Positions 1-55,713 of a stretch of DNA of 55,713 bases are shown piece by piece. A program made the position numbers and the translations under genes. Each line of letters opens with the position of its first letter. Within the stretch, counting starts at the first letter, position 1. The DNA lies in IMG/VR virus record IMGVR_UViG_3300037852_000225, positions 1 to 55,713 of that record. The stretch is one strand, 5' to 3'. This stretch comes from a virus. Its lineage: Duplodnaviria > Caudoviricetes. The notes beneath the pieces were generated by a model. It saw only the letters and a list, made by a program, of their open reading frames with translations. It was not told where the DNA came from and searched no databases.

Positions 1-127
1 TAGATGCTTCAATACCTCCAGCCCTCATTATTGAAGATTGTCTTGGATATACTGATATTTGTATCTTTTTGTCCGCAATGGGTTTGCGTCCGGATCCTTT
101 TCTTTTTCCACCTTGTTTTGATTTCAT
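1..127 (-). CDS. Partial small basic DNA-binding protein (GGKRKGSGRKP motif), runs off window edge
   Basis: Manual translation from ATG at 127: MKSKQGGKRKGSGRKPIADKKIQISVYPRQSS...; the GGxRxGxGR-P motif is typical of small phage DNA-binding proteins. Confidence 0.55.
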   Translation of the reverse strand, partial: MKSKQGGKRKGSGRKPIADKKIQISVYPRQSSIMRAGGIEAS

Positions 128-195
128 CCCACAATATAGATAATATCTTTACTAAATCAAAATTTATTTTATACCTTTATTTAAAATATTTTTCT

Positions 196-936
196 ATGTG
201 GTCAGCAATTAAAGGCTATCAAACAGTAGACCCAATTTCAGGACAGCCCGTATTCTTAATTGAATATGATAAAACTGAATTTAAGCCAATCCCAGGCCAC
301 AGGCAATATGTTATCAACTGTGATGGCTCTATCGTTAAGCGAATTATGAGCGAAAAACTATTGCGTAAATCAGAATTGAAGCAATCTTTCCACAAGGATA
401 AAGGCAAAGAGTATCCGCATGGGTATTGGTATGTTACGCTTTTGACCAAAGATGGAATTAATAGTCATCACGAAGTCATTGACCTTTCAGATAAGCTAAC
501 CCTTATTTCTATTCATCGACTTGTTGCAAAAACATGGTGCATCAATCCGGATCCAATTAATAATATCTGGGTCAACCATGAAGATGGCAATAAAATAAAT
601 AATCATTTCTCTAACCTTAAATGGGGAAGTATCTCATACAATATTCAGCATGCGCATGATACAGGCTTATCTAAAGTGCCTTCCGGATCCGATCATTGGA
701 ATTATGGCAAAACCTTAAGCAAAGAAACTAAATCACTGCAATCTATTGCCAAGCTTGGCGCCAAGCATCCTAAATTTAAAGGCTGGTATGTCGTTAATGG
801 AGTTGAATATGAAAGTTCTTATCTCGCTGCCAAAGCTATTGGCACATATCCTAAATGGGTTTGGGTCCATTGCATCCAACAACCACTGCAAGCAAATTAT
901 TTCAAATATATTGATGGATCGAATAATCTAAGGTGA
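196..936 (+). CDS. HNH homing endonuclease with C-terminal NUMOD-like DNA-binding region
   Basis: IHRLVAKTW...VNHEDGNKINNHFSNLKW HNH signature; HWNYGKTLSKETK NUMOD3-like; the ORF-track start at 4 overlaps the opposite gene, so ATG 196 is more plausible. Confidence 0.85.
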   Translation: MWSAIKGYQTVDPISGQPVFLIEYDKTEFKPIPGHRQYVINCDGSIVKRIMSEKLLRKSELKQSFHKDKGKEYPHGYWYVTLLTKDGINSHHEVIDLSDKLTLISIHRLVAKTWCINPDPINNIWVNHEDGNKINNHFSNLKWGSISYNIQHAHDTGLSKVPSGSDHWNYGKTLSKETKSLQSIAKLGAKHPKFKGWYVVNGVEYESSYLAAKAIGTYPKWVWVHCIQQPLQANYFKYIDGSNNLR

Positions 937-946
937 TAATGCTGTA

Positions 947-1339
947 TCAGCCGGCAATCCTTGTTTGTATTATTTGGTTTGCCTCATCGTAAGCAGCTCG
1001 TAAATCTCGTTCTATTTCAATCAATAACCTTTTACCTGGTACTGTTACACTCCAATTACTGCGCCTAAAATTTGGATTATTTACAATATATCCATCTCTT
1101 TGGAGCCTATGCAGAGCCCTTGTAATTCCTTCATCATGTGTAAAATATCCACTATTAATTAAAATATTTTTAATTCTCCTGTATGAACATGGGGTTTTTT
1201 CCTTCTGCAATTTTTGTATTACCACAAGATCAAATTCTCCAAAATATTTATCTTTCTTATCCTTTATTCTATTAAAAATCGCTAAAGAATAAAGCATATT
1301 TTCAATATGTGATAATCCATTTGCTTGCGTGTCTTGCAT
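947..1339 (-). CDS. Winged helix-turn-helix (MarR-like) DNA-binding protein
   Basis: ITRALHRLQRDGYI...WSVTVPGKRLL pattern matches wHTH recognition helix and wing. Confidence 0.6.
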   Translation of the reverse strand: MQDTQANGLSHIENMLYSLAIFNRIKDKKDKYFGEFDLVVIQKLQKEKTPCSYRRIKNILINSGYFTHDEGITRALHRLQRDGYIVNNPNFRRSNWSVTVPGKRLLIEIERDLRAAYDEANQIIQTRIAG

Positions 1340-1829
1340 AGCTGGGAAGGTATAATCAGTCTTTCAGACTTGTTTGTGTAGTATTTCTGTATTTTCTTAT
1401 AATTTATGTCTGTATAACAACATAATAACCATTATAATGTTATTTACATTTATTATAAGAATTATATTTATTTAAGTATCAATTAATTATAAAAATTTTG
1501 CGTGGAACGTTTTTAATTTGACATTTTGTCTTGGTTTTATCCTTTGCTTTTTCACTTTCCTGCCTGGCTGCCTGCAAAATCCATAATCCACCCAACGCAT
1601 TGAAATTGAAATATTTGCACCCACCCGGTCGATAAAAATCCATTTCCCATTTCCAACTGCCACCCCTGTCAAGTAGGTATCATCCCATAAATGAAGGTGC
1701 ACAATATAAAATTATTAAACTCCGATGATATTGCAAAATATTTTATTTAGTAGGATAGCCGGTTCAATATCCGAGCATTAAGACATCAAAAAGTATAATA
1801 AAATAATTAAAAACAACAAAAAATCATGC

Positions 1830-2222
1830 GACAAAAAGATAATGAACGGGGAGAAATACATCATAAAAGTCGTCAAATCATAAAAAATATCACTATTATC
1901 GTGAGACAAAAAGACAAAATCCAAAAAAGTTTTGTCTCATTTTTTGTCGCGTATGGTTAATTGATTATAAGACACTTATATACAAAAAGACAAAAAGACA
2001 AAATATTTTCTATTAAACTATACGCAGGAGATAATAATAGTAATAGTAGTAATAGTAGTATACACTTTATGTAATTAATTATTTTTTTTTATTTATATAT
2101 ATGTATTATAGCGTTTTTTTTTGTCTTTTTGTCTCAAACGCTATAGTAAAATGGTAATCAATGTATTATACGCGACAAAAAAAAGACAAACTCCGACAAA
2201 ATATTCGATTTGAGACAAAAAA
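1830..2222. repeat. Iteron-like GACAAA(A) repeat array around an AT-rich core; putative replication origin
   Basis: 9 forward (1830,1905,1913,1989,1997,2174,2185,2195,2214) and 4 reverse (about 1930,1941,2119,2126) copies; AT-rich core about 2030-2110; non-coding; just downstream of the primase/helicase gene. Confidence 0.7.
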
Positions 2223-2397
2223 TGGCCATTTTCAGCCCATATACCTAAAAATATAGTTATTTCGGTTTGATATAAAACCACAAAAATTAGAATGTATATT
2301 GATAAATAAAGCAATACAATTCTTATAACAGGGGAGTATTATTTGGATATTTAGTGTCGAGGATGGTGCCGGATGTATTGGACCGTATTGGTAAAAT

Positions 2398-4875
2398 TCA
2401 AAAAGGAGATATCTCAATAAATTCCCGGCCACGTTCTTCGAGAGCAAATGTGTTTCTTCCTTTTGCGTCCTTATCAAAAATGAACCCATGGTGTGTTGCC
2501 CATTCGGACAGGGCTTTATTGATCCGGAAGGAAGTGAGCCTGAATTGATGGTTTATGCCGTTTTCGTTGCAGAATTTTTCGTAGAGGACTTTAAAAGTAT
2601 CATTGGAGATAAAGTTATTTTTCCAGTTATGCCAGTTTTCCTGTATAAATTCCCTCGTTGCCTGCATGTGGGACTGATCGAATTGTTTGGTCCAGCCGCC
2701 GTCTGTCAGGACTTTATCTGGTAATTTACCTTTAACGACCAGGTAGGATTGTATAGATTTAATGCAAATATTATCATATGCAAGCCATTCATACTGGTTC
2801 CAGTCTGATGGGAACATAGCGCCGAAGTGCTCGTTGACGCCTCCGCAGCGGGTGAAAAAATCAGTGAACTCGATTGGTCGGATCCTTCGGCGGATGCCGC
2901 CATCTGAAACTTCGTAAGAGAAGTTGGTGGATATTATGAACTTAGGCATTTTTTGAACAGGGACAGTTTGCTGATTTTGGAATAGTTTTTTAAGCATCCC
3001 GGATCCGGATGATAGTTCCTTAAGAAAGACAAAATCGAATTTTTTAGGGACATCGGATATCGACAATATCCGTTCGTAATTCCAGGATTGGAGGAATTTT
3101 TCATCAAACTGGACCTGTGTGCCAGGGATATTTTTAAAGGTAGTGCTGTGACCAAGTAGGGAGGCGAATATGTTTTTCCCTGATCCGCCGCCTTGTTTTG
3201 GGTCTTCACATTGCTCTGTAAGGACGATAATATACCCCATGTCTTCATCTTTATATTCATGGATCAGATACCCAATACATTGAAATACATAGATATTATG
3301 ACCAACACAGAGGTCAAGGAATTTATAATACATGGAGTCTTCAATTTCTTCCTGCGTTATAGTTTGGTAATCCCTTGGTGCAATCTGATGCTCGAAAATA
3401 AGCTGGCCAAGTGGTATTGGGTAAGGCTCAATCGATGGTGGTTGAAGTGATTTGATAGTGGCCCATCCGTTTTGGAAGAACTTATATGATATGTATTTAG
3501 TTGATTTTAAAAGCCTTGACTCATCGAGCTCTGGTAGTCTTGATATAGTGTAATCACCGCATGTTTGAACGAATGCTTCAAACGAGTTGGCTATTGCTTC
3601 ATATAAAAACAAATCTTCTTCCTGTATATAACTCTTCAAGGTATCCCATAAATACCTGGGAGTTCGCTGGATGACTTTAAATCCATCAATCTGATAAAGT
3701 TCCTGATTGTAGGTTACGAACTGGTAATGAGCAGCGCAATGGTATATGCCTTCACGGGAGATACTGATTTTTTTCTTATGCTCTCTCCAAAATACCCCAG
3801 CCGGGTATCGTTCATCGATGGATGCGCTGGCGATAATATAGGCATCTTGGGCCTCTGCACTGGCATTTTTTGGCAACGGGGTTCCATACATAGCGGCTTT
3901 TTCAACCAACCTAACCTCTACTTCCGCTTTTATTTTACCATATCCCTGTTCAACGAGATACCAAAAAGTTTTCTTTTTATCGCCGGCGAACTTAAGAATT
4001 GATAGTACGGATGCCGGTAAATACCCGCTATCAGGTTCAAATTCAGTGGATGAAGTGAAAATATAAAATACTCTTTTCAGTTTATTATAAGATGCAGATA
4101 CCCCAACTTCTTTTCCCGGGCGGGTGAAATACATGAAATTATTCGACTCATTAAGAAATTTCCACCCCCCATAGTCTACTAAAACCGTCGGCGCTTGGTC
4201 TGAATTATTGAAATGGTCCCATGGGTTCTCTGAATAATACTGGTTATCTGATTTAGAAGGAACGAATGGTTTCTGTATTTTAATTACCTCGTTATATGAA
4301 CGGCAAATGGTAATTAAACTATCACGCTCGGCTTTGGTTATTAACGGGATAGGGTTATTAAAATGAATGGAATACCCAAGTGATGGCGGCGCTACCACAT
4401 ACCCCCCCTCCCCCCTTGTTTCAATTCCTGCACGTTTCTGTCCTTCTTTGGTGGCAAGTTTGAGGTTACCTTCCGGGCCGCTGTCCGATATCCGGTAAAG
4501 AATATGAAAACCACCAGACGGGGTCTTGTGGATTCGTAGGGAATTAAACAGATCCGGATAAATTGCATTCAAGTCAGAGAATAATCTCCCGTCAATTCCA
4601 CTCCAGTGCTTTACATCAATATCAATAACCTCAAGATTACCAGACACTTTGCCGCAGATGATGGCTACCGCATTGGTTTTGGCTTTTTCAATATCTTTCC
4701 AAAGCTGGTCTTTGGTTATTATTTCAGACTGATATTTTTTCCACCCGAAGTATGGCTCTTTTTTTAAATGATTCCGGCCCGATATTTCCTCATCTTTATC
4801 CCTTACCGGGATCAGGGATATGCCATCGGATAATAAGGTTTCCACCTCGCTCCAGACTTCGGATAGAGAATCCAT
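2398..4875 (-). CDS. Bifunctional primase-polymerase (Prim-Pol) fused to SF3/D5-like helicase
   Basis: N-terminal VIDIDVK, KTPSGGFHILY, IETRGEGGYVVAPPS; C-terminal Walker A GGSGKN, ISDV, IISTN, RRRI. Confidence 0.9.
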   Translation of the reverse strand: MDSLSEVWSEVETLLSDGISLIPVRDKDEEISGRNHLKKEPYFGWKKYQSEIITKDQLWKDIEKAKTNAVAIICGKVSGNLEVIDIDVKHWSGIDGRLFSDLNAIYPDLFNSLRIHKTPSGGFHILYRISDSGPEGNLKLATKEGQKRAGIETRGEGGYVVAPPSLGYSIHFNNPIPLITKAERDSLITICRSYNEVIKIQKPFVPSKSDNQYYSENPWDHFNNSDQAPTVLVDYGGWKFLNESNNFMYFTRPGKEVGVSASYNKLKRVFYIFTSSTEFEPDSGYLPASVLSILKFAGDKKKTFWYLVEQGYGKIKAEVEVRLVEKAAMYGTPLPKNASAEAQDAYIIASASIDERYPAGVFWREHKKKISISREGIYHCAAHYQFVTYNQELYQIDGFKVIQRTPRYLWDTLKSYIQEEDLFLYEAIANSFEAFVQTCGDYTISRLPELDESRLLKSTKYISYKFFQNGWATIKSLQPPSIEPYPIPLGQLIFEHQIAPRDYQTITQEEIEDSMYYKFLDLCVGHNIYVFQCIGYLIHEYKDEDMGYIIVLTEQCEDPKQGGGSGKNIFASLLGHSTTFKNIPGTQVQFDEKFLQSWNYERILSISDVPKKFDFVFLKELSSGSGMLKKLFQNQQTVPVQKMPKFIISTNFSYEVSDGGIRRRIRPIEFTDFFTRCGGVNEHFGAMFPSDWNQYEWLAYDNICIKSIQSYLVVKGKLPDKVLTDGGWTKQFDQSHMQATREFIQENWHNWKNNFISNDTFKVLYEKFCNENGINHQFRLTSFRINKALSEWATHHGFIFDKDAKGRNTFALEERGREFIEISPF

Positions 4876-4907
4876 AAAATGTTGGGGTTGTGAGTATTAA
4901 ATAGAAT

Positions 4908-5014
4908 AAAAACCCGGCATCAGGTAGTAGAGTACCGTCAGCCAGGCTTTTGTAAGTAAGAGAAATTCATTCGGAACCTCTACGTTCTGGATGAACTATT
5001 TATAGGGTAAGGTA
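4908..5014 (-). promoter_or_regulatory. Structured 5' leader (two hairpins with complementary loops) and Bacteroidota-type promoter upstream of the primase
   Basis: Minus-strand hairpin UUCAUCCAGAAC-GUAGAG-GUUCCGAAUGAA and hairpin AAAAGCCUGGC...CUCUAC...GCCGGGUUUUU; TACCTTAC at 5007-5014 with TTTG 19 nt upstream. Confidence 0.5.
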
Positions 5015-5057
5015 CAGATTGAATCGTATATTTCAAAAAATTCGTCAATAGACTTTG

Positions 5058-5522
5058 TCACACAATATTTGCCGTTATCTGATCGAATAGAGTTAAAAAT
5101 TCTTCGGGCGTGTGGACAAATTCATAAATACCGCCAGCTCTGCGTTCCTTAGCCTGCTCTGCAAGTTGTCCATCAGATGGTTTGTCCAAGCCGACCTTGA
5201 CCTCCCACTGGCAACTTCGTCCTTTGATTGTTGAAGAAACATCTGCCGAATACCTGTTCCCCGCTTTAATCCAGAATTTATCACGAAATTTAGCCCCAGA
5301 TTCCCCTGTCGTTACCTTATCTATAAGTCTCCCTTGAACGTTAATTCGCTTGGCTCTGTACCCAGACCAGTTTATAAAATTTATAATAAACATCTGAAGC
5401 CCATTGCTTTTAGCTACTTTTGGATATACTACCGGAGGATAATGCCCATCTTTGTAGGCAATAGGGTACTCCCGCTTAAAATACTCAAGGTGAGCTTTGG
5501 AATATCGCTCTTTCCAGGTCAA
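5058..5522 (-). CDS. PD-(D/E)xK nuclease, VRR-NUC/Holliday-junction-resolvase-like
   Basis: ADVSSTIKGRSCQWEVKVGLDKPSDGQ...RAGGIY motif. Confidence 0.75.
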   Translation of the reverse strand: MTWKERYSKAHLEYFKREYPIAYKDGHYPPVVYPKVAKSNGLQMFIINFINWSGYRAKRINVQGRLIDKVTTGESGAKFRDKFWIKAGNRYSADVSSTIKGRSCQWEVKVGLDKPSDGQLAEQAKERRAGGIYEFVHTPEEFLTLFDQITANIV

Positions 5523-5866
5523 AACGGAAGATCGTTAATAGGTTCAGGTGTAACAGGTTGCGAGATTGTTGTGCCACCAACAGATTCAACAGCCGAGTAG
5601 TCAATATCAGACTGTACAGGTGCCGTTGCTTCTATTTCTCTGGCATTGCCGATATACGGGCGTCCGTCCTGCTGTGAGAGATCCTTTTTTGGGTTTAGCT
5701 GAATAGAAATAATATTTCCATACTGATCTTTGGTTTCATTAAGCCAGATATTCAGCGAAGCATATACCTTCCCATTATTTGCCTTGGTGAAAGATGAGTG
5801 CTGTTTGCGGGCGTTTTCTAAAATATCCGTTATGCAGAGTGAACCTACATATAATTTATTTGGCAT
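5519..5866 (-). CDS. ssb: Single-stranded DNA-binding protein
   Basis: OB-like beta-rich N-terminus (NGKVYASLNIW, PYIGNA), flexible tail ending NDLPF; replication operon context. Confidence 0.75.
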   Translation of the reverse strand: MPNKLYVGSLCITDILENARKQHSSFTKANNGKVYASLNIWLNETKDQYGNIISIQLNPKKDLSQQDGRPYIGNAREIEATAPVQSDIDYSAVESVGGTTISQPVTPEPINDLPF

Positions 5867-5888
5867 ACGTTATAAATTGAATGTTACT

Positions 5889-5949
5889 GAAATATTATTA
5901 ATTGAATAGTAAAGAAATATTATTAATTGAATAGTAAAGAAATATTATT
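5889..5949. repeat. 25-bp tandem repeat (about 2.4 copies) across the stop codon of the DnaA-domain-IV gene
   Basis: GAAATATTATTAATTGAATAGTAAA at 5889-5913 and 5914-5938, partial copy 5939-5949. Confidence 0.9.
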
Positions 5950-6294
5950 CTGAAGATTTGTTATTTGGTTTTTAATACTTGGGTCACTATCCATAAGATC
6001 CAGAATTGCATGTTTTGAATGAATAATACTGGTATGGTCCATGCCCATAAATATTTTACCTATCTGTGAAAGGGACAAGTTAGTGAATTTATACAGCATG
6101 AACATGGTGACCTGGCGAGCAAAGACTATTTCACGTTTTCTGTTTCTCTGCTTCATATCATCAAAAGAAATATTAAAAAAATTAGTGCAGTAGTCAATTA
6201 CCTTTTCTTCAGGGAATTTATCATCGATAACCGGAACAAGCCTGTACCTTTTGCCATCAATAATCACAATCATATTTAACGGGTCATTTTTCAT
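5923..6294 (-). CDS. Stand-alone DnaA C-terminal (domain IV) HTH protein
   Basis: RKREIVFARQVTMFML...SLSQIGKIF.GMDHTSIIHS matches the DnaA domain IV signature; no AAA+ domain. Confidence 0.85.
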   Translation of the reverse strand: MKNDPLNMIVIIDGKRYRLVPVIDDKFPEEKVIDYCTNFFNISFDDMKQRNRKREIVFARQVTMFMLYKFTNLSLSQIGKIFMGMDHTSIIHSKHAILDLMDSDPSIKNQITNLQNNISLLFN

Positions 6295-6881
6295 TTGACC
6301 GTTACCTGGACTATAGTTGTGGATGATTTCGAAGGGGGATAAAGTGTAGCGAGTTCCCCTGTTTCAGGATCAAGAACTCCAATACCTGATTGGTCTACTG
6401 TTTTCAGAAATTCCTGCTGTTTTTTTATCACATCCCCGAGTTCTTTGTAATCTGCCATCAACTTAGTCAACCTATCATCCCCACATTTGGAGTAATCGTA
6501 TTTCACACCAGCCTCTTTTATCTGGAACTCTGAATTATGAAGGGTGAATTTCTTACCATATTTTTCAGCGGCAGCCAGTACCGCTGCTTTGTATTTGATG
6601 GCTGTATCAGGGTATTTATCAGCATCATTCAGCATACCAATCATCTGTTCCGTGCTCTTCAGTTGAAGGTGAATTTTAAGTGGGTCAACAACCCCTTCCT
6701 CGATTTGCCGGAGTATATCATGAGCGAACCGGATGCGCTCTTCTTTGATCGTATCGTACAGGAATTGTCTTTCCGGTCCTGTGGTTACTGATACTGATTG
6801 GGCTTCTGTGAGTGGGTACTGCCTGCTCTGGCGGTCTTCGTTCTCCCGCTCCTGCATGAATTGTTCGTTGCTTGATATCAT
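6291..6881 (-). CDS. Hypothetical phage protein in the recombination module
   Basis: 196-aa ORF overlapping both neighbours by 4 nt. Confidence 0.75.
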   Translation of the reverse strand: MISSNEQFMQERENEDRQSRQYPLTEAQSVSVTTGPERQFLYDTIKEERIRFAHDILRQIEEGVVDPLKIHLQLKSTEQMIGMLNDADKYPDTAIKYKAAVLAAAEKYGKKFTLHNSEFQIKEAGVKYDYSKCGDDRLTKLMADYKELGDVIKKQQEFLKTVDQSGIGVLDPETGELATLYPPSKSSTTIVQVTVK

Positions 6882-7630
6882 GGCTTGGGCCCTCCTGCCT
6901 CTTGGAAGGCTTTTAAATTTTCCTGGGCTAATCCAGATTCAGCCGGCTCCCCATGAAGGGTTTGCTGTAGCAACTTACTCTGGGATTCAGAAAGTTCATA
7001 AGTTGCCAGTTTATCCACAATCGAAACCTCCCCAGCCAGGATCCGGTCAATGGCTTTTTTAAAGGCGGCATCTGTCATTGTTTGTTTTTGGATTGGTTTT
7101 GGAGCGTCCGGGTAAGGTTTCAGTTTGCTCCCAGTGGTAATATTTCCTTGGTCAGTATATTGAGCATCAACGGTTTCTATTTCCGTTTCATCCAAGGTCC
7201 CCATTCCGCAAATTGAAAGGGTAACCCTTCTTTTTGCTTTTGTTTCAGCCTTCATAAAAGCGTTTGCGAGGGCCTCCCCGGATAACCCCTGGATATTCAC
7301 AGCTCCCGTACTGGCATCTGCTTTGCCTTTAGAATCCTTAGCTTTGGCTGTTACGATGAATACCCCACGGATTTCTTCAGAGGTAATTTCGGTAATGGAA
7401 ATACCATGAATCTTACGAAGCTGTTCCGTAGCGTCCTTGGTGGCATATAGCATTTCCCGGCCCTGAAGTTTCAGGATTTTAAAAGGCTGTGTCAGAGGAT
7501 TTAAGCCAAGAGAATCACAGAATTGCTTGTAATAGGACACTTTCTGCTCTTCAGTCATCCCGGAAATATCCCCTTTAAGGACAAGGCTTGATAAAACCCC
7601 GTCTGGCTTGGTTGCGACTTGATTATTCAT
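6878..7630 (-). CDS. RecT/Red-beta-like single-strand annealing protein
   Basis: CDSLGLNPLTQPF...LYATKDATEQLR...MKAETKAKRRVTLSICG pattern; upstream of SSB. Confidence 0.7.
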   Translation of the reverse strand: MNNQVATKPDGVLSSLVLKGDISGMTEEQKVSYYKQFCDSLGLNPLTQPFKILKLQGREMLYATKDATEQLRKIHGISITEITSEEIRGVFIVTAKAKDSKGKADASTGAVNIQGLSGEALANAFMKAETKAKRRVTLSICGMGTLDETEIETVDAQYTDQGNITTGSKLKPYPDAPKPIQKQTMTDAAFKKAIDRILAGEVSIVDKLATYELSESQSKLLQQTLHGEPAESGLAQENLKAFQEAGGPKP

Positions 7631-7648
7631 GATTTATAATTTACTGGT

Positions 7649-7864
7649 TTACAATACTGGTTTTTGCCCAGTGTGATTTACATTCAGACTGCCAATCAGG
7701 ACTTTTGATAATTGTTCGGTGTATTCTTTCCTAAGTTCTTCAAGAATAGTAGCTTCGCTTTGCAGTCCGAGGTCCGCTATTGCAGCGATGGCTTTATTGA
7801 ATTTTGCCCGGAGTGCGGACTCCTGTTTTCTGATTTCTTTGGTGTCAATAATTTTTTCTAACAT
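7649..7864 (-). CDS. Hypothetical protein, first gene of the leftward operon
   Basis: 71-aa ORF directly downstream of a consensus promoter. Confidence 0.65.
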   Translation of the reverse strand: MLEKIIDTKEIRKQESALRAKFNKAIAAIADLGLQSEATILEELRKEYTEQLSKVLIGSLNVNHTGQKPVL

Positions 7865-7903
7865 GGTTTACGTGTTTAACTGGTGATGACAAAGTGTGGG
7901 AAA

Positions 7904-7951
7904 CAAATATAAGCACCGATTTGGTACTATCCAAATAATTCTATAGTTTTG
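7904..7951. promoter_or_regulatory. Divergent overlapping Bacteroidota sigma-A promoters
   Basis: Minus: TATATTTG (7904-7911) with TTTG 20 nt upstream (7932-7935). Plus: TTTG (7920-7923), 20 nt, TAGTTTTG (7944-7951). Inverted repeat ATTTGG-N6-CCAAAT at 7919-7936. Confidence 0.75.
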
Positions 7952-7966
7952 TTGAAATTATTTTTT

Positions 7967-8113
7967 ATGCCGTTAGCAGTAAACCTTAGAATTTTAAAAA
8001 AGGCACATTGGGAGAAGTTAAAAAAGGTGGCTAAGAAACGAAGGATGTCAGCCAATTCCCTACTCAATGAGCTGATTGAGAACTGTGTAAAAAATGGTAC
8101 CTTTAAATCTTAA
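7967..8113 (+). CDS. Arc/ribbon-helix-helix DNA-binding protein (48 aa, absent from ORF track)
   Basis: MPLAVNLRILKKAHWEKLKKVAKKRRMSANSLLNELIENCV: beta-strand xNLR, helix, S-x-N helix typical of the Arc family. Confidence 0.75.
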   Translation: MPLAVNLRILKKAHWEKLKKVAKKRRMSANSLLNELIENCVKNGTFKS

Positions 8114-8123
8114 AATAAAAGTT

Positions 8124-8351
8124 ATGAAGCGAATTATTTTGGCTGTCTGCCTTTTTTTCTTACTTTCCTCCGAAACCTGCAATGACCAGTCCGCAAGCAA
8201 GTCAGGTTCCGGCACCACAACGAATGGCAGTCATCCCCATTCCAACACCAGGGTTCCATTTACGGCCAAATGGGCTCTTTTGGTGGTAGGATCCGGCGCC
8301 GCCATATATTGGATGATAAAAAGGGAGAGCAGGCGCGTAAGTAATATATAA
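8124..8351 (+). CDS. Small exported membrane protein with C-terminal sorting-like anchor
   Basis: MKRIILAVCLFFLLSS signal, Ser/Gly/Thr linker, VPF-hydrophobic helix-KRESRR tail. Confidence 0.6.
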   Translation: MKRIILAVCLFFLLSSETCNDQSASKSGSGTTTNGSHPHSNTRVPFTAKWALLVVGSGAAIYWMIKRESRRVSNI

Positions 8352-8422
8352 ATAATACAAGTTTACGCTCATTAAGATGTGAGTAATAGATAAATCACCT
8401 ATTTTTACCAAACAGAATTTTT

Positions 8423-8944
8423 ATGGACTTATTCGGGAAAGAAAAAAAGGAGTTGATAGATATTATTGACAACCTTTCGGTTACCGTGATGAAACAAGCG
8501 GGAGCGATTTCGGATATAGTAAGTTCAAAAAATCAGAATGTAAGATTAGTTCTAACAACATCCATTAATAATTCAATTTTTATTATTATGTCTATTAATT
8601 TAAGTGCAAAGCAATTTTCTATTGATTCTTTAGGATTGGTTGATACCGATACCGGACTTGCAGTAGTTGCAACCTTTGCTAATCAGACGTTTACAAGCGA
8701 TAACCCGGCCATCTTTACGTCTACGCAAGATCCTGCAAACCCGAATCAATCAAAGGATGTTGCTATAGCCGCTGGTAATGCAAATTTGCTTGCCACCGCT
8801 GATGCTACCTATACTGATTCGAAGACAGGATTATCAGTAACAAAGACTGGACTAAAAGTAAGCGTCCCTGTAATAATTTCCGCTGTAGTAGCTGGAGAAA
8901 ATGTTGCTTTGGTTATAAATCAGGGGACACCACAAGCGCAGTAG
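8423..8944 (+). CDS. Hypothetical protein with Ig-like beta-rich C-terminal part
   Basis: FTSDNPAIFT...AIAAGNANLLATAD resembles Big/Ig-like strands; alternative start at MSINL is possible. Confidence 0.55.
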   Translation: MDLFGKEKKELIDIIDNLSVTVMKQAGAISDIVSSKNQNVRLVLTTSINNSIFIIMSINLSAKQFSIDSLGLVDTDTGLAVVATFANQTFTSDNPAIFTSTQDPANPNQSKDVAIAAGNANLLATADATYTDSKTGLSVTKTGLKVSVPVIISAVVAGENVALVINQGTPQAQ

Positions 8945-9012
8945 AAATTACCTAAGAATATTTAACCACCCTGCTTTTTTAGTGGGGTTTTCTTGTTTGA
9001 AATAGTAAAATT

Positions 9013-9783
9013 ATGCAAATAAAAAAATTAGGATGGGTACCTGACCTACCAGACGGAAGGGATCATCACTATAAAGCAAGGAGACTTCAACCAATCCAAT
9101 CAGTAAGTTTATGGGGGAAATATAAATCTTGTCTTAGCTATGACCAGTTGAACTTAGGAGCTTGCACTGGTAACGCTGTTTCATATTTGGTTCAATTTGA
9201 TCTTCTGAATAATTATGTTCAACAATTTGGTCCTGTTTTCCGCCCTTCAAGATTGTTTAATTACTGGTGTGCAAGATTTATTGAAGGGACGACAGCGCAA
9301 GATGCAGGCGCTTCACTAAGAGACAATATCAAAGCATTATACACCTATGGCATACCATCAGAGGATATATGGCCTTACGATGTTACAAAATATGCAGACC
9401 AACCAAGTCAGGAAGCACTTGACCAGGCTTTAAACTTCAGGGCAGTAAATTTTGAAAGTCTTGATAATACAAATAAACAATTACTTGTTAACTGCTTACT
9501 TGAAGGATTCCCTATTGCTTTTGGATTTACGGTATATGATAGTTTTATGAGCGATCAGGTTGCGGCTACAGGAATTGTTCCGATGCCAAATTTGTCAACA
9601 GAATCCGTGCAAGGTGGTCATGCAAATGTAATAGAGGGATATAGTCTTCCGAAAGATTCTTTCCTTTGCAGAAATAGTTGGGGGAGACAATGGGGTTTTG
9701 AAGGGAGCTATCTTATGCCTGCGGCATATTTAACTAACTCAAATCTGGCAGCCGACTTCTGGAAATTAAGTTTAATATTATAA
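9013..9783 (+). CDS. Papain-family (C1A) cysteine protease
   Basis: DQLNLGACTGNA (Gln, catalytic Cys), GGHA (His), RNSWG (Asn), PSRLFNY. Confidence 0.92.
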   Translation: MQIKKLGWVPDLPDGRDHHYKARRLQPIQSVSLWGKYKSCLSYDQLNLGACTGNAVSYLVQFDLLNNYVQQFGPVFRPSRLFNYWCARFIEGTTAQDAGASLRDNIKALYTYGIPSEDIWPYDVTKYADQPSQEALDQALNFRAVNFESLDNTNKQLLVNCLLEGFPIAFGFTVYDSFMSDQVAATGIVPMPNLSTESVQGGHANVIEGYSLPKDSFLCRNSWGRQWGFEGSYLMPAAYLTNSNLAADFWKLSLIL

Positions 9784-9785
9784 AT

Positions 9786-10322
9786 ATGTCAACAATAGAA
9801 ATACCACTTACAAAGGGAAAGTTTGCTATTATTGATTTTGAAGATTTAGAGTTTGTTATGAGATATAAATGGCATCTTGGTAGTAGGATCCGATCACAAT
9901 ATGCAATAAAAGTTTTAGGTAAAGGAGACGGAAAGAAGTATTTAAGAATGCACAATTATATTATGAATTGTCCTAACGGCAAGGTTGTAGATCATATAGA
10001 TGGGGATGGTCTTAACAACAAGAAGGCTAACCTAAGAATCTGCGATGATGGACAAAATAAATGCAACAGAAAGAAAAGTAGCACAACTAAAAATAGGTTC
10101 AAGGGGGCTATTTTTAGGGAGCGTAATAACCGCTGGATATGCCAAATAACCCATAAGAAGAAAAGGTACTACGTAGGTGAATTTAAAACAGAAATAGAAG
10201 CTGCTCAAGCCTATAATAAAAAAGCGAAAGAATTATTTGGAGATTTTTCTAATTTAAATGATTTTGGCTGGTCAGACGGTTTTGGGTTTTCATACGGTAA
10301 ACCTCAAGCCCAAGCGATCTAA
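9786..10322 (+). CDS. HNH endonuclease with C-terminal AP2 domain
   Basis: IPLTKGKFAIID, VDHIDGDGLNNKKANLR, YVGEFKTEIEAAQAYNKKAKELFGDF. Confidence 0.92.
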   Translation: MSTIEIPLTKGKFAIIDFEDLEFVMRYKWHLGSRIRSQYAIKVLGKGDGKKYLRMHNYIMNCPNGKVVDHIDGDGLNNKKANLRICDDGQNKCNRKKSSTTKNRFKGAIFRERNNRWICQITHKKKRYYVGEFKTEIEAAQAYNKKAKELFGDFSNLNDFGWSDGFGFSYGKPQAQAI

Positions 10323-10879
10323 ATCTGATTGGTCGTTAACCCGCCATAAATATCCTCTTTCCTTAGTGATGTATTGTAGTCGCACTCCCTGTGATTGTTA
10401 GCTGAATATCCAGCCCGCTGCACCGCTGCCATCGGGTAGCAGCAGAAAAATCTCCCTCCGGTTTGTGCGGTATCGATATGAGTATTGTCAGCAGCAGAAA
10501 GAAACGAGTCATACCAGGAAGATCGGATTGTATACAGGTGCAAAGCTACAAATTCTTTCAGTGGGTTAATGATAGGCATCGGAACTCCGTAACAACCACC
10601 CAGATATATATCGAACTCTTGCGGCTTGTTGGATAAGTACCAGTTCCACCCATCTTTGGCCGGAAAGAAAAGATCATCTTCTCCTATACAAATTTCATCC
10701 ATCTGTTCTTCCTTCGCCCATTTAACGAGCATTTTGTGACTTGCATTTATCGACTCTTCGACTGTTTTTCTATCAATGATCCCAGTATGAACAGTAAACG
10801 GAACGCCACGCTCATTAAGATGCGACGAAAGAAGTTCAAGTTTTTCTGTTTGCCTGGGGTCATGGATAACGTGTATCAT
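10319..10879 (-). CDS. Glycosyltransferase, GT25-like
   Basis: SHKMLVKWA...ICIGEDD...FDIYLGG...LHLYTI...HID pattern. Confidence 0.7.
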   Translation of the reverse strand: MIHVIHDPRQTEKLELLSSHLNERGVPFTVHTGIIDRKTVEESINASHKMLVKWAKEEQMDEICIGEDDLFFPAKDGWNWYLSNKPQEFDIYLGGCYGVPMPIINPLKEFVALHLYTIRSSWYDSFLSAADNTHIDTAQTGGRFFCCYPMAAVQRAGYSANNHRECDYNTSLRKEDIYGGLTTNQI

Positions 10880-11226
10880 TAGTATTGATAATTCTTATGC
10901 TCATCGACTATAATAAATAATGTATCCCGGTACGACCATACGGTTGTGGTTATTGGCGAGTCTTTGACTTTTGAACCCAAGCGTGCGATGGAATCTATAT
11001 GAATCATTGGCACATAGTATCTCGGTGCCCATGACTTATACGGGGAGTTTGTATCGTAGTCCAGCCTTATCACAATAGTGCCGGTATCTTTGCCAGAATT
11101 AGGATTCACCCACCAGCGGGCGTAAGTGTGAACAGCTCTGTGTGGCTTGGTTGGCGAAGGCCACAGAAAATATATTGCTGATATAATTACAAGAGTGCCG
11201 ATTACGCCGAGTGCTGCATTTTTCAT
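10879..11226 (-). CDS. Hypothetical membrane-anchored protein
   Basis: N-terminal hydrophobic helix; start and stop coupled to neighbours. Confidence 0.65.
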   Translation of the reverse strand: MKNAALGVIGTLVIISAIYFLWPSPTKPHRAVHTYARWWVNPNSGKDTGTIVIRLDYDTNSPYKSWAPRYYVPMIHIDSIARLGSKVKDSPITTTVWSYRDTLFIIVDEHKNYQY

Positions 11227-11384
11227 TTTTCAAAAATTTTAGAGATTAAAAATCCGGTTATAAAAATTGGCCAGAACATTCCAAATATAAAAGCCCATCC
11301 TTTTCTCATCCCGCCAGGCTCTATCGCTGCATAAGTGCAGAAAACACTGATAATAAGATATTCTATGATGGCGATGGCGGTCAT
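11223..11384 (-). CDS. Small two-helix membrane protein (53 aa, absent from ORF track)
   Basis: MTAIAIIEYLIISVFCTYAAIEPGGMRKGWAFIFGMFWPIFITGFLISKIFEK; TAATG and ATGA overlaps with neighbours. Confidence 0.65.
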   Translation of the reverse strand: MTAIAIIEYLIISVFCTYAAIEPGGMRKGWAFIFGMFWPIFITGFLISKIFEK

Positions 11385-11986
11385 TAAGATGGTTTGTATT
11401 TCCAGACGAATTGTTTTGGTTTTTTAGTCTGACCATAAAGACAAAGTTTAATTGCATTCTCAGACATTACAGAAGTAGCATCTGTAATACTTTCCCACTC
11501 TCGAATAAATTTTCCATTTAAATCGTATTGCAAAATAATTTTCTTTTTTCCAGTCATCAATAATATAGACTCTTGTGATTTAATAAGTAATCCTTTTTTA
11601 GAAGCATGATTCATATTATATTCTTGATTACACCATTCTAAATTAGTAACATTATTATTTAACTTATTCCCATCAATATGGTTTACTTGTTTTAGATTTA
11701 AATTATTTTCAATAAATGCTTCAGCTACCATTCTATGAATTTTTCTAACCCATGGTTTTTTATTTATTACTATAGCTGCCTGAACATATCCAGTTTTATG
11801 AATATGCTGTGATATTATTTTAGGCTCAAGCGATCTCCATCCGTGCCCCACACCTCCATAGTAATATTTATATTTTCTTTTTAACCTACTGAAATTGCTT
11901 ATTAAGTACATACTTTCAAGGCCAACAACATCTCTCCAAATTTCACCATCAATATCCACTATTGATAAATTTTTCCAGTGTTCCAT
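11384..11986 (-). CDS. NUMOD4-HNH-NUMOD1 homing endonuclease
   Basis: EIWRDVVGLESMYLISN, IHRMVAEAFI...QVNHIDGNKLNNNVTNLEW, ILQYDLNGKFIREWESITDA. Confidence 0.93.
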   Translation of the reverse strand: MEHWKNLSIVDIDGEIWRDVVGLESMYLISNFSRLKRKYKYYYGGVGHGWRSLEPKIISQHIHKTGYVQAAIVINKKPWVRKIHRMVAEAFIENNLNLKQVNHIDGNKLNNNVTNLEWCNQEYNMNHASKKGLLIKSQESILLMTGKKKIILQYDLNGKFIREWESITDATSVMSENAIKLCLYGQTKKPKQFVWKYKPS

Positions 11987-11999
11987 AAAAAAATTAAAC

Positions 12000-12108
12000 C
12001 TCCGGACACAAAAGGTTGACCATCACTACCAAGAAGGTAAGATGCAGTTGTGCCGGAGATTATATCGTTAATGAATTGCATGATAGTGTGGTCAACAGTA
12101 CTAAGATA
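12000..12108 (-). promoter_or_regulatory. Structured leader with interleaved inverted repeats upstream of the HNH gene
   Basis: 12000-12011 pairs with 12048-12058 and 12015-12030 pairs with 12082-12096; TATCTTAG promoter-like box at 12101-12108. Confidence 0.5.
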
Positions 12109-12114
12109 CGAAAG

Positions 12115-12681
12115 CTATTCTAAATAAAAAAGTGCTGTTTTCCATTTATTTATACCGTCATTATCAGTGTGATCTTTTTGTTCAAATACCAATGATTTAA
12201 ACGGCTTTAATATTTCTTCTGCCTCTGGACACATAAATACATAGCTTTGCTGCCAGTTATCAACTATTAAAAAAATTGGCCTGCCCAATGACATAGCTTT
12301 TTTTATACACTCCAATCTTAACACGCCATCGACGCATACTATATCCGGAGAACAATCTTGTGGCAATTCAGTATAATATTCAATTTTGCTTTGGTCTCCT
12401 TCATTACATGGTCTATAAATTAATTCAAGATTCTTCATATTGTACGAATCGGCATATTCCTGGATATCTTTAATCCATTTTTCATTTGTTTCAATAGTGA
12501 AAACCCGTCTTGCTCTTGATGCAAGCCAGATACTGCTCCATCCGCCCCCCCATTCTAATGCAACTTTGTCAGATAAGTCCCATTTTTCAATGCACGTTAA
12601 AAAATCATGCGTCCACCATGGGTAAACATGCCCATTTGGTGATTTTAATTGCCATTGAACTAAATTATTTATATCAAGCAT
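12115..12681 (-). CDS. Class I SAM-dependent methyltransferase (putative sugar O-methyltransferase)
   Basis: PWWT...ALEWGGGWSSIWL...TIETNEKW...DIVCVDGVLR...IVDN. Confidence 0.8.
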   Translation of the reverse strand: MLDINNLVQWQLKSPNGHVYPWWTHDFLTCIEKWDLSDKVALEWGGGWSSIWLASRARRVFTIETNEKWIKDIQEYADSYNMKNLELIYRPCNEGDQSKIEYYTELPQDCSPDIVCVDGVLRLECIKKAMSLGRPIFLIVDNWQQSYVFMCPEAEEILKPFKSLVFEQKDHTDNDGINKWKTALFYLE

Positions 12682-12682
12682 T

Positions 12683-13255
12683 TCATTGTTTATTTATTAG
12701 CCAACAGGAATCCATAAATTCAAGTTTCAGTCCTTTATGTTCAGCAAATTCATCAACTGCCTGCTTCACCCCTGCATGCGGCTGGAAGTAATCGTGGCCG
12801 GCGAAGATGCCGCCTTGAGTTACCTTCGGCCACCAAGCAGCCAAATCGGATTTCACAGACTCGTAATCATGAGCGGCGTCGATGAAGACAAAGCAAAAAT
12901 TATGATTAATTTCTTTTGCAGCCTCGACGCTTGACATTTTTACTACTTTAATGTGATCCCATATTCCAAGGTCCTGCATATTCATTTTAAAAGAAGTGTA
13001 CAAATTCCCTCTGCCATACTCTTTTATTACATCTTCGTGATGGCTACATTCAGGCTCAAATGTATCAACAGCGTATAGTACAGGCTTTGCAATACCAGCT
13101 CTTTTTAAAGTATCATATAGAAATGCAAATGATTTTCCCATAAATACCCCTACCTCACAGCACCATGCGCCATTGTGTTTTGTTTTCTCCACTGCCATAT
13201 CATACAGCCCTTCCCATTCGAACCAACCAACGATATCTTTATACGATGCTATCAT
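12683..13255 (-). CDS. Class I SAM-dependent methyltransferase (Methyltransf_24-like)
   Basis: EVGVFMGKS, YAVDTF, FVFIDAAHDYESVKSD, GGIFAGHDY. Confidence 0.9.
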   Translation of the reverse strand: MIASYKDIVGWFEWEGLYDMAVEKTKHNGAWCCEVGVFMGKSFAFLYDTLKRAGIAKPVLYAVDTFEPECSHHEDVIKEYGRGNLYTSFKMNMQDLGIWDHIKVVKMSSVEAAKEINHNFCFVFIDAAHDYESVKSDLAAWWPKVTQGGIFAGHDYFQPHAGVKQAVDEFAEHKGLKLEFMDSCWLINKQ

Positions 13256-14048
13256 ACTGTTGACGGTAATTTACCAGCCATGAAAAATCTTCCTGTGGAT
13301 AGAAATATCTCAATACTCTCATTATTTTTGAGAAGTTTTCAGGTTCGTAACCTGGCCTCCAAAGATGACAATCGATGGTGTCAGGCTTCAGCATTGTCTC
13401 CCACATGCCATCGTCACGGTCCAAGCGACGAGAAGCAAACTGTGTATTTGGATATGCCCTAGGATGCGGAATGTAATAATGAGTCCCCATAATGGCATTA
13501 TGCAAAAGTTCCTGATCCCGGGCCCAAAAATCCGATCTCATGTGTTCGGAGTCCAACGGTCCCAAATCCTCATCCAACATTTCCTGAAATGATTTATTCC
13601 CACAATTAAACACTTCTTTCCACTTTGCCGCACTCATCGAGCAAAAACAGATTGGAAATTGCCCTTGCGGTACAAGATCATTTCCCCAAATATGAATATT
13701 GTGGTCAACTTCAGTCAAGTCCTTAGAAAATATCGCCATATCCGCGTCTGACGTAATTAAGATTTCATCACCATCAATAAAATCAAGGCATCCTCCAAAT
13801 AATCGAACGCATTGTGAATAAGTCGGCTCTTTGTGCTTTGGGCAATTAAAAAATAAAATGTAAGAACGAGCTACACCTTTTATTTTCAATTCAGTTAATG
13901 TTTCGAGTACCAATTTTGATTTGTCTGTCAGTGGTCCCATTGGCATGAATATAATAGTGTCCACTCCAAGTTTTGCCCAACAATATGCTGTTATTGGCAG
14001 GGAAAATAGATATTTGTCATCTGTAGTGCTTGAAATTATTGCTATCAT
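13239..14048 (-). CDS. Putative glycosyltransferase (GT-A, DxD)
   Basis: SQCVRLF, ITSDADM, WARDQELL, RLDR, DCHLWRP; cluster context. Confidence 0.6.
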   Translation of the reverse strand: MIAIISSTTDDKYLFSLPITAYCWAKLGVDTIIFMPMGPLTDKSKLVLETLTELKIKGVARSYILFFNCPKHKEPTYSQCVRLFGGCLDFIDGDEILITSDADMAIFSKDLTEVDHNIHIWGNDLVPQGQFPICFCSMSAAKWKEVFNCGNKSFQEMLDEDLGPLDSEHMRSDFWARDQELLHNAIMGTHYYIPHPRAYPNTQFASRRLDRDDGMWETMLKPDTIDCHLWRPGYEPENFSKIMRVLRYFYPQEDFSWLVNYRQQYDSIV

Positions 14049-14725
14049 AAGCCACCTATAAAGAAGTATACCCTCTCCGGGTCATAATTTGTACTATAAT
14101 AACTAACAAAATCGACATATTCGAATTTTATTCCGAGCCTGTGTATTGCAAGGCTAAAAATTGATTGATCCTGGCGCCCATGAAGAAATCTTGGATCGGA
14201 ACTATCCTTAAGATCATGTGACCTGTTTGTTTTAAACAGTCCCAGCTCATATCCTTCCTGCCAAAGTTTCCACACATTATCAGCATCTTTATTATGCTGC
14301 CTAAGTCCAACCATTCCAGTTGCAATTTCAGGAAGTTGTTCGGCATCATCCCTTGTAATACCAGCCCATTCGAGCGCTGCATCGCTGCAAGTCTGGGCAC
14401 AGTTGTATCCTGTTCTGAAAGCGAATATCCCTTCATGATTTATGATATCAAATATTGGCATTGGATTTTTCACGCACCAAAAGGATGAGTCCAGCCACAT
14501 CACAACGTCATGTTCTTTGAAAGCCTCACGAAATGCTGCAATCTTGAATCCGTATGGGTTGTGGTTATGATCTTCGGAATTTGGCGGGTACTCATCCTTC
14601 CACAACATTAATTCACCAGGGTAGCCATGGTACATTAGTGAACGCTCAAGGCGCTCGGTGCCTCTTTTGTACCAGTTGCCAATGCCGGCATTAATGATGA
14701 CCGGAAGTTTACCGTTCAGCTCCAT
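14045..14725 (-). CDS. Putative glycosyltransferase (nucleotide-diphospho-sugar transferase fold)
   Basis: PYGFKIAAF...VMWLDSS...HGRQDQSIFS. Confidence 0.65.
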   Translation of the reverse strand: MELNGKLPVIINAGIGNWYKRGTERLERSLMYHGYPGELMLWKDEYPPNSEDHNHNPYGFKIAAFREAFKEHDVVMWLDSSFWCVKNPMPIFDIINHEGIFAFRTGYNCAQTCSDAALEWAGITRDDAEQLPEIATGMVGLRQHNKDADNVWKLWQEGYELGLFKTNRSHDLKDSSDPRFLHGRQDQSIFSLAIHRLGIKFEYVDFVSYYSTNYDPERVYFFIGGL

Positions 14726-14946
14726 ACCCTTTCGGATTTATATTTTCCTTTAATATTTTTTGCAAAGTAAGTACCTGTGCTGGCTGCATCTTTGAAACTT
14801 TCGAATACATCCGCTTGAACGGAATAAAAATCCCATACCTGACCATTCAGGAACCATACTCTCAATGTCTCTGTTGAAGTATTGTAGCCTATTGCATCTA
14901 TATTTGAAGATGCCACTTCTATTTTATCTAATCCCGTATCTTTCAT
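14716..14946 (-). CDS. KTSC domain protein
   Basis: VASSNIDAIGYN...LRVWFLNGQVWDFYSV...FKDAASTGTYFAKNIKGKY; start placed at MKDTG. Confidence 0.88.
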   Translation of the reverse strand: MKDTGLDKIEVASSNIDAIGYNTSTETLRVWFLNGQVWDFYSVQADVFESFKDAASTGTYFAKNIKGKYKSERVWS

Positions 14947-15574
14947 TGAATGGAGTTGAAACGTGCTGGTAAAAATATATTTCTTCGTCAATATGAACTT
15001 CCTTTAACAGCATTGGTTTGATTAATCGTGCGAACTCATGGTCCTCCCCGAAGCGGCTATCAGACACTCCTATATGAACACAATAGTCTGTTCGAATAAC
15101 ATCTTTGAAAAATGGAGTACGGTGAAAGTTGAATCCATCCTCGAATATGCCATTACCTTCTCCTTCCCAGTCAGGATATTTTATGGAGTGATTTGATTTA
15201 TATTTCCTTCCATCGATAGTTACTTTTTCCATAAAGGTTACGCAATCGGGGTTTGTCTTAAGAGCCAGCATGACCAGTTGCAACCCATTTTCAGAAATCC
15301 AATCATCGGAATCCACCTGCCATGAATACTGCCCGGTACTCATTTTATACATCCGGTCACGCTTCTCTCCTATTGAAATTTCCTTATTATCCCGGTAATA
15401 CATAACCTCAATATCTTCTATTCTAAAGCCACCGCAATCTTCCACATCATGTATAAACCCAATTTCAGGAGATTCTGGATACATGAGTTGCGCCTGACGC
15501 AAAAATTCCAACATCAACCGTTCATCCTGCGGTTTTCTGTCATAAGTAGTTGGTATTTGTATTGACAACATCAT
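14924..15574 (-). CDS. Glycosyltransferase family 2-like
   Basis: LSIQIPT, SIGEKRD, WQVDSDDWIS, GEDHEFA, IYFY. Confidence 0.8.
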   Translation of the reverse strand: MMLSIQIPTTYDRKPQDERLMLEFLRQAQLMYPESPEIGFIHDVEDCGGFRIEDIEVMYYRDNKEISIGEKRDRMYKMSTGQYSWQVDSDDWISENGLQLVMLALKTNPDCVTFMEKVTIDGRKYKSNHSIKYPDWEGEGNGIFEDGFNFHRTPFFKDVIRTDYCVHIGVSDSRFGEDHEFARLIKPMLLKEVHIDEEIYFYQHVSTPFNERYGIR

Positions 15575-15819
15575 AATTTATTCGCCATTAACTCAATCAA
15601 TACTGTTTCGAAATGAAGTTCTTTTGATCTTTCATAGGTATTTGTCCCTACCATCTTCGGAGTTACGCACTCATATAGTAATTTTTCAGAATCACGGTAT
15701 TTTATTACCGTCTTGAAACATTCTCCATTTTGAATGGAAAATGAATGCCAGGATGTCTCGACGATAAAACGGTCACCGATTTTATGCGCCAGTTTTACGA
15801 TTAATTCGTCAGGGATCAT
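15571..15819 (-). CDS. Hypothetical protein
   Basis: 82-aa ORF with 4-nt overlaps in the operon. Confidence 0.6.
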   Translation of the reverse strand: MIPDELIVKLAHKIGDRFIVETSWHSFSIQNGECFKTVIKYRDSEKLLYECVTPKMVGTNTYERSKELHFETVLIELMANKL

Positions 15820-15932
15820 TTTAAAAGGTTTAGTGCCAGCATCATTACCGTTATTGCAAGCATAAATGCAACTAACTTTAGTAATAGGTTCATGTTTCTT
15901 GACATTCTGATTAATTCATCAATTTTATTCAT
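15816..15932 (-). CDS. Small single-helix membrane peptide (38 aa, absent from ORF track)
   Basis: MNKIDELIRMSRNMNLLLKLVAFMLAITVMMLALNLLK; ATGA overlaps at both ends. Confidence 0.55.
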   Translation of the reverse strand: MNKIDELIRMSRNMNLLLKLVAFMLAITVMMLALNLLK

Positions 15933-16609
15933 AAGTCAAAGTTTCTTGCTTTACGTTGATTGAAGTTATCCTGATCGAAATTCCAGTCGTCTTGCTGTCT
16001 GTTGAACAAGGCGTCTTTTGGTAGATGTCCGTAAGCAGGATTCCAGTGATGCACGATTGGGATCCCTGCATAAAAATACTTTCCCTTTATTTGAGAAATA
16101 TTCATTATATCATTGTCACACCAAAGGGATTTGTACGATGGATGGTATATATATCCCATTTGTTTAATGAACGGTTTGCCTGCCACATAAAGCGTTGCCA
16201 GCATATCTTTGGCATCTTGGTCGGGCCAATGTCCAAGGGCGTCAAAGTCTGGAAAATTGCATCGGAATCCTTCCCTAATGATTTGATCCCATCCATAAGC
16301 GATAAACCGCATATCATCAGAAAAGCAGATAAGTATTTCAAAATCGATTGATAGTATTTCATCAAGATCCCTGTTAAAAGCATGGACCTTAGACTCTGAT
16401 TTTCCGAATATGGAACGGATGTTTCGGTAGCTGTTCAGTTGGCCAATTATATCAGGATTATTCATTGAATTGTCATCTTCATCCAAAGTACAAATGACAG
16501 CCATATAATCCGGGTTGGCGCATAGTCTATAAATTGTTTCCATTCCGTCAAAGAACCGTTTTGGCCTTTCCCGGGATACATATTTTATAAGGATGCGCGC
16601 CTCGCTCAT
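15929..16609 (-). CDS. Glycosyltransferase family 2-like
   Basis: ILIKYVSRERP, LDEDD, SKVHAFNRD, FSDDM, YHPSYKSLWCDND. Confidence 0.8.
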   Translation of the reverse strand: MSEARILIKYVSRERPKRFFDGMETIYRLCANPDYMAVICTLDEDDNSMNNPDIIGQLNSYRNIRSIFGKSESKVHAFNRDLDEILSIDFEILICFSDDMRFIAYGWDQIIREGFRCNFPDFDALGHWPDQDAKDMLATLYVAGKPFIKQMGYIYHPSYKSLWCDNDIMNISQIKGKYFYAGIPIVHHWNPAYGHLPKDALFNRQQDDWNFDQDNFNQRKARNFDL

Positions 16610-16800
16610 GTTTTAGGTTGGTATTTAGGAATGAGCTGTTTTTCAACACCCTCGTTATCATACCACAGGGCTTTTTTCATTTCTTTGGTATTGCGCTTGA
16701 AAATGATATCCATGGCAGCGTTCTCGGTTGTTATTTTCCGGAATCCCTCCCAGCTTCCGTTGGCCCACTGTATCCTAAGATTATTGCGCATTGAATACAC
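16606..16800 (-). CDS. Hypothetical protein
   Basis: Short ORF coupled to the GT2 gene; start may be MRNNLR. Confidence 0.5.
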   Translation of the reverse strand: MYSMRNNLRIQWANGSWEGFRKITTENAAMDIIFKRNTKEMKKALWYDNEGVEKQLIPKYQPKT

Positions 16801-17068
16801 GTTTTAGGATGCTGTTCGTTTGCTTGATTGTTGAAGTCAGTTCGCTATTGTCGGAAGTTGATCCTCCCTGGATGGATGTCGTTCCGTTTTCTTCCCAGAA
16901 ACCGGCCACGCCATAAACTATAAAAATCACCACTTCTGTCATCAGGCCCACTGTAAGGAAAAAATTTGCACCTGGCTTATGTAGCAATTTCATCCATGCG
17001 CCAAATATCACAATGGAGGCTCCTATTGAATACGCGAAGTTCAGCACTGTTGTTTTGTTTATTTTCAT
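16781..17068 (-). CDS. gldL: Truncated GldL/PorL homologue (two-TM motor module plus short tail)
   Basis: NFAYSIGASIVIFGAWMKLLH...LTVGLMTEVVIF aligns with the GldL N-terminus as I recall it (NFAYGMGAAVVIVGALFKITH...GLLTEALIF); only about 35 aa follow TM2. Confidence 0.85.
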   Translation of the reverse strand: MKINKTTVLNFAYSIGASIVIFGAWMKLLHKPGANFFLTVGLMTEVVIFIVYGVAGFWEENGTTSIQGGSTSDNSELTSTIKQTNSILKRVFNAQ

Positions 17069-17274
17069 ATTATTACTATTTTAAAAAATTAGGTACATCA
17101 TTTGGACTACTACCAGGGTATGCTTACACTTCTGGTACTTTTTATATTACTTGGGCAAAGAAATATACAGTTTTCGGGTATTTTCGACCACTGGTACTTG
17201 ATTTTTTGCTTTCTGGTTTGGATAGGTGCTTACCTGGCTTTGAGAAAAAACAAATATTTAAGCGATCTGTGAGG

Positions 17275-17322
17275 TCATACTATTTTCTCCGTCAATTTTT
17301 TAACTTCCTCCAGCATCCATAG
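17275..17322 (-). pseudogene. Orphan 3' end (LWMLEEVKKLTEKIV*) of the 54-aa gene at 18127-18291
   Basis: Shares a 15-bp identity and peptide similarity with LWMLEQIKKLINNLK* of that gene. Confidence 0.6.
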
Positions 17323-18175
17323 TTATTTTTTGTTAATATTAGTCCAATGTGTTAATTGAACATACCCGCCATCAACTTTGATAATAACTATTGGGTCTCT
17401 AAAAATGTTCCTTGGGACAATCCTGAAATTTCTTACATTTTTTCCAACGGTATCCATTAAAGATATTTCAGCAACTATTCTTAAAGGCATATCAACTTTT
17501 TCAATAAACACTTGGTCAAGATGTTTTAAGTCTTTGCAGCCGTACAACATTTTAATGTCTTTTACATATTTGTAAGCGTTATCTCCACGATTGCGTTCGC
17601 CAATGGAAAATACGCCATTTGTAGGAACTTCAGGTTTAAGTGACCCATCTGGATTTAATCTTTCTGGCTTTAAATCATCCCTTGTTATTTCCTTCTTCCA
17701 TCCATTTTCATGTGTAAGGATATATCTATCTTCAGGGTTCCCAAGTTTGTTTAACATTAATGTTATTTCATCAATATTAGCAGGAGGTATTTCTCCTTTA
17801 AAATCTGATATTTCACCAATAATTAGATAGTTTTCATTGCATATTTTTGTCAGCCCTTCATCCGAAATAAATACAAATCCTTTAGCCTCCCACTCATTGT
17901 ACAGCTTTGGATTTAGTATTTTGTCATAAGTCAAATCTTTGTCATTAAGGTTTGCAGATTTTAAAAACCCCAATTTATGAAGTGATTTTAATTGACCTGC
18001 CGTATAATTCCCTTTCAATTTTACAGGCTTAGTATCTGAAGCTGGATGGCTTGCAGCCAAAAATATACATCCAGATATAACAAGTAAACAAATGATTGTG
18101 GTTAAAATTTTCTTTTTCATAAACTATTATTTTAAATTGTTAATTAGTTTCTTAATCTGTTCCAGCATCCATAGT
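17309..18175. repeat. 15-bp direct repeats TCCAGCATCCATAGT flanking the 265-aa gene
   Basis: Identical copies at 17309-17323 and 18161-18175. Confidence 0.85.
17323..18120 (-). CDS. Hypothetical protein with N-terminal signal/TM helix (AT-rich inserted gene)
   Basis: MKKKILTTIICLLVISGCIFLAA; C-terminal RDPIV...LTHW. Confidence 0.75.
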   Translation of the reverse strand: MKKKILTTIICLLVISGCIFLAASHPASDTKPVKLKGNYTAGQLKSLHKLGFLKSANLNDKDLTYDKILNPKLYNEWEAKGFVFISDEGLTKICNENYLIIGEISDFKGEIPPANIDEITLMLNKLGNPEDRYILTHENGWKKEITRDDLKPERLNPDGSLKPEVPTNGVFSIGERNRGDNAYKYVKDIKMLYGCKDLKHLDQVFIEKVDMPLRIVAEISLMDTVGKNVRNFRIVPRNIFRDPIVIIKVDGGYVQLTHWTNINKK

Positions 18176-18291
18176 CCTGATAAAGACCTGTCAATTTCAG
18201 TGTCCATTGATCCACTGACCAATGTTTTTTCCTTGGCTTCAAACTCGTCGGTTATCCTTTTCAGTTCGGTTTTTATTTCTTGCTTTTCCAT
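18127..18291 (-). CDS. Small helical hypothetical protein (54 aa, absent from ORF track)
   Basis: MEKQEIKTELKRITDEFEAKEKTLVSGSMDTEIDRSLSGLWMLEQIKKLINNLK. Confidence 0.6.
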   Translation of the reverse strand: MEKQEIKTELKRITDEFEAKEKTLVSGSMDTEIDRSLSGLWMLEQIKKLINNLK

Positions 18292-18303
18292 ACGATTTGT
18301 TTT

Positions 18304-18329
18304 AAAAGCAGGATATAGAAATACCCCGC
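18304..18329 (-). terminator. Intrinsic terminator-like hairpin
   Basis: GCGGGGUAU-UUCU-AUAUCCUGC followed by UUUU, downstream of the 145-aa gene. Confidence 0.55.
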
Positions 18330-18351
18330 TAACGATTGCTTGTCAGAAAAA

Positions 18352-18789
18352 TTAGAAGTTTATGCCTACCCCTGTTAACAGGACAAATTGCTGTTGGGTG
18401 AAATCATACCCCGGACCTAATTGAATAATTCCAGCGGTTCCTGGTATACCAACAGCCAATCCGGCTGTTCCTGTAATTTGTTTTCCATTGGTGCCAATAA
18501 ACCCAAGTAAAGAAACCGAATATTGAATGACCCATGAATTACTTGGTGTATCGAACTTATCGTGAAGGAACGCGACGCCAAAACCTCCCGCAAGTGAAGC
18601 ACCTGTTGAAACGGTAGCGGTTACATCAACAATCGGTTTAAAGAAGTTTTTAGTGAGTGCTGTCGGTGCCGCAGTCCCTAATCGATGGGTTGCCTTCTCG
18701 GATTCAGTTGGCAATGCAGCTTTCTTAAAAAACTGCGCATTAACAGATAACGATCCCGCGATTGCCAATAGGAAAAATAATACTTTCAT
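18352..18789 (-). CDS. Secreted putative outer-membrane beta-strand protein
   Basis: Signal peptide ending VNA-Q, amphipathic Gly-rich strands, C-terminal GVGINF. Confidence 0.65.
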   Translation of the reverse strand: MKVLFFLLAIAGSLSVNAQFFKKAALPTESEKATHRLGTAAPTALTKNFFKPIVDVTATVSTGASLAGGFGVAFLHDKFDTPSNSWVIQYSVSLLGFIGTNGKQITGTAGLAVGIPGTAGIIQLGPGYDFTQQQFVLLTGVGINF

Positions 18790-18812
18790 GATATAGTTTT
18801 TATGGTGAATAA

Positions 18813-19079
18813 TTATTTGGCTTCTTCAACTACTAAATAAATTTCAGATGCGTTCATGAGTTTGTATTTTTCATCATCATACCACTGAACGACACCCAAG
18901 TGTGACGGATAACTTACAATTTCGCCTTTTTTAATGACATCTGACGCAGATGCCATTACTATTGCATCCTCCATGATCTCTGTTACTGTACCTGGAATTA
19001 AAATTCCTCCTTTTGACCTTTCAGGCATCGGTAGTGGCTTTACGATTACCCTATCAAAGACTGGGCGGGGTATGCTCAT
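18813..19079 (-). CDS. groES: Co-chaperonin GroES (Cpn10)
   Basis: RPVFDRVIVKP...ERSKGGILIP...KKGEIV...YKLMNASEIYLVV. Confidence 0.9.
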   Translation of the reverse strand: MSIPRPVFDRVIVKPLPMPERSKGGILIPGTVTEIMEDAIVMASASDVIKKGEIVSYPSHLGVVQWYDDEKYKLMNASEIYLVVEEAK

Positions 19080-19204
19080 TTTGAAAAGAATTTTATTATG
19101 ATAAACCGAATGAAAGCGGCTACAGTATTGAATCCATATTTCTCCTTGTTTCTGTTTAATTTTTCTATTAATTTTTGGTCAATAAAAAAATTAAACCGCC
19201 TCAT
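19076..19204 (-). CDS. CopG-like ribbon-helix-helix protein (42 aa, absent from ORF track)
   Basis: MRRFNFFIDQKLIEKLNRNKEKYGFNTVAAFIRFIIIKFFSK; ATGA overlap with groES. Confidence 0.65.
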   Translation of the reverse strand: MRRFNFFIDQKLIEKLNRNKEKYGFNTVAAFIRFIIIKFFSK

Positions 19205-19219
19205 TAAGTTATTTTTTTA

Positions 19220-19267
19220 TAAATGTATGTAGTTTGTGCGTAGGTACCAAATTTATTTTTATATTTG
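19220..19267. promoter_or_regulatory. Divergent Bacteroidota-type promoters between the accessory and structural operons
   Basis: Plus TATATTTG at 19260-19267; minus TACATTTA at 19220-19227 with TTTG 20 nt upstream (19248-19251). Confidence 0.6.
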
Positions 19268-19270
19268 CTT

Positions 19271-19597
19271 ATGGCGCACCCTATCTATATAACCTTCAAA
19301 TTTGAGGAAGATTTGTTTATATGCCAGTGCAAATGGCCACATTACATCTGCAAAGTGGAGCATAAGCCAAATCAAAAAATCCACTCTATTCAGGTGGCAG
19401 GCTATGAAATTTACTGCAACTTCGCTGGAACTCTGGCCGGGTATTATGTTCCAATGGATAAAGCTAAGGTTGCCGAGATTCCAAAGGTATTTGAAGAAAT
19501 GGCGATATTTTATTTAATAGAAAGGATAGGTAAATTCCCAAAAAGGTATGAAAAGTATAAAATCCCCAGTGCAAGAAGTACCGGTAGCACCGCGTAA
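19271..19597 (+). CDS. Hypothetical protein
   Basis: ATG 19271 immediately after the promoter box; intact ORF. Confidence 0.6.
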   Translation: MAHPIYITFKFEEDLFICQCKWPHYICKVEHKPNQKIHSIQVAGYEIYCNFAGTLAGYYVPMDKAKVAEIPKVFEEMAIFYLIERIGKFPKRYEKYKIPSARSTGSTA

Positions 19598-20228
19598 CAA
19601 CGTGATTGTCAAAATTTCGCAGCGTTTTTACGATTCCGTGAAGTTTGATTCAGGCGTCGTCCTTTATTTCGATCCGTCCTGGGATCCGTCAGAATATGCG
19701 ATGCTTGAAGGGGTCGTTGAATCTGTGCCAAGATCAATCATGAAACGAAAGGACTATGAAGGATTTTCGGCAGATGGCATCAAGCGTGGCGACAGGATAC
19801 TTTTCAGGTATGATGTAATTTTTTCATATTTATCGCAACCGGACCGTGATTCAGTGAGGTTTAAGAATGAAATATGGTGGCATGAAACATCCTACTGGAA
19901 AGTTGATATTCAGAAAATATTCTGTACCGTTCACGGCGATGCCAAAAGTTTCAGCGGCCTAAAATATTCTATGCTTAACGGGTACGTCCTGTGCGACCTG
20001 ATTACAGAATACAAGTCAGACCTGTATTCCGACAACATTATCCGACCGGAATCTGAAAAAATGGTGGTAAGGCTGGACCGTGCAAAAGTGAAAGCTATTG
20101 GTGAAAACAACCTTGAAGTTCAGCCGGGAGATACGATCTGGTTTTCTCCAAAAATACCGCAGGTGTACTCCCTTAACCGTAAAAAATTCATCATCGTCAG
20201 CCAAAGGCATATATTGGCTGTAACATAA
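19548..20228 (+). CDS. GroES-like (tandem Cpn10-fold) phage protein
   Basis: GVVESVP...IKRGDRILFRY and AKVKAIG...VQPGDTIWF...IIVSQRHILA repeats. Confidence 0.6.
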   Translation: MKSIKSPVQEVPVAPRNNVIVKISQRFYDSVKFDSGVVLYFDPSWDPSEYAMLEGVVESVPRSIMKRKDYEGFSADGIKRGDRILFRYDVIFSYLSQPDRDSVRFKNEIWWHETSYWKVDIQKIFCTVHGDAKSFSGLKYSMLNGYVLCDLITEYKSDLYSDNIIRPESEKMVVRLDRAKVKAIGENNLEVQPGDTIWFSPKIPQVYSLNRKKFIIVSQRHILAVT

Positions 20229-20280
20229 TTTCTTCAAAACTCCTAAAAAATGTTTAATTTGCGGGAACTCACCCCATTAA

Positions 20281-20961
20281 ATGACATTAGACGATATTCA
20301 CAAATTTTATTTTTACTGCCTTGGTAAATCTCAAGGAGTCGAGTTCCCTCCGGAAGATGTAGACGCAACACTTGACTTCGCCCAGATGGGGTTGTTCAAT
20401 GATTATTACGATGAGTTTGGTAAATCTCAAAGACTAAATGACGCGCTGGCCCCTTTCAAGGGGCAGTTTCAGTTTACCAATGTTACAAGTCCAACCGGGC
20501 TAATCACCATGCCGGGAGATTACGCTCACCTTCTTTCGGTGGTCCCTACGGTGTTTGATTCAGTCCGGCAGGTCCCAAAAAACCTACCTTGCCCTATCAT
20601 TAATGAAGACGAGAAGGCAGCCAGGGATGCAAGCCAGATATACCCTCCAACGCCAAACAGGCCATACGGGATGATTGTTCAAAACTGGAATGTGCAGCTT
20701 TACCCACAGGTGGCACAGGCCGGGACAGTATTTTACCTGAAACGACCACCAAAGCCTAAATTCGCGTACGGTGTTGTCTCTGGAAGGGTGATTGTTTATG
20801 ATCCAAGCAATTCTGTTCAACTTGCCTGGGCGGAAAAAGATGTTGCTTCTATCTTGGTCAAAGCATTGTCCTACGCCGGTCTGAATATGCTTACAAATGA
20901 CGTTTTGATGTGGGCACAGGGCAAAGACACTTCTAATATAAACACTAAAGACAAATTGTAA
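20281..20961 (+). CDS. Tail ring/head-tail adaptor protein (crAss-like)
   Basis: AQMGLFNDY, YLKRPPKPKFAY, LSYAGL patterns; size and position before the muzzle gene. Confidence 0.65.
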   Translation: MTLDDIHKFYFYCLGKSQGVEFPPEDVDATLDFAQMGLFNDYYDEFGKSQRLNDALAPFKGQFQFTNVTSPTGLITMPGDYAHLLSVVPTVFDSVRQVPKNLPCPIINEDEKAARDASQIYPPTPNRPYGMIVQNWNVQLYPQVAQAGTVFYLKRPPKPKFAYGVVSGRVIVYDPSNSVQLAWAEKDVASILVKALSYAGLNMLTNDVLMWAQGKDTSNINTKDKL

Positions 20962-21626
20962 TGGTCACATTGGGCCGGCTATCCGAAGAAATTTTACTAC
21001 TGCTATCAGGCGGAAGGATAGGCGCTGGGACAAAGTTTTCGATAGAAGAGGTGCGGATATCAATTTGCCAGGTTGCAAATCAACTTTTGAAAATAGAAAT
21101 GCTTACAGCGGATATCCCAATGGGCAATGTCATCCCGTCGGGAGCCGCTATAGGAACATACGAGAAAAATCTCGTCGTACAATACAAAACAAAGTCTAAG
21201 ACAACTCTTCCATGCTTCCCGCTAAAACTTCCAAGGAATATGGGAGTGTTTCAGATTTTTGATCCCGCAAACCCGTATAATGAATTTATCCCGGTCGAAC
21301 TTGGTCAGGCATCCATGATACAGGGCAACCCAATATTGTCAAACCTGTCAGGATTTACAGGGTATGAATGTGCAGGGATGGACGTACTCTTTACAAAAGA
21401 TATTACGACACCCAACACTCCCGTATATGTGACAATGCGGTTGGTGGTTCTTGATTTCAGTTTGTATGGCGACTGGGATATTTTGCCTCTGGCACCTGAT
21501 ATGGAGTTTCAGATTAAAAATGAAGTAGTGAAATTATATTCCAGCGAGCCGATTGCAGATAAAACTATCGATTCCGGAACAAAAGAACAAAAAGGTATTC
21601 CGCTTAAAGTACAAGAACAGCCGTGA
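20961..21626 (+). CDS. Putative tail ring protein
   Basis: About 220 aa, LPCFPLKLP...PLAPDME, coupled in the ring-protein series. Confidence 0.55.
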   Translation: MVTLGRLSEEILLLLSGGRIGAGTKFSIEEVRISICQVANQLLKIEMLTADIPMGNVIPSGAAIGTYEKNLVVQYKTKSKTTLPCFPLKLPRNMGVFQIFDPANPYNEFIPVELGQASMIQGNPILSNLSGFTGYECAGMDVLFTKDITTPNTPVYVTMRLVVLDFSLYGDWDILPLAPDMEFQIKNEVVKLYSSEPIADKTIDSGTKEQKGIPLKVQEQP

Positions 21627-22387
21627 AAATACAAAGTCTCGACTATATGACCCGTTCGCTTCTTAGGCAGAAAGGCTATCCATTGCATTTTTACATGCAG
21701 TTCCTGGGTTACATGGCTGACTGCCTTCGTGAACTCACTTTTGATACTCTTCGTGTAGTCAATACCGTTCAGTTAACAGTCAGTCAACAGGACTTCACGG
21801 CACCACTCCCATGCGATTATGTTGACTATACAAAAGTGGGAACAATGATGGGGCAGTTTGTAAGGCCAATTCCTGAAATAGAAACGATAAACAGGTTGCC
21901 GGCAAAACTTCCGAACGGTCAGAATACAACTTATGGGAATGCGGGTGGAGTCGTAGTTGATGATTTTCCCATTTGGCCAGGTATGTGGATATGGAGCAAC
22001 ATCGATGACTTGGGTGAAAACATAGGTCGGATGTATGGTTGGCCGGCAGACTACCGGACGGATGGGTTTAAAATAATTCCAGAGCGAAATATCATTCAAT
22101 TTACAGAGACTTTCGATATGCCAACCTGCGTATTGGAATATATTTCGGATGGCCAGACTATTGACAACGCCAGCGCAGTTGACGCCCGCGCACAGAAAAC
22201 TATCGAAACTTATTGCGACTGGCAATGGAGATGGCATACTGGCAAAAGGTCACCGGCAGAAATTGATATGGCATACAGGATGTACGTAAAAGAATGGAAG
22301 AAACTTAGAGCAAGGCTTTCATCTCTCACTATCAGCGATATCAAACAGGCATTACACAGAAACTTTAAACTTTCTATCAAAACATGA
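21623..22387 (+). CDS. Putative tail ring protein
   Basis: LRELTFD...LPCDYVDYTKV...LEYISDG...LRARLSSL pattern. Confidence 0.65.
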   Translation: MKIQSLDYMTRSLLRQKGYPLHFYMQFLGYMADCLRELTFDTLRVVNTVQLTVSQQDFTAPLPCDYVDYTKVGTMMGQFVRPIPEIETINRLPAKLPNGQNTTYGNAGGVVVDDFPIWPGMWIWSNIDDLGENIGRMYGWPADYRTDGFKIIPERNIIQFTETFDMPTCVLEYISDGQTIDNASAVDARAQKTIETYCDWQWRWHTGKRSPAEIDMAYRMYVKEWKKLRARLSSLTISDIKQALHRNFKLSIKT

Positions 22388-22404
22388 CTTAACGCAATAC
22401 ATCC

Positions 22405-25400
22405 ATGCAATACGAAAAAAAATATATGGGTCGTGTGGCGCTCGATGCGGATAGCGATGTATTTGCACTGGGAGAGAACTCTATTGTAAATTCAGAAAAT
22501 TTCCGTACGCTGTCAACAGATACAGGCGTGGTAGAAACACTCGAATCGGTAGGCGGGACACTTCTTATTCCAAATAGCGATCTTTCGGCAACAGGCGTGA
22601 ACTGGTGCATAGGCGGTGGAACAGACTGGTCTAACAGGAGACAGATATTTGCTATATGGAACTCACTCGGTAACCATGGGATTTTCTGTTTTGACTATAT
22701 AGCGGATAAAATTTTTACCGTCCTTTTAAATGCCGATGTGATTGGCGGGCTAAACTTTGACAAATACCATTTCATCCACAGTATGCGCATTGAAAATGGG
22801 TGCGCTTATTGGACGGATAATTTCAATGAGCCGCGCAGAGTTGACATAAATGCCGGGATCAATCTTCATCAACCGAATACATTCCCTGGATACCTACCTT
22901 ACCAGTCACCAATGAATCCATGGGTTATCGCATGGATAAGAAGGCAACCTGGACAGGATCCAACAAGCATAAGGCTTACCGACACAACTTATATAAACAA
23001 TTTCATAAAATATGAGGCTTTTAAATTTTCTTATCGGTATCAGTACAGAAATTTTGAATTAAGCACTCTTTCCGGATTATCTGCCCTGTCTAATTACAAC
23101 CGTGAATTAATTGATACATATAACAGGATCGATGTTTCCCTTCCGGTTGGGGAGAAAATAGATCAGGACATCATTCAGATTGACTTGGTTGCTTATTATG
23201 TTAATTCAAATACCTATTTCATCATCAAATCGTGGACAACTTCGACCGATGCAGCAGCTATTGCTGCGCATAATGCCGGAACCACTCCGCTTACCTTTCA
23301 GTTTTTTAATGATTTCACCGGAATAGCCATCGATCCACTTTATGCAGTGAAACCATTCGATAGCCTCCCGATTTATTGCCAGACTATTGAAATTGCAAGA
23401 TTGAGAGGGTTTATGGCCAATTACACTATTGGGTATACAGCACCGACCACTACTTCGCTTGGTCTTGCACCGCGTCAGGGAGGGAACGGGAGCCAGGTCA
23501 TAGGAAAATGGTTCTTTTTTAAATGGAAGTCAATTTGCGGTGGTTTTCCATCAGAAACATCTTTTTATATCATAGATATCAGTGATATACCGCAAAGCAG
23601 CAATCCTGGCTATTATATTTATGTTCCTGGAGGATACCCGCCATTTGCACCGAGTATCGACTGGTCCTATTTTGCATTCAGGGGAGCTTCACTTTTTGAT
23701 ATTATGAATTATTACGGCAGTGGTTGTACTAATTATATAGAGGAATTTACTTATCAGAATGCGACTTCCATAATTTTAAACCCTCCATCGGCACCATTTC
23801 TTATCGGCCAGAGGGCGATGAAATCTGATGCGTCTTACGCTGCAACAATAACTTTTTTTGATTACGCCGGACGTAAAGCGGGGATTGTCAATTCTCCAGT
23901 TAAAGTATATATCCCCGACAGAATATATGGTCAGGTCCAGTGGGTAACTGGTATTGACTGGGTACTTAGTAACCTTAATGCGCTGGTTGAAATACCTCCA
24001 TGGGCCGCCTCCTATTCTATAAACATAACGCAATGTCTAAGGACTCGGTTCTTCCTGCAAATGCACGGGAAGGCTGCTGCTTATGCAACTAAAGATGCGT
24101 CTGGAAATTATGTTTTTACTACAAATAGCTTTGCTCCGAATCTTAATGGATGCGCATTTGACATCACTCTTCTTGATTCTTATCAGATGGGGTATGTATG
24201 GCAACCAGGATCAGGAGACGTAATAAAAATATATTTCATAACAGGGACATCTGCTTCATTGCAGATAATTGGGCAGGTCGGAAACTGGCTTATTACTGAA
24301 CTTCGCCCATTGGGTACTTTTGATGCTTTTACCAAATTCTTGTTTGAAATATATACGCCTTATAAAGCGACAGCAACAGAACCTTATTTTGAAGTTGGGC
24401 AGCAATTCCCAATTATTAACCCGGGAACAGTCAACAGACAATATAGTGTGACAGCCGGTACGATAAAGGGAGACATTACCCTTCTTGACAGAAATGATGG
24501 GATTGACTACCTGACAGAAGCTATGAGTCCAAACGATAAACTGTATAAAAATTGGAATACAGATATCGGAAGGCCGAATTTCATTGATCCGATAGGGCAG
24601 GTCGTCAGGCAGAACAGTATTGCTTATTCCAACACTTTTATACAGGGAAGTCATATCAACGGGCTTTCGACATTTGATCCACTCGACGTCAAGGATATTT
24701 CAGCCGATTATGGGCCAATCAACAAATTGCAGTTGGCAAGCAAAGTGCAGAAAACAGGGTCTATTATGCTGGCCATTTGTGGAGGTGGCGAAACAGCATC
24801 GCTGTACCTTGGTGAGCGAACACTTATGGATACCGCAGGCGGAAATACTCTCATGCAATCCATAGATGTTATCGGAACAGTAAACACACTGAAAGGAGAA
24901 CGAGGTACTCTTAATCCTGAATCCGTTTTCGAGCATCGCGGGAATGTTTATTGGTTTGATGTGCAAAATGGAAAATGGGTCCAGTATGCTGATAACGGGC
25001 TCTTTGATGTATCGAATTATAAAATGAACCGTTTTTGGAAGTTGTTTGCAGACCAGTATAAATCAATGACTCCGCAGCAGATAGAGGCATTCGGAAACCG
25101 CCCGTTTGTAGTATCATGCGTGGACCCGCATCATGGTGAACTTCTATGCTCTATTCCTAAAACACTCGCTGATCCGCCCAAAGGATATTTGCCAGACTAT
25201 CCATCTATGCCATATCCTTTCGATATTTTCGATGGCTTAGGAAAAACGCTGATTTACAAATTATTTGCCGAACCTAATAAATGGCAAGGAGCTATCAGAA
25301 TGACACCTGATTTTATGTTTTATATTGAAGACAACCTGTTTGCCTTTAACCAAGGGCAATTATACAGATGCAATAATACTGCGACACCAGCGAACTTCTT

Positions 25401-25776
25401 TGGAGTTCAGTATAAAGCAAGGGTAATGACAGCTTCTAATCACATGCCTAACAAGCCAAAAGTGTATAAAAATGTAGCTATCGAAGGAAACATGACACCT
25501 TCATTAAGCTATTATTATACCAAATACCCGTGGCTTATGGCAACTGACCTGTTGAGTTGGAATTACTCACTAAGGGAGGGCATACCATACAGTACATTAT
25601 TCAGAAATAAACTCGATCCAAAATGGTGGCCGGATATGCAAACATCATTATTGAGAGGGGAGGAAATGAGAACGGTTGCACTTCTGGCACTCTATGAATT
25701 TGATGTCAGCCAAGGTCCATGTGAATTAAAATTTGTAAATTTTGGCTTCAGCATATCGCTTGGCCACACAGTATAA
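22405..25776 (+). CDS. Tail stabilisation/muzzle protein (P22 gp10-like, crAss-like)
   Basis: 1123 aa; YWTDNFNEPRRVDI, FSYRYQY, GTLNPES, YWFD, NFFGVQY, REG motifs. Confidence 0.75.
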   Translation: MQYEKKYMGRVALDADSDVFALGENSIVNSENFRTLSTDTGVVETLESVGGTLLIPNSDLSATGVNWCIGGGTDWSNRRQIFAIWNSLGNHGIFCFDYIADKIFTVLLNADVIGGLNFDKYHFIHSMRIENGCAYWTDNFNEPRRVDINAGINLHQPNTFPGYLPYQSPMNPWVIAWIRRQPGQDPTSIRLTDTTYINNFIKYEAFKFSYRYQYRNFELSTLSGLSALSNYNRELIDTYNRIDVSLPVGEKIDQDIIQIDLVAYYVNSNTYFIIKSWTTSTDAAAIAAHNAGTTPLTFQFFNDFTGIAIDPLYAVKPFDSLPIYCQTIEIARLRGFMANYTIGYTAPTTTSLGLAPRQGGNGSQVIGKWFFFKWKSICGGFPSETSFYIIDISDIPQSSNPGYYIYVPGGYPPFAPSIDWSYFAFRGASLFDIMNYYGSGCTNYIEEFTYQNATSIILNPPSAPFLIGQRAMKSDASYAATITFFDYAGRKAGIVNSPVKVYIPDRIYGQVQWVTGIDWVLSNLNALVEIPPWAASYSINITQCLRTRFFLQMHGKAAAYATKDASGNYVFTTNSFAPNLNGCAFDITLLDSYQMGYVWQPGSGDVIKIYFITGTSASLQIIGQVGNWLITELRPLGTFDAFTKFLFEIYTPYKATATEPYFEVGQQFPIINPGTVNRQYSVTAGTIKGDITLLDRNDGIDYLTEAMSPNDKLYKNWNTDIGRPNFIDPIGQVVRQNSIAYSNTFIQGSHINGLSTFDPLDVKDISADYGPINKLQLASKVQKTGSIMLAICGGGETASLYLGERTLMDTAGGNTLMQSIDVIGTVNTLKGERGTLNPESVFEHRGNVYWFDVQNGKWVQYADNGLFDVSNYKMNRFWKLFADQYKSMTPQQIEAFGNRPFVVSCVDPHHGELLCSIPKTLADPPKGYLPDYPSMPYPFDIFDGLGKTLIYKLFAEPNKWQGAIRMTPDFMFYIEDNLFAFNQGQLYRCNNTATPANFFGVQYKARVMTASNHMPNKPKVYKNVAIEGNMTPSLSYYYTKYPWLMATDLLSWNYSLREGIPYSTLFRNKLDPKWWPDMQTSLLRGEEMRTVALLALYEFDVSQGPCELKFVNFGFSISLGHTV

Positions 25777-25787
25777 ATATTAAAGTT

Positions 25788-26378
25788 ATGGGAGCCGCCG
25801 GTGGAATCATGCAAGGGGTTGGTGCCATACTGGGGACAGTAGGAGGCATCGCAGCAAATATATCTGGGGATCAGTTGCGGCAAAATCTTTTACGTCTGGG
25901 AGGAACCGATCCTCAATATCAGGCCAATCCGCTTGCCGGCCAGAGACTTTCTCTTGCCCAAACATTACTCAATGCCCGTATGCCAGGAGCACAGAATATG
26001 GAGCGGAATATCCAATCCAATCAGGCAACGAGCATGAACAATATCCAGCGGGGCGCTACCGATGGATCACAGGTTCTTAGCATGGGCGCTCAATCCCAGG
26101 GGCAGACAAATCAGGCTAATGCCAATCTTGGAACCCAAGAACAACAGGATTATTACAACAGATTAGGAAATCTTTCATCTGCCCAGCAAGGATCTATAAA
26201 TGAAGGCGACAAAGTGTATATGGACCAGATTCGACGCTGGCAGGATTCAGTGAATCTTGCTATGGCCAGAAATAATGTCCGTCAGCAGCAGGGTCAGACG
26301 ATGACCAATATGGGAAGCATGTGGGCTGGAATGGGCGCATCCATGGGCGGCGGCGGTGGGGCACCAGGAGGTAAATAA
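25788..26378 (+). CDS. Putative ejection/cargo protein
   Basis: Gly/Ala-rich hydrophobic termini, Gln/Asn-rich helical core, directly after the muzzle gene. Confidence 0.6.
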   Translation: MGAAGGIMQGVGAILGTVGGIAANISGDQLRQNLLRLGGTDPQYQANPLAGQRLSLAQTLLNARMPGAQNMERNIQSNQATSMNNIQRGATDGSQVLSMGAQSQGQTNQANANLGTQEQQDYYNRLGNLSSAQQGSINEGDKVYMDQIRRWQDSVNLAMARNNVRQQQGQTMTNMGSMWAGMGASMGGGGGAPGGK

Positions 26379-26386
26379 TAATTTAT

Positions 26387-28198
26387 ATGTCAGATGCGGT
26401 ATTACAAGGACAGGGAATAGGACCGGGTATTGACTACAGCGGGTTTCAACATGCAGTTCAGGCTGGTGTTCAGAATCGTTATCGCCGTGAGCAAATGGCA
26501 CTCCGCCAACAGGGACGCAAGGATTTGAATCAGGAATTTGAAGAAAGACAACTTGACCCATCCAAAAGAATAACCGGGACTATATATGATGGATATATCA
26601 GCGACGGGTATAACCAGTTAATAAATCAGTCGTCACAACTTGCACAGGAAGGAAAAAGTATACCTGAAATTCAAGGAGTCATTGGCCCGAAACTTACTCA
26701 AATGAGTAACCAATACAACACCATCAAGCAGATGAATAAGCAGATTGAGGAATATGGTGCCAGGTTTAAAGGACAACCTGGATATAATGCAGAGGCGCTT
26801 ATCAGTCACGCAAAAGGGATGGCTTTCCAGAATTACGATGCTGATAAAAAAATGTATACAGGGATGAAAGATGTGAACTCCCTTGATCCGAATACTAACT
26901 GGGTGGAAGAGGCTATAAAGCAGCACCCGGAAGATATTTCAAATGAAGAAGGGATACAGAAAGCAATTAATTCATCAAAACAGGACGTTTATAATCCAAG
27001 GACTGTCACCTCAGTTGCAGGGAAAAAATATGAAACAGGCTATGATGCTAAAATGTACCCATGGCAGCAATTCAGTAAAGAAACCGATGAGTATAAGAAT
27101 CCAAAATCCGTTGAAACACATGGAGATATTATCCATACTGCTGATGGCCAGGATGTTCATATTGCGACCGATCCAGTGTTTCATGATTTCATGGGCCGGG
27201 TAGGTGTGGCTCCATATATTAATGCGGAGACTAAAAAAGCATTTCAGGCGGCTGGAGGGGAAGCGCCAAGGCAGGATAGCCCACAGTGGGAGACGATGCA
27301 AAAGCATATTCTCTACGATATACTGGATAGAAATTCAGCCAAAACATATTCTCCCGTTTCCAAAAGTACGGAAACCGGAGCTGCGGCCAAGATTGAGATT
27401 AGGCAGGCCGACCCAGCAGCATATTATAAGAATATCCACGATGAAGCCGAAGCTCATGCTGAAGGAACGGCAGCCGGGAAACCTGCTACCGAAGCATCCA
27501 AGAAAACAAATGTTGCTGGCGCAATAGGCGGGGTGTTTAACAACGACCCGAATTATACCAGCGGTGATATGACAGAACTGCCAGACGGCAGAAAAGTGAT
27601 TGATGTGACTTCAAAAATGCCAACGGGAGCCTTGAAATTTGGGAAAGATAAGAATCAGGAATATACCGGCGTGTATTTTGACCCTCTGAAACGCTCTTTA
27701 ATCGTGAATAAAGGTAAGCAGCAGGAAGAAATCCCTGAATCCCAGGCGGGACAGTTTATTACCCGTGTGGCTGAAGCAAACGGACTTCCTATGTCAAAAG
27801 TCCGTGGTGAACTGGCAAAAATGGGATTTCAAAATGGTAAGTTTCAAAATGCCGGGCAAAGTGATTTTACCGAACGAATCGCGCAAGCAGGTCAGGCCGC
27901 GCAGGAAAAACACAATTCGCATGTGGATGATTTAATTGATAAAGAGAAGTATAGTTCTATCAAAGGAATGAAAACCGCTGATGGCGAGGCTGTTGAAGGT
28001 GGTGAACGAAACTTTGTTTCAAAACTGTTTGGCGATAAGTATTATGTTACCGTGAAAGGCAAAGATGGTAAAACCAAAGATGTAACCTTTGCCGATAAAG
28101 AAAAAATGGCAGATTACCTGAAAGGTGGAGCACAAGCGCCTAAGCCAGTAAGCCAAGCAGCTCCATCCGCTACCGTAAAAAAAGGAGTTCTTGATTAA
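26387..28198 (+). CDS. Putative internal virion/cargo protein
   Basis: 603 aa, hydrophilic, Cys-free, in the cargo series. Confidence 0.55.
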   Translation: MSDAVLQGQGIGPGIDYSGFQHAVQAGVQNRYRREQMALRQQGRKDLNQEFEERQLDPSKRITGTIYDGYISDGYNQLINQSSQLAQEGKSIPEIQGVIGPKLTQMSNQYNTIKQMNKQIEEYGARFKGQPGYNAEALISHAKGMAFQNYDADKKMYTGMKDVNSLDPNTNWVEEAIKQHPEDISNEEGIQKAINSSKQDVYNPRTVTSVAGKKYETGYDAKMYPWQQFSKETDEYKNPKSVETHGDIIHTADGQDVHIATDPVFHDFMGRVGVAPYINAETKKAFQAAGGEAPRQDSPQWETMQKHILYDILDRNSAKTYSPVSKSTETGAAAKIEIRQADPAAYYKNIHDEAEAHAEGTAAGKPATEASKKTNVAGAIGGVFNNDPNYTSGDMTELPDGRKVIDVTSKMPTGALKFGKDKNQEYTGVYFDPLKRSLIVNKGKQQEEIPESQAGQFITRVAEANGLPMSKVRGELAKMGFQNGKFQNAGQSDFTERIAQAGQAAQEKHNSHVDDLIDKEKYSSIKGMKTADGEAVEGGERNFVSKLFGDKYYVTVKGKDGKTKDVTFADKEKMADYLKGGAQAPKPVSQAAPSATVKKGVLD

Positions 28199-30261
28199 TG
28201 GATGAAGAACAACAAATAGCGCCTCCGCCTACCGATCCGGTAGAGAAATTGTATAATGCTGTACATGATAATGGATTATACACTAAATCATTGGAAGAAT
28301 TTAAGGATAAATATTCCACGCCAGAAGCACAGCAAAAATTATATTCTGTTGTTAAAGAACATGGACTTTACACCAAATCGGCAGATGAATTTACAGGTAA
28401 ATATTTTGGTACAGCACCTCAAAAAGCAGATGCGGCAGCATCCGCTCCTTACAGGCCAGACCTTGGTATCCGTAATCCATCTGAATCTACGCAAGGGCCG
28501 AAGATATCGCTTCAAAAACCGCCGAACACAACAAATGCAGATCAGTTTCCAATAGAAAAGCAGAAAGCTGCCGACACCTTAAAGGCGCTCACCGATAAAC
28601 ATGCAGATCAGGCTATCGACCACCTGAATGCAAACGATATGCGTGACCGGATGACACAGATACAAAATGCGGCGCAATCAGGTGCCATGACCCCAGAAGC
28701 CGCTGATAAAGCGCAACAGCAACTCATGGCGGAGACTTTTAACTTTAGCCAGAGAAAAGATCAGGTAAAATCTTCTCTTCCTGATAATCCGGTATTACAG
28801 AAAAAAATAGAAAACACTATTGCTGGTATACACCCCGAACTTGCTCCCGCTATTCAGAAAGCTCAATATCTTGAAGCCGGCGACGACCAAAACCAGAATA
28901 AAAAACTTGCAAATGCAAAAGCTATTGAGAAAGGAGAACTTACTTTCCAGCATGGGCAGTTATATAGACCCCTTGGCACGTTAGAGTCTATTGCGGAGGC
29001 AGTAAAACAAAATAAGCAGGCTATTGACGCGCATGATAAGGAGGTCACCCAGTCTGATACGCAAAACATGAATGCACTGTTGAATAAACGCCTTTCATAT
29101 AATCCTGATGATCCAATCAATCTTCCGTCTGGTGTGGGGAATTTGATAGGGGGCCAAATACCCATAACCATCAAAGGCGGAGCAATAGCAGCGGTGACTT
29201 CACTATTGCCGGAAAGTAAGGTTTTGGCGCCTATGTTCTCCGCACTTGGAGTTGCTGCGGATATGGCAAAAGCTACACATCATAACTCCCTCGAACAGCA
29301 TTTTAACAGCAACATGGATAAAGGGATGTCGGCTGAAGAGGCTTACAAAGATGCAAAAGATAAAGCCGGTTTTGATTCCATGGCTGATTATATGCAAGGC
29401 TTGGTGATGGGTGGTGCCGGTGCTCATGTCGGAATGGGTGAATTAAATCTTGAAAAACTTACTCCCGGGTTTAAGAATATTGCGAAAACACTCGCTAACA
29501 ATACCGGACGGATCCTTGAGCATGGCACTCCAGAAAGCATCGTTTCCGGACTTACATCTGGAGGCGCCCAGGTTGCAAAAAATGTGCAGGAGGGAAAAGA
29601 TTATTCCGAAGGAGTGCCAGAAGCACTTCTGATAGGTGCCGCACTTCCTCACATGATTGGGATTGCTGCCAGAGGGGCCGGAGGACTTGTTGACCCTAAA
29701 ACATATAGCACGGTCATGTCCGGATTGGGTAAAATTCCTGATGTCGGTGCAAAAGTGGATGAAATTGTAGCTTCCGGTCACATGACACCACAGGCCGGCG
29801 TGGAAGTAAAGAAAAATATTCAGGATAATGCAAAAATTGATGACCAGATTCCGCCAAACATAACGGACGAGGATACGAGGTTAAAACTGAAAGATGCTCT
29901 TACCCAGCGCGATGAACTGGTGGCGCAGGAAGCAAAAACGCATCCCGCATTGAAGGCCGATGTAAAGTCGCAGATTTCAGAGGTTGATAAAAGCATTAAG
30001 GAGATGCTCAAGCCAGCAGAAGAGCCAAAACCGACCGAAGGGCAGGCAGCACCTACTGGTAAACCGGAAGCGATAACACCGCGATCACCGGAAGAAGTCA
30101 GTAAAATGCTCAAACAGGAACTGCCTAATAAATATCAGAAGGTGACATTAAAAAATGAAGCGACAGGCGAGGAAGATGAAATGTCTGCAAGCCTGGCGCA
30201 AAAGAAAACAGCGAAAAAAGTTGATATTTTAAATAAACTTATAGATTGTATCGGTGCATAA
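28198..30261 (+). CDS. Putative internal virion/cargo protein with N-terminal LYTKSxxEF repeats
   Basis: Two N-terminal repeats of about 30 aa, central Gly/Ala-rich hydrophobic segments, ends IDCIGA. Confidence 0.6.
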   Translation: MDEEQQIAPPPTDPVEKLYNAVHDNGLYTKSLEEFKDKYSTPEAQQKLYSVVKEHGLYTKSADEFTGKYFGTAPQKADAAASAPYRPDLGIRNPSESTQGPKISLQKPPNTTNADQFPIEKQKAADTLKALTDKHADQAIDHLNANDMRDRMTQIQNAAQSGAMTPEAADKAQQQLMAETFNFSQRKDQVKSSLPDNPVLQKKIENTIAGIHPELAPAIQKAQYLEAGDDQNQNKKLANAKAIEKGELTFQHGQLYRPLGTLESIAEAVKQNKQAIDAHDKEVTQSDTQNMNALLNKRLSYNPDDPINLPSGVGNLIGGQIPITIKGGAIAAVTSLLPESKVLAPMFSALGVAADMAKATHHNSLEQHFNSNMDKGMSAEEAYKDAKDKAGFDSMADYMQGLVMGGAGAHVGMGELNLEKLTPGFKNIAKTLANNTGRILEHGTPESIVSGLTSGGAQVAKNVQEGKDYSEGVPEALLIGAALPHMIGIAARGAGGLVDPKTYSTVMSGLGKIPDVGAKVDEIVASGHMTPQAGVEVKKNIQDNAKIDDQIPPNITDEDTRLKLKDALTQRDELVAQEAKTHPALKADVKSQISEVDKSIKEMLKPAEEPKPTEGQAAPTGKPEAITPRSPEEVSKMLKQELPNKYQKVTLKNEATGEEDEMSASLAQKKTAKKVDILNKLIDCIGA

Positions 30262-30751
30262 CGATGTAGAACTGGACGAGATAAATGAACTGCTCTCTGA
30301 AGTGAGGATAGATTATTCCGCTTCGGCAATAGCGCAGTTGCTCGAAACTCTTAATGAAGTGTCAGGGAAGTTGAGTTCAAAGTCTTTTTATGACGAGAAG
30401 CTGGGGCAGGAGATATGTGCTGCTATGGCAGGAATTGTAAAGTCACTGTTAGCACTCAAACCTGTCCAAGTTGATCTGTCACCATTAATTGCTGAAATGG
30501 TGAAGCAAAATAAGGCTATCTTGGATATAATAAGCCGAAAGGAAGCGAAGCATGATGACAGCAAATACCAGGAACTTCTAAAAATGACGCTCGATGTGAT
30601 TGCAAGGAACAATTCATTTATGCAGCGGATGATAGATGTTCCTCGTCCTGAAGTGGCCGCAACAGTAGTTGATAAGCGACCAACGGAATGGGAACTGGAA
30701 ACCACAAAAGATATGTACGGAAATTTCAAAACTAAAGCTAAAGCAAAATGA
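30254..30751 (+). CDS. Hypothetical helical protein
   Basis: 165-aa ORF overlapping both neighbours. Confidence 0.65.
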   Translation: MHNDVELDEINELLSEVRIDYSASAIAQLLETLNEVSGKLSSKSFYDEKLGQEICAAMAGIVKSLLALKPVQVDLSPLIAEMVKQNKAILDIISRKEAKHDDSKYQELLKMTLDVIARNNSFMQRMIDVPRPEVAATVVDKRPTEWELETTKDMYGNFKTKAKAK

Positions 30752-31239
30752 ATAACGAAAATACAGTAGCGACGGATAGAATGTCGTTCACGCTCGGTAA
30801 GGGATGTCCAGAGTCATTGCTACTTGAGGCAAATGTACTTATCGAACTGTTCGATAAGTACGGAAATAAAAAAGATGAACGCCAGTTACATAACACCGTT
30901 ACTGCTGCTGGCAAAGCAGGGTTGCTGGATCAGTCGCTTGCTGCGCCAACGCTTGCAAAAGCAGGATGGATGGCGATAGGAACCGGAAGTCCTGCGGCTA
31001 CTCTACTTGGCGCAGAAATAGCCCGTGTGGTATTTGACTCAAAAACGAGGTCTACAAATGTGCTCACTATGATTACTACTTTTCCGGCAGGAACGGGAAC
31101 AGGAGCTTTGACTGAGGAAGGTCTTTTCGATGTGGTAACAGCAAATACGGTGAATATGTGGTGTTCCAGTTCATTTTCTGTGGTGAATAAAGGTGCATCA
31201 GACATACTCGTGATAACACATACGTTAAGTGTGAATTAA
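30748..31239 (+). CDS. Tail-collar/fibre-base-like structural protein
   Basis: NTVTAAGK...WMAIGTG...LGAEIAR...LTEEGLF...VNKGASDILVI resembles phage tail-collar fibre N-terminal domains. Confidence 0.55.
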   Translation: MNNENTVATDRMSFTLGKGCPESLLLEANVLIELFDKYGNKKDERQLHNTVTAAGKAGLLDQSLAAPTLAKAGWMAIGTGSPAATLLGAEIARVVFDSKTRSTNVLTMITTFPAGTGTGALTEEGLFDVVTANTVNMWCSSSFSVVNKGASDILVITHTLSVN

Positions 31240-31267
31240 CGTTTAACAGTAAACCACAAAATAATGC

Positions 31268-31275
31268 TATATTTG
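31268..31275 (+). promoter_or_regulatory. Bacteroidota -7 promoter box for the HNH gene
   Basis: Exact TATATTTG, 4 nt before the ATG at 31280. Confidence 0.5.
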
Positions 31276-31279
31276 ATTT

Positions 31280-32020
31280 ATGAGAAAAATAAAATATAAT
31301 CATAAACATTGCATCGCTTGTGGAAAAGAGATGATTAATGAAGGTCCTGCAAGAGTAAGTCAAAAAGTATGGGCCAATAAAAAATATTGTTCTCGCAAAT
31401 GTAGAAGAACCGAATCTCAGCCTGGATATGTTGAGAGTAAAATTTGCCCAACATGTGGAATTATTTTTCGCAGAAAAAAAAATCATAGAGGCATTCTGTG
31501 GACAGATAAGGTATATTGTTCTTCAAAATGTTGCAATTCACGTAAAGAGAGAAAAAGAGTGATGCAAAATTGTGTGATATGTGGTAAATCGTATAATCCA
31601 CGAGGAGTTATAGCGAATAGTAAAACTTGCTCGCATATTTGTGCCGGTAAACTTCATTCTAAAAATACTATGGGTGCTCGCCATAATTTATGGAATGGTG
31701 GTAGAGTTAAAACAAGACAGGGTTATATTAGAATCTGGATATCAGAAGATCATCAGTTGGCTTCTATGAAACCAAAAGGAAGTAATCATATATTGGAACA
31801 CAGATTAGTTATGGCAGAAATTTTAGGTAGGCCGCTATTTGATTGGGAAACTGTCCATCATAAAAATGGTAAAAAGGACGACAATAGAAAAGAGAATCTT
31901 GAATTAAGGACCGGGCATCACGGACAAGGAGCAACCCACCATTGTCAAACATGCACTTGTGGACAACGACTTGAATTAACAGAGAATCCTATTTTTCAAA
32001 TTTGGAGTAAAGCAGTTTAA
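31280..32020 (+). CDS. HNH endonuclease with N-terminal zinc-finger repeats
   Basis: Three CxxC...CSxxC units; EHRLVMAEILGRPL...VHHKNGKKDDNRKENLEL. Confidence 0.9.
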   Translation: MRKIKYNHKHCIACGKEMINEGPARVSQKVWANKKYCSRKCRRTESQPGYVESKICPTCGIIFRRKKNHRGILWTDKVYCSSKCCNSRKERKRVMQNCVICGKSYNPRGVIANSKTCSHICAGKLHSKNTMGARHNLWNGGRVKTRQGYIRIWISEDHQLASMKPKGSNHILEHRLVMAEILGRPLFDWETVHHKNGKKDDNRKENLELRTGHHGQGATHHCQTCTCGQRLELTENPIFQIWSKAV

Positions 32021-32314
32021 ATGGCAACGGACAATACACAACTGAATGCAGCCAGTACAACCGGAGATTTAATTTCAACCGATTTACTTCCTGATGGGTC
32101 TAAGGTTCAGAATGTAAAAGAAGGATTCGGTGGAAAGGATTCTATGACGCAGGTATCGTTATCTAATCCATTACCAGTTCAGGAACAACCAGATATTTTA
32201 AATCAGATATTGGTTCAACTCAGGGTTATGAATAAAATATTAATAATTATAGCTAATACCACTGATGATTTAGATAGGATGACTTCTGAAGAATCACTAA
32301 TTATAAACATTTAA
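32021..32314 (+). CDS. Hypothetical putative virion protein
   Basis: 97 aa with VSLSNPLPV motif. Confidence 0.6.
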   Translation: MATDNTQLNAASTTGDLISTDLLPDGSKVQNVKEGFGGKDSMTQVSLSNPLPVQEQPDILNQILVQLRVMNKILIIIANTTDDLDRMTSEESLIINI

Positions 32315-32324
32315 AAAATAAAAT

Positions 32325-32957
32325 ATGCCACTTATTAATCTAAGTTCACTGGCTCTCCCGGTAAAAGCATTTGTCAATAACGGTAATGCTGGTGCGCCTG
32401 GAGGTGTAGCAAACGAGTTAATGATTTCTGAATTAGTGGGCAAATATGCCACATTGGTCAAGTTGGGAGTTGTATTCAGCGCTTATGCCACGCTTACGGC
32501 CCCTGTTATTTTTTCAACTGCTGCTGGTACTGGTGGGCCGCTTTTATGGAACAAGCCAAGTTCCAATATTGATGCTCATATATTGGGAGTAGGGTTCAGT
32601 TCGAGCGTTGTGACTACGGTTGCAGGGGGTTTGGGATTGACTGGTAACGGCGGTCAATCCGTTGCTCCGGGAACCACGACCGCAATAGATGCTAGTGGCA
32701 ATATGCTAATTGGAGGTAAAACATCCGGCTGTAATGTGTATAGAATTGGAACGCCGGCTAACGCAGGCGCTCAACTGTTTCCGTTTGCACAGTTTCACAC
32801 AGGCGCATTGACAGTTGATACAACGCTGTTGACATGGATTGATTTAGGTGGTGCAATGATAGTACCTCCAGGTTGTTGGGCATCACCGGCAGGAACGGCA
32901 ACACTCACAACATTACAGGTACAGATTGGTCTGTTATGGGCTGAACTTCCAGATTAA
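32325..32957 (+). CDS. Hypothetical Gly/Thr-rich beta protein, putatively structural
   Basis: 210 aa, IVPPG...WAELP C-terminus. Confidence 0.6.
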   Translation: MPLINLSSLALPVKAFVNNGNAGAPGGVANELMISELVGKYATLVKLGVVFSAYATLTAPVIFSTAAGTGGPLLWNKPSSNIDAHILGVGFSSSVVTTVAGGLGLTGNGGQSVAPGTTTAIDASGNMLIGGKTSGCNVYRIGTPANAGAQLFPFAQFHTGALTVDTTLLTWIDLGGAMIVPPGCWASPAGTATLTTLQVQIGLLWAELPD

Positions 32958-32968
32958 TCCTATGATAC

Positions 32969-33835
32969 ATGCTGTTACCATTACAATTAAACAATCTGAT
33001 GGGGGCAACCCTAACGCTGGCCCTTTCAGATTCGGTTACTACTTCGGATGCTGTGGTAAAAAAGATTCAACCGGCAGCGTTTGCGGATTCGGCAACCAGT
33101 AGTGACACGGTTGTAAAGAATATACAGCCTTTAAAGGCAGATTCAGTCACTTCAAGTGATTCGGTAGTAAAAAATATCCAGCCGTTAAAATCTGACAGCG
33201 TAACATCTTCAGACACGGTTGTGAAGACGATAAAACCTGTAAAGGCTGATTCGCTCACAAGTTCTGATGCGGTTACGAAAAGCAGTCAGCCCCTAAAGGC
33301 AGATTCGGTCACAAGTTCCGATGCTGTCATTAAAACAATCGAACCTGTTAAGAGTGACTCGGTAACAAGTTCTGACTCGGTAATTAAGTCGGTTAGACAA
33401 ACAAAATCAGACTCTGTAACAAGTTCCGACGCTCTTTCAAAGACTGATGCTCTTTTAAAAACTGATTCCGTTTCGACCCAAGATTTGCTTACCACTTCCG
33501 AAAGATTTGCATTGGGATTGTCAGATATTGTAGTTGGTTCGGATGGGGTTATTAAGCAACAGGTTACAAGTAAATCGGATGCGGTCGTTTCGGGTGATGG
33601 AATTCAATTACAGACACAACTTATTAAATCTGATGCCGTTACGGTATCAGATGCGCTTGTTGAAGGAATTACGCATTTGGTTTCTGTTAGCGATTCGGTG
33701 ATTGCCAATGATAATGTAACATTTACAATCACTGGTAGTGGCGATGGCAGGAAACGAAAATCAAGGAAATGGGAAGATGAGGAAGCATTGCATCAAATTT
33801 TGCAAACATTTCTATTATGCCAGGAGGATTTATAG
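32969..33835 (+). CDS. Ser/Thr/Asp-rich repeat protein (putative fibre)
   Basis: About 9 clear 18-aa repeats DSVTSSDxVxKxxxPxKx, then degenerate copies. Confidence 0.75.
   Translation: MLLPLQLNNLMGATLTLALSDSVTTSDAVVKKIQPAAFADSATSSDTVVKNIQPLKADSVTSSDSVVKNIQPLKSDSVTSSDTVVKTIKPVKADSLTSSDAVTKSSQPLKADSVTSSDAVIKTIEPVKSDSVTSSDSVIKSVRQTKSDSVTSSDALSKTDALLKTDSVSTQDLLTTSERFALGLSDIVVGSDGVIKQQVTSKSDAVVSGDGIQLQTQLIKSDAVTVSDALVEGITHLVSVSDSVIANDNVTFTITGSGDGRKRKSRKWEDEEALHQILQTFLLCQEDL
33029..33480 (+). repeat. 54-bp period coding tandem repeat
   Basis: Repeat-initial Asp codons at 33086, 33140, 33194 and onward (54-nt spacing); codons diverged. Confidence 0.85.
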
Positions 33836-36800
33836 ATTGTTTAGGTAAAAGTGGACTATCTCCAGCGGAGAGGAACTATGTTCTGGCTCAACAGCAACTT
33901 CATATCAAATCAGGACTTGGCGAAGATGAAGCTGCCATCGAATCTGTAAAAAACCTGCATCATAAAACACTCGATTCACTAAACCAAGTTTATTCAGACC
34001 TTAAAATTAAAGGATATGCCGTTCCAAAGCGAAGCGCAACGAAGGATGATGTGGTTAAAGCACCCGGCGATAGCAGCAAGGTGGGCAAAGGAGATGAAGG
34101 CCAAGGGGCAAAGCCAGAAGAACCTGCCATACCACAAACACCAGGCACAACAGTCGTCCGCCATGGCACATCGGTAGAAGACACCCAGAATGTGCTTAGT
34201 GGCCAGAGTCAGACACCAATTACAGAAAAATCCAAAGCAGAAGAGATTCCGAAGCTAATACAAGACCTGCAAGACAAGGGAATTTCTCCTACAAAAGTAT
34301 ATTCTTCTGACCTCATGCGGGGAGCACAGACCGCTGCCGAGGTAGCAAAAGCGTTTGGCGCAGAGCATATTCAGGACCCTAATCTTCGCTCATGGGATCT
34401 TGGTGAGTTCTCTAAAACCGGGGATGAAGCGTTTAAACCAGCGCAGAGGTTCTTCGTTGACAACCCTGATGCTAAAGAATTTGAAGGTAAGAAACTGGGA
34501 GAATCATTCAATGAGTATAAGAACCGTGTTATCAAGGCCAGGAAAAATATCCCTGATGATCCGGCAAACTTGGTTGTGGACCATTCCAACAATATGGCAG
34601 TGAACGATGCCTATGAAAAAAATGGTAAGCAGTGGAACGACCAGGCTAAGGAAGACTACATGAGCACAAAAAATGCCGCTCCGGCTGAACTTCCAGACAA
34701 AACACTCATAAAAGATCAGCCGCAGGCTTTTAAAGATTTCTACGATACATTCAAAAATGAGATAAATTCGGTTAAAAATAGCGAGTACGATTGGCGGGTT
34801 AACATTCCGGATATGACGCAATCCGAAAGAGAAGCCGCTGTAAGGGATATAGATGCCGGCAAACAGACAAAACGAGCAGAAAAATTCCTTACCGCACTAA
34901 AAGAGCAGCATGACGACGGGAATATTCAGTATACAAGAGGCCGTGGAGCCAATGTTGAAAAAATGTCTATTCCTACCGCAAAATGGAATGAGGCGGAAGA
35001 ATATGTTGTAAGGGATATCGGTTCCGGTTTCATCCCAATGAAAGATATTGGAGATTTATTTGAACAAGAAATTAAACGCAATGATTATGGCAAAGAAAAA
35101 CTTCCAGATGTTTCAGAGTCACGTTCAGCAGACACCGGGCATAATGAAACTGATGCAAAGGCTGGACCGTCCACAGCAGGTGCAGGCGATGAAAAACGTG
35201 TACCACCGGATGGTAAAGGCAAAGGCAATGAGTCTAAGCAACAAGATAGAGGAAACGAACCCGTATCCACCAATTTCCGCACCAAAGACGAGTTTGAGTT
35301 AGGACTTAAAAAAGCCCTCAAAGGACCACCCTCCGATCCTGTTGTACCAAAGCTGGATGTCTCTGATGAGCAGATAAGGTATGCCCGGCGCAACAGTTAC
35401 CCAGAGTATAAGAAAAAATATGGTGGCACCCAGGACGAGTATAATATCGTCCGTGCCCAGAAGGCACTGGCTAAAGTTGGTGACCGTGGCCAAGGGGTAA
35501 CTCCTCCGCAATATGCCGATCCTGTTAAAGCACTTCAAACTATTCGTGCAGAGCATGACGACCCACTTATGAACCGGGCGGCTAACTTCTTGGAACCCAT
35601 AATGAAGGCCAACCCGAATATCCATATCGAAGACGCTGACCTTGGCGGGCGGGTGTTGGGTCTCTCTCATCCTGATGGCCGTATACAGGTTGATTTCTCG
35701 GCACACGGGAGCATGGAAGATGCTCACCGGACCATCCTGCACGAACTCTTTCACGCCGCTACGAGAAACGAAATTGAAAAGAATCCTGCTTTTCGTGGAG
35801 AAGTGAGGTCCATGCTTGAAGAAATAAGGAAACAGATGGGGCTCCCAAAAGGTAATGTTGGTGACGTGCTTATACCGGAACTGGTAAGGCGTGACATTAT
35901 CCCGGCTGATAAATATGGCACGTCTAATGAACATGAACTGATTGCAGAGGTGTTCTCCAATCAGAAGTTTCGTGATATGCTGGCTGATATGAAAGTTCCT
36001 GATGAACATAAAAAAAATATGCTCCAAAGGGTTTATGAAGGAATAGTCCGTTATTTCAACCGCCAGTATGATGCTCTTAAAAACCTGAAAGATAAGATTT
36101 CCGCTCCCAATATGGCTGAACACCTGATGCAACTTACCGAAGGAACAGTGAAGGGAGGAAAGACTGAAGGGGAGGCATTTCCAAAGCTGAAAGGTGCAGA
36201 TGAAGAAGACGCTATTGCAAATATGGTGAAGCGGGCACCTGATTCCATGACGGATCAGGAACTAAAAGAGTCAATAATGAAACATTCGTCTCTGGATGAG
36301 GCAAAAGTGGATGAGTTGATTAAGGCAAGAGGTCTTACGCCAGAGGTCAAATTGAGCCATGCAATTCAGGATATTGCAAAGAATAAAAAGACACTCGATG
36401 CAAAAATAGATGCTGCAAACAAATTGACAGCACAAGAAAAATCTGACATAGCAGGTTCAAAAGTAAGTTCTGCTATTTCACCAATTAAGAAAGTATTTGA
36501 TAAACTAAAATCGACAGCGATAGCAGTAAAAGACGCTTATGTAAACAAACCTGAATGGAAAAGCATGGATAAGGCTATTGGTGAATACAGTTACTCAAAG
36601 CAAAAAAATGATAAGGAAGTAATGGATATGGTAAATCATTTGACTAAAATGATTCCAGACAAAGGCAAAAGAGAAGCAATTTCTAACTGGATAGAAGCTG
36701 GTGGTGATATGAATATGTTAAAAGAAAGGGCTGAAAAATCGGATGCTAAACACAAGGGTGGTTACATATTGGCACAGCATTTAACACCATCTGAAATAGA

Positions 36801-38793
36801 GGTAGCTAAATCTGTAAACGATTATTTTGATTCCATGTTCAAGACAGGAAATGATGCTGGTATTCTAAAAAGTCAATTAGAGGATTATATGACTCATATA
36901 GGAGTTAAAAAAGACAACCCTGTAGCTAATCAATTATTGACTGATATTATGTCTGGTAAAATAAATACATCTTTTAAATATGCAAAAGAGAGGACATATC
37001 AGACGTTTTTCGATTTGGAGCAAGCTGGGTATAGCGCCAGAACAAAAGATTTTGCCAATATCCTTGGGGTATATTCTCAATCGTTTAATAAAGCTCTTTA
37101 TTCAAGAGCATTTATAAAAAATGCAACCGATGGTAAGGCTTCTGATGGTCGTCCATTACTGGTTCAGGCAGGAATGGGTAAACAAATAGCCAATAAAGAC
37201 TACCCACTTGTGGGCGAACCGACAGAAGCTATGATGGTGAACCCATTTACTGCACCAGAAAAATATTCTGATTATAGACCGATAAATCATTTTGCATTGA
37301 GAGATTGGTATTGGGCAACGAAAGATGATGCAGGTAACCCTGTTTTTGCAAAAGGAGACTTACTTGTTCATCCAGAGGAGTATAAAAGGCTTGGTAATAT
37401 TCTTGGGCATTCAGCACTTAAGGATTATGCTGTAGGCAGGGCCGCAATGTGGGGCTCTAATATCGTTAAGCGTACAATATTTTCAGTATCTCCATTTTTC
37501 CATTACGTACAGGAAGGAACACATGCTATAGGTCACACAATAAACCCAATATCGGGACTGAAAGATGTAAATTTTAATGATGAAACGCAAGCTAACTTAC
37601 TTAAACATGGGCTGAAGTTGTATGATTATGATTCGCAATCATCTTTTACCGAAGGGCTATCTGCAAACAATTTATTAAAAAATCTTCCTATTTATAATAA
37701 AACGATTCTTCCAATCCAAGAACATTTGTTTAATAGCTACATTCCAAGACTTAAGATGCAGACAGCATTACATGCTTTGGATAGAAATATGAAAAGAAAT
37801 CAAAATGCTTTGGTAAATGATAAAATATCCGAAGATGCTATTTATAGGCAGACAGGAGAGCAAATTAATGCTGCTTATGGTCACCTTAATTATGATATGA
37901 TTGGAAGAAATAAAACGGCACAAGATGTATTCAGTATGCTTGCTCTTGCACCTGATTTTCTTGAAGCAAGAGCAAGATTTGTAGGTCAGGCATTTACAAA
38001 GCATGGAACAGAGCAGGCAAGGGCGTTGATGGTTCTCGCTGCTACAATGTATGTTACAGCCAGGATACTTAATAAATCTATCGACGGTGATTATCATTTT
38101 GAAGAACCATTTGCCGTTATTCATGGAGGACAGAAATACCGACTTAGGAGTGTTCCTGAAGATATTTGGGAAATGATACATGACCCCGGAAGATTTATGT
38201 ATAACAGAATTTCACCTTACTCACAGATTTTATTTGAAGGTGCAACAAAATTCGATCCTGTTCGTGGCAGACAGATTGATTACAGCGAATGGCTTAAAGA
38301 TGCAGCTACAACGCCTTTGCCGACCGCAGGTAAAGAATTTCTTCCAGATTCATGGAATAAATTCCCTTCAAAAGAGGGGCATGAAAAATTATGGAACACT
38401 TTTATAAATACTATTGGAGTCAGAGAAAGCAAAGCCTACACCCCTACCGAACATGATATTATAGATAAATTTTATAAAAGATTTCCAAAGGGAGAACCAA
38501 CTGAAAGCGCAGTTACAGAGAGTAAAATTTATAAAGCAAATGAGGCTGGGAATGATGATAAGGTTGATGAATTGATGCAGAAGTTATCTCCAGAACAGCA
38601 AAAGTCAGTTAAGAAAAATCTTGAATCAGGTAAATCTGTTTATGAATCCATGTTTCAAAGGCTTCCAAAAGAAGATAAAATAAAATTATTTCAAAATATG
38701 ACTGACGAAGAAAAGGAAAAGTATGATCCTAAAGGTAAAATTCAGAAACTAATTGATGAAGGTGATGATAATTCAGAGAAGGGTACACCATGA
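33817..38793 (+). CDS. Large polyvalent (putative ejected) protein: histidine phosphatase + zincin metallopeptidase + helical C-terminal region
   Basis: VVRHG...YSSDLMRGAQTA...LRSWDLG...GESF...VDHSN (about 34147-34605); ILHELFH...EHELIAE (HExxH at 35740-35754). Confidence 0.8.
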   Translation: MPGGFIDCLGKSGLSPAERNYVLAQQQLHIKSGLGEDEAAIESVKNLHHKTLDSLNQVYSDLKIKGYAVPKRSATKDDVVKAPGDSSKVGKGDEGQGAKPEEPAIPQTPGTTVVRHGTSVEDTQNVLSGQSQTPITEKSKAEEIPKLIQDLQDKGISPTKVYSSDLMRGAQTAAEVAKAFGAEHIQDPNLRSWDLGEFSKTGDEAFKPAQRFFVDNPDAKEFEGKKLGESFNEYKNRVIKARKNIPDDPANLVVDHSNNMAVNDAYEKNGKQWNDQAKEDYMSTKNAAPAELPDKTLIKDQPQAFKDFYDTFKNEINSVKNSEYDWRVNIPDMTQSEREAAVRDIDAGKQTKRAEKFLTALKEQHDDGNIQYTRGRGANVEKMSIPTAKWNEAEEYVVRDIGSGFIPMKDIGDLFEQEIKRNDYGKEKLPDVSESRSADTGHNETDAKAGPSTAGAGDEKRVPPDGKGKGNESKQQDRGNEPVSTNFRTKDEFELGLKKALKGPPSDPVVPKLDVSDEQIRYARRNSYPEYKKKYGGTQDEYNIVRAQKALAKVGDRGQGVTPPQYADPVKALQTIRAEHDDPLMNRAANFLEPIMKANPNIHIEDADLGGRVLGLSHPDGRIQVDFSAHGSMEDAHRTILHELFHAATRNEIEKNPAFRGEVRSMLEEIRKQMGLPKGNVGDVLIPELVRRDIIPADKYGTSNEHELIAEVFSNQKFRDMLADMKVPDEHKKNMLQRVYEGIVRYFNRQYDALKNLKDKISAPNMAEHLMQLTEGTVKGGKTEGEAFPKLKGADEEDAIANMVKRAPDSMTDQELKESIMKHSSLDEAKVDELIKARGLTPEVKLSHAIQDIAKNKKTLDAKIDAANKLTAQEKSDIAGSKVSSAISPIKKVFDKLKSTAIAVKDAYVNKPEWKSMDKAIGEYSYSKQKNDKEVMDMVNHLTKMIPDKGKREAISNWIEAGGDMNMLKERAEKSDAKHKGGYILAQHLTPSEIEVAKSVNDYFDSMFKTGNDAGILKSQLEDYMTHIGVKKDNPVANQLLTDIMSGKINTSFKYAKERTYQTFFDLEQAGYSARTKDFANILGVYSQSFNKALYSRAFIKNATDGKASDGRPLLVQAGMGKQIANKDYPLVGEPTEAMMVNPFTAPEKYSDYRPINHFALRDWYWATKDDAGNPVFAKGDLLVHPEEYKRLGNILGHSALKDYAVGRAAMWGSNIVKRTIFSVSPFFHYVQEGTHAIGHTINPISGLKDVNFNDETQANLLKHGLKLYDYDSQSSFTEGLSANNLLKNLPIYNKTILPIQEHLFNSYIPRLKMQTALHALDRNMKRNQNALVNDKISEDAIYRQTGEQINAAYGHLNYDMIGRNKTAQDVFSMLALAPDFLEARARFVGQAFTKHGTEQARALMVLAATMYVTARILNKSIDGDYHFEEPFAVIHGGQKYRLRSVPEDIWEMIHDPGRFMYNRISPYSQILFEGATKFDPVRGRQIDYSEWLKDAATTPLPTAGKEFLPDSWNKFPSKEGHEKLWNTFINTIGVRESKAYTPTEHDIIDKFYKRFPKGEPTESAVTESKIYKANEAGNDDKVDELMQKLSPEQQKSVKKNLESGKSVYESMFQRLPKEDKIKLFQNMTDEEKEKYDPKGKIQKLIDEGDDNSEKGTP

Positions 38794-39377
38794 GCTACCC
38801 AAAAAAAATGTTCAACGCCTGTGTCTTCAACCCGCTGACGGAGAACCCGATGCTACAGGAGTATCCAAGGCTGTCTGAAATAGTGGCTCCGGAATGGGCT
38901 GACGATCCTTATCTGGATAATCTTTTGCGTTTTGTTGTTATGGTATACGACCCTAAATCACCGCTTGTAATAAACGAGCGTGACCTTAATTACCGCAAAG
39001 GAATAGCCGCTGAACTGGCAATGTTTAATATGGAAGAAGAAGAGGTGTTGCAGTCGATTTATAACCAAAACCATCCATTTATTGCAGATTTAATAACTAA
39101 ATATTTAATGAGATTTGCTAAAAGTAAAGAATTTGCAGCTATTTGCGCAATAGATTTTAAATATTGGGAATCAATAAAAAGATTAATGATCCCAATTTCT
39201 GAAGGAAAAGACAAAGATGTGTTAAGTGCAGTTCAAATTAAAGCAGCTATTTCAGAAGAACTTGATAAAGATATTCAACGGTTGGATTCTTATACAAACA
39301 AATTTTTTGGAGAGGATACTGAATTAGTAAAGAAAAAAGGTAAGTTAACACCGGAATTAATGAGTAATATTAAATAA
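38790..39377 (+). CDS. Putative terminase small subunit
   Basis: 195-aa helical protein (YDPKSP) upstream of TerL; mainly a positional call. Confidence 0.45.
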   Translation: MSYPKKMFNACVFNPLTENPMLQEYPRLSEIVAPEWADDPYLDNLLRFVVMVYDPKSPLVINERDLNYRKGIAAELAMFNMEEEEVLQSIYNQNHPFIADLITKYLMRFAKSKEFAAICAIDFKYWESIKRLMIPISEGKDKDVLSAVQIKAAISEELDKDIQRLDSYTNKFFGEDTELVKKKGKLTPELMSNIK

Positions 39378-39379
39378 TT

Positions 39380-40201
39380 ATGATAACCAAGGTATGCAAG
39401 ATATGTAAAGTTGAAAAAGATATATCTGAATTTCATAAACAATCTAACCGACCATGGTATGAACCATATTGCAGACCTTGCGATAAGGAACGTAGAAGAG
39501 AATATAGGCTTAAAAATAAGGTAAAAATAGCAGCTGTACTAAAAAAGTGGCATGAGGATAACCGAGATATACAAAATGCTAAAAATAAAGCCAATTATCA
39601 TAAAAATAAAGAAGCAATTTGTGCAAAAAATAGAGAAGATAAGAAAGATAAATGGCCTGAAATATATAAAAGTAGAGCAGGATACCGAGAACGTACAAAA
39701 GAATACGCATCTGCATGGCAAAAGGAATATAGAAAAAAGAATAAGCAAAAACTCTCTGAATTAAATAAAAAATACAGAATTGAAAATGCAGAAATTTTAA
39801 AAATTAAAAGTAGAAGTTGGCTTGATAAAAATAAAGTTTTGGTTAGAGAAAGTAAAAAGAAGTATAAAAAAATGAAGATTGCTACAGATCCTGGTTATAA
39901 AATTAAATGTTTATTGCGAGGGCGTATATATAAAGCAATCAGAGGCTTAGATAAAAGGGAATCTACTTTAACTTTATTAGGGTGTTCTGTTGATTATTTC
40001 AAATCTTATTTCGAGTCTTTATTTACAGAAGGCATGAATTGGGATAAATTTATGAACGGAGAAATTCATATGGATCACATTAGACCGTGTGCTTCATTTG
40101 ATTTAACGATAGAGGAAGAGCAAAGGAAATGTTTTAATTATACTAATATTCAACCTTTGTGGGCTATGGATAATTTCATAAAAAGTAAAAAAATAGTTTA
40201 A
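39380..40201 (+). CDS. HNH endonuclease with Zn ribbon and long basic helical region
   Basis: KVCKICKVEK...CRPC; LLGCS...GMNWD...HMDHIRPCASFDL...FNYTNIQPLWAMDNFIK. Confidence 0.88.
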   Translation: MITKVCKICKVEKDISEFHKQSNRPWYEPYCRPCDKERRREYRLKNKVKIAAVLKKWHEDNRDIQNAKNKANYHKNKEAICAKNREDKKDKWPEIYKSRAGYRERTKEYASAWQKEYRKKNKQKLSELNKKYRIENAEILKIKSRSWLDKNKVLVRESKKKYKKMKIATDPGYKIKCLLRGRIYKAIRGLDKRESTLTLLGCSVDYFKSYFESLFTEGMNWDKFMNGEIHMDHIRPCASFDLTIEEEQRKCFNYTNIQPLWAMDNFIKSKKIV

Positions 40202-42246
40202 TGTTTTATCCGATTAAAGATGGCTCTGTTGAGCATGTGAACGAGTACAAATGTCAATTACCCACTGTTGGGTACGGGAAAAACCGGCTTACAGGTGAAC
40301 TTGAATATGTTGGCGTTATCAAGCGGTCTAATAAAAAAGAAGAACAATACTGGGAACGAATTGCACTTCCGAAAGATTGGGATAAAAAAGAGAAACTGGA
40401 AATGGAAATGCAGAAAGGTGATGCCAATTATTACGATCCAGAACTTGAAAAAATTCGTGAAAAGCATTGGAGATATAGGTTGTGCGGGTTATGGGTTATG
40501 ATTAACGGAGTTGCTACTTATATTCCATGCTCATTTTACTTTTACCTTAACTGGTGTCCGCTGGATATTGGCTATCCTGATTACTGGGAGAGTGACAGAA
40601 GGTTTTTTTATGTATGGGAATATTGCGTTGAAGATCCATATTGCGGCGGAATGATTGATATCGAAGGTCGTCGTTCAGGTAAGACGTTTAAAGCCGGGTC
40701 AATACTGCTTGATAGAGCTTCACTGTTTAAAAATCATCATGCAGGTATTCAGTCGAAAACGACCGTAGATTGTAAAGGTATATTTCAAAAGACAATAATT
40801 TCTTTCTTTAAAAAACTACCTTCTTTTTTCCGCCCTGTTTTCGATGAATCTCAAGGAGTGACCCCAAAATCTGAATTAAGATTTTTCAAAACAAATATTA
40901 AAGGAAGAAAAGCATTAAATATTTTAGGAGGTGTTGAGCTTGAATCTTGGATTGATTTCGGATCACATGAACCTTTATATTATGATGGTACAAAACTTAA
41001 TACCTATTTCATGGATGAGTATGGTAAAACAGAAGAATCTTCTGTCTGGGATAGATGGGAGTGTGTAAAATTTTGTTTAATGGATAAAGGGAAGTGGATT
41101 GGTAAAGCAATCCTTACCAGTACGATTGAGGAACAGGATAACCGGATGGATGACCCGAAAAAACTTTGGGAATATTCCGATCCTGAAGATAAAAATGCTA
41201 ATGGAAGAACAAAATCAGGATTATATAGATATTTTGTCCCATCGTATGAAAGGCCAATGATGAATGGAGATGAAAAGCTATACGATAATTTTGGCAAGCC
41301 TGATAAAGAAAAAACAATTCAATATATTTTGAATGAAAGAGAGGGCGTTCGGGACGATCCGCGTTCTTTATCAGCGTTAATCCGTAAGATGCCTATGAGC
41401 ATTGTTGAAGCCTTCAGAATAAATGCTGCCACCTGTTTATATGACGATATCAAACTAAATGACCAACTTGACCGAATTTCATGGAAAGATAATCTAACTG
41501 AAAAAGGATCATTTGCTTGGAAAGATGGTGAGCCATTTACTGAAATAGTATGGGAAAAATCAAAAACAGGTAGATTTGAGATGTGTAGTGCCTTTGTAAT
41601 GAAGGATGCAAACAAAGTGCTTAAGCAAAATGAACGGTATACTCCTAATAATAATTTAGCATTTGCAGCCGGCGTTGACCCTTTCAAGTATGATAAAGTG
41701 GCTGATAATCGTAGATCAGATTGCGCAGCTTTCATTTATAAAAAAAGAGACAGCGGAGATCCGAATAATATTTTTAATGATGCTTTTGTATGTAAGTACA
41801 CATACCGTGCACCTACAACGGCTATTCAATATGATGATATTATCAAAATGCTTTGGTTCTTCGGATGTCAGGCACTTTTTGAGCGCAACGTGGATTCATT
41901 TAAAGAATATTTTAAAGCTAAAAATTGCCAGAATTTTTTAATGTGGCTCCCCGGAGAGACAGAGCCGGGTCTGTACTCTGATGGTCATGGGAACATGATT
42001 CAATCATTAAGTGATTACACAGAAGCATATATCAATGAGTTTATTGAAAAAGTTTTTTTTAAAGACCTGATTAAAGATTGGCTCGAATTTGATGTTGGTA
42101 AGACTACCAAATTTGACCGGGCTATTGGGGCTGGTATGGCCCTTATTGCAACCAAAAGGCATCAACCGAAACAATATCAGAAAAAATCCAATGAAGTCAC
42201 CGATTACTTTAAAGTATACCGTTTAATAGGAGGGAATGCCGTATGA
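40201..42246 (+). CDS. terL: Terminase large subunit
   Basis: Walker A GRRSGKT, Walker B FMDEYGK, TST motif III, nuclease AGVDPF...FERN...KFD. Confidence 0.92.
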   Translation: MFYPIKDGSVEHVNEYKCQLPTVGYGKNRLTGELEYVGVIKRSNKKEEQYWERIALPKDWDKKEKLEMEMQKGDANYYDPELEKIREKHWRYRLCGLWVMINGVATYIPCSFYFYLNWCPLDIGYPDYWESDRRFFYVWEYCVEDPYCGGMIDIEGRRSGKTFKAGSILLDRASLFKNHHAGIQSKTTVDCKGIFQKTIISFFKKLPSFFRPVFDESQGVTPKSELRFFKTNIKGRKALNILGGVELESWIDFGSHEPLYYDGTKLNTYFMDEYGKTEESSVWDRWECVKFCLMDKGKWIGKAILTSTIEEQDNRMDDPKKLWEYSDPEDKNANGRTKSGLYRYFVPSYERPMMNGDEKLYDNFGKPDKEKTIQYILNEREGVRDDPRSLSALIRKMPMSIVEAFRINAATCLYDDIKLNDQLDRISWKDNLTEKGSFAWKDGEPFTEIVWEKSKTGRFEMCSAFVMKDANKVLKQNERYTPNNNLAFAAGVDPFKYDKVADNRRSDCAAFIYKKRDSGDPNNIFNDAFVCKYTYRAPTTAIQYDDIIKMLWFFGCQALFERNVDSFKEYFKAKNCQNFLMWLPGETEPGLYSDGHGNMIQSLSDYTEAYINEFIEKVFFKDLIKDWLEFDVGKTTKFDRAIGAGMALIATKRHQPKQYQKKSNEVTDYFKVYRLIGGNAV

Positions 42247-44561
42247 CATCAACGCAAAATAACTATGACGAACAGGGGCCGTGGTTTTTCCCACGGCATG
42301 ATATCGATCCAAAAGACAAGGACGAAGCATGGGCCCGGTCCTATGCCTGGGCGGCATGGCATGATTTTACGGCGGCGGTTCCAAAGTCGGTATTCTATAA
42401 TTCGTATGACAAATATGAGCAGTACAGGCTGTATGCTTTAAGTAAGCAGCCGATCAATGTTTACAGGGAACTGATGGGAATTGACGAGGAGCAGAAAGAT
42501 ACGTTTATGCCGATAGACTGGACGGCGCCAGCTTTTGTAAGTAAATATAGGAGTATTGCTATTTCAAGGTTGGTACAGCAGGAATATGGAATTGTCTGCA
42601 CACCCATTGATCCCACTGCCAAAGGAGAACTGGCTAAACTGTATGCAAAACTGAAAGCTAAAATTGCTGTGCGCCAGATGATGCAGCAGCAGAATCCTGA
42701 ACTGGCGCAGCATCCGGCAGTGCAACCCGCTGGTAATGAGCCATGGGATGAAGAGGAACTGCAAATGCGAATAGATTTTGGGGAACAGTTTAACCGGGCA
42801 AAGGATGCGGAAGAAGCTATTGCATTGGCATTTTACGAGAATGGTGTCAAAGAGGTTAGAAAAAAATGGTTTGAAGATTTCTTCGACTGCGGAGTAGCTG
42901 GGTATTATGAAGGACTGGACGATCACAGTAGGCCATACTTCCGGTTTATAGACCCAGAATGTATTGTCACCAATTACTGCAAGTTCAAAGACTTCCGTGA
43001 CTTGCAACATGCGGGAGAAGTGATTGACGTTTCGATAACTGACCTTGCCACCAAAACAAAGTCAGACGGGACGCCTATCTTCACAGACGAACAATTACTC
43101 GACCTTGGGACAAATGTAGCCGGCAAATGGAATAATCCTTCATTTGTCAGTCGGAGCACATCTTACTATAAAGGCTATGACCATTTTAAATGCAAGGTGC
43201 TGCAACTTGAATTTTTCTCATACAATGATATCGTATGGAAGGATTCTACCAACTGGAATGGGAATATCACTTTTAAAGAGTCAAAGTATAGCAATCTAAA
43301 CAGAGATGTGCCAAATACTGAAAAAAATACAAAATATACCAGTAAAAAAATAAAGGTCGTATACAAAATAAACTGGGTAGTGGGAACTAATTATTCCTAT
43401 GGATTCGAGCTTAAAAAGAATCAAAAAAGGTCAGTCAACCCAAAGAAAATGGGGGAAACGGAGTTGTCATACCGCTTTTATGCCCCTAATTTCTACCAGA
43501 TGAGAGCCCAGGGACAGATGGAGAAACTGATTCCATTTATCGACCAGTGCTGCCTTACCTGGTACAGGATACAGAATTTCAAAGCCAGAATGGTCCCTTC
43601 AGGATGGTGGATAGACCTCGCTGCATTGGAGCAGGTGGCTCTAAGCAAAGGAGGAGAGAACATGACATCCAAACAGCTTATTAATATGTTCTTCCAGTCC
43701 GGGATTTTGGCTGGCCGTTCGGATCTCATGGGAGACATTAATAATCCGAATTACAAACCTATTATCCCAATAGAAAACAGTGTTGCACAGGAACTTGCCG
43801 GACTATATCAAGATTTGGAGATGAATATCAATAAGATTGAAGGGATATGCGGTTTTAATGCTGTGACCATGGGGGGTGACACCAGAAGGACGCCTGTGCC
43901 AGGGGTTGAAAGCGCCAATGTATCGACCGACAACGCGCTATTCGAGATGGCAAATGGAGAGAGGTTTTTGCTTGAAAAACTTGCCGAAGATATGGTAAAA
44001 CGCATACAGCAGTCTGTTAAACTGACTGGGTATGAAGGATACGCGCCTGCCTTGAATAAGAGCACATTGCAATTTATATCCGTTTCAAAAGACCTTCCAC
44101 TTCGGGATTATGGAATAATGACTGAAGAGCGTCCGACTGATAATGAAAGACAATTCCTGATTCAAAATTCCCAGCAGGACCGGGCAGCGGGGTTCCTTGA
44201 TACATCGGATATGATGATACTGCTTAATACGTATAATTTCAAGCAGGCCCAGGAAATGATAGCCCTAAAGGTTAAGAAAAATAAGCAGGCCCAGGCAGCG
44301 GAAAAACAGGCAATTACCGCCCAGACCATTCAAGGGCAACAGCAATCGGCGCAGGTATCCGGTCAGATTCAAATGCAGCTTGAGCAAATGAAAGAACAAT
44401 CCGCCATGGAACTGGCGAATGTTACTGGTAGGTTTAACACCATCATAGCCGAGATAAAAGCGAAACAACTCGCCCAAGCAGCGGAATGGAAAACACAGAT
44501 GGAGCTTATTCAGCATATTATTCCACCGGCACAACAGTCTGAACAGGCGGCAGCACAATGA
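42243..44561 (+). CDS. Portal protein (crAss-like)
   Basis: 772 aa directly after TerL; LYALSKQPI, HAGEV, FFQSGI, ICGFN, C-terminal Gln-rich barrel helix. Confidence 0.85.
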   Translation: MTSTQNNYDEQGPWFFPRHDIDPKDKDEAWARSYAWAAWHDFTAAVPKSVFYNSYDKYEQYRLYALSKQPINVYRELMGIDEEQKDTFMPIDWTAPAFVSKYRSIAISRLVQQEYGIVCTPIDPTAKGELAKLYAKLKAKIAVRQMMQQQNPELAQHPAVQPAGNEPWDEEELQMRIDFGEQFNRAKDAEEAIALAFYENGVKEVRKKWFEDFFDCGVAGYYEGLDDHSRPYFRFIDPECIVTNYCKFKDFRDLQHAGEVIDVSITDLATKTKSDGTPIFTDEQLLDLGTNVAGKWNNPSFVSRSTSYYKGYDHFKCKVLQLEFFSYNDIVWKDSTNWNGNITFKESKYSNLNRDVPNTEKNTKYTSKKIKVVYKINWVVGTNYSYGFELKKNQKRSVNPKKMGETELSYRFYAPNFYQMRAQGQMEKLIPFIDQCCLTWYRIQNFKARMVPSGWWIDLAALEQVALSKGGENMTSKQLINMFFQSGILAGRSDLMGDINNPNYKPIIPIENSVAQELAGLYQDLEMNINKIEGICGFNAVTMGGDTRRTPVPGVESANVSTDNALFEMANGERFLLEKLAEDMVKRIQQSVKLTGYEGYAPALNKSTLQFISVSKDLPLRDYGIMTEERPTDNERQFLIQNSQQDRAAGFLDTSDMMILLNTYNFKQAQEMIALKVKKNKQAQAAEKQAITAQTIQGQQQSAQVSGQIQMQLEQMKEQSAMELANVTGRFNTIIAEIKAKQLAQAAEWKTQMELIQHIIPPAQQSEQAAAQ

Positions 44562-44782
44562 TAACACATCCAGCCATATCAAGAAGCAAAAAACCAACTT
44601 ATCCGGCGGACCATAAACCAGCAATGGAGGTCCCGAGGGGAGGTTCCTGCTGCGCGAACTGCCGCTTCTGGGACGGGGAAGATTGCGAGAACGGACACTA
44701 TAGAAAATGGAATAATGGAAGTGGCGATATACCAACCGATCCAGATAAATTTTGTTCTGACTGGTACGAACCTAAAAAATAA
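44558..44782 (+). CDS. Small Cys-rich metal-binding protein
   Basis: CCANCRFW...C...FCSDWY. Confidence 0.6.
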   Translation: MITHPAISRSKKPTYPADHKPAMEVPRGGSCCANCRFWDGEDCENGHYRKWNNGSGDIPTDPDKFCSDWYEPKK

Positions 44783-44788
44783 ATTTTT

Positions 44789-44854
44789 AAAAAAAGCCCA
44801 GTGTCCCTGGGCTATGGCCCGAATTAACGGGTAAAAGTCCAGGTTCCCGCTGGA
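44789..44854 (-). other. Three consecutive hairpins; the leftmost is a terminator-like stem on the minus strand
   Basis: AGCCCAG/CTGGGCT, GCCCG/CGGGT and TCCAG/CTGGA stems; A-run at 44789-44795. Confidence 0.45.
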
Positions 44855-44918
44855 GCGTCGGTAAAGTGAATATAAAGAATTTTATTTTTTATTCAAAATA
44901 TTATTTAACTTTACTTCT

Positions 44919-45206
44919 GTGCCATGTTATTACAAAAGAGTTGATGCCGAACAATTTGTACTCACAAGTGCGAATAAACAAGGTATCCTCCGTGGAGAAA
45001 ATATACAATTTCAATCGACCCCGGTAAAGCATGACAGCGGAAGATTTTTTGTAATGATACACCATAAAGAGGCGTTTGTGAAAGTGGAAGAAGGACAATG
45101 GCTTGTAAAACATGATAACGGTATTTGGGAGACAGTTTATCCCGACAGGTTTAAAGATAAATTCGTTTCCGAAGACGTTGTAAACCAAAACATCGAAGAT
45201 GCCTGA
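44919..45206 (+). CDS. Hypothetical phage protein
   Basis: VDAEQF...GQWLVKHDNG...PDRFKDKF resembles a widespread small phage family; GTG start. Confidence 0.55.
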   Translation: MPCYYKRVDAEQFVLTSANKQGILRGENIQFQSTPVKHDSGRFFVMIHHKEAFVKVEEGQWLVKHDNGIWETVYPDRFKDKFVSEDVVNQNIEDA

Positions 45207-46326
45207 AGACGTAGCAACATTAGAAGCCCCAGCCAAAGAGACAGCAGAGCAAGAACAGCCGAATATAGCGGCTATTATTGCAAAACAAGGGGTTCAGACA
45301 ACAAAGGATAATACGGTAGATATACCGGATATTAAGATAAAAAAAGAGGAACCGGCAACGGCCCAAAAGCAAGAGGAACCTAAGACTGAGGCAGTCCCAA
45401 AAGAAACTCCTGCTCCCGAGCAAAAACCGATCTCTCAAGCACAGCCAGAGCAGCCGAAGCAGGCCGTACAACCTGAAGAAGCCAACTGGCAAGAAGTTCT
45501 CAAAAAACAACCGGAAATCGAAATTCTGAAGGCAATAGGGCTGGATGAGAAGATGGCCGGGTTGATTCAAAAGTGGAAATCAGGAGGGGATGTAACAGCT
45601 TATTTAAAAGAAGCCGCTACAGATTATTCAAAGATGACAGGTGAACAGTTGATGAGGCATCAGCTTAAATCTGATTATCCGGAGTTATCTGACGAAGACT
45701 TCGAGGAGCTTTACGAATCCAAGGTGACCGACACCTACAAACTCGACCCCAACATGTATTCTGAAAAAGATGTTAAAAGGGGTAAGATTTTGCTGAATGC
45801 GGATACCAAAAAGATTCGTGATGCACTTGTAGAAAAACAGAAGCAGTACATTCTTGATTCGAAGCCTCCTGAAGTAAAACCTGACCCTGCCATTGCGCAG
45901 GCAGAAGCCGCCTTGAAGCAATCCATTGAGAATTATCAAAAAGAGATTAAGGGGAGCAGTATATATAATGGTATCACAAAGGATAAAAAGCTGTCCATTG
46001 AAATCGAAGGTCAGAAGTTTAACTGGGAGATACCAGATATTAATAAGTATGAAGGGGTTATGTTTGACACCAAGAAATGGGGTGAAGCTATGCTGACAGA
46101 AAAGGGGGAATGGGACCATGAGCAGCAGGCAGTCCTTGGTGCAGTAGCCACAGATTGGAAAGGATTCCTTAATTCACTTGCGAAATTCTACATCGATATT
46201 GGCAAAAAACAGACCGCAGATTTAATTGAAAATGCCAAGCTGCCAGGAGACACAACAGCGAAACCTGAAGCAAAATCTACACCAGTAGCAGCCCTCGCCA
46301 AATCAGGAAACATCGTTTCCGGTTAG
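45199..46326 (+). CDS. Putative capsid scaffolding protein
   Basis: Acidic low-complexity N-terminus, TDYSKM...YPELSDED, helical; directly before the MCP. Confidence 0.7.
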   Translation: MPEDVATLEAPAKETAEQEQPNIAAIIAKQGVQTTKDNTVDIPDIKIKKEEPATAQKQEEPKTEAVPKETPAPEQKPISQAQPEQPKQAVQPEEANWQEVLKKQPEIEILKAIGLDEKMAGLIQKWKSGGDVTAYLKEAATDYSKMTGEQLMRHQLKSDYPELSDEDFEELYESKVTDTYKLDPNMYSEKDVKRGKILLNADTKKIRDALVEKQKQYILDSKPPEVKPDPAIAQAEAALKQSIENYQKEIKGSSIYNGITKDKKLSIEIEGQKFNWEIPDINKYEGVMFDTKKWGEAMLTEKGEWDHEQQAVLGAVATDWKGFLNSLAKFYIDIGKKQTADLIENAKLPGDTTAKPEAKSTPVAALAKSGNIVSG

Positions 46327-46362
46327 TAAACATATATTACTAACCCGTTAAATTCTTACAAA

Positions 46363-47700
46363 ATGGCGATCACGCAAGGGACGCTGAACAAACAGTTCGT
46401 GTCCGCAATCAGCTTCCTCGACCAGAGGGAAATAAATCCCAATTTAATTGACCAGTCCAGAGATGCCACTTTCGTAAATATTATGAAACTGGTAGGGCGC
46501 ACAAAGCCCACCTCCGTTCCGATATACAACTACTTTGTTAACAACGATGTATTTGCAACCGGCGTGGTAAACTCTGTATCCTCTGGCTATGGTACTTCTA
46601 TCATAGTATTGGTCCTTACCGCAGCTTCAGGTGGCTATTCCAGACAGGGAGACTGCGTTCGGTTTTCAAATGCCAACGATATTGGCCGCATGGGCCTTAT
46701 CACGAATGTATCCAGCGCATCAAGCGTTGATACCATTACAGTACAGGCTGTTGACGGAAGCCCACTGTATGCTGTTGGAAACGATACGATTGGCTTCATA
46801 AGCAATGCGAATGAAGAACAGTCCGATAAAAAGGCCAACCGCAAAATCGGGGTTACCCGGTTTATTAACCAAGTTCAAATTTTCAAAGAAATAGATGAAA
46901 TTTCTGACGTACAGAAAGTGTCAAAAGTTGAGGTGACCGTTGAAGGCCAGCCTTATTACACCCCTGTAAGTCACATATACAAGGTGAATACCTTAAACGG
47001 AATGATAAGTTCCGCATGTATCCAGGGTGTTCAGTCCGTAACCTTGTTCAGTGATACAAACCCTGTTTTAACGCTTAACAACCGCCCAGTCCAGACTACC
47101 ATGGGCATGGATCAGTATATCAGCACTTTTGGTGCCACTGACCAGGTTGCAACGCTCGGCACCGTCCTTTTGGGGGATGTGGCCAAGATGATTGACAACT
47201 TCATCGCAAACAAGGCCCCGCTTCAGCAAATGGGATTCTCCGGCACGAAAGCGAAGCGTCCATGGTCAAACCTGATGAAAAATTTAGGGTCTTCTGGTAT
47301 TACCTCCGTTCGGTTGGTTATCGATGGAAGGGATGCGGACCTTGAAATAATGAAATGGGAATATTCCAATGCCGAAATGGAATTTGTTCACCTGCCTATT
47401 TTCGATCACCCACAACTGTTCTCACCAACTGTTGTTCCTGATATCGTTGGCAGCATTTACTGGATACCAAAAGACAAGGTAAATGTCGTCGGCGGAGGCA
47501 TGGAAGGACGGCTGCAACTGCGGTATCTTCCAAAGGCCATGGCTGGTGGAACAAGCAACGGTCTTATCACAGAATGGTATACCGGCGCACTGGCTCCTAC
47601 GCCTACATCTTCCGAACAGGTATTCCGCACAGAGTGGATTGCCAATGTCGGTCTTGAAATGTACGGTGTCAAGCACATGCAGAAATACCGTTCAGCATAA
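46363..47700 (+). CDS. Major capsid protein
   Basis: 445 aa after portal and scaffold, NQVQIFKE motif, followed by a strong terminator. Confidence 0.85.
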   Translation: MAITQGTLNKQFVSAISFLDQREINPNLIDQSRDATFVNIMKLVGRTKPTSVPIYNYFVNNDVFATGVVNSVSSGYGTSIIVLVLTAASGGYSRQGDCVRFSNANDIGRMGLITNVSSASSVDTITVQAVDGSPLYAVGNDTIGFISNANEEQSDKKANRKIGVTRFINQVQIFKEIDEISDVQKVSKVEVTVEGQPYYTPVSHIYKVNTLNGMISSACIQGVQSVTLFSDTNPVLTLNNRPVQTTMGMDQYISTFGATDQVATLGTVLLGDVAKMIDNFIANKAPLQQMGFSGTKAKRPWSNLMKNLGSSGITSVRLVIDGRDADLEIMKWEYSNAEMEFVHLPIFDHPQLFSPTVVPDIVGSIYWIPKDKVNVVGGGMEGRLQLRYLPKAMAGGTSNGLITEWYTGALAPTPTSSEQVFRTEWIANVGLEMYGVKHMQKYRSA

Positions 47701-47708
47701 AAAAATAA

Positions 47709-47734
47709 AGGCGGCGTAACTGCCGCCTCTTTTT
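47709..47734 (+). terminator. Rho-independent terminator after the MCP
   Basis: AGGCGGC-GTAACT-GCCGCCT-CTTTTT. Confidence 0.8.
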
Positions 47735-47756
47735 CGTAAACCAAAAAATTATAGCC

Positions 47757-48680
47757 ATGTTAGAAGCAATCGGGAGATATAACCATATCTCCGAAAAAAC
47801 ACGCGAAGAATTACAGGCCCGACTACAGAAGGCCGGTAAATTAGTCGAATACAGATTCGACATTTCCCATTTTCTTCCAGATATAGCCCATGATGGTGAA
47901 AATGAAGTGATTGTCAGGTCAGATAAAAAGGTATACCCAAGGCTGTATACCCTCCGGCCTGTGACATTCAATATCATTGATAAGCATTCCAAACAGTCGG
48001 TACTTATCGGGTTGCCCAATGGATCCGATGAATCGGATGCGAATTTCAGCGTAGCCAGGGTATCTGTACCTGAATACATGAGGGGACTTTTGAGTCTTGA
48101 CCTTACAAATACCGATAACTGGGATATGTTTGCTCTGCTTGAATTGCACCCGGAACATGAGAACGGTATGTACCAGAACAAGAATATGAAAGCCACTTTC
48201 CGCAGGGTCGATAAACTACAAGATGCTCAACAGTCATATAGCAAAAGGGAGCAAAGGGCTGACGCTGTTGCCGTTGCCAGAAATAAAAACCAGCAGGAAG
48301 TTCGTGATTTTGCAGCCGCAATGGGATGGGATGAAACCGAAGATTATACCCTATTGAAAGATCAGGTATTGCAGATGGCAGAGGAAGATACGGCTGCTTT
48401 TGCAAAAGTGGAACAGTCAAACATATCTTACGCAGCCGCTATCAAAAGAGCGATGAACAGGCAGGTCATTGAATTTGTGCCACTGGAGAATAAATTCGTG
48501 TGGGGCTCTAATAAGCAGACGATAGCCGCCCTTGAGCGTTCGGATGGAACCATGAAAGGCATTATCGACAGGTTTAAAGACTGGCTTGAAACATCCAAAA
48601 ATGGTGAGGAAATTTATAACCGGATGCTAAGTTTGATGAAGCCGGAGAAAGCTACAGCAGCAAAGGCGGAAGTGAAATAG
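47757..48680 (+). CDS. Putative head-associated protein downstream of the MCP
   Basis: 307 aa; FALLELHPEH...FRRVD; same position as the conserved post-MCP gene of crAss-like phages. Confidence 0.6.
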   Translation: MLEAIGRYNHISEKTREELQARLQKAGKLVEYRFDISHFLPDIAHDGENEVIVRSDKKVYPRLYTLRPVTFNIIDKHSKQSVLIGLPNGSDESDANFSVARVSVPEYMRGLLSLDLTNTDNWDMFALLELHPEHENGMYQNKNMKATFRRVDKLQDAQQSYSKREQRADAVAVARNKNQQEVRDFAAAMGWDETEDYTLLKDQVLQMAEEDTAAFAKVEQSNISYAAAIKRAMNRQVIEFVPLENKFVWGSNKQTIAALERSDGTMKGIIDRFKDWLETSKNGEEIYNRMLSLMKPEKATAAKAEVK

Positions 48681-48695
48681 AAGTCTGCATTAAGA

Positions 48696-48793
48696 GCAGC
48701 CACATTGAGTAACAACATTAAGATATCCATATAAATTAGCAGTTTTCCATTGATTTTGGTTTACGGCGGCCCTGCATTTTTCAATGTGGCTGC
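48696..48793. repeat. 13-bp perfect inverted repeat with 72-nt spacer
   Basis: GCAGCCACATTGA at 48696-48708 and TCAATGTGGCTGC at 48781-48793. Confidence 0.8.
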
Positions 48794-48820
48794 ATTTGTT
48801 AACAAAAAAAAATAAGTTTT

Positions 48821-49327
48821 ATGGAAGAGCAACAAGCAGCCTGGGATCCGTTCGGCAAACCTGACCAGACCCAGCCAAATGAGGAAATAAAAATATCTGG
48901 GCATGTTATCCCTGCTCCCATGGAAGGGTCGGCGTTGCCGAAAATTCCAGATGACACTCCGCAAAATGTTGCCCAAAGCGAAGATCAGCCGCCGCCTGTA
49001 TTAAAAGAAGCTACCATATCCGGCAGACCAATTTCCACAACGCCGGCCAAAGTAGCAACTGGCCCAGGAGCCAGGATATTAACCTTTCTCAAGGCTTCGG
49101 AGAAGTCCGGATTATGGGAGAATATTACCCCCATCCTTAAAGTAATGCTGTCTGAACACATGACTATAGCCGACATCAAAACAGTCGTCCGTGATCTTTG
49201 GCAAAGCGGCCAGATTTCACTTCCTTCAGCAAATTTTGAACTTTTCGGGACAATCAAATCCGGAGGTGCCCATGCAACTGAATATTACGGCATCGATGAC
49301 ATTAATATTTACGCTAAAATAATTTAG
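48821..49327 (+). CDS. Hypothetical protein; Pro-rich N-terminus, C-terminal domain paralogous to the next gene
   Basis: Shared ILxFL/W/LxxSGQI/GTI/TxYY pattern. Confidence 0.65.
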   Translation: MEEQQAAWDPFGKPDQTQPNEEIKISGHVIPAPMEGSALPKIPDDTPQNVAQSEDQPPPVLKEATISGRPISTTPAKVATGPGARILTFLKASEKSGLWENITPILKVMLSEHMTIADIKTVVRDLWQSGQISLPSANFELFGTIKSGGAHATEYYGIDDINIYAKII

Positions 49328-49329
49328 TT

Positions 49330-49623
49330 ATGGCAGCAATAATTCTTGCATTCCTTTTTGGGAAAGATTGGACAGATATATCCAGTTTCTTAAAAAATAA
49401 CTTCGCTCCCAACACGCAAAATCATCCTATCCTTCATAACAATGATGTGGTAAATATGCAACAGGTATTGGATCAACTTGTAAAAAGTGGGCAGATATTG
49501 GTACAGAATAATCAGCATTTGCAACTTGGGACGATTGATTCAAGAGCTAATTTCGGATCTGATTTAAAAACAAAATACTATGATTTTTCAAACCATAGTA
49601 TAGTTGTCAAAAGAATCAAATGA
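49330..49623 (+). CDS. Hypothetical protein, paralogue of the preceding gene's C-terminal domain
   Basis: ILAFL...W...LVKSGQI...GTI...TKYY. Confidence 0.65.
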   Translation: MAAIILAFLFGKDWTDISSFLKNNFAPNTQNHPILHNNDVVNMQQVLDQLVKSGQILVQNNQHLQLGTIDSRANFGSDLKTKYYDFSNHSIVVKRIK

Positions 49624-50843
49624 GTGACCTGTCTGGTGTCATATCGTTCTCGATTGTGATGGACAAATCACAATCTCCCAGTAAATTAAAATTTATCGAC
49701 AACTCGTCATACCCAATTGGAGTTTCTACTACTGTTACAGGAATAATTTCAATCACGCAGCCGGACGGTGTTACCATCAACGGAAATTTTGCGACCCCTG
49801 ATGTATTTTGGTCTGGTAGTAGTCTCACGCAACCTTTAAAAGAACTAAGACTCGATACAGCAGGAAACTTCCAAAATGGCGCCTACACAATCGTCTATAC
49901 TGTAAGAGCGCCAGGGTATTCCGATACTGTGCTTACGAAATCATTTTCACTTCAGTATACACCTCCCATCCCGATTGTAACACAAGGATTCGATTTATTC
50001 ACCCCCCGTTTAGTCGTCACAGATAGCACCAGTTACGGACAATCAGGATTCAATTTCCTGTCTACAACATGGCAATGGGCGTCTACAATATATTCAGTAA
50101 ATGGAACTCCTCAAACTATTGCCGGAAGTTTACAGACTTTCGATTTGAATTATCAGGGAAGTTATTATGACGCTAAATATACTGTCAACCTAACGGTTAT
50201 CCCAAGCTGGCAGATGGCAGGATTGAACTCATGGGTGACATTAATTGATTCACTGGCTATTCCACAACAAATTTATTACGCTGAAATTCCACCTTCTTAT
50301 ACTGTATTGCTTCAGGGACTCGATGCAATGAAAACGGCTCTTGACGCTGCCAGTTGTAATAACAATGAAGTGTTGACAGAAAATTATTTGCTGGCAGAAG
50401 CGATTTTTTCTCATTATGCGGCCCGTGGGTGCGCCGGAGATTTGGCAGGTCTTAGCTATTATGTTTACCAACTTCAGAAATTATTTAATGGAGGTACAAT
50501 TCCTCCTTATGTAAATACCAATGCTGTTATTCCGGCTTATGTATGGAGTAATTGCAGCGGCGGAAGTTCATCTTGGTCAGGGATTACAGGCAAACCTTCA
50601 ACGGCTGTTATTGAATGGGTGGTAGGAACGGGTGGGTTCCCCGGAAATGGAGCCACAACTCTTACAGATGCAAGGCTGGCTAATGCAAATGTAAGAGTGT
50701 TCAGGAGTGGGCTTAAACAGCTTGGTTCAAATCCTGGAGACGGGACATCTTACTATACTAAAGTTTTCGGAAGTTATGTAGTGTTTTTCTTCCCCGCGCT
50801 GTCAACGGGAGAGGTTTTAAGCGTGGAAAATATCCCCTTGTAA
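49620..50843 (+). CDS. Putative tail hub/fibre-attachment structural protein
   Basis: Beta-rich, NGAYTIVYTV, WSGITGKP fibre-like motif, C-terminal VRVFRSG domain; directly before the fibre gene. Confidence 0.55.
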   Translation: MSDLSGVISFSIVMDKSQSPSKLKFIDNSSYPIGVSTTVTGIISITQPDGVTINGNFATPDVFWSGSSLTQPLKELRLDTAGNFQNGAYTIVYTVRAPGYSDTVLTKSFSLQYTPPIPIVTQGFDLFTPRLVVTDSTSYGQSGFNFLSTTWQWASTIYSVNGTPQTIAGSLQTFDLNYQGSYYDAKYTVNLTVIPSWQMAGLNSWVTLIDSLAIPQQIYYAEIPPSYTVLLQGLDAMKTALDAASCNNNEVLTENYLLAEAIFSHYAARGCAGDLAGLSYYVYQLQKLFNGGTIPPYVNTNAVIPAYVWSNCSGGSSSWSGITGKPSTAVIEWVVGTGGFPGNGATTLTDARLANANVRVFRSGLKQLGSNPGDGTSYYTKVFGSYVVFFFPALSTGEVLSVENIPL

Positions 50844-53800
50844 ATGAAAAAATTAATCATCATATTACTTCTCTTTGGTTCTGCATACGGTCAGAACATT
50901 TCTGTCATTCAAGGGTTGGGCGGTCCAACGACTGAAATTTGGGTAAAAGGGGTTCTCAAGATAGATACAGCGATGGTATGGCCATCTAAAGACACCTTGT
51001 TTACACCTTCTCAGATATTCACAGTTGTCGTGCGTCCACAGGATAAGACGCCTTATATGTGGATCGGCGTCAGATGGGTAGCTTTTGCGCTAACAGGTGG
51101 CACTTATGTGAACTCATTCAACGGAAGGGTCGGCGTTGTGATTCCTTCAAATGGAGACTATACGGCCGCAATGGTAACAAATGCAGTTGACCAGACACAG
51201 GTTTATAACGATCCAACCTGGCTAAACTCACTTTCATATAGCAAACTTATAGCGGTTCCGGCAACACAGACTTTTCTATCCGGATATGGAGTTAATGTGA
51301 CTGGCGGTCCTGCATTCAGCTTCAAATTTGATTCGGCGACCGTACACCCTGTAACTAATATTATTAAGGTCAATGACTCCACCATTGGGTTTACAATAAA
51401 TAATAGACCTACCCAAACGATTCTGATACGGGGAAATGGTGGTGGGACCGGAGGAATAGGAACAGTCACTAATTTTATTTTTACACAGGCAAATGGCATT
51501 TCAGGGTCAGTAACGACCAGCACCAGCACTCCCAATTTGACACTCGGAACATCCGTGAATGGGCTTGTATCAGGCAATGGTGTGGCTTTTTTGCCGACAG
51601 TCATTGGCGCTGGCCTTAGTTATGTTGGAACGACCCTTACCAATACAATCATAAATAATAATCAACTTGCCAATGGATCAAACTTCATAAGCAATATTTC
51701 TGGACTTGTTCAGCCTGGCACCGGACCAATTACACTGACGGGAGCCGGCACACAAGGCAATCCTTATGTTATAAGCGTGGGTGCTTCAGTCGGAGGCGGT
51801 GGCAGTTCAGACTCATTGAAACATTTATTTGTTGACACATCTGCTGCGCCAAGGAATGGATTTGTACTGACATTCGACAGTGTAAACCATAAATGGTATC
51901 TTTCTTCAAAGGGGGGCGGTGCCGGTGGGTCAGTGACACAGTTTGCTTTTACCAATGGAGCTGGGTTTACCGGATCAGTCTCAAATCCTACCACTACCCC
52001 AACTCTTTCGCTTACCATGCAAAATGCAGTTGCCGATGGTGCCACAAAGGGGATAGCTGCGTTTACGACAAATGATTTCCTTTCAGCAAGCGGCGTCATT
52101 TCACTAAACTATGCAGCGGGGCAGAAAGCCACTGGGTCGGTCCCTGGATTCCTGTCGGCGACAGACTGGACGACATTTAATAATAAATTTTCAGGGACAC
52201 TCGCAAACGGAAGTATATTTATTGGAAATATATCAAATTTGGCTACCGCCCAAGTCATGAGCGGCGATGCTACCTTGTCAAATACCGGGGTTATTACCAT
52301 ATCTAACAGTGCTGTGACTTATGCCAAAATGCAGAATGAGACTTCTGCAACAATGCTGGGAAGATATGCCGGGACCAATGGCGTCGTGCAGGAAATAACT
52401 ATTGGAAATGGTATTGCGCTTAATTCAGGAACCGGGGTGCTGTCAGTCAGAATAAATGCGCCGCTTATATTTTCGTCTGGCATTATTACAGCCGATACTA
52501 CCATGACAAATACCTCGCTGGTGACCTATTATCAGCTTACTCATGGTGTGAGGGACTCTATTTTCGTATTAAATGCGGGATCGGCTATCACAAGAATAGG
52601 ATGGGCTTCTGGAAGCGATACTATTTATCTTGGCGGTCTGAAGAACTCGTCAAATATAAATTGGAGTAAAGGAACCGATTCCACTGAAACCGCACAGTTG
52701 ACAACTACCGGAGTGACAGCAGGTTCTTATGTAAACGTATCGGCAACCGTGGATGCGTTCGGAAGAATAACTGCCATGAGCAATGGATCCGGAGGGACTG
52801 TTGTGTCGTCTGTTTCCAGCACTCTTAGTTCGATAACATTCTCACCAACCACTGGAGCAGTATTGGGGGATATCAATCTTGGCCATGCCAATTCATGGAC
52901 GGCAGCACAGAGTTTTGCCGTATTAAACGCATCCAATACAGTCACTTTTACAGGAACGACTTTCAATGCAGGAGGGACGAAGTTCGATGTGATGATTCAG
53001 GATACAACGACAGGTATCTTGTATAGGGAACCTTACTGGCAGACGGATACAACTGGATATGCAGCAGGAAATTTATTTGTAAAATTCAATGGTACAAAAT
53101 TTATTTTAAGTGCTGGTAGTGGAGGTGGAACTCAAAACTTTGAATCCGTTTTAAGTCAGGCTCCAACGAGACTTCTCCAAGACCATTCCAATACATGGAA
53201 TAACCACATCTGGACTAATGATAGTCTGGGGTCATGGAAATACCCTCATCCGGTAGCATCTTTGAGTAGCCCTGTTTTTTATATTGCACCCGATTCAAAT
53301 ACAAACCCAAATAATATAGTTATTTTAAGGGTAGACCAGATTCATAAAAAAAATAACTATGCTCCATTTATGATGGAAATGCTCCCTACGGGAAACGGGG
53401 ACGGAACGGACGATTACGTTTACGCTTACGGGTTTAATATAGATCAGATTTATGATGCGAATGCACTTTCTTTTTCCCGAAGGATGGAATATCGTTATTT
53501 GAATACTCTAATGGAAGAACACCTTCAGCTTAGCTTACCGGGGCGTGAAATATGGAGGGAACAATCTGTTACGGTTAGTACATCAGACTCAATCAAGCGA
53601 AGTACAGGTCTTGAGGCTCATCAAATCAATGCTATTGAGTTCAGGAGTTTAGCCGGTCAGGGAGCAGGAGCTTATGTAGCTTTTAATGACAACCTTGCAG
53701 CTACAACTGCTAATGTTACAATAAGTGAGGCTACTGCGGCTAACTTCAATTTACAAACAGGTTCATCAGGTCAATATACCGGAAGTATAGTAATGCTTGC

Positions 53801-54839
53801 TGCGAGTAGTGGTTTGATGGCTTTTCAAACTGCAACAGGATATACTTTTGATAATCTCGTTCAGCATCTTAATGTAGGCGGCGCTAATGGAGCTTCTGAA
53901 TTTGATTTAATGAGAAGCGATAATACCCCTTTGATGTTTAAACAATACGGAGCCACTTTTACAAACTATAACAACAGATTCAGACTGGCTTATAATGACG
54001 GTACTAATGACATAATGGTTATCCTTCCAAAAAATACCACTACTAATAATCACGATATTCAGCTAGGAGCCATATCAGGAGGAAACTATGCAGATCAGGG
54101 CGGGTCAATGCTTCAGGTATATGGCGGCCTTTACACACAGGCTGATTTTTATTCCGCAGCCGTTCAGGGAACTTCTTATCTCGTAGATAATACGACAATT
54201 TCCGATCCGGTAACAGCTAATAGCGGAACAAGGCCTAGAGTTTCAAATGTGGCTTTTCTTCAGTCCACACTAACAGCTACGCATACGGCAGTTGTATATA
54301 CTGTTGGCAGTAGCTTGTTCGTTCAGGGTCCGCCGATAGCAAGTACAAACGTAACGATAACAAATCCTTACGCTATTGAAATAGGATCAGGATCGCTTTC
54401 AATAGATTTCGATGCTACGCATAACACAACTTTTTCTACAAATTCAACTGGCAATTTAGTAATCACTCCTTCTTCAACGGCTATTATGCCAAACGCAAAT
54501 ATCTCTTACGATTTAGGAACGTCTGCTGCTAACTGGAGAAATGTATATGTAGGCGCTGTCATAGGGGCAAATAATAACGGAGGCGATGCTAATACTTCTA
54601 TTGGTGCTGCTTCTACGACACAGAAACTTCCAACTGTAACTGCTAACCGGACAGTTACGCTTCCGACGATGATACAAGGTCAATGGATTGATATTCTTGT
54701 AACCAATACATCAGGAACATTCCATTGGAGTTTCACTAATACGGTTATTGATATGAGTGGCAACACAATCACAAATCTGGTTAATGGTACAGCCTACAGA
54801 ATTTATTGGGACGGAACAAATTATATAAAAGGAAATTAA
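50844..54839 (+). CDS. Large fibre-like protein with N-terminal Sec signal peptide
   Basis: MKKLIIILLLFGSAYG-Q signal; VNSFNGRVGVV, GFLSATDWTTFNNK, SGDATLSNTG, TGVTAGSY...VDAFGRIT, YDLGTSAANWRNVY fibre motifs. Confidence 0.75.
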   Translation: MKKLIIILLLFGSAYGQNISVIQGLGGPTTEIWVKGVLKIDTAMVWPSKDTLFTPSQIFTVVVRPQDKTPYMWIGVRWVAFALTGGTYVNSFNGRVGVVIPSNGDYTAAMVTNAVDQTQVYNDPTWLNSLSYSKLIAVPATQTFLSGYGVNVTGGPAFSFKFDSATVHPVTNIIKVNDSTIGFTINNRPTQTILIRGNGGGTGGIGTVTNFIFTQANGISGSVTTSTSTPNLTLGTSVNGLVSGNGVAFLPTVIGAGLSYVGTTLTNTIINNNQLANGSNFISNISGLVQPGTGPITLTGAGTQGNPYVISVGASVGGGGSSDSLKHLFVDTSAAPRNGFVLTFDSVNHKWYLSSKGGGAGGSVTQFAFTNGAGFTGSVSNPTTTPTLSLTMQNAVADGATKGIAAFTTNDFLSASGVISLNYAAGQKATGSVPGFLSATDWTTFNNKFSGTLANGSIFIGNISNLATAQVMSGDATLSNTGVITISNSAVTYAKMQNETSATMLGRYAGTNGVVQEITIGNGIALNSGTGVLSVRINAPLIFSSGIITADTTMTNTSLVTYYQLTHGVRDSIFVLNAGSAITRIGWASGSDTIYLGGLKNSSNINWSKGTDSTETAQLTTTGVTAGSYVNVSATVDAFGRITAMSNGSGGTVVSSVSSTLSSITFSPTTGAVLGDINLGHANSWTAAQSFAVLNASNTVTFTGTTFNAGGTKFDVMIQDTTTGILYREPYWQTDTTGYAAGNLFVKFNGTKFILSAGSGGGTQNFESVLSQAPTRLLQDHSNTWNNHIWTNDSLGSWKYPHPVASLSSPVFYIAPDSNTNPNNIVILRVDQIHKKNNYAPFMMEMLPTGNGDGTDDYVYAYGFNIDQIYDANALSFSRRMEYRYLNTLMEEHLQLSLPGREIWREQSVTVSTSDSIKRSTGLEAHQINAIEFRSLAGQGAGAYVAFNDNLAATTANVTISEATAANFNLQTGSSGQYTGSIVMLAASSGLMAFQTATGYTFDNLVQHLNVGGANGASEFDLMRSDNTPLMFKQYGATFTNYNNRFRLAYNDGTNDIMVILPKNTTTNNHDIQLGAISGGNYADQGGSMLQVYGGLYTQADFYSAAVQGTSYLVDNTTISDPVTANSGTRPRVSNVAFLQSTLTATHTAVVYTVGSSLFVQGPPIASTNVTITNPYAIEIGSGSLSIDFDATHNTTFSTNSTGNLVITPSSTAIMPNANISYDLGTSAANWRNVYVGAVIGANNNGGDANTSIGAASTTQKLPTVTANRTVTLPTMIQGQWIDILVTNTSGTFHWSFTNTVIDMSGNTITNLVNGTAYRIYWDGTNYIKGN

Positions 54840-54845
54840 TAAGCC

Positions 54846-55169
54846 ATGAGCAATATAGAAGGAGTGCAGTTAATCACAGCAGCAGGGTCGGTTACGATAA
54901 GTAACGGAGTGAAAATTGTTTATGTAAACCCTGCTTCACTACTCGCAACGCTTGTGCCTACTTTTCCGGCAAATGCTAATGACCTTGACGAATTGTGGTT
55001 TCATTACGGAGGAACAATACTGACAGGGGTAGCCGTTGTAACAGCGCAGACGCTTACTCCAAATTCCGGACAGTCAATCGTTGGAACATTGCTTACCGCA
55101 CCACTCGGAGGAAGCTGTACTGCGTTCAGGTATAGGGGCGCAAATACAACATGGTATAAAATAGTATAG
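54846..55169 (+). CDS. Small beta-rich fibre-associated protein
   Basis: 107 aa ending FRYRGANTTWYKI; follows the fibre gene. Confidence 0.6.
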   Translation: MSNIEGVQLITAAGSVTISNGVKIVYVNPASLLATLVPTFPANANDLDELWFHYGGTILTGVAVVTAQTLTPNSGQSIVGTLLTAPLGGSCTAFRYRGANTTWYKIV

Positions 55170-55274
55170 AGTCACAAATAAACAATAGAAAATCAATAGA
55201 AAAATGTATAAAGTTACCTTAACGATAGGCCAATGGTTAGATTTTTTGAAGAACTTTATGAAAACAAACAAATT

Positions 55275-55713
55275 ATGTGGAAAAAACGTGAAATAATAGA
55301 CATTAAAGGAATGGTATTTGGAAAATTAACTGTATTGGAATTTTCTAAAATGACAGTTCAAGGGGCTGCTGTATGGAAATGTCAATGTGAATGCGGTAAA
55401 ATTGTAGATAAGGTTGGTGTACTTCTAAGAGCTGGGAAGATTAAAAGTTGCGGGTGTTCCAGAATGGAAAATATGTTAAAGGCAATTACTAAGCATGGTG
55501 AAGCAAGAAAAGGACTAATGACAAAGGAACGAATATCTTGGGGGTCAATGAGAGCGAGATGCTTTAATTCTAATAATATCGCTTACAGCAATTACGGAGG
55601 CAGAGGCATAACTGTTTGTCAAAGATGGGCTAATTCATTTGAAAATTTCTTAAAAGATATGGGTAGAGCACCTTCAAGTAAACATTCACTTGATAGATAC
55701 CCAAATAATGATG
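55275..55713 (+). CDS. Partial HNH-type endonuclease (truncated by window end)
   Basis: Manual translation: FGKLTVL...WKCQCECG...KSCGC...WGSMRARC...NYGGRGITVCQRW..SFENFLKDMG...HSLDR. Confidence 0.88.
   Translation, partial: MWKKREIIDIKGMVFGKLTVLEFSKMTVQGAAVWKCQCECGKIVDKVGVLLRAGKIKSCGCSRMENMLKAITKHGEARKGLMTKERISWGSMRARCFNSNNIAYSNYGGRGITVCQRWANSFENFLKDMGRAPSSKHSLDRYPNND

Follow-up and report, generated by a model that had tools for sequence, protein, structure and literature searches.

The GldLM motor is among the few known ion-driven rotary machines. In F. johnsoniae, the cytoplasmic domain of GldL comprises residues 66-215, and this domain is conserved in all true GldLs. Among phage proteins acting on a host apparatus, Tip and Aqs1 of Pseudomonas phages are soluble type IV pilus inhibitors that bind the pilus ATPase and act against superinfection. 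For GldL, the lysine, the histidine and the glutamate of the second transmembrane helix (TM2) are reported to be functionally important in F. johnsoniae (10.1101/2020.05.11.089193; PMC8986121), and the transmembrane (TM) segments alone are described as sufficient for the GldL-GldM interaction (PMC8986121). The regulator PorX is reported to dock on the cytoplasmic domain of GldL (PMC10951265). Phage resistance in Flavobacterium has been attributed to loss-of-function mutations in gldK, gldL, gldM and sprA, and loss of type IX secretion system (T9SS) function is said to give broad phage resistance in Bacteroidota (PMC9804748). The roles that the first-pass annotation of our locus assigned to the GldL5GldM2 motor and to its essential E49 agree with published work. 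In a literature search, we found no description of a short or phage-borne GldL, no virus-encoded modulator of type IX secretion or gliding, and no published name for the short chromosomal GldLs considered below.

The stretch of DNA analysed here, 55,713 nucleotides long and referred to as the window, encodes such a short protein, which we call mini-GldL. Its gene has the following features:

16781..17068, minus strand: mini-GldL coding sequence, 95 aa (ORF with ATG start; Pfam GldL_N; alignment to PDB GldL/PorL)
16985..17056, minus strand: TM helix 1, residues 5-28, holding N10, Y13 and K27 (AlphaFold2; aligned to TMH1 of 6ys8)
16892..16969, minus strand: TM helix 2, residues 34-59, with the E45 codon at 16934-16936 (AlphaFold2; PDB alignment)
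16850..16891, minus strand: disordered linker, residues 60-73 (pLDDT <50 at residues 63-74)
16787..16849, minus strand: conserved C-terminal helix, residues 74-94, ELTxxxKxTNxILxxVF (AlphaFold2; family alignment; tail HMM)

Judged from its sequence, the protein is a real short GldL homologue, phage-borne and keeping the residues of the motor core. The first-pass annotation had read a short GldL at 16781..17068 and suggested an HMM search against GldL_N. The reading holds up: the 95-aa minus-strand ORF contains N10, Y13, K27, H30 and the motif GLMTE (E45). The search with Pfam GldL_N (PF22827) gave 65.9 bits (E 3.8e-18) over residues 12-55, the gathering cut-off being 24 bits. TIGR03513, the GldL/PorL equivalog model, gives 50.7 bits, under its curated cut-off of 68.3, the match spanning only positions 2-48 of the 247 in the profile. 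Using phmmer, we found matches to five GldL/PorL structures in the PDB (7sat, 7sau, 7saz, 6ys8, and 7sax). In the alignment with F. johnsoniae GldL (6ys8), N10, Y13, K27, and H30 fall on identical numbers, and E45 falls on the TM2 glutamate E49, the offset of four coming from a longer loop in the chain. The AlphaFold2 model, based on an alignment of 26 family sequences, has helices at residues 5-28 and 34-59 (pLDDT ~90), disorder at 60-73 and a further helix at 74-94. As initially noted, two TM helices are followed by only about 35 aa (36 residues in the model); the ~150-residue cytoplasmic domain of true GldL is absent. Of the features that mark GldL/PorL proper, the protein shows two TM helices, the invariant glutamate in TM2 and, at the periplasmic end, the K/H pair. 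The modelled product is a putative inner-membrane mini-GldL, with the stator hairpin and its proton-coupling residues (K27, H30, E45), then a short flexible linker and a single conserved helix on the cytoplasmic side.

Like GldL/PorL, mini-GldL has the TM hairpin, N10, K27, H30, and the TM2 glutamate, and occurs only with Bacteroidota. It differs in its length (95 aa vs 200-330 aa) and its score below the TIGR03513 cut-off and, unlike gldL, its gene lies outside the gldKLMN operon. It is also carried by a phage; inheritance of GldL is described as mostly vertical (10.1101/2022.01.28.478170). No PHROGs family, and no PHROG lysis family in particular, matched mini-GldL. PADLOC yielded none for eight proteins (mini-GldL, four neighbours, two ORFs of locus L048, and a 144-aa viral form), and a homologue search by word index returned mini-GldL itself as the sole match.

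The protein had initially been called a truncated GldL. Instead, alignments place it in a conserved family with its own C-terminal helix, so it is not a one-off truncation. We define the mini-GldL family as proteins of 90-130 aa with a GldL_N hairpin, a linker variable in length and sequence, and a C-terminal helix with the pattern ELxxxxxxxNxxLxxxF; the window protein fits this definition by its end-to-end alignment with 25 relatives and by its tail score. The protein library yielded 709 matches, the best ~25 of which are 90-115 aa long and align end-to-end, and end-to-end identity across the family is 35-57%. The window tail reaches 34.1 bits when scored with an HMM built from chromosomal mini-GldL tails, and none of 960 shuffles exceeded 7.1. 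All 94 mini and full-length sequences have K27 and E45, and H30 is kept in 86/94. All three residues are retained in 4/4 phage minis; in 8/24 chromosomal minis, H30 is replaced by Q, T or S, so that the periplasmic contact between GldL and GldM is in some cases kept only in part. Y13 varies even in full-length GldLs, which makes the five-residue pattern of the first reading less diagnostic than it appeared. The ten nearest relatives are singletons on contigs of 1-24 kb; a single cluster mate was found, on a contig of 61 kb. Our scans of large collections used narrower alignments and are therefore biased toward "VIFGAWAK"-type sequences.

A functionless, decaying remnant of a captured gldL could be far shorter than GldL and score under the TIGR03513 equivalog cut-off, as this protein does. 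However, the reading frame is unbroken and both its ends are conserved, the family can be aligned over its full length at the identities given above, the tail is conserved, relatives are under purifying selection, and the mini is kept in a distant phage relative (see below). We consider decay highly improbable, and mini-GldL is very probably a genuine functional member of its family.

The tail was also compared with that of full-length GldL. Against an HMM of 30 full-length GldL tails, the window tail scored -4.7 (shuffle maximum 4.2 of 1040); this HMM matches P0018 only, at 19.5 bits. Alignment of the mini tail with the full-length tail by hhalign was not significant (P 0.034 over 13 columns), and in whole-profile hhalign the mini tail landed on differing internal GldL helices, likewise without significance. 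That the mini tail corresponds to the C-terminal helix of the full-length protein, where PorL requires a hydrophobic patch for PorX binding, is a lead only. P0018, P0024, and P0022 group with a different full-length GldL clade in the N-terminal tree and may be independent shortenings.

The window lies within a 77-kb all-phage contig, C95, with terminase, portal, primase, and endolysin genes. In the window, the large terminase matches phrog_6681 (E 8e-86) and the portal phrog_6547, and further PHROGs matches include DNA polymerase/primase, virion structural proteins, and HNH endonucleases. The 21 kb of C95 beyond the window encode a C5 methylase, DUF551, a Peptidase_M15_4 endolysin, and a PKD tail-like protein (Pfam), with no integrase or housekeeping genes. 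The absence of gldK, gldM, and gldN from the window, also claimed initially, was confirmed: neither Pfam, run on 39 window ORFs, nor PHROGs, run on all 51 with these 39 included, named any of these families, and C95 has no match to the GldM N-terminus, the only one in the assembly being on contig C127. The stretch is contained in two soil-metagenome DNA runs, one of which may be its source; no RNA data set is listed as containing it.

C95 was binned with a soil Chitinophagaceae-like genome, and the host link of the phage rests on this metagenomic binning; in addition, GC content is 0.395 vs 0.402, and relatives of the terminase infect Bacteroidota. The bin has its own 256-aa GldL, with the true gldL-gldM pair on C127, and no chromosomal mini-GldL. 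In the TM core, mini-GldL is 52% identical to this GldL over 46 residues. In an AU test, a clade of the window mini and the GldL of the bin was not rejected (p 0.43); taken by itself, the N-terminal tree is compatible with a host origin of mini-GldL. A co-fold of four mini-GldL with two copies of the bin GldM (residues 1-50), a non-native stoichiometry compared with 5:2 and run without controls, scored 0.01, a value that speaks neither for nor against such a complex.

Mini-GldLs also occur in the chromosomes of Puia, Flavitalea, and other Chitinophagaceae. These are stable paralogues located far from gldKLMN, in housekeeping contexts with varying neighbours (PadR, Amidase_2, ThyA). They share with the window protein the length class, the hairpin-linker-helix organization and a homologous tail, and are 41-45% identical to it over the whole protein. 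In the N-terminal tree they come together with it, weakly; the group holding the window mini is supported at 87/83. They differ in their housekeeping synteny, in the presence of a full GldL in the genome and, in some cases, in the lack of H30, while the window copy is phage-borne. All genomes with a chromosomal mini (4/4) have one full GldL and one mini, and a single GldM N-terminus was found in 5/5 genomes searched, that is, in these four and in the bin of the window, whose mini is the phage copy. This means that mini-GldL has no private partner of the GldM kind. In eight pairs of chromosomal minis with unsaturated synonymous sites, dN/dS was 0.09-0.23. Given such purifying selection in housekeeping contexts, the family is not inherently a poison, and may tune or complement the motor; for the same reason, a role of the family as a plain poison is unlikely.

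The first-pass annotation regarded grouping with short GldL-related proteins unlinked to the motor as evidence against its proposal, and the grouping found here comes close to that. Genomically, the genes are indeed apart, as no gldK/M/N linkage was seen at the 10 chromosomal and five viral mini or short loci examined. Functional unlinkage does not follow: genomic distance from gldKLMN says nothing on function, these genomes have one GldM for two GldL-type proteins, and the TM2 glutamate and K27 are invariant. Still, the lack of linkage (0/10 and 0/5), the replacement of H30 in a third of the chromosomal minis and the variable contexts would fit a mini decoupled from the T9SS motor, forming a pentamer around some other single-pass host or phage partner, or acting alone, with a function outside gliding and secretion. 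Such decoupling seems improbable, as no conserved adjacent single-pass partner gene was found across the chromosomal and viral contexts examined, the family is restricted to GldLM-bearing lineages of Bacteroidota, and the TM core is conserved as strongly as in true GldL.

The chromosomal copies are stable, lie in conserved synteny and evolve under purifying selection in genomes that also have a normal GldL, which could also indicate a positive role. Mini-GldL would then be an auxiliary or alternative stator, building lighter working motors together with GldM or adjusting their speed, direction or regulation. In the phage, it would be an auxiliary gene that maintains or re-tunes T9SS and gliding in infected cells, as it would do for Puia-type bacteria. 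The proton-coupling residues are all retained, and conservation of the cytoplasmic helix hints at a specific partner for docking; PorX is reported to dock on the cytoplasmic domain of GldL (PMC10951265). On the other hand, there is no known gain for a lytic phage in sustaining gliding, the missing cytoplasmic domain is conserved in every true GldL, and no T9SS C-terminal sorting domain was found among the Pfam-scanned phage ORFs, hence there is no evident export cargo. We assign a positive role a low probability.

Around mini-GldL, the leftward gene string and the modules next to it are as follows:

18813..19079, minus strand: GroES-like co-chaperonin near the head of the leftward string (Pfam Cpn10, E 6.6e-10; phrog_3188)
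18352..18789, minus strand: upstream secreted 145-aa protein, probably a small outer-membrane beta-barrel (signal peptide, C-terminal Phe)
17323..18120, minus strand: upstream predicted lipoprotein, 265 aa (signal peptide ending in Cys)
17069..17322, minus strand: non-coding gap of 254 nt 5' of mini-GldL (no same-strand ORF; no exact TAnnTTTG)
16606..16800, minus strand: 64-aa ORF, 20-nt overlap with the 3' end of mini-GldL (ORF list)
13239..16609, minus strand: downstream module with two glycosyltransferase-like genes, KTSC and two unknowns
15929-16609 and 14924-15574, minus strand: the glycosyltransferase-like genes (PHROG)
14716-14991, minus strand: KTSC protein (Pfam KTSC)

The motif TAnnTTTG is present on both strands at 19248-19267, which is likely a divergent promoter region upstream of the GroES-like gene string. 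The motif is not enriched across the window, and a sigma-70 promoter and terminator scan was not above shuffles, the models being ill-suited to Bacteroidota. For the 145-aa secreted protein, Atlas gave viral clusters at 0.95 and an OMP beta-barrel-like structure (TM 0.4-0.66). Phage_OMP, at 0.86, is a lead only for this protein. The 265-aa lipoprotein had no Pfam, PHROG or PADLOC family and no usable Atlas match; the 64-aa ORF had no PHROG, Pfam or PADLOC family, and its translation shows no TM segment. Taken in order, the OMP-like protein, the lipoprotein and mini-GldL look like an envelope-directed module.

The suggested survey of phage genomes did find homologues, as three IMG/VR phage contigs besides the window carry minis. 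One of them, L206, is a syntenic relative, with 11 ORF pairs at 23-54% identity and mini-GldL in the same module; there, orthologues of the downstream module of the window surround it at 38-54% identity. A second viral class comprises GldL_N proteins of 141-146 aa at 10 IMG/VR loci (L006-L015) on marine-type phage contigs. Similarly to the window mini, these proteins are phage-borne, shortened, and keep K, H, and E, and the terminase of L008 is 29% identical to that of the window. However, they have a separate origin, being nested in one clade of full-length GldLs (97/82 support), and their tail is longer than and different from the mini tail; the match of the 144-aa class tail to full-length GldL helices was not significant. 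In L008, the GldL_N gene is directly upstream of an ORF matching GTA_holin_3TM, close to the terminase. In INPHARED, the sole match of both the mini and the 144-aa form, MT839621.1, is a bacterial porP-K-L-M-N fragment, not a phage; it also carries transposase and AbiE genes.

The arrangement in L008 is what could be expected if mini-GldL were a lysis-timing or proton-leak protein, similar to class II holins or antiholins, with two TM segments, N-in/C-in, and an incidental GldL ancestry; size and topology presumably resemble those of class II holins. For the window, this is quite improbable. The only recognizable endolysin on C95 (Peptidase_M15_4) is ~29 kb away, with no lysis cassette, the mini lies within a GroES/glycosyltransferase module conserved in the related phage, its chromosomal relatives are among housekeeping rather than lysis genes, and the invariance of K27 and E45 fits motor chemistry and not holin variability.

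Homology, architecture, family membership, phage location, conserved core residues and the lack of a second GldM are shown by the data above; what follows on binding to GldM or GldL, on which way the effect goes and on what the phage gains is inferred. An invariant membrane-buried glutamate is hard to explain unless an interaction of the GldM-Arg/GldL-Glu type is kept, and we lean slightly towards mini-GldL engaging the GldLM motor. The leading explanation overall, held tentatively, is that the mini may replace GldL around GldM, altering T9SS and gliding output. During infection, mini-GldL would insert into the host inner membrane and take the position of GldL around the GldM TM helices, either in pentamers of its own or together with GldL of the host. 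Such motor units would conduct protons without the normal cytoplasmic part, and T9SS and gliding output would be changed, most probably lowered or uncoupled. The phage could gain by removal of T9SS-dependent receptors and motility (superinfection exclusion), or by redirection of the proton-motive force. Phage resistance by loss of gldK, gldL, gldM or sprA provides a selective logic for motor interference by a phage; nevertheless, a net inhibitory effect with a benefit in superinfection or takeover is doubtful.

Rather unlikely is a more specific version, in which the minimal stator captures the only GldM of the cell and the 5:2 units idle or stall, because the mini is without the large cytoplasmic domain of GldL, the chromosomal minis being an endogenous clutch or brake. 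The phage would then have a viral anti-motor made from the motor's own part, turning off gliding and receptor display within one infection cycle, and its gene would have been exchanged from or to Puia-type bacterial mini-GldLs. The likeness of motor interference to Tip and Aqs1 is in the proposed logic only, a small phage protein disabling an apparatus that later phages need for adsorption. Tip and Aqs1 are unrelated proteins, while the one considered here is homologous to a subunit of the motor itself, with inhibition only proposed.

A natural, conserved GldL cut to the hairpin and one helix amounts to a stator already dissected, showing the minimal unit reached by evolution and providing a simple reagent for testing the role of the missing domain. 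This form exists both as a bacterial paralogue and as a phage gene, and phage carriage qualifies the published view of GldL as mainly vertically inherited. Should interference with the motor by the phage copy prove true, type IX secretion and gliding would have a virus-encoded modulator, and superinfection exclusion in Bacteroidota a new route.

The mini-GldL gene of the phage (mini-GldLs being short GldL relatives with a TM hairpin, a disordered linker and a C-terminal helix) belongs to a leftward gene string with a GroES gene at its head, in which it comes after genes for a probable small outer-membrane barrel and a lipoprotein:

16781-17068, minus strand: mini-GldL, ATG start, 95 residues
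17323-18120, minus strand: predicted lipoprotein, 265 aa, directly upstream of mini-GldL together with 18352-18789
18352-18789, minus strand: secreted 145-aa protein resembling a small outer-membrane beta-barrel (viral Atlas clusters at 0.95)
18813-19079, minus strand: GroES-like, plain 88-aa co-chaperonin
19548-20228, plus strand (opposite to the string): GroES-like, 226 aa, with the Cpn10 domain C-terminal

The two GroES-like genes flank a divergent promoter region, and a pair of Bacteroidota-type -7 motifs is found at 19248-19267, near the GroES gene heading the string. No relatives of the 265-aa lipoprotein were found, and the Phage_OMP identity of the 145-aa protein is only a lead. The position of the mini-GldL gene fits an envelope-directed module, possibly a three-layer one comprised of the lipoprotein, the barrel-like protein and the inner-membrane mini-GldL.

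The protein matches Pfam GldL_N with 65.9 bits (E 3.8e-18, residues 12-55; cut-off 24 bits). With the NCBIfam PorL/GldL equivalog it scores 50.7 bits, under the 68.3 cut-off, and covers profile positions 2-48 of 247. The PHROG search yielded no matching family, and the matches among PDB chains are the five GldL/PorL proteins of solved structure. When the protein is aligned to Flavobacterium johnsoniae GldL (6ys8), N10, Y13, K27 and H30 have identical numbers, and E45 is aligned with the TM2 glutamate, numbered 49 there as the loop is longer by four residues. The AlphaFold2 model, built from a 26-sequence family alignment, has helices at 5-28 and 34-59 (pLDDT about 90), then a disordered stretch (60-73) and a further helix (74-94; mean pLDDT 78). 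The ORF, the GldL_N match, the alignment and the model agree in every particular with how the first-pass annotation had described the ORF and its residues.

The same annotation regarded the protein as a truncated GldL. It is not simply that: rather than being a truncation made by the phage, it is a member of a mini-GldL family that occurs both in phages and on Chitinophagaceae chromosomes and that our analysis uncovers as previously undescribed. When 1.84 billion representatives were searched exhaustively without a profile, the search produced 709 proteins with E up to 1e-3 and 22 with E up to 1e-10; the best ∼25 of the 709 are 90-115 aa long and aligned from residue ∼5 to ∼93. In an alignment of 26 minis, M1, A17, V20, K27, H30, L38, G41, L42, E45 and F49 are invariant, and a linker of variable length is followed by a conserved E-L and then N, L and F/Y at fixed spacing. 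Hence, the 36-residue stretch beyond TM2 is no random stump. Moreover, a profile of the last 26 residues of chromosomal minis gives 34.1 bits for the phage tail, compared with 7.1 for the best of 960 shuffled tails, 23.9 for P0002, a related library protein, and 9.1 for the mini of a related phage. This match means that the phage protein and Puia-type proteins share a derived tail and form one family. The phage protein is very probably a functional member of this family.

A census of metagenome contigs retained 80 loci from 237 confirmed relatives: 47 complete minis (up to 146 aa), 29 full-length GldLs and four cut at a contig end. Ten of the minis are encoded on long contigs (93 kb to 2.96 Mb). 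Pfam annotation of 129 ORFs surrounding ten minis revealed ordinary chromosomal neighbourhoods recurring between contigs, with neither phage hallmarks nor gldK/M/N:

Context 1: DUF92, one or two varying ORFs, mini, PadR, 175-aa ORF, with PEP mutase one or two genes further
Context 2: NIPSNAP, mini, Amidase_2, GNAT (variants: in L100 an additional ORF separates the mini from either neighbour, SusC/SusD upstream in L119)
Context 3: RsmF, methyltransferase, unknown ORF, mini, thymidylate synthase, signal peptidase

These contexts, as well as the endolysin located 29 kb from the phage gene, speak against a holin-like or proton-leak function, which we consider quite improbable. At five of the ten loci (L048, L058, L075, L076 and L114; e.g., L048:8001-9198), a gene for a PadR-family regulator and then a conserved ORF of ∼175 aa without an assigned function come after the mini on its strand; the three genes could form a regulated small operon.

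In named genomes, 20 of the 80 loci returned are minis in Chitinophagaceae, carried by Puia MAGs, Puia dinghuensis CGMCC 1.15448, Flavitalea sp. BT771, "Sphingobacteriales bacterium 50-39" and other members of the family. Each of the four mini-bearing genomes examined has just one GldL_N frame of full length (258-262 aa), just one mini frame (103-126 aa) and a single GldM N-terminus. Of 401 genomes sampled evenly across the phylum, 99 matched, and only the phage contig had an end-to-end mini match, so chromosomal minis are lineage-restricted. Other short frames in this sample were one of 97 aa (E 2.7e-6), one of 77 aa with a stop, and three of 161-168 aa.

A maximum-likelihood tree was constructed for 94 sequences and 64 N-terminal columns, with the tail excluded. 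The phage protein falls in a group of 46 rows together with 24 chromosomal minis, 19 short library proteins, the mini of the related phage and one long-branched full-length GldL; all 24 chromosomal minis are themselves within a clade supported at 99/89. The GldL of the metagenomic bin that holds the phage contig is placed among full-length Chitinophagaceae GldLs. The support of the group with the phage protein is weak (87/83). The N-terminal data are thin, and a clade of the phage protein with the bin GldL is not rejected by the AU test (p 0.43). Transfer between phage and chromosome may have gone in either direction. A viral class of 141-146 aa is nested in the full-length GldL clade of another family (97/82), and the short library proteins P0018, P0024 and P0022 (92-115 aa) go with yet another full-length clade. 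Therefore, GldL was apparently shortened on more than one occasion, and GldL_N genes apparently entered phages at least twice. The tail of P0018 matches the C-terminus of true GldL (19.5 bits); this trio suggests independent internal deletions joining the hairpin to the C-terminal helix.

All 94 sequences have K27 and E45. H30 is present in 86, the eight exceptions all being chromosomal minis with Q, T or S; position 10 is N or D/E in most sequences, and position 13 varies even among full-length GldLs (V in 24 of 38). Nei-Gojobori estimates for nine pairs of chromosomal minis, one of them saturated, yield dN/dS of 0.09-0.23 in the other eight. Of two pairs containing the phage protein, one is saturated (with L003) and one is near saturation (with L054, dN/dS 0.19 at dS 2.85). 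That the protein is a dead remnant is extremely improbable. As purifying selection maintains this kind of protein in bacteria, a pure poison is unlikely. We give little credence to a positive role as an auxiliary stator.

The scan of 2.9 million IMG/VR contigs found 13 loci, three of them with minis (90, 116 and 87 aa), and two narrower IMG/VR scans added none. The 90-aa mini is on a 38.6-kb contig of a distant relative of our phage; the two share 11 ORF pairs (23-54% identical), which cover structural genes as well as the GroES/glycosyltransferase/KTSC module in which the mini lies in either phage. The remaining ten loci (L006-L015) have the distinct 141-146-aa form, a second, independent phage-borne GldL_N class; in L008, the GldL_N gene is directly upstream of an ORF matching GTA_holin_3TM (L008:5986-6420 and L008:6423-6824), with a terminase ∼2 kb away. 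Among 50,697 records of isolated phages there was no genuine match. The only hit, MT839621.1 (L212, "UNVERIFIED: Bacteriophage sp."), was rejected as a mislabelled bacterial porP-K-L-M-N fragment: it encodes PorP/SprF, a GldK-like FGE-sulfatase, GldL, GldM, GldN, a DDE transposase and an AbiEii toxin-antitoxin pair.

Clear PHROG matches among the 51 ORFs scanned in the window are the large terminase (E 8e-86), portal (E 1.5e-51), DNA polymerase/primase, two virion structural proteins, two GroES-like and two glycosyltransferase-like proteins, four HNH endonucleases of the homing type and one endonuclease VII-like protein. The latter five genes, an unusually high load, are scattered (4-936, 9786-10322, 11384-11986, 31280-32020 and 39380-40201). 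In the structural region, a 1658-aa protein (33817-38793, plus strand) has a His_Phos_1 (histidine phosphatase) domain at residues 113-258, possibly the enzymatic part of a giant protein of the virion or for ejection; a 256-aa ORF (9013-9783, plus strand) weakly matches Peptidase_C1, the papain-family cysteine proteases (E 4e-7), and also a PHROG peptidase. The terminase search returned 101 phage records, all below 60% identity (maximum of 29.8% among the 15 listed), with hosts mostly from Flavobacterium (68), Cellulophaga (15), Tenacibaculum and Maribacter.

Apart from its last bases, the window corresponds, in reverse complement, to bases 1-55667 of C95, a 76,998-base contig in an assembly of 4.44 Mb and 157 contigs. 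Its final 46 bases (55668-55713) are absent from the assembly, and the rest is identical, so it seems to derive from a slightly different version of C95. The remaining 21 kb of C95 are phage-like (C5 DNA methylase, DUF551, DUF7222, Peptidase_M15_4 endolysin and a 1287-aa PKD-domain protein) and lack integrase and housekeeping genes. The DNA is present in two soil-metagenome runs, and GC is 0.395 vs. 0.402 when contig and bin are compared. Given this origin, "host" here means the bin assigned to the contig, not a proven host. The bin has one true GldL (256 aa, C127:56880-57650, 74.1 bits), followed by the only GldM N-terminus of the assembly; the pair is flanked by ORFs whose sizes would suit gldK and gldN. 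The phage mini and the bin GldL are 52% identical over 46 residues of the TM core, the rest being unalignable.

In the reported structure of GldL5GldM2, ten GldL helices ring two GldM helices; GldL is ordered only at residues 3-62, with 153 cytoplasmic residues unseen, and the invariant E49 pairs with GldM R9, substitutions at E49, Y13, K27 and H30 impairing the motor (10.1101/2020.05.11.089193). The TM segments are reported to mediate the GldL-GldM interaction; E49A abolishes function, and E59 is required for gliding and dispensable for adhesion (PMC8986121). The membrane-proximal cytoplasmic coil of GldL is described as forming a cage, and GldL phylogeny as mostly mirroring the species tree (10.1101/2022.01.28.478170). 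Phage-resistant isolates of F. psychrophilum are reported with mutations in gldK, gldM, gldL, sprA and other gliding genes, T9SS-secreted adhesins being suspected phage receptors (PMC9804748). The phage genes described in PMC7468147 are ones with T9SS sorting domains, not motor genes; among the papers listed by our literature searches on GldL and phages, on GldL variants and on phage-encoded functions in type IX secretion and gliding, none describes a phage-encoded or short GldL.

What mini-GldL retains of GldL is precisely the portion seen in motor structures and sufficient for contact with GldM, and it keeps the buried Glu and the periplasmic Lys, whose invariance has no obvious reason outside the motor; a membrane role unrelated to the motor is improbable. 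In the simplest reading, mini-GldL would take GldL positions around GldM, as suggested by the retained core, the invariant Glu and Lys and the presence of two GldL-type proteins per one GldM. We consider engagement of the GldLM motor by the phage protein slightly favoured. The effect would depend on what the absent cytoplasmic domain does in GldL and on what the conserved tail helix binds. The payoff for the phage would be clear if the motor were lowered or uncoupled, as T9SS-dependent receptors and motility would be lost, or the proton-motive force saved; a net inhibitory, exclusion-type role, taken by itself, is doubtful. As a whole, a mini in place of GldL, with the motor lowered or uncoupled, is the best explanation, held tentatively. 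The finding itself is real. In one respect it is less clear-cut than the possible inhibitor or decoy of the T9SS/gliding motor proposed in the first-pass annotation, as the phage did not make the truncation and inhibition would be only one of several outcomes; in another it goes beyond that proposal, as it reveals an undescribed mini-GldL family spanning phages and Chitinophagaceae chromosomes.

What the first reader, a model, noticed from the sequence alone, without database searches (positions are those of the whole stretch)
50844..54839. Tail-fibre-like protein with a Sec signal peptide and enrichment for Bacteroidota O-glycosylation sequons
Seen: a classic signal peptide (MKKLIIILLLFGSAYG/Q) on a protein otherwise built from phage-fibre motifs, in the tail operon. 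By hand count there are 14 D-(S/T)-(A/I/L/M/T/V) motifs among about 34 Asp in the first about 930 aa, and none in the distal about 400 aa. Established: this is the sequon of the general, extracytoplasmic Bacteroidota O-glycosylation system, Gln at +1 is typical of Bacteroidota SPI substrates, and tail fibres normally fold and attach in the cytoplasm. Inference: the fibre may be exported, glycosylated by the host in the periplasm and loaded onto virions only at lysis, or displayed on the infected cell. I do not know this maturation route to be described.
Basis: partly seen in the sequence, partly recalled or inferred. Interest (0 to 1): 0.82.

Follow-up and report, generated by a model that had tools for sequence, protein, structure and literature searches.

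The report
Exported, sequon-rich phage tail fibre
An uncultured 77-kb phage of Bacteroidota makes its tail-fibre-like host-recognition protein with the host's own secretion signal and about three times the chance number of the host's sugar-attachment motif, so it probably matures outside the cytoplasm, which is not how tailed-phage parts are known to be made.

Summary
The ORF at 50844-54839 encodes 1331 aa starting MKKLIIILLLFGSAYG|Q. It has 14 D-(S/T)-(A/I/L/M/T/V) sequons, all in aa 1-930 (34 Asp), and none in the last 401 aa. Shuffles expect 5.1 (P=0.0003).

Signal and sequons are conserved. All 17 proteins sharing its N-terminal module have a 16-19-aa signal with Gln at +1, then a near-invariant mature N-terminus. 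Their pooled sequon count is 247 against 82 expected. Six of P0001's sequons are kept in 10/12 to 16/16 relatives. Fibre-like homologues without a signal show no excess (1.03 against 2.15), and decoy motifs show none.

The gene sits at a fixed place, stop-to-start after a conserved structural gene, in five related 74-79-kb viral contigs. It was found in none of 185,579 species genomes.

Export is well supported. Glycosylation is inferred. Loading onto virions is untested. However, three signal-bearing proteins of the distantly related cultured Cellulophaga phage phi18:3 are annotated as virion proteins by mass spectrometry.

The density matches the host's exported proteins and does not exceed it. 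This scan noted the same pattern before on other DNA, in at least 16 genomes. My paper searches found no description of it.

The parts
50844..54839 (+). P0001, 1331-aa fibre-like protein with export signal (stop codon included)
   Evidence: Mosaic homology to phage fibre modules.
50844..50891 (+). Signal peptide, aa 1-16 (MKKLIIILLLFGSAYG), predicted SPI cleavage before Gln17
   Evidence: Rule-based reading. 17 of 17 family members have the same layout. The co-assembled genome follows the Q-rule: 430 of 832 against 194 of 2542. The AF2 model is confident only for a helix at aa 2-12.
50892..51923 (+). Conserved base of the mature protein (aa 17-360). It carries six conserved sequons: D41, D50, D163, D178, D323, D345.
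   Evidence: 14 representatives plus P0003 match from residue 1. Alignment A1. Sequon conservation 16/16, 12/16, 16/16, 16/16, 14/16, 10/12.
52008..52448 (+). Generic phage-fibre repeat modules (aa 389-535)
   Evidence: Shared at 45-70% identity with many fibre-like proteins, some of which carry PF03406, PF13884 or PF19264. Weak DUF5907 hit at aa 472-537, E=0.0015, below the cut-off.
50964..53594 (+). Span holding all 14 sequons (aa 41-917)
53634..54836 (+). Distal part without sequons (aa 931-1331, 18 Asp), presumed receptor-binding end
   Evidence: P(0)=0.17 at chance rate and 0.007 at the protein's own rate. Family members are also sequon-poor in their last 400 aa: 41 observed, and 30.1 expected by my hand sum of the per-protein values printed.
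54588..54836 (+). Last 83 aa, repeated at 93% identity at the end of a second, truncated fibre gene at the other contig end
49620..50843 (+). P0059, 407-aa conserved structural-operon gene without signal, stop-to-start with P0001
   Evidence: 43-52% identical homologues directly before the signal-bearing fibre gene in 5 of 5 related contigs.
40201..44561 (+). Large terminase (40201-42246) and portal (42243-44561), which head the operon
   Evidence: phrog_6681 E=8e-86. phrog_6547 E=1.5e-51.

Best explanation
P0001 is the variable-tip, conserved-base receptor-binding fibre of an uncultured ~77-kb phage of Bacteroidota, distantly related to flavobacterial podophages.

Proposed route:
- It is made as a Sec preprotein.
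- Signal peptidase I cuts after Gly16, and Gln17 is cyclised to pyroglutamate.
- The fibre folds in the periplasm.
- There the host's general O-glycosylation system decorates up to 14 D-S/T-X sites on its proximal two thirds. The distal receptor-binding end stays bare.
- Capsid and tail assemble in the cytoplasm.
- Fibre and particle meet only when the holin and endolysin breach the envelope. The fibre then docks by its near-invariant mature N-terminal segment.

Shown here: the signal, the sequons, their conservation, and the gene's fixed place in the operon.
Inferred: cleavage, glycosylation, presence in the virion, and docking after lysis.

My odds: exported 0.85-0.9; glycosylated about 0.65; virion part about 0.55; the whole chain about 0.45.
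For: SIGNAL
- The n/h/c layout, with a small residue at -1 and Gln at +1, is present in 17 of 17 family members. The hydrophobic core varies in sequence, while the following residues (QTIQYLGSPTTQIYVRGQLRVDT) are near-invariant.
- The co-assembled genome obeys the Q-rule and has 26 T9SS C-terminal-domain matches over the cut-off.

SEQUONS
- P0001 has 14 against 5.1 expected.
- The family totals 247 against 82.2.
- Six sites are kept with S/T and +2 swaps.
- Among 200 stored proteins, the 61 with a signal plus Gln give 544/253 = 2.15. The 129 without give 511/498 = 1.03 (Mann-Whitney P=1.8e-9).
- Six decoy motifs show no such gap; G[ST]X shows a small one, 1.25 against 1.03.
- The review PMC12871550 (passages) states that the motif is modified only in non-cytoplasmic proteins, is nearly fully occupied, and is used when engineered in.

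FIBRE OR VIRION ROLE
- Shared phage-fibre modules.
- Enzyme domains typical of receptor-binding proteins in family members: GDSL esterase and pectate-lyase-like.
- Same position after terminase, portal, a 445-aa protein at 60-65% identity and the P0059 homologue, with touching or overlapping stop and start, in 5 of 5 related viral contigs.
- No locus in 185,579 species genomes.
- Phi18:3 gp085, gp086 and gp087 start with Q-rule signals. The GenBank record calls them structural by MS/MS.
- In crAss001 the fibre docks by its first 26 residues (PMC10172136 passages).
Against: - There are no proteomic, glycoproteomic or export data for this phage.
- Signal calls rest on my own crude rules and crude ORF calling, not on SignalP.
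- The sequon density does not exceed that of the host's exported proteins (P=0.12). It argues for export, not for a special adaptation.
- 7 of 61 signal-bearing fibre-like proteins are sequon-poor.
- The three phi18:3 proteins have 3 sequons against 9.8 expected.
- A signal-less repeat protein of this phage (32969-33835) also has 14 sequon-like triplets.
- Cultured relatives do it the ordinary way. The MS-verified fibres of phi40:1 have no signal and O/E about 1. crAss001 gp22 keeps residues 1-26.
- P0059, which has no signal, could be the true fibre.
- I could not read the phi18:3 proteomics paper (not held). Purity of the particles and peptide coverage are therefore unknown to me.
- The link to the host genome rests on binning only. 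There is no BLAST match between the contig and the rest.
Confidence: 0.45

Rival explanations
1. The protein is exported and glycosylated but is not a virion part. It would act in the periplasm or on the surface of the infected cell. Possible roles: a receptor-destroying or receptor-masking enzyme-fibre that blocks superinfection and keeps progeny from sticking to debris; an aid to release through capsule or slime; or a surface-displayed fibre like the MAT fibres of Bdellovibrio.
For: - The evidence for export is the same as above.
- Family members carry polysaccharide-active domains: GDSL esterase, SASA and pectate-lyase-like.
- Neighbouring exported proteins P0002 and the 700-aa lipoprotein look like depolymerases and lie beside an M15 endolysin-like gene.
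- MAT fibres have a signal peptide, a conserved ~130-aa domain directly after it, and mosaic tips, and they are displayed on the cell (PMC10769870 abstract and passages).
- P. gingivalis prophages encode Q-rule proteins thought to alter the host envelope (PMC10367356 passages).
- P0059, without a signal, could serve as the virion fibre.
Against: - The gene has a fixed, translationally coupled place at the end of the head-tail operon in 5 of 5 relatives.
- It has the conserved-base, swapped-tip design typical of virion receptor-binding proteins.
- No T9SS C-terminal domain or other outer-membrane export signal was found.
- No locus was found in bacterial genomes, so it is not a lysogenic-conversion gene.
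- Signal-bearing proteins of phi18:3 are recorded in virions.
Confidence: 0.33
2. The protein is not exported. The hydrophobic N-terminus would be an uncleaved membrane tether or assembly handle, or the true start would lie downstream. The D-S/T-hydrophobic triplets would then be a structural motif of the fibre shaft, not glycosylation sites.
For: - Tailed-phage fibres normally fold in the cytoplasm (established knowledge).
- A signal-less repeat protein of this phage accumulates the same triplet.
- Several sequons sit in invariant columns, which would also fit a purely structural role.
- No signal predictor or experiment was available.
Against: - Small residues at -1 and Gln at +1 occur in 17 of 17 members, with a variable core and an invariant mature start.
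- The first ATG abuts the upstream stop here, and overlaps or touches it in all relatives.
- The triplet excess tracks the presence of a signal among homologous fibre modules (2.15 against 1.03) and is specific to the full sequon.
- S/T and +2 residues swap within the allowed set at conserved sites.
Confidence: 0.1
3. The contig is bacterial, or the gene is a captured host surface protein with no phage role.
For: The contig lies in a bacterial genome bin.
Against: - The contig carries terminase, portal, virion-protein PHROGs, Prim-Pol and HNH genes throughout, and I saw no host housekeeping gene among the ORFs scanned.
- The family was found only in 74-79-kb viral contigs and in no species genome.
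- Nothing similar exists elsewhere in the bin.
Confidence: 0.02

Closest known systems
Cellulophaga phage phi18:3 (Pachyviridae, NC_021794.1) gp085, gp086, gp087
   Same: These are large proteins (547, 785 and 559 aa) starting with Q-rule signal peptides. They lie in a phage whose terminase is 29% identical to this one's, and they sit near the lysis genes. The record annotates them as structural or tail proteins from MS/MS of virions. Their first 60-115 residues match PHROG families named tail fiber or pectate lyase.
   Different: P0001 gave no tblastn match anywhere in the phage collection. The phi18:3 proteins are sequon-poor, with 3 against 9.8 expected. They lie upstream of the terminase, not after the head genes. 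I could not read the proteomics paper.
Substrates of the general O-glycosylation system of Bacteroidota (review PMC12871550) and SPI substrates obeying the Q-rule (PMC5837995)
   Same: P0001 has a signal with Gln at +1 and the D-S/T-(A/L/V/I/M/T) motif, at a density like that of the co-assembled genome's exported proteins.
   Different: P0001 is encoded by a lytic-type phage, inside its structural operon. The review does not contain the words phage or virus.
Bdellovibrio bacteriovorus mosaic adhesive trimer (MAT) fibres (PMC10769870)
   Same: They are phage-fibre-like proteins with a signal peptide, a conserved domain directly after it, and mosaic variable tips.
   Different: They are cellular genes of a predator and are displayed on its own surface. 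They come from another phylum, with no O-glycosylation sequon story. Sequence relatedness to P0001 was not tested.
crAss001 tail fibre gp22 (PMC10172136)
   Same: It is the fibre of a Bacteroidota podophage and docks on a tail hub by its extreme N-terminal segment. The 1123-aa protein of this phage has a weak, sub-threshold match to the crassvirus muzzle C-terminal domain.
   Different: gp22 is seen with residues 1-26 in the hub, so no signal was removed. The paper never uses the term 'signal peptide' and has no word beginning 'glycosyl'.
Q-rule proteins of Porphyromonas gingivalis prophages (PMC10367356)
   Same: They are phage-encoded proteins with signals predicted to expose Gln, read as adaptation to the host's Sec pathway.
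   Different: They are five genes of unknown function in temperate phages, proposed to alter the host envelope. The paper never uses the term 'tail fiber' and has no word beginning 'glycosyl'.
Filamentous-phage g3p, and mycobacteriophage virion glycosylation (both recalled, from no call)
   Same: g3p is a Sec-exported receptor-binding protein. Mycobacteriophage capsid and tail proteins carry glycans.
   Different: g3p joins a virion that is extruded through the membrane, not a tailed particle built in the cytoplasm. Mycobacteriophage glycans are added by phage-encoded transferases in the cytoplasm, not by a host periplasmic system.

Membership tests
Sec/SPI substrate obeying the Bacteroidetes Q-rule | Basic n-region, uncharged hydrophobic core, small residues at -3 and -1, Gln at +1 | tested here: met
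   P0001 has KK, a 13-residue core, and A at -3, G at -1, Q at +1. 17 of 17 family members have a small residue at -1 and Q at +1. This is a rule-based reading, without SignalP.
Sec/SPI substrate obeying the Bacteroidetes Q-rule | Actual cleavage and pyroglutamate formation | not testable with these tools
   This needs N-terminal mass spectrometry.
Sec/SPI substrate obeying the Bacteroidetes Q-rule | The host is a Bacteroidota that uses the rule | tested here: met
   In the co-assembled genome, 430 of 832 signal-like ORFs have small-x-small|Q, against 194 of 2542 controls. There are 26 T9SS CTD matches over the cut-off. The nearest terminases and portals are all from phages of Flavobacteriia. 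The link to this particular genome rests on binning only.
Substrate of the Bacteroidota general O-glycosylation system | D-(S/T)-(A/I/L/M/T/V) motif in a soluble, non-cytoplasmic region | tested here: met
   14 motifs, six of them conserved. The non-cytoplasmic location is inferred from the signal.
Substrate of the Bacteroidota general O-glycosylation system | Glycan attached to the Ser/Thr | not testable with these tools
   This needs glycoproteomics or a mobility shift in a glycosylation mutant.
Phage tail fibre / receptor-binding protein | Homology to fibre modules, and a conserved base with a variable tip | tested here: met
   The only direct Pfam hit is sub-threshold: DUF5907, 19.1 bits against a cut-off of 27.
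Phage tail fibre / receptor-binding protein | Encoded in the virion structural operon | tested here: met
   The gene follows terminase, portal and conserved head-region genes here and in 5 of 5 relatives.
Phage tail fibre / receptor-binding protein | Trimeric fibrous fold | tested here: inconclusive
   The AF2 model of aa 1-500 has mean pLDDT 33.9. There were no PDB sequence matches.
Phage tail fibre / receptor-binding protein | Present in the virion | not testable with these tools
   The only precedent is by analogy with phi18:3.
T9SS cargo | C-terminal sorting domain (TIGR04183 or TIGR04131) | tested here: not met
   An NCBIfam scan of P0001, P0002, P0060 and P0061 at E<=0.1 gave no hit to any sorting-domain model. 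I assume, without having checked, that the library includes TIGR04183 and TIGR04131. None of the 27 genome matches to TIGR04183 lies on the phage contig.
Crassvirales | Crassvirus-type virion genes | tested here: inconclusive
   There is only a sub-threshold crAss_MUZ_C match: 22 bits against a cut-off of 27.

The most novel reading that the evidence does not exclude
A whole clade of tailed phages of Bacteroidota routes its host-recognition fibres through the host Sec pathway. The fibres are pyroglutamate-capped and O-glycosylated by the host in the periplasm. They are mounted on cytoplasmically built particles only when the envelope is breached. This would be a two-compartment assembly line and a host-made glycan coat on a tailed-phage receptor-binding protein. 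Some lineages embrace the host sequon and others (phi18:3, 7 of 61 homologues) purge it.
Probability: 0.4. Interest if true: 0.9.

Novelty: new variant of a known kind. Interest (0 to 1): 0.78.

Why it matters
Tailed-phage particles are held to be completed in the cytoplasm. A fibre that matures in the periplasm and carries host glycans would add a new assembly step. It would also add a new layer of host dependence, since phage infectivity would hinge on host Sec, signal peptidase, glutaminyl cyclase and glycosylation genes.

It would offer a new explanation for host range and immune or protease resistance of Bacteroidota phages, which dominate gut, soil and marine viromes.

It has practical weight too. 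Fibres of such phages expressed in E. coli cytoplasm would lack their native processing.

The idea is directly testable in a cultured system (phi18:3 on Cellulophaga baltica) and by re-reading existing virion mass spectra.

Tried and rejected
STRUCTURE
- Structure prediction was not accepting jobs. Once accepted, the models were too poor to use: P0001 aa 1-500 had mean pLDDT 33.9 and P0059 had 46.4. I ran no fold search on them.
- Sequence searches of the PDB with P0001 and with profiles A3 and A1 found nothing at E<=1.
- The ESM Atlas gave no usable lead for P0059.

COMPLEX
The result was no verdict (score 0.00), which is neither for nor against binding.

CULTURED COUNTERPARTS
- tblastn of P0001, P0017 and P0035 against 50,697 phage records gave none, three short unrelated hits, and none.
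- Phi40:1 gp097, which has the same length as P0001, proved to be an unrelated protein without a signal.

EXPRESSION
- No RNA holder is listed for the stretch.
- Laying contigs of two soil-metagenome runs showed only that a second study's contigs are identical over 50371-52075, signal included.

REJECTED READINGS
- T9SS cargo: no C-terminal sorting domain.
- Prophage or lysogenic-conversion gene: no locus in species genomes and no copy in the bin.
- Sequon excess caused by internal repeats in P0001: the 14 sites have unrelated contexts. This differs from P0058.

LITERATURE
- Searches found no paper describing a signal-bearing or host-glycosylated tailed-phage fibre.
- PMC6199706 states the opposite for phage DGR targets: no signal peptides.
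- PMC12386605, PMC9853417, PMC5723332, PMC4615864 and PMC8143477 held nothing relevant in the passages I saw.
- The phi18:3 proteomics paper (Holmfeldt et al. 2013, recalled) is not held. Its supplements may bear on peptide coverage.

EARLIER NOTES
- Look-ups of earlier notes by place and by sequence returned nothing.


Full report
WHAT IS THERE

The ORF at 50844-54839 (+) encodes 1331 aa (P0001). Its ATG directly follows the TAA of the upstream gene. The window is the reverse strand of a 76,998-bp contig (39.5% G+C) in a 4.4-Mb, 157-contig genome bin.

The contig reads as phage throughout:
- large terminase (phrog_6681, E=8e-86);
- portal (phrog_6547, E=1.5e-51);
- virion-protein PHROGs, Prim-Pol, a C5 methylase, several HNH genes and an M15 endolysin-like gene.

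The nearest terminases and portals are all below 30% identity. They belong to phages of Flavobacterium, Cellulophaga, Tenacibaculum and Maribacter.

Nothing on the contig matches the rest of the bin, and the stretch is held by soil-metagenome runs. The link to that particular host therefore rests on binning and similar G+C. The bin is clearly Bacteroidota. It has 26 T9SS C-terminal-domain matches over the cut-off. The Q-rule also holds: 430 of 832 signal-like ORFs have small-x-small|Gln, against 194 of 2542 controls.

THE OBSERVATION

The hand count is exact: 14 D-(S/T)-(A/I/L/M/T/V) motifs, all within aa 41-915. There are 34 Asp in aa 1-930, and 18 Asp with no motif in aa 931-1331.
- Residue shuffles expect 5.13 +/- 2.14 (P=0.0003).
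- Block shuffles give P<=0.0004.
- Of 16 D-(S/T) dipeptides, 14 continue with an allowed residue, against 5.1 expected. Decoy motifs sit at expectation.
- The N-terminus MKKLIIILLLFGSAYG|QNIS has the full n/h/c layout.

I had no SignalP. All signal calls here are rule-based.

CALIBRATION

With crude ORF and signal rules, signal-like ORFs of the bin have sequon O/E 1.90 (n=973). The others have 1.26 (n=2542). This fits the published enrichment of the motif in non-cytoplasmic proteins of the phylum (PMC12871550, passages).

P0001 (O/E 2.72) departs from the cytoplasmic rate (P=0.007) but not from the exported rate (P=0.12). The likelihood ratio for exported over cytoplasmic is about 12. The sequons are therefore evidence that the protein evolves as an exported protein. 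They are not evidence of an unusual load.

On the contig, my rule flagged 13 ORFs, and by eye I kept 7 as having a signal. Those 7 total 37 against 12.3. The other 94 total 69 against 51.0. The latter figure includes 14 triplets from a tandem repeat in a signal-less protein (32969-33835). That is a warning that the triplet can pile up for other reasons.

CONSERVATION

P0001 is mosaic. Widely shared pieces (aa 85-143, 389-450, 449-535) are generic phage-fibre modules. They also occur in proteins carrying PF03406, PF13884 or PF19264.

An exhaustive search with aa 1-360 gave 538 hits at E<=0.001. Among the 150 listed, 14 representatives plus P0003 match from residue 1. Adding the syntenic P0060 gives a family of 17.
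- All 17 have a 16-19-aa signal with A, G or S at -1 and Gln at +1.
- The hydrophobic core is variable and the mature start is near-invariant.
- All 17 have sequon O/E between 2.06 and 3.77. Together they total 247 against 82.2.
- P0001's first six sequons are kept in 16/16, 12/16, 16/16, 16/16, 14/16 and 10/12 aligned relatives. Ser/Thr and +2 residues swap inside the allowed set.

I then pooled all stored proteins except four unrelated ones (P0058, P0059, P0062, P0063). The pool includes P0001 and the non-homologous neighbours P0002 and P0061.
- 61 proteins with a signal plus Gln have 544 against 253 (O/E 2.15).
- 129 proteins without a signal have 511 against 498 (O/E 1.03).
- 10 ambiguous proteins were left out.
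- Mann-Whitney P=1.8e-9.
- Six decoy motifs show no comparable gap. G[ST]X differs slightly, 1.25 against 1.03.

Against a simple picture, 7 of the 61 are sequon-poor. The last 400 aa of family members are only weakly enriched: 41 observed, and 30.1 expected by my hand sum of the values printed. Four of the 17 have none there.

CONTEXT

In five related viral contigs the order is always the same:
- terminase;
- portal;
- a ~375-aa protein;
- a 445-449-aa protein, absent from one locus where my ORF picker took an opposite-strand frame (60-65% identical where present);
- a ~300-aa protein;
- the P0059 homologue (43-52% identical);
- the signal-bearing fibre, with touching or overlapping stop and start.

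Four of the contigs are 74-79 kb. One is an 11.6-kb fragment that starts in the portal gene.

The family gave no locus in 185,579 species genomes. It is thus a core late gene of a lytic-type phage clade, not a lysogenic-conversion gene.

Family members swap in GDSL-esterase or pectate-lyase-like domains. That is the cassette design of receptor-binding proteins.

Other fibre- or depolymerase-like genes carry signals too:
- on this contig, P0002 (19 sequons against 4.3) and a 700-aa lipoprotein;
- on the relatives, P0061 (19 against 3.3) and others.

No T9SS sorting domain was found.

DOES IT REACH THE VIRION?

There is no direct evidence. Two cultured relatives frame the question.
- In phi40:1 the MS-verified fibre proteins gp085 and gp087 have no signal and chance-level sequons.
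- In phi18:3 (terminase 29% identical), gp085, gp086 and gp087 begin with Q-rule signals. The record annotates them as structural or tail proteins from MS/MS. Their N-terminal modules match PHROGs named tail fiber or pectate lyase. They are sequon-poor, with 3 against 9.8 expected.

The phi18:3 lead came from earlier notes of this scan, and I checked it myself. I could not read the proteomics paper.

In crAss001 the fibre docks by its first 26 residues. That makes the invariant mature N-terminus here a natural docking candidate.

Structure and complex predictions gave nothing usable.

READING

Export by Sec and SPI is well supported (my odds 0.85-0.9). Glycosylation follows from published properties of the host system and is inferred (about 0.65). 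A virion role is favoured by position and design and by the phi18:3 precedent (about 0.55). The full route of periplasmic maturation followed by docking at lysis stands at about 0.45.

The main rival is an exported protein that never joins the virion: a receptor-destroying, exclusion or release factor, or a surface fibre like the Bdellovibrio MAT proteins. I put this at about 0.33.

KNOWN OR NEW

Q-rule signals on phage proteins have been noted for P. gingivalis prophages, on genes of unknown function. I found no paper describing a signal-bearing or host-glycosylated fibre of a tailed phage. The O-glycosylation review does not mention phages. Earlier agents of this scan reached the same reading on other DNA, in at least 16 genomes.

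Noticed in passing
window 32969-33835 (+): A 288-aa protein without a signal is built of about ten tandem repeats (K-A/S-DSVTSSD-x-V-V/I-K...). It carries 14 sequon-like triplets and matches phrog_12240 (unknown function). It sits just before the 1658-aa protein.
   Followed up: partly
L003:11405-15268 (-), contig C95 outside the window: P0002 (1287 aa) has an N-terminal Q-rule signal and a second, internal signal-like stretch at about aa 222-256. After that come a GxSxG motif, a PKD domain (PF22352) and a beta-helix-like end. It has 19 sequons against 4.3 expected. It may be two fused exported proteins, or it may have an internal start.
   Followed up: partly
L003:15939-18041 (-): A 700-aa protein has a lipoprotein-type signal, a Pro-rich linker and a depolymerase-like body. 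It has no family hit. Sequons are 2 against 1.3 expected.
   Followed up: no
window 54588-54836 and L003:19748-19999 (-): The contig ends inside a second fibre gene. Its last 83 aa are 93% identical to the end of P0001. The assembly probably broke at this repeat, so the phage genome is incomplete between the HNH gene at the window's end and this copy.
   Followed up: partly
window 55233-55712; 31280-32020; 39380-40201; 9786-10322; 11384-11986; 4-936; L003:15265-15939 (-): There are many HNH or NUMOD homing-endonuclease-like genes. Two of them lie between the receptor-binding-type genes.
   Followed up: no
window 12683-13255 (-) and 14924-15574 (-): There is a TylF/Methyltransf_24-type methyltransferase and a weak glycosyltransferase-2 match, in a cluster of early-strand genes. 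These could modify sugars or DNA. Any link to the fibre's glycans is pure speculation.
   Followed up: no
window 33817-38793 (+): A 1658-aa protein has a histidine-phosphatase domain (PF00300, aa 113-258). It sits where relatives have giant virion proteins.
   Followed up: no
window 18813-19079 (-) and 19548-20228 (+): There are two GroES/Cpn10-like genes. The second has a 140-aa N-terminal extension. Relatives (phi40:1, phi18:3, elemo phages) also carry chaperonin genes.
   Followed up: no
L003:10536-10982 (-) and L003:18031-19741 (-): A Peptidase_M15_4 endolysin-like gene without a signal lies right after P0002. A run of small membrane-protein ORFs (holin candidates) lies after the second fibre copy.
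   Followed up: partly
homologue set and phi18:3 L014:2892-8584: Signal-bearing fibre-like proteins fall into sequon-rich and sequon-poor groups. Seven of 61 have O/E below 0.6, several of them with 0 against about 5 expected. The three phi18:3 proteins have 3 against 9.8. This hints that some lineages avoid the host's glycosylation motif.
   Followed up: partly
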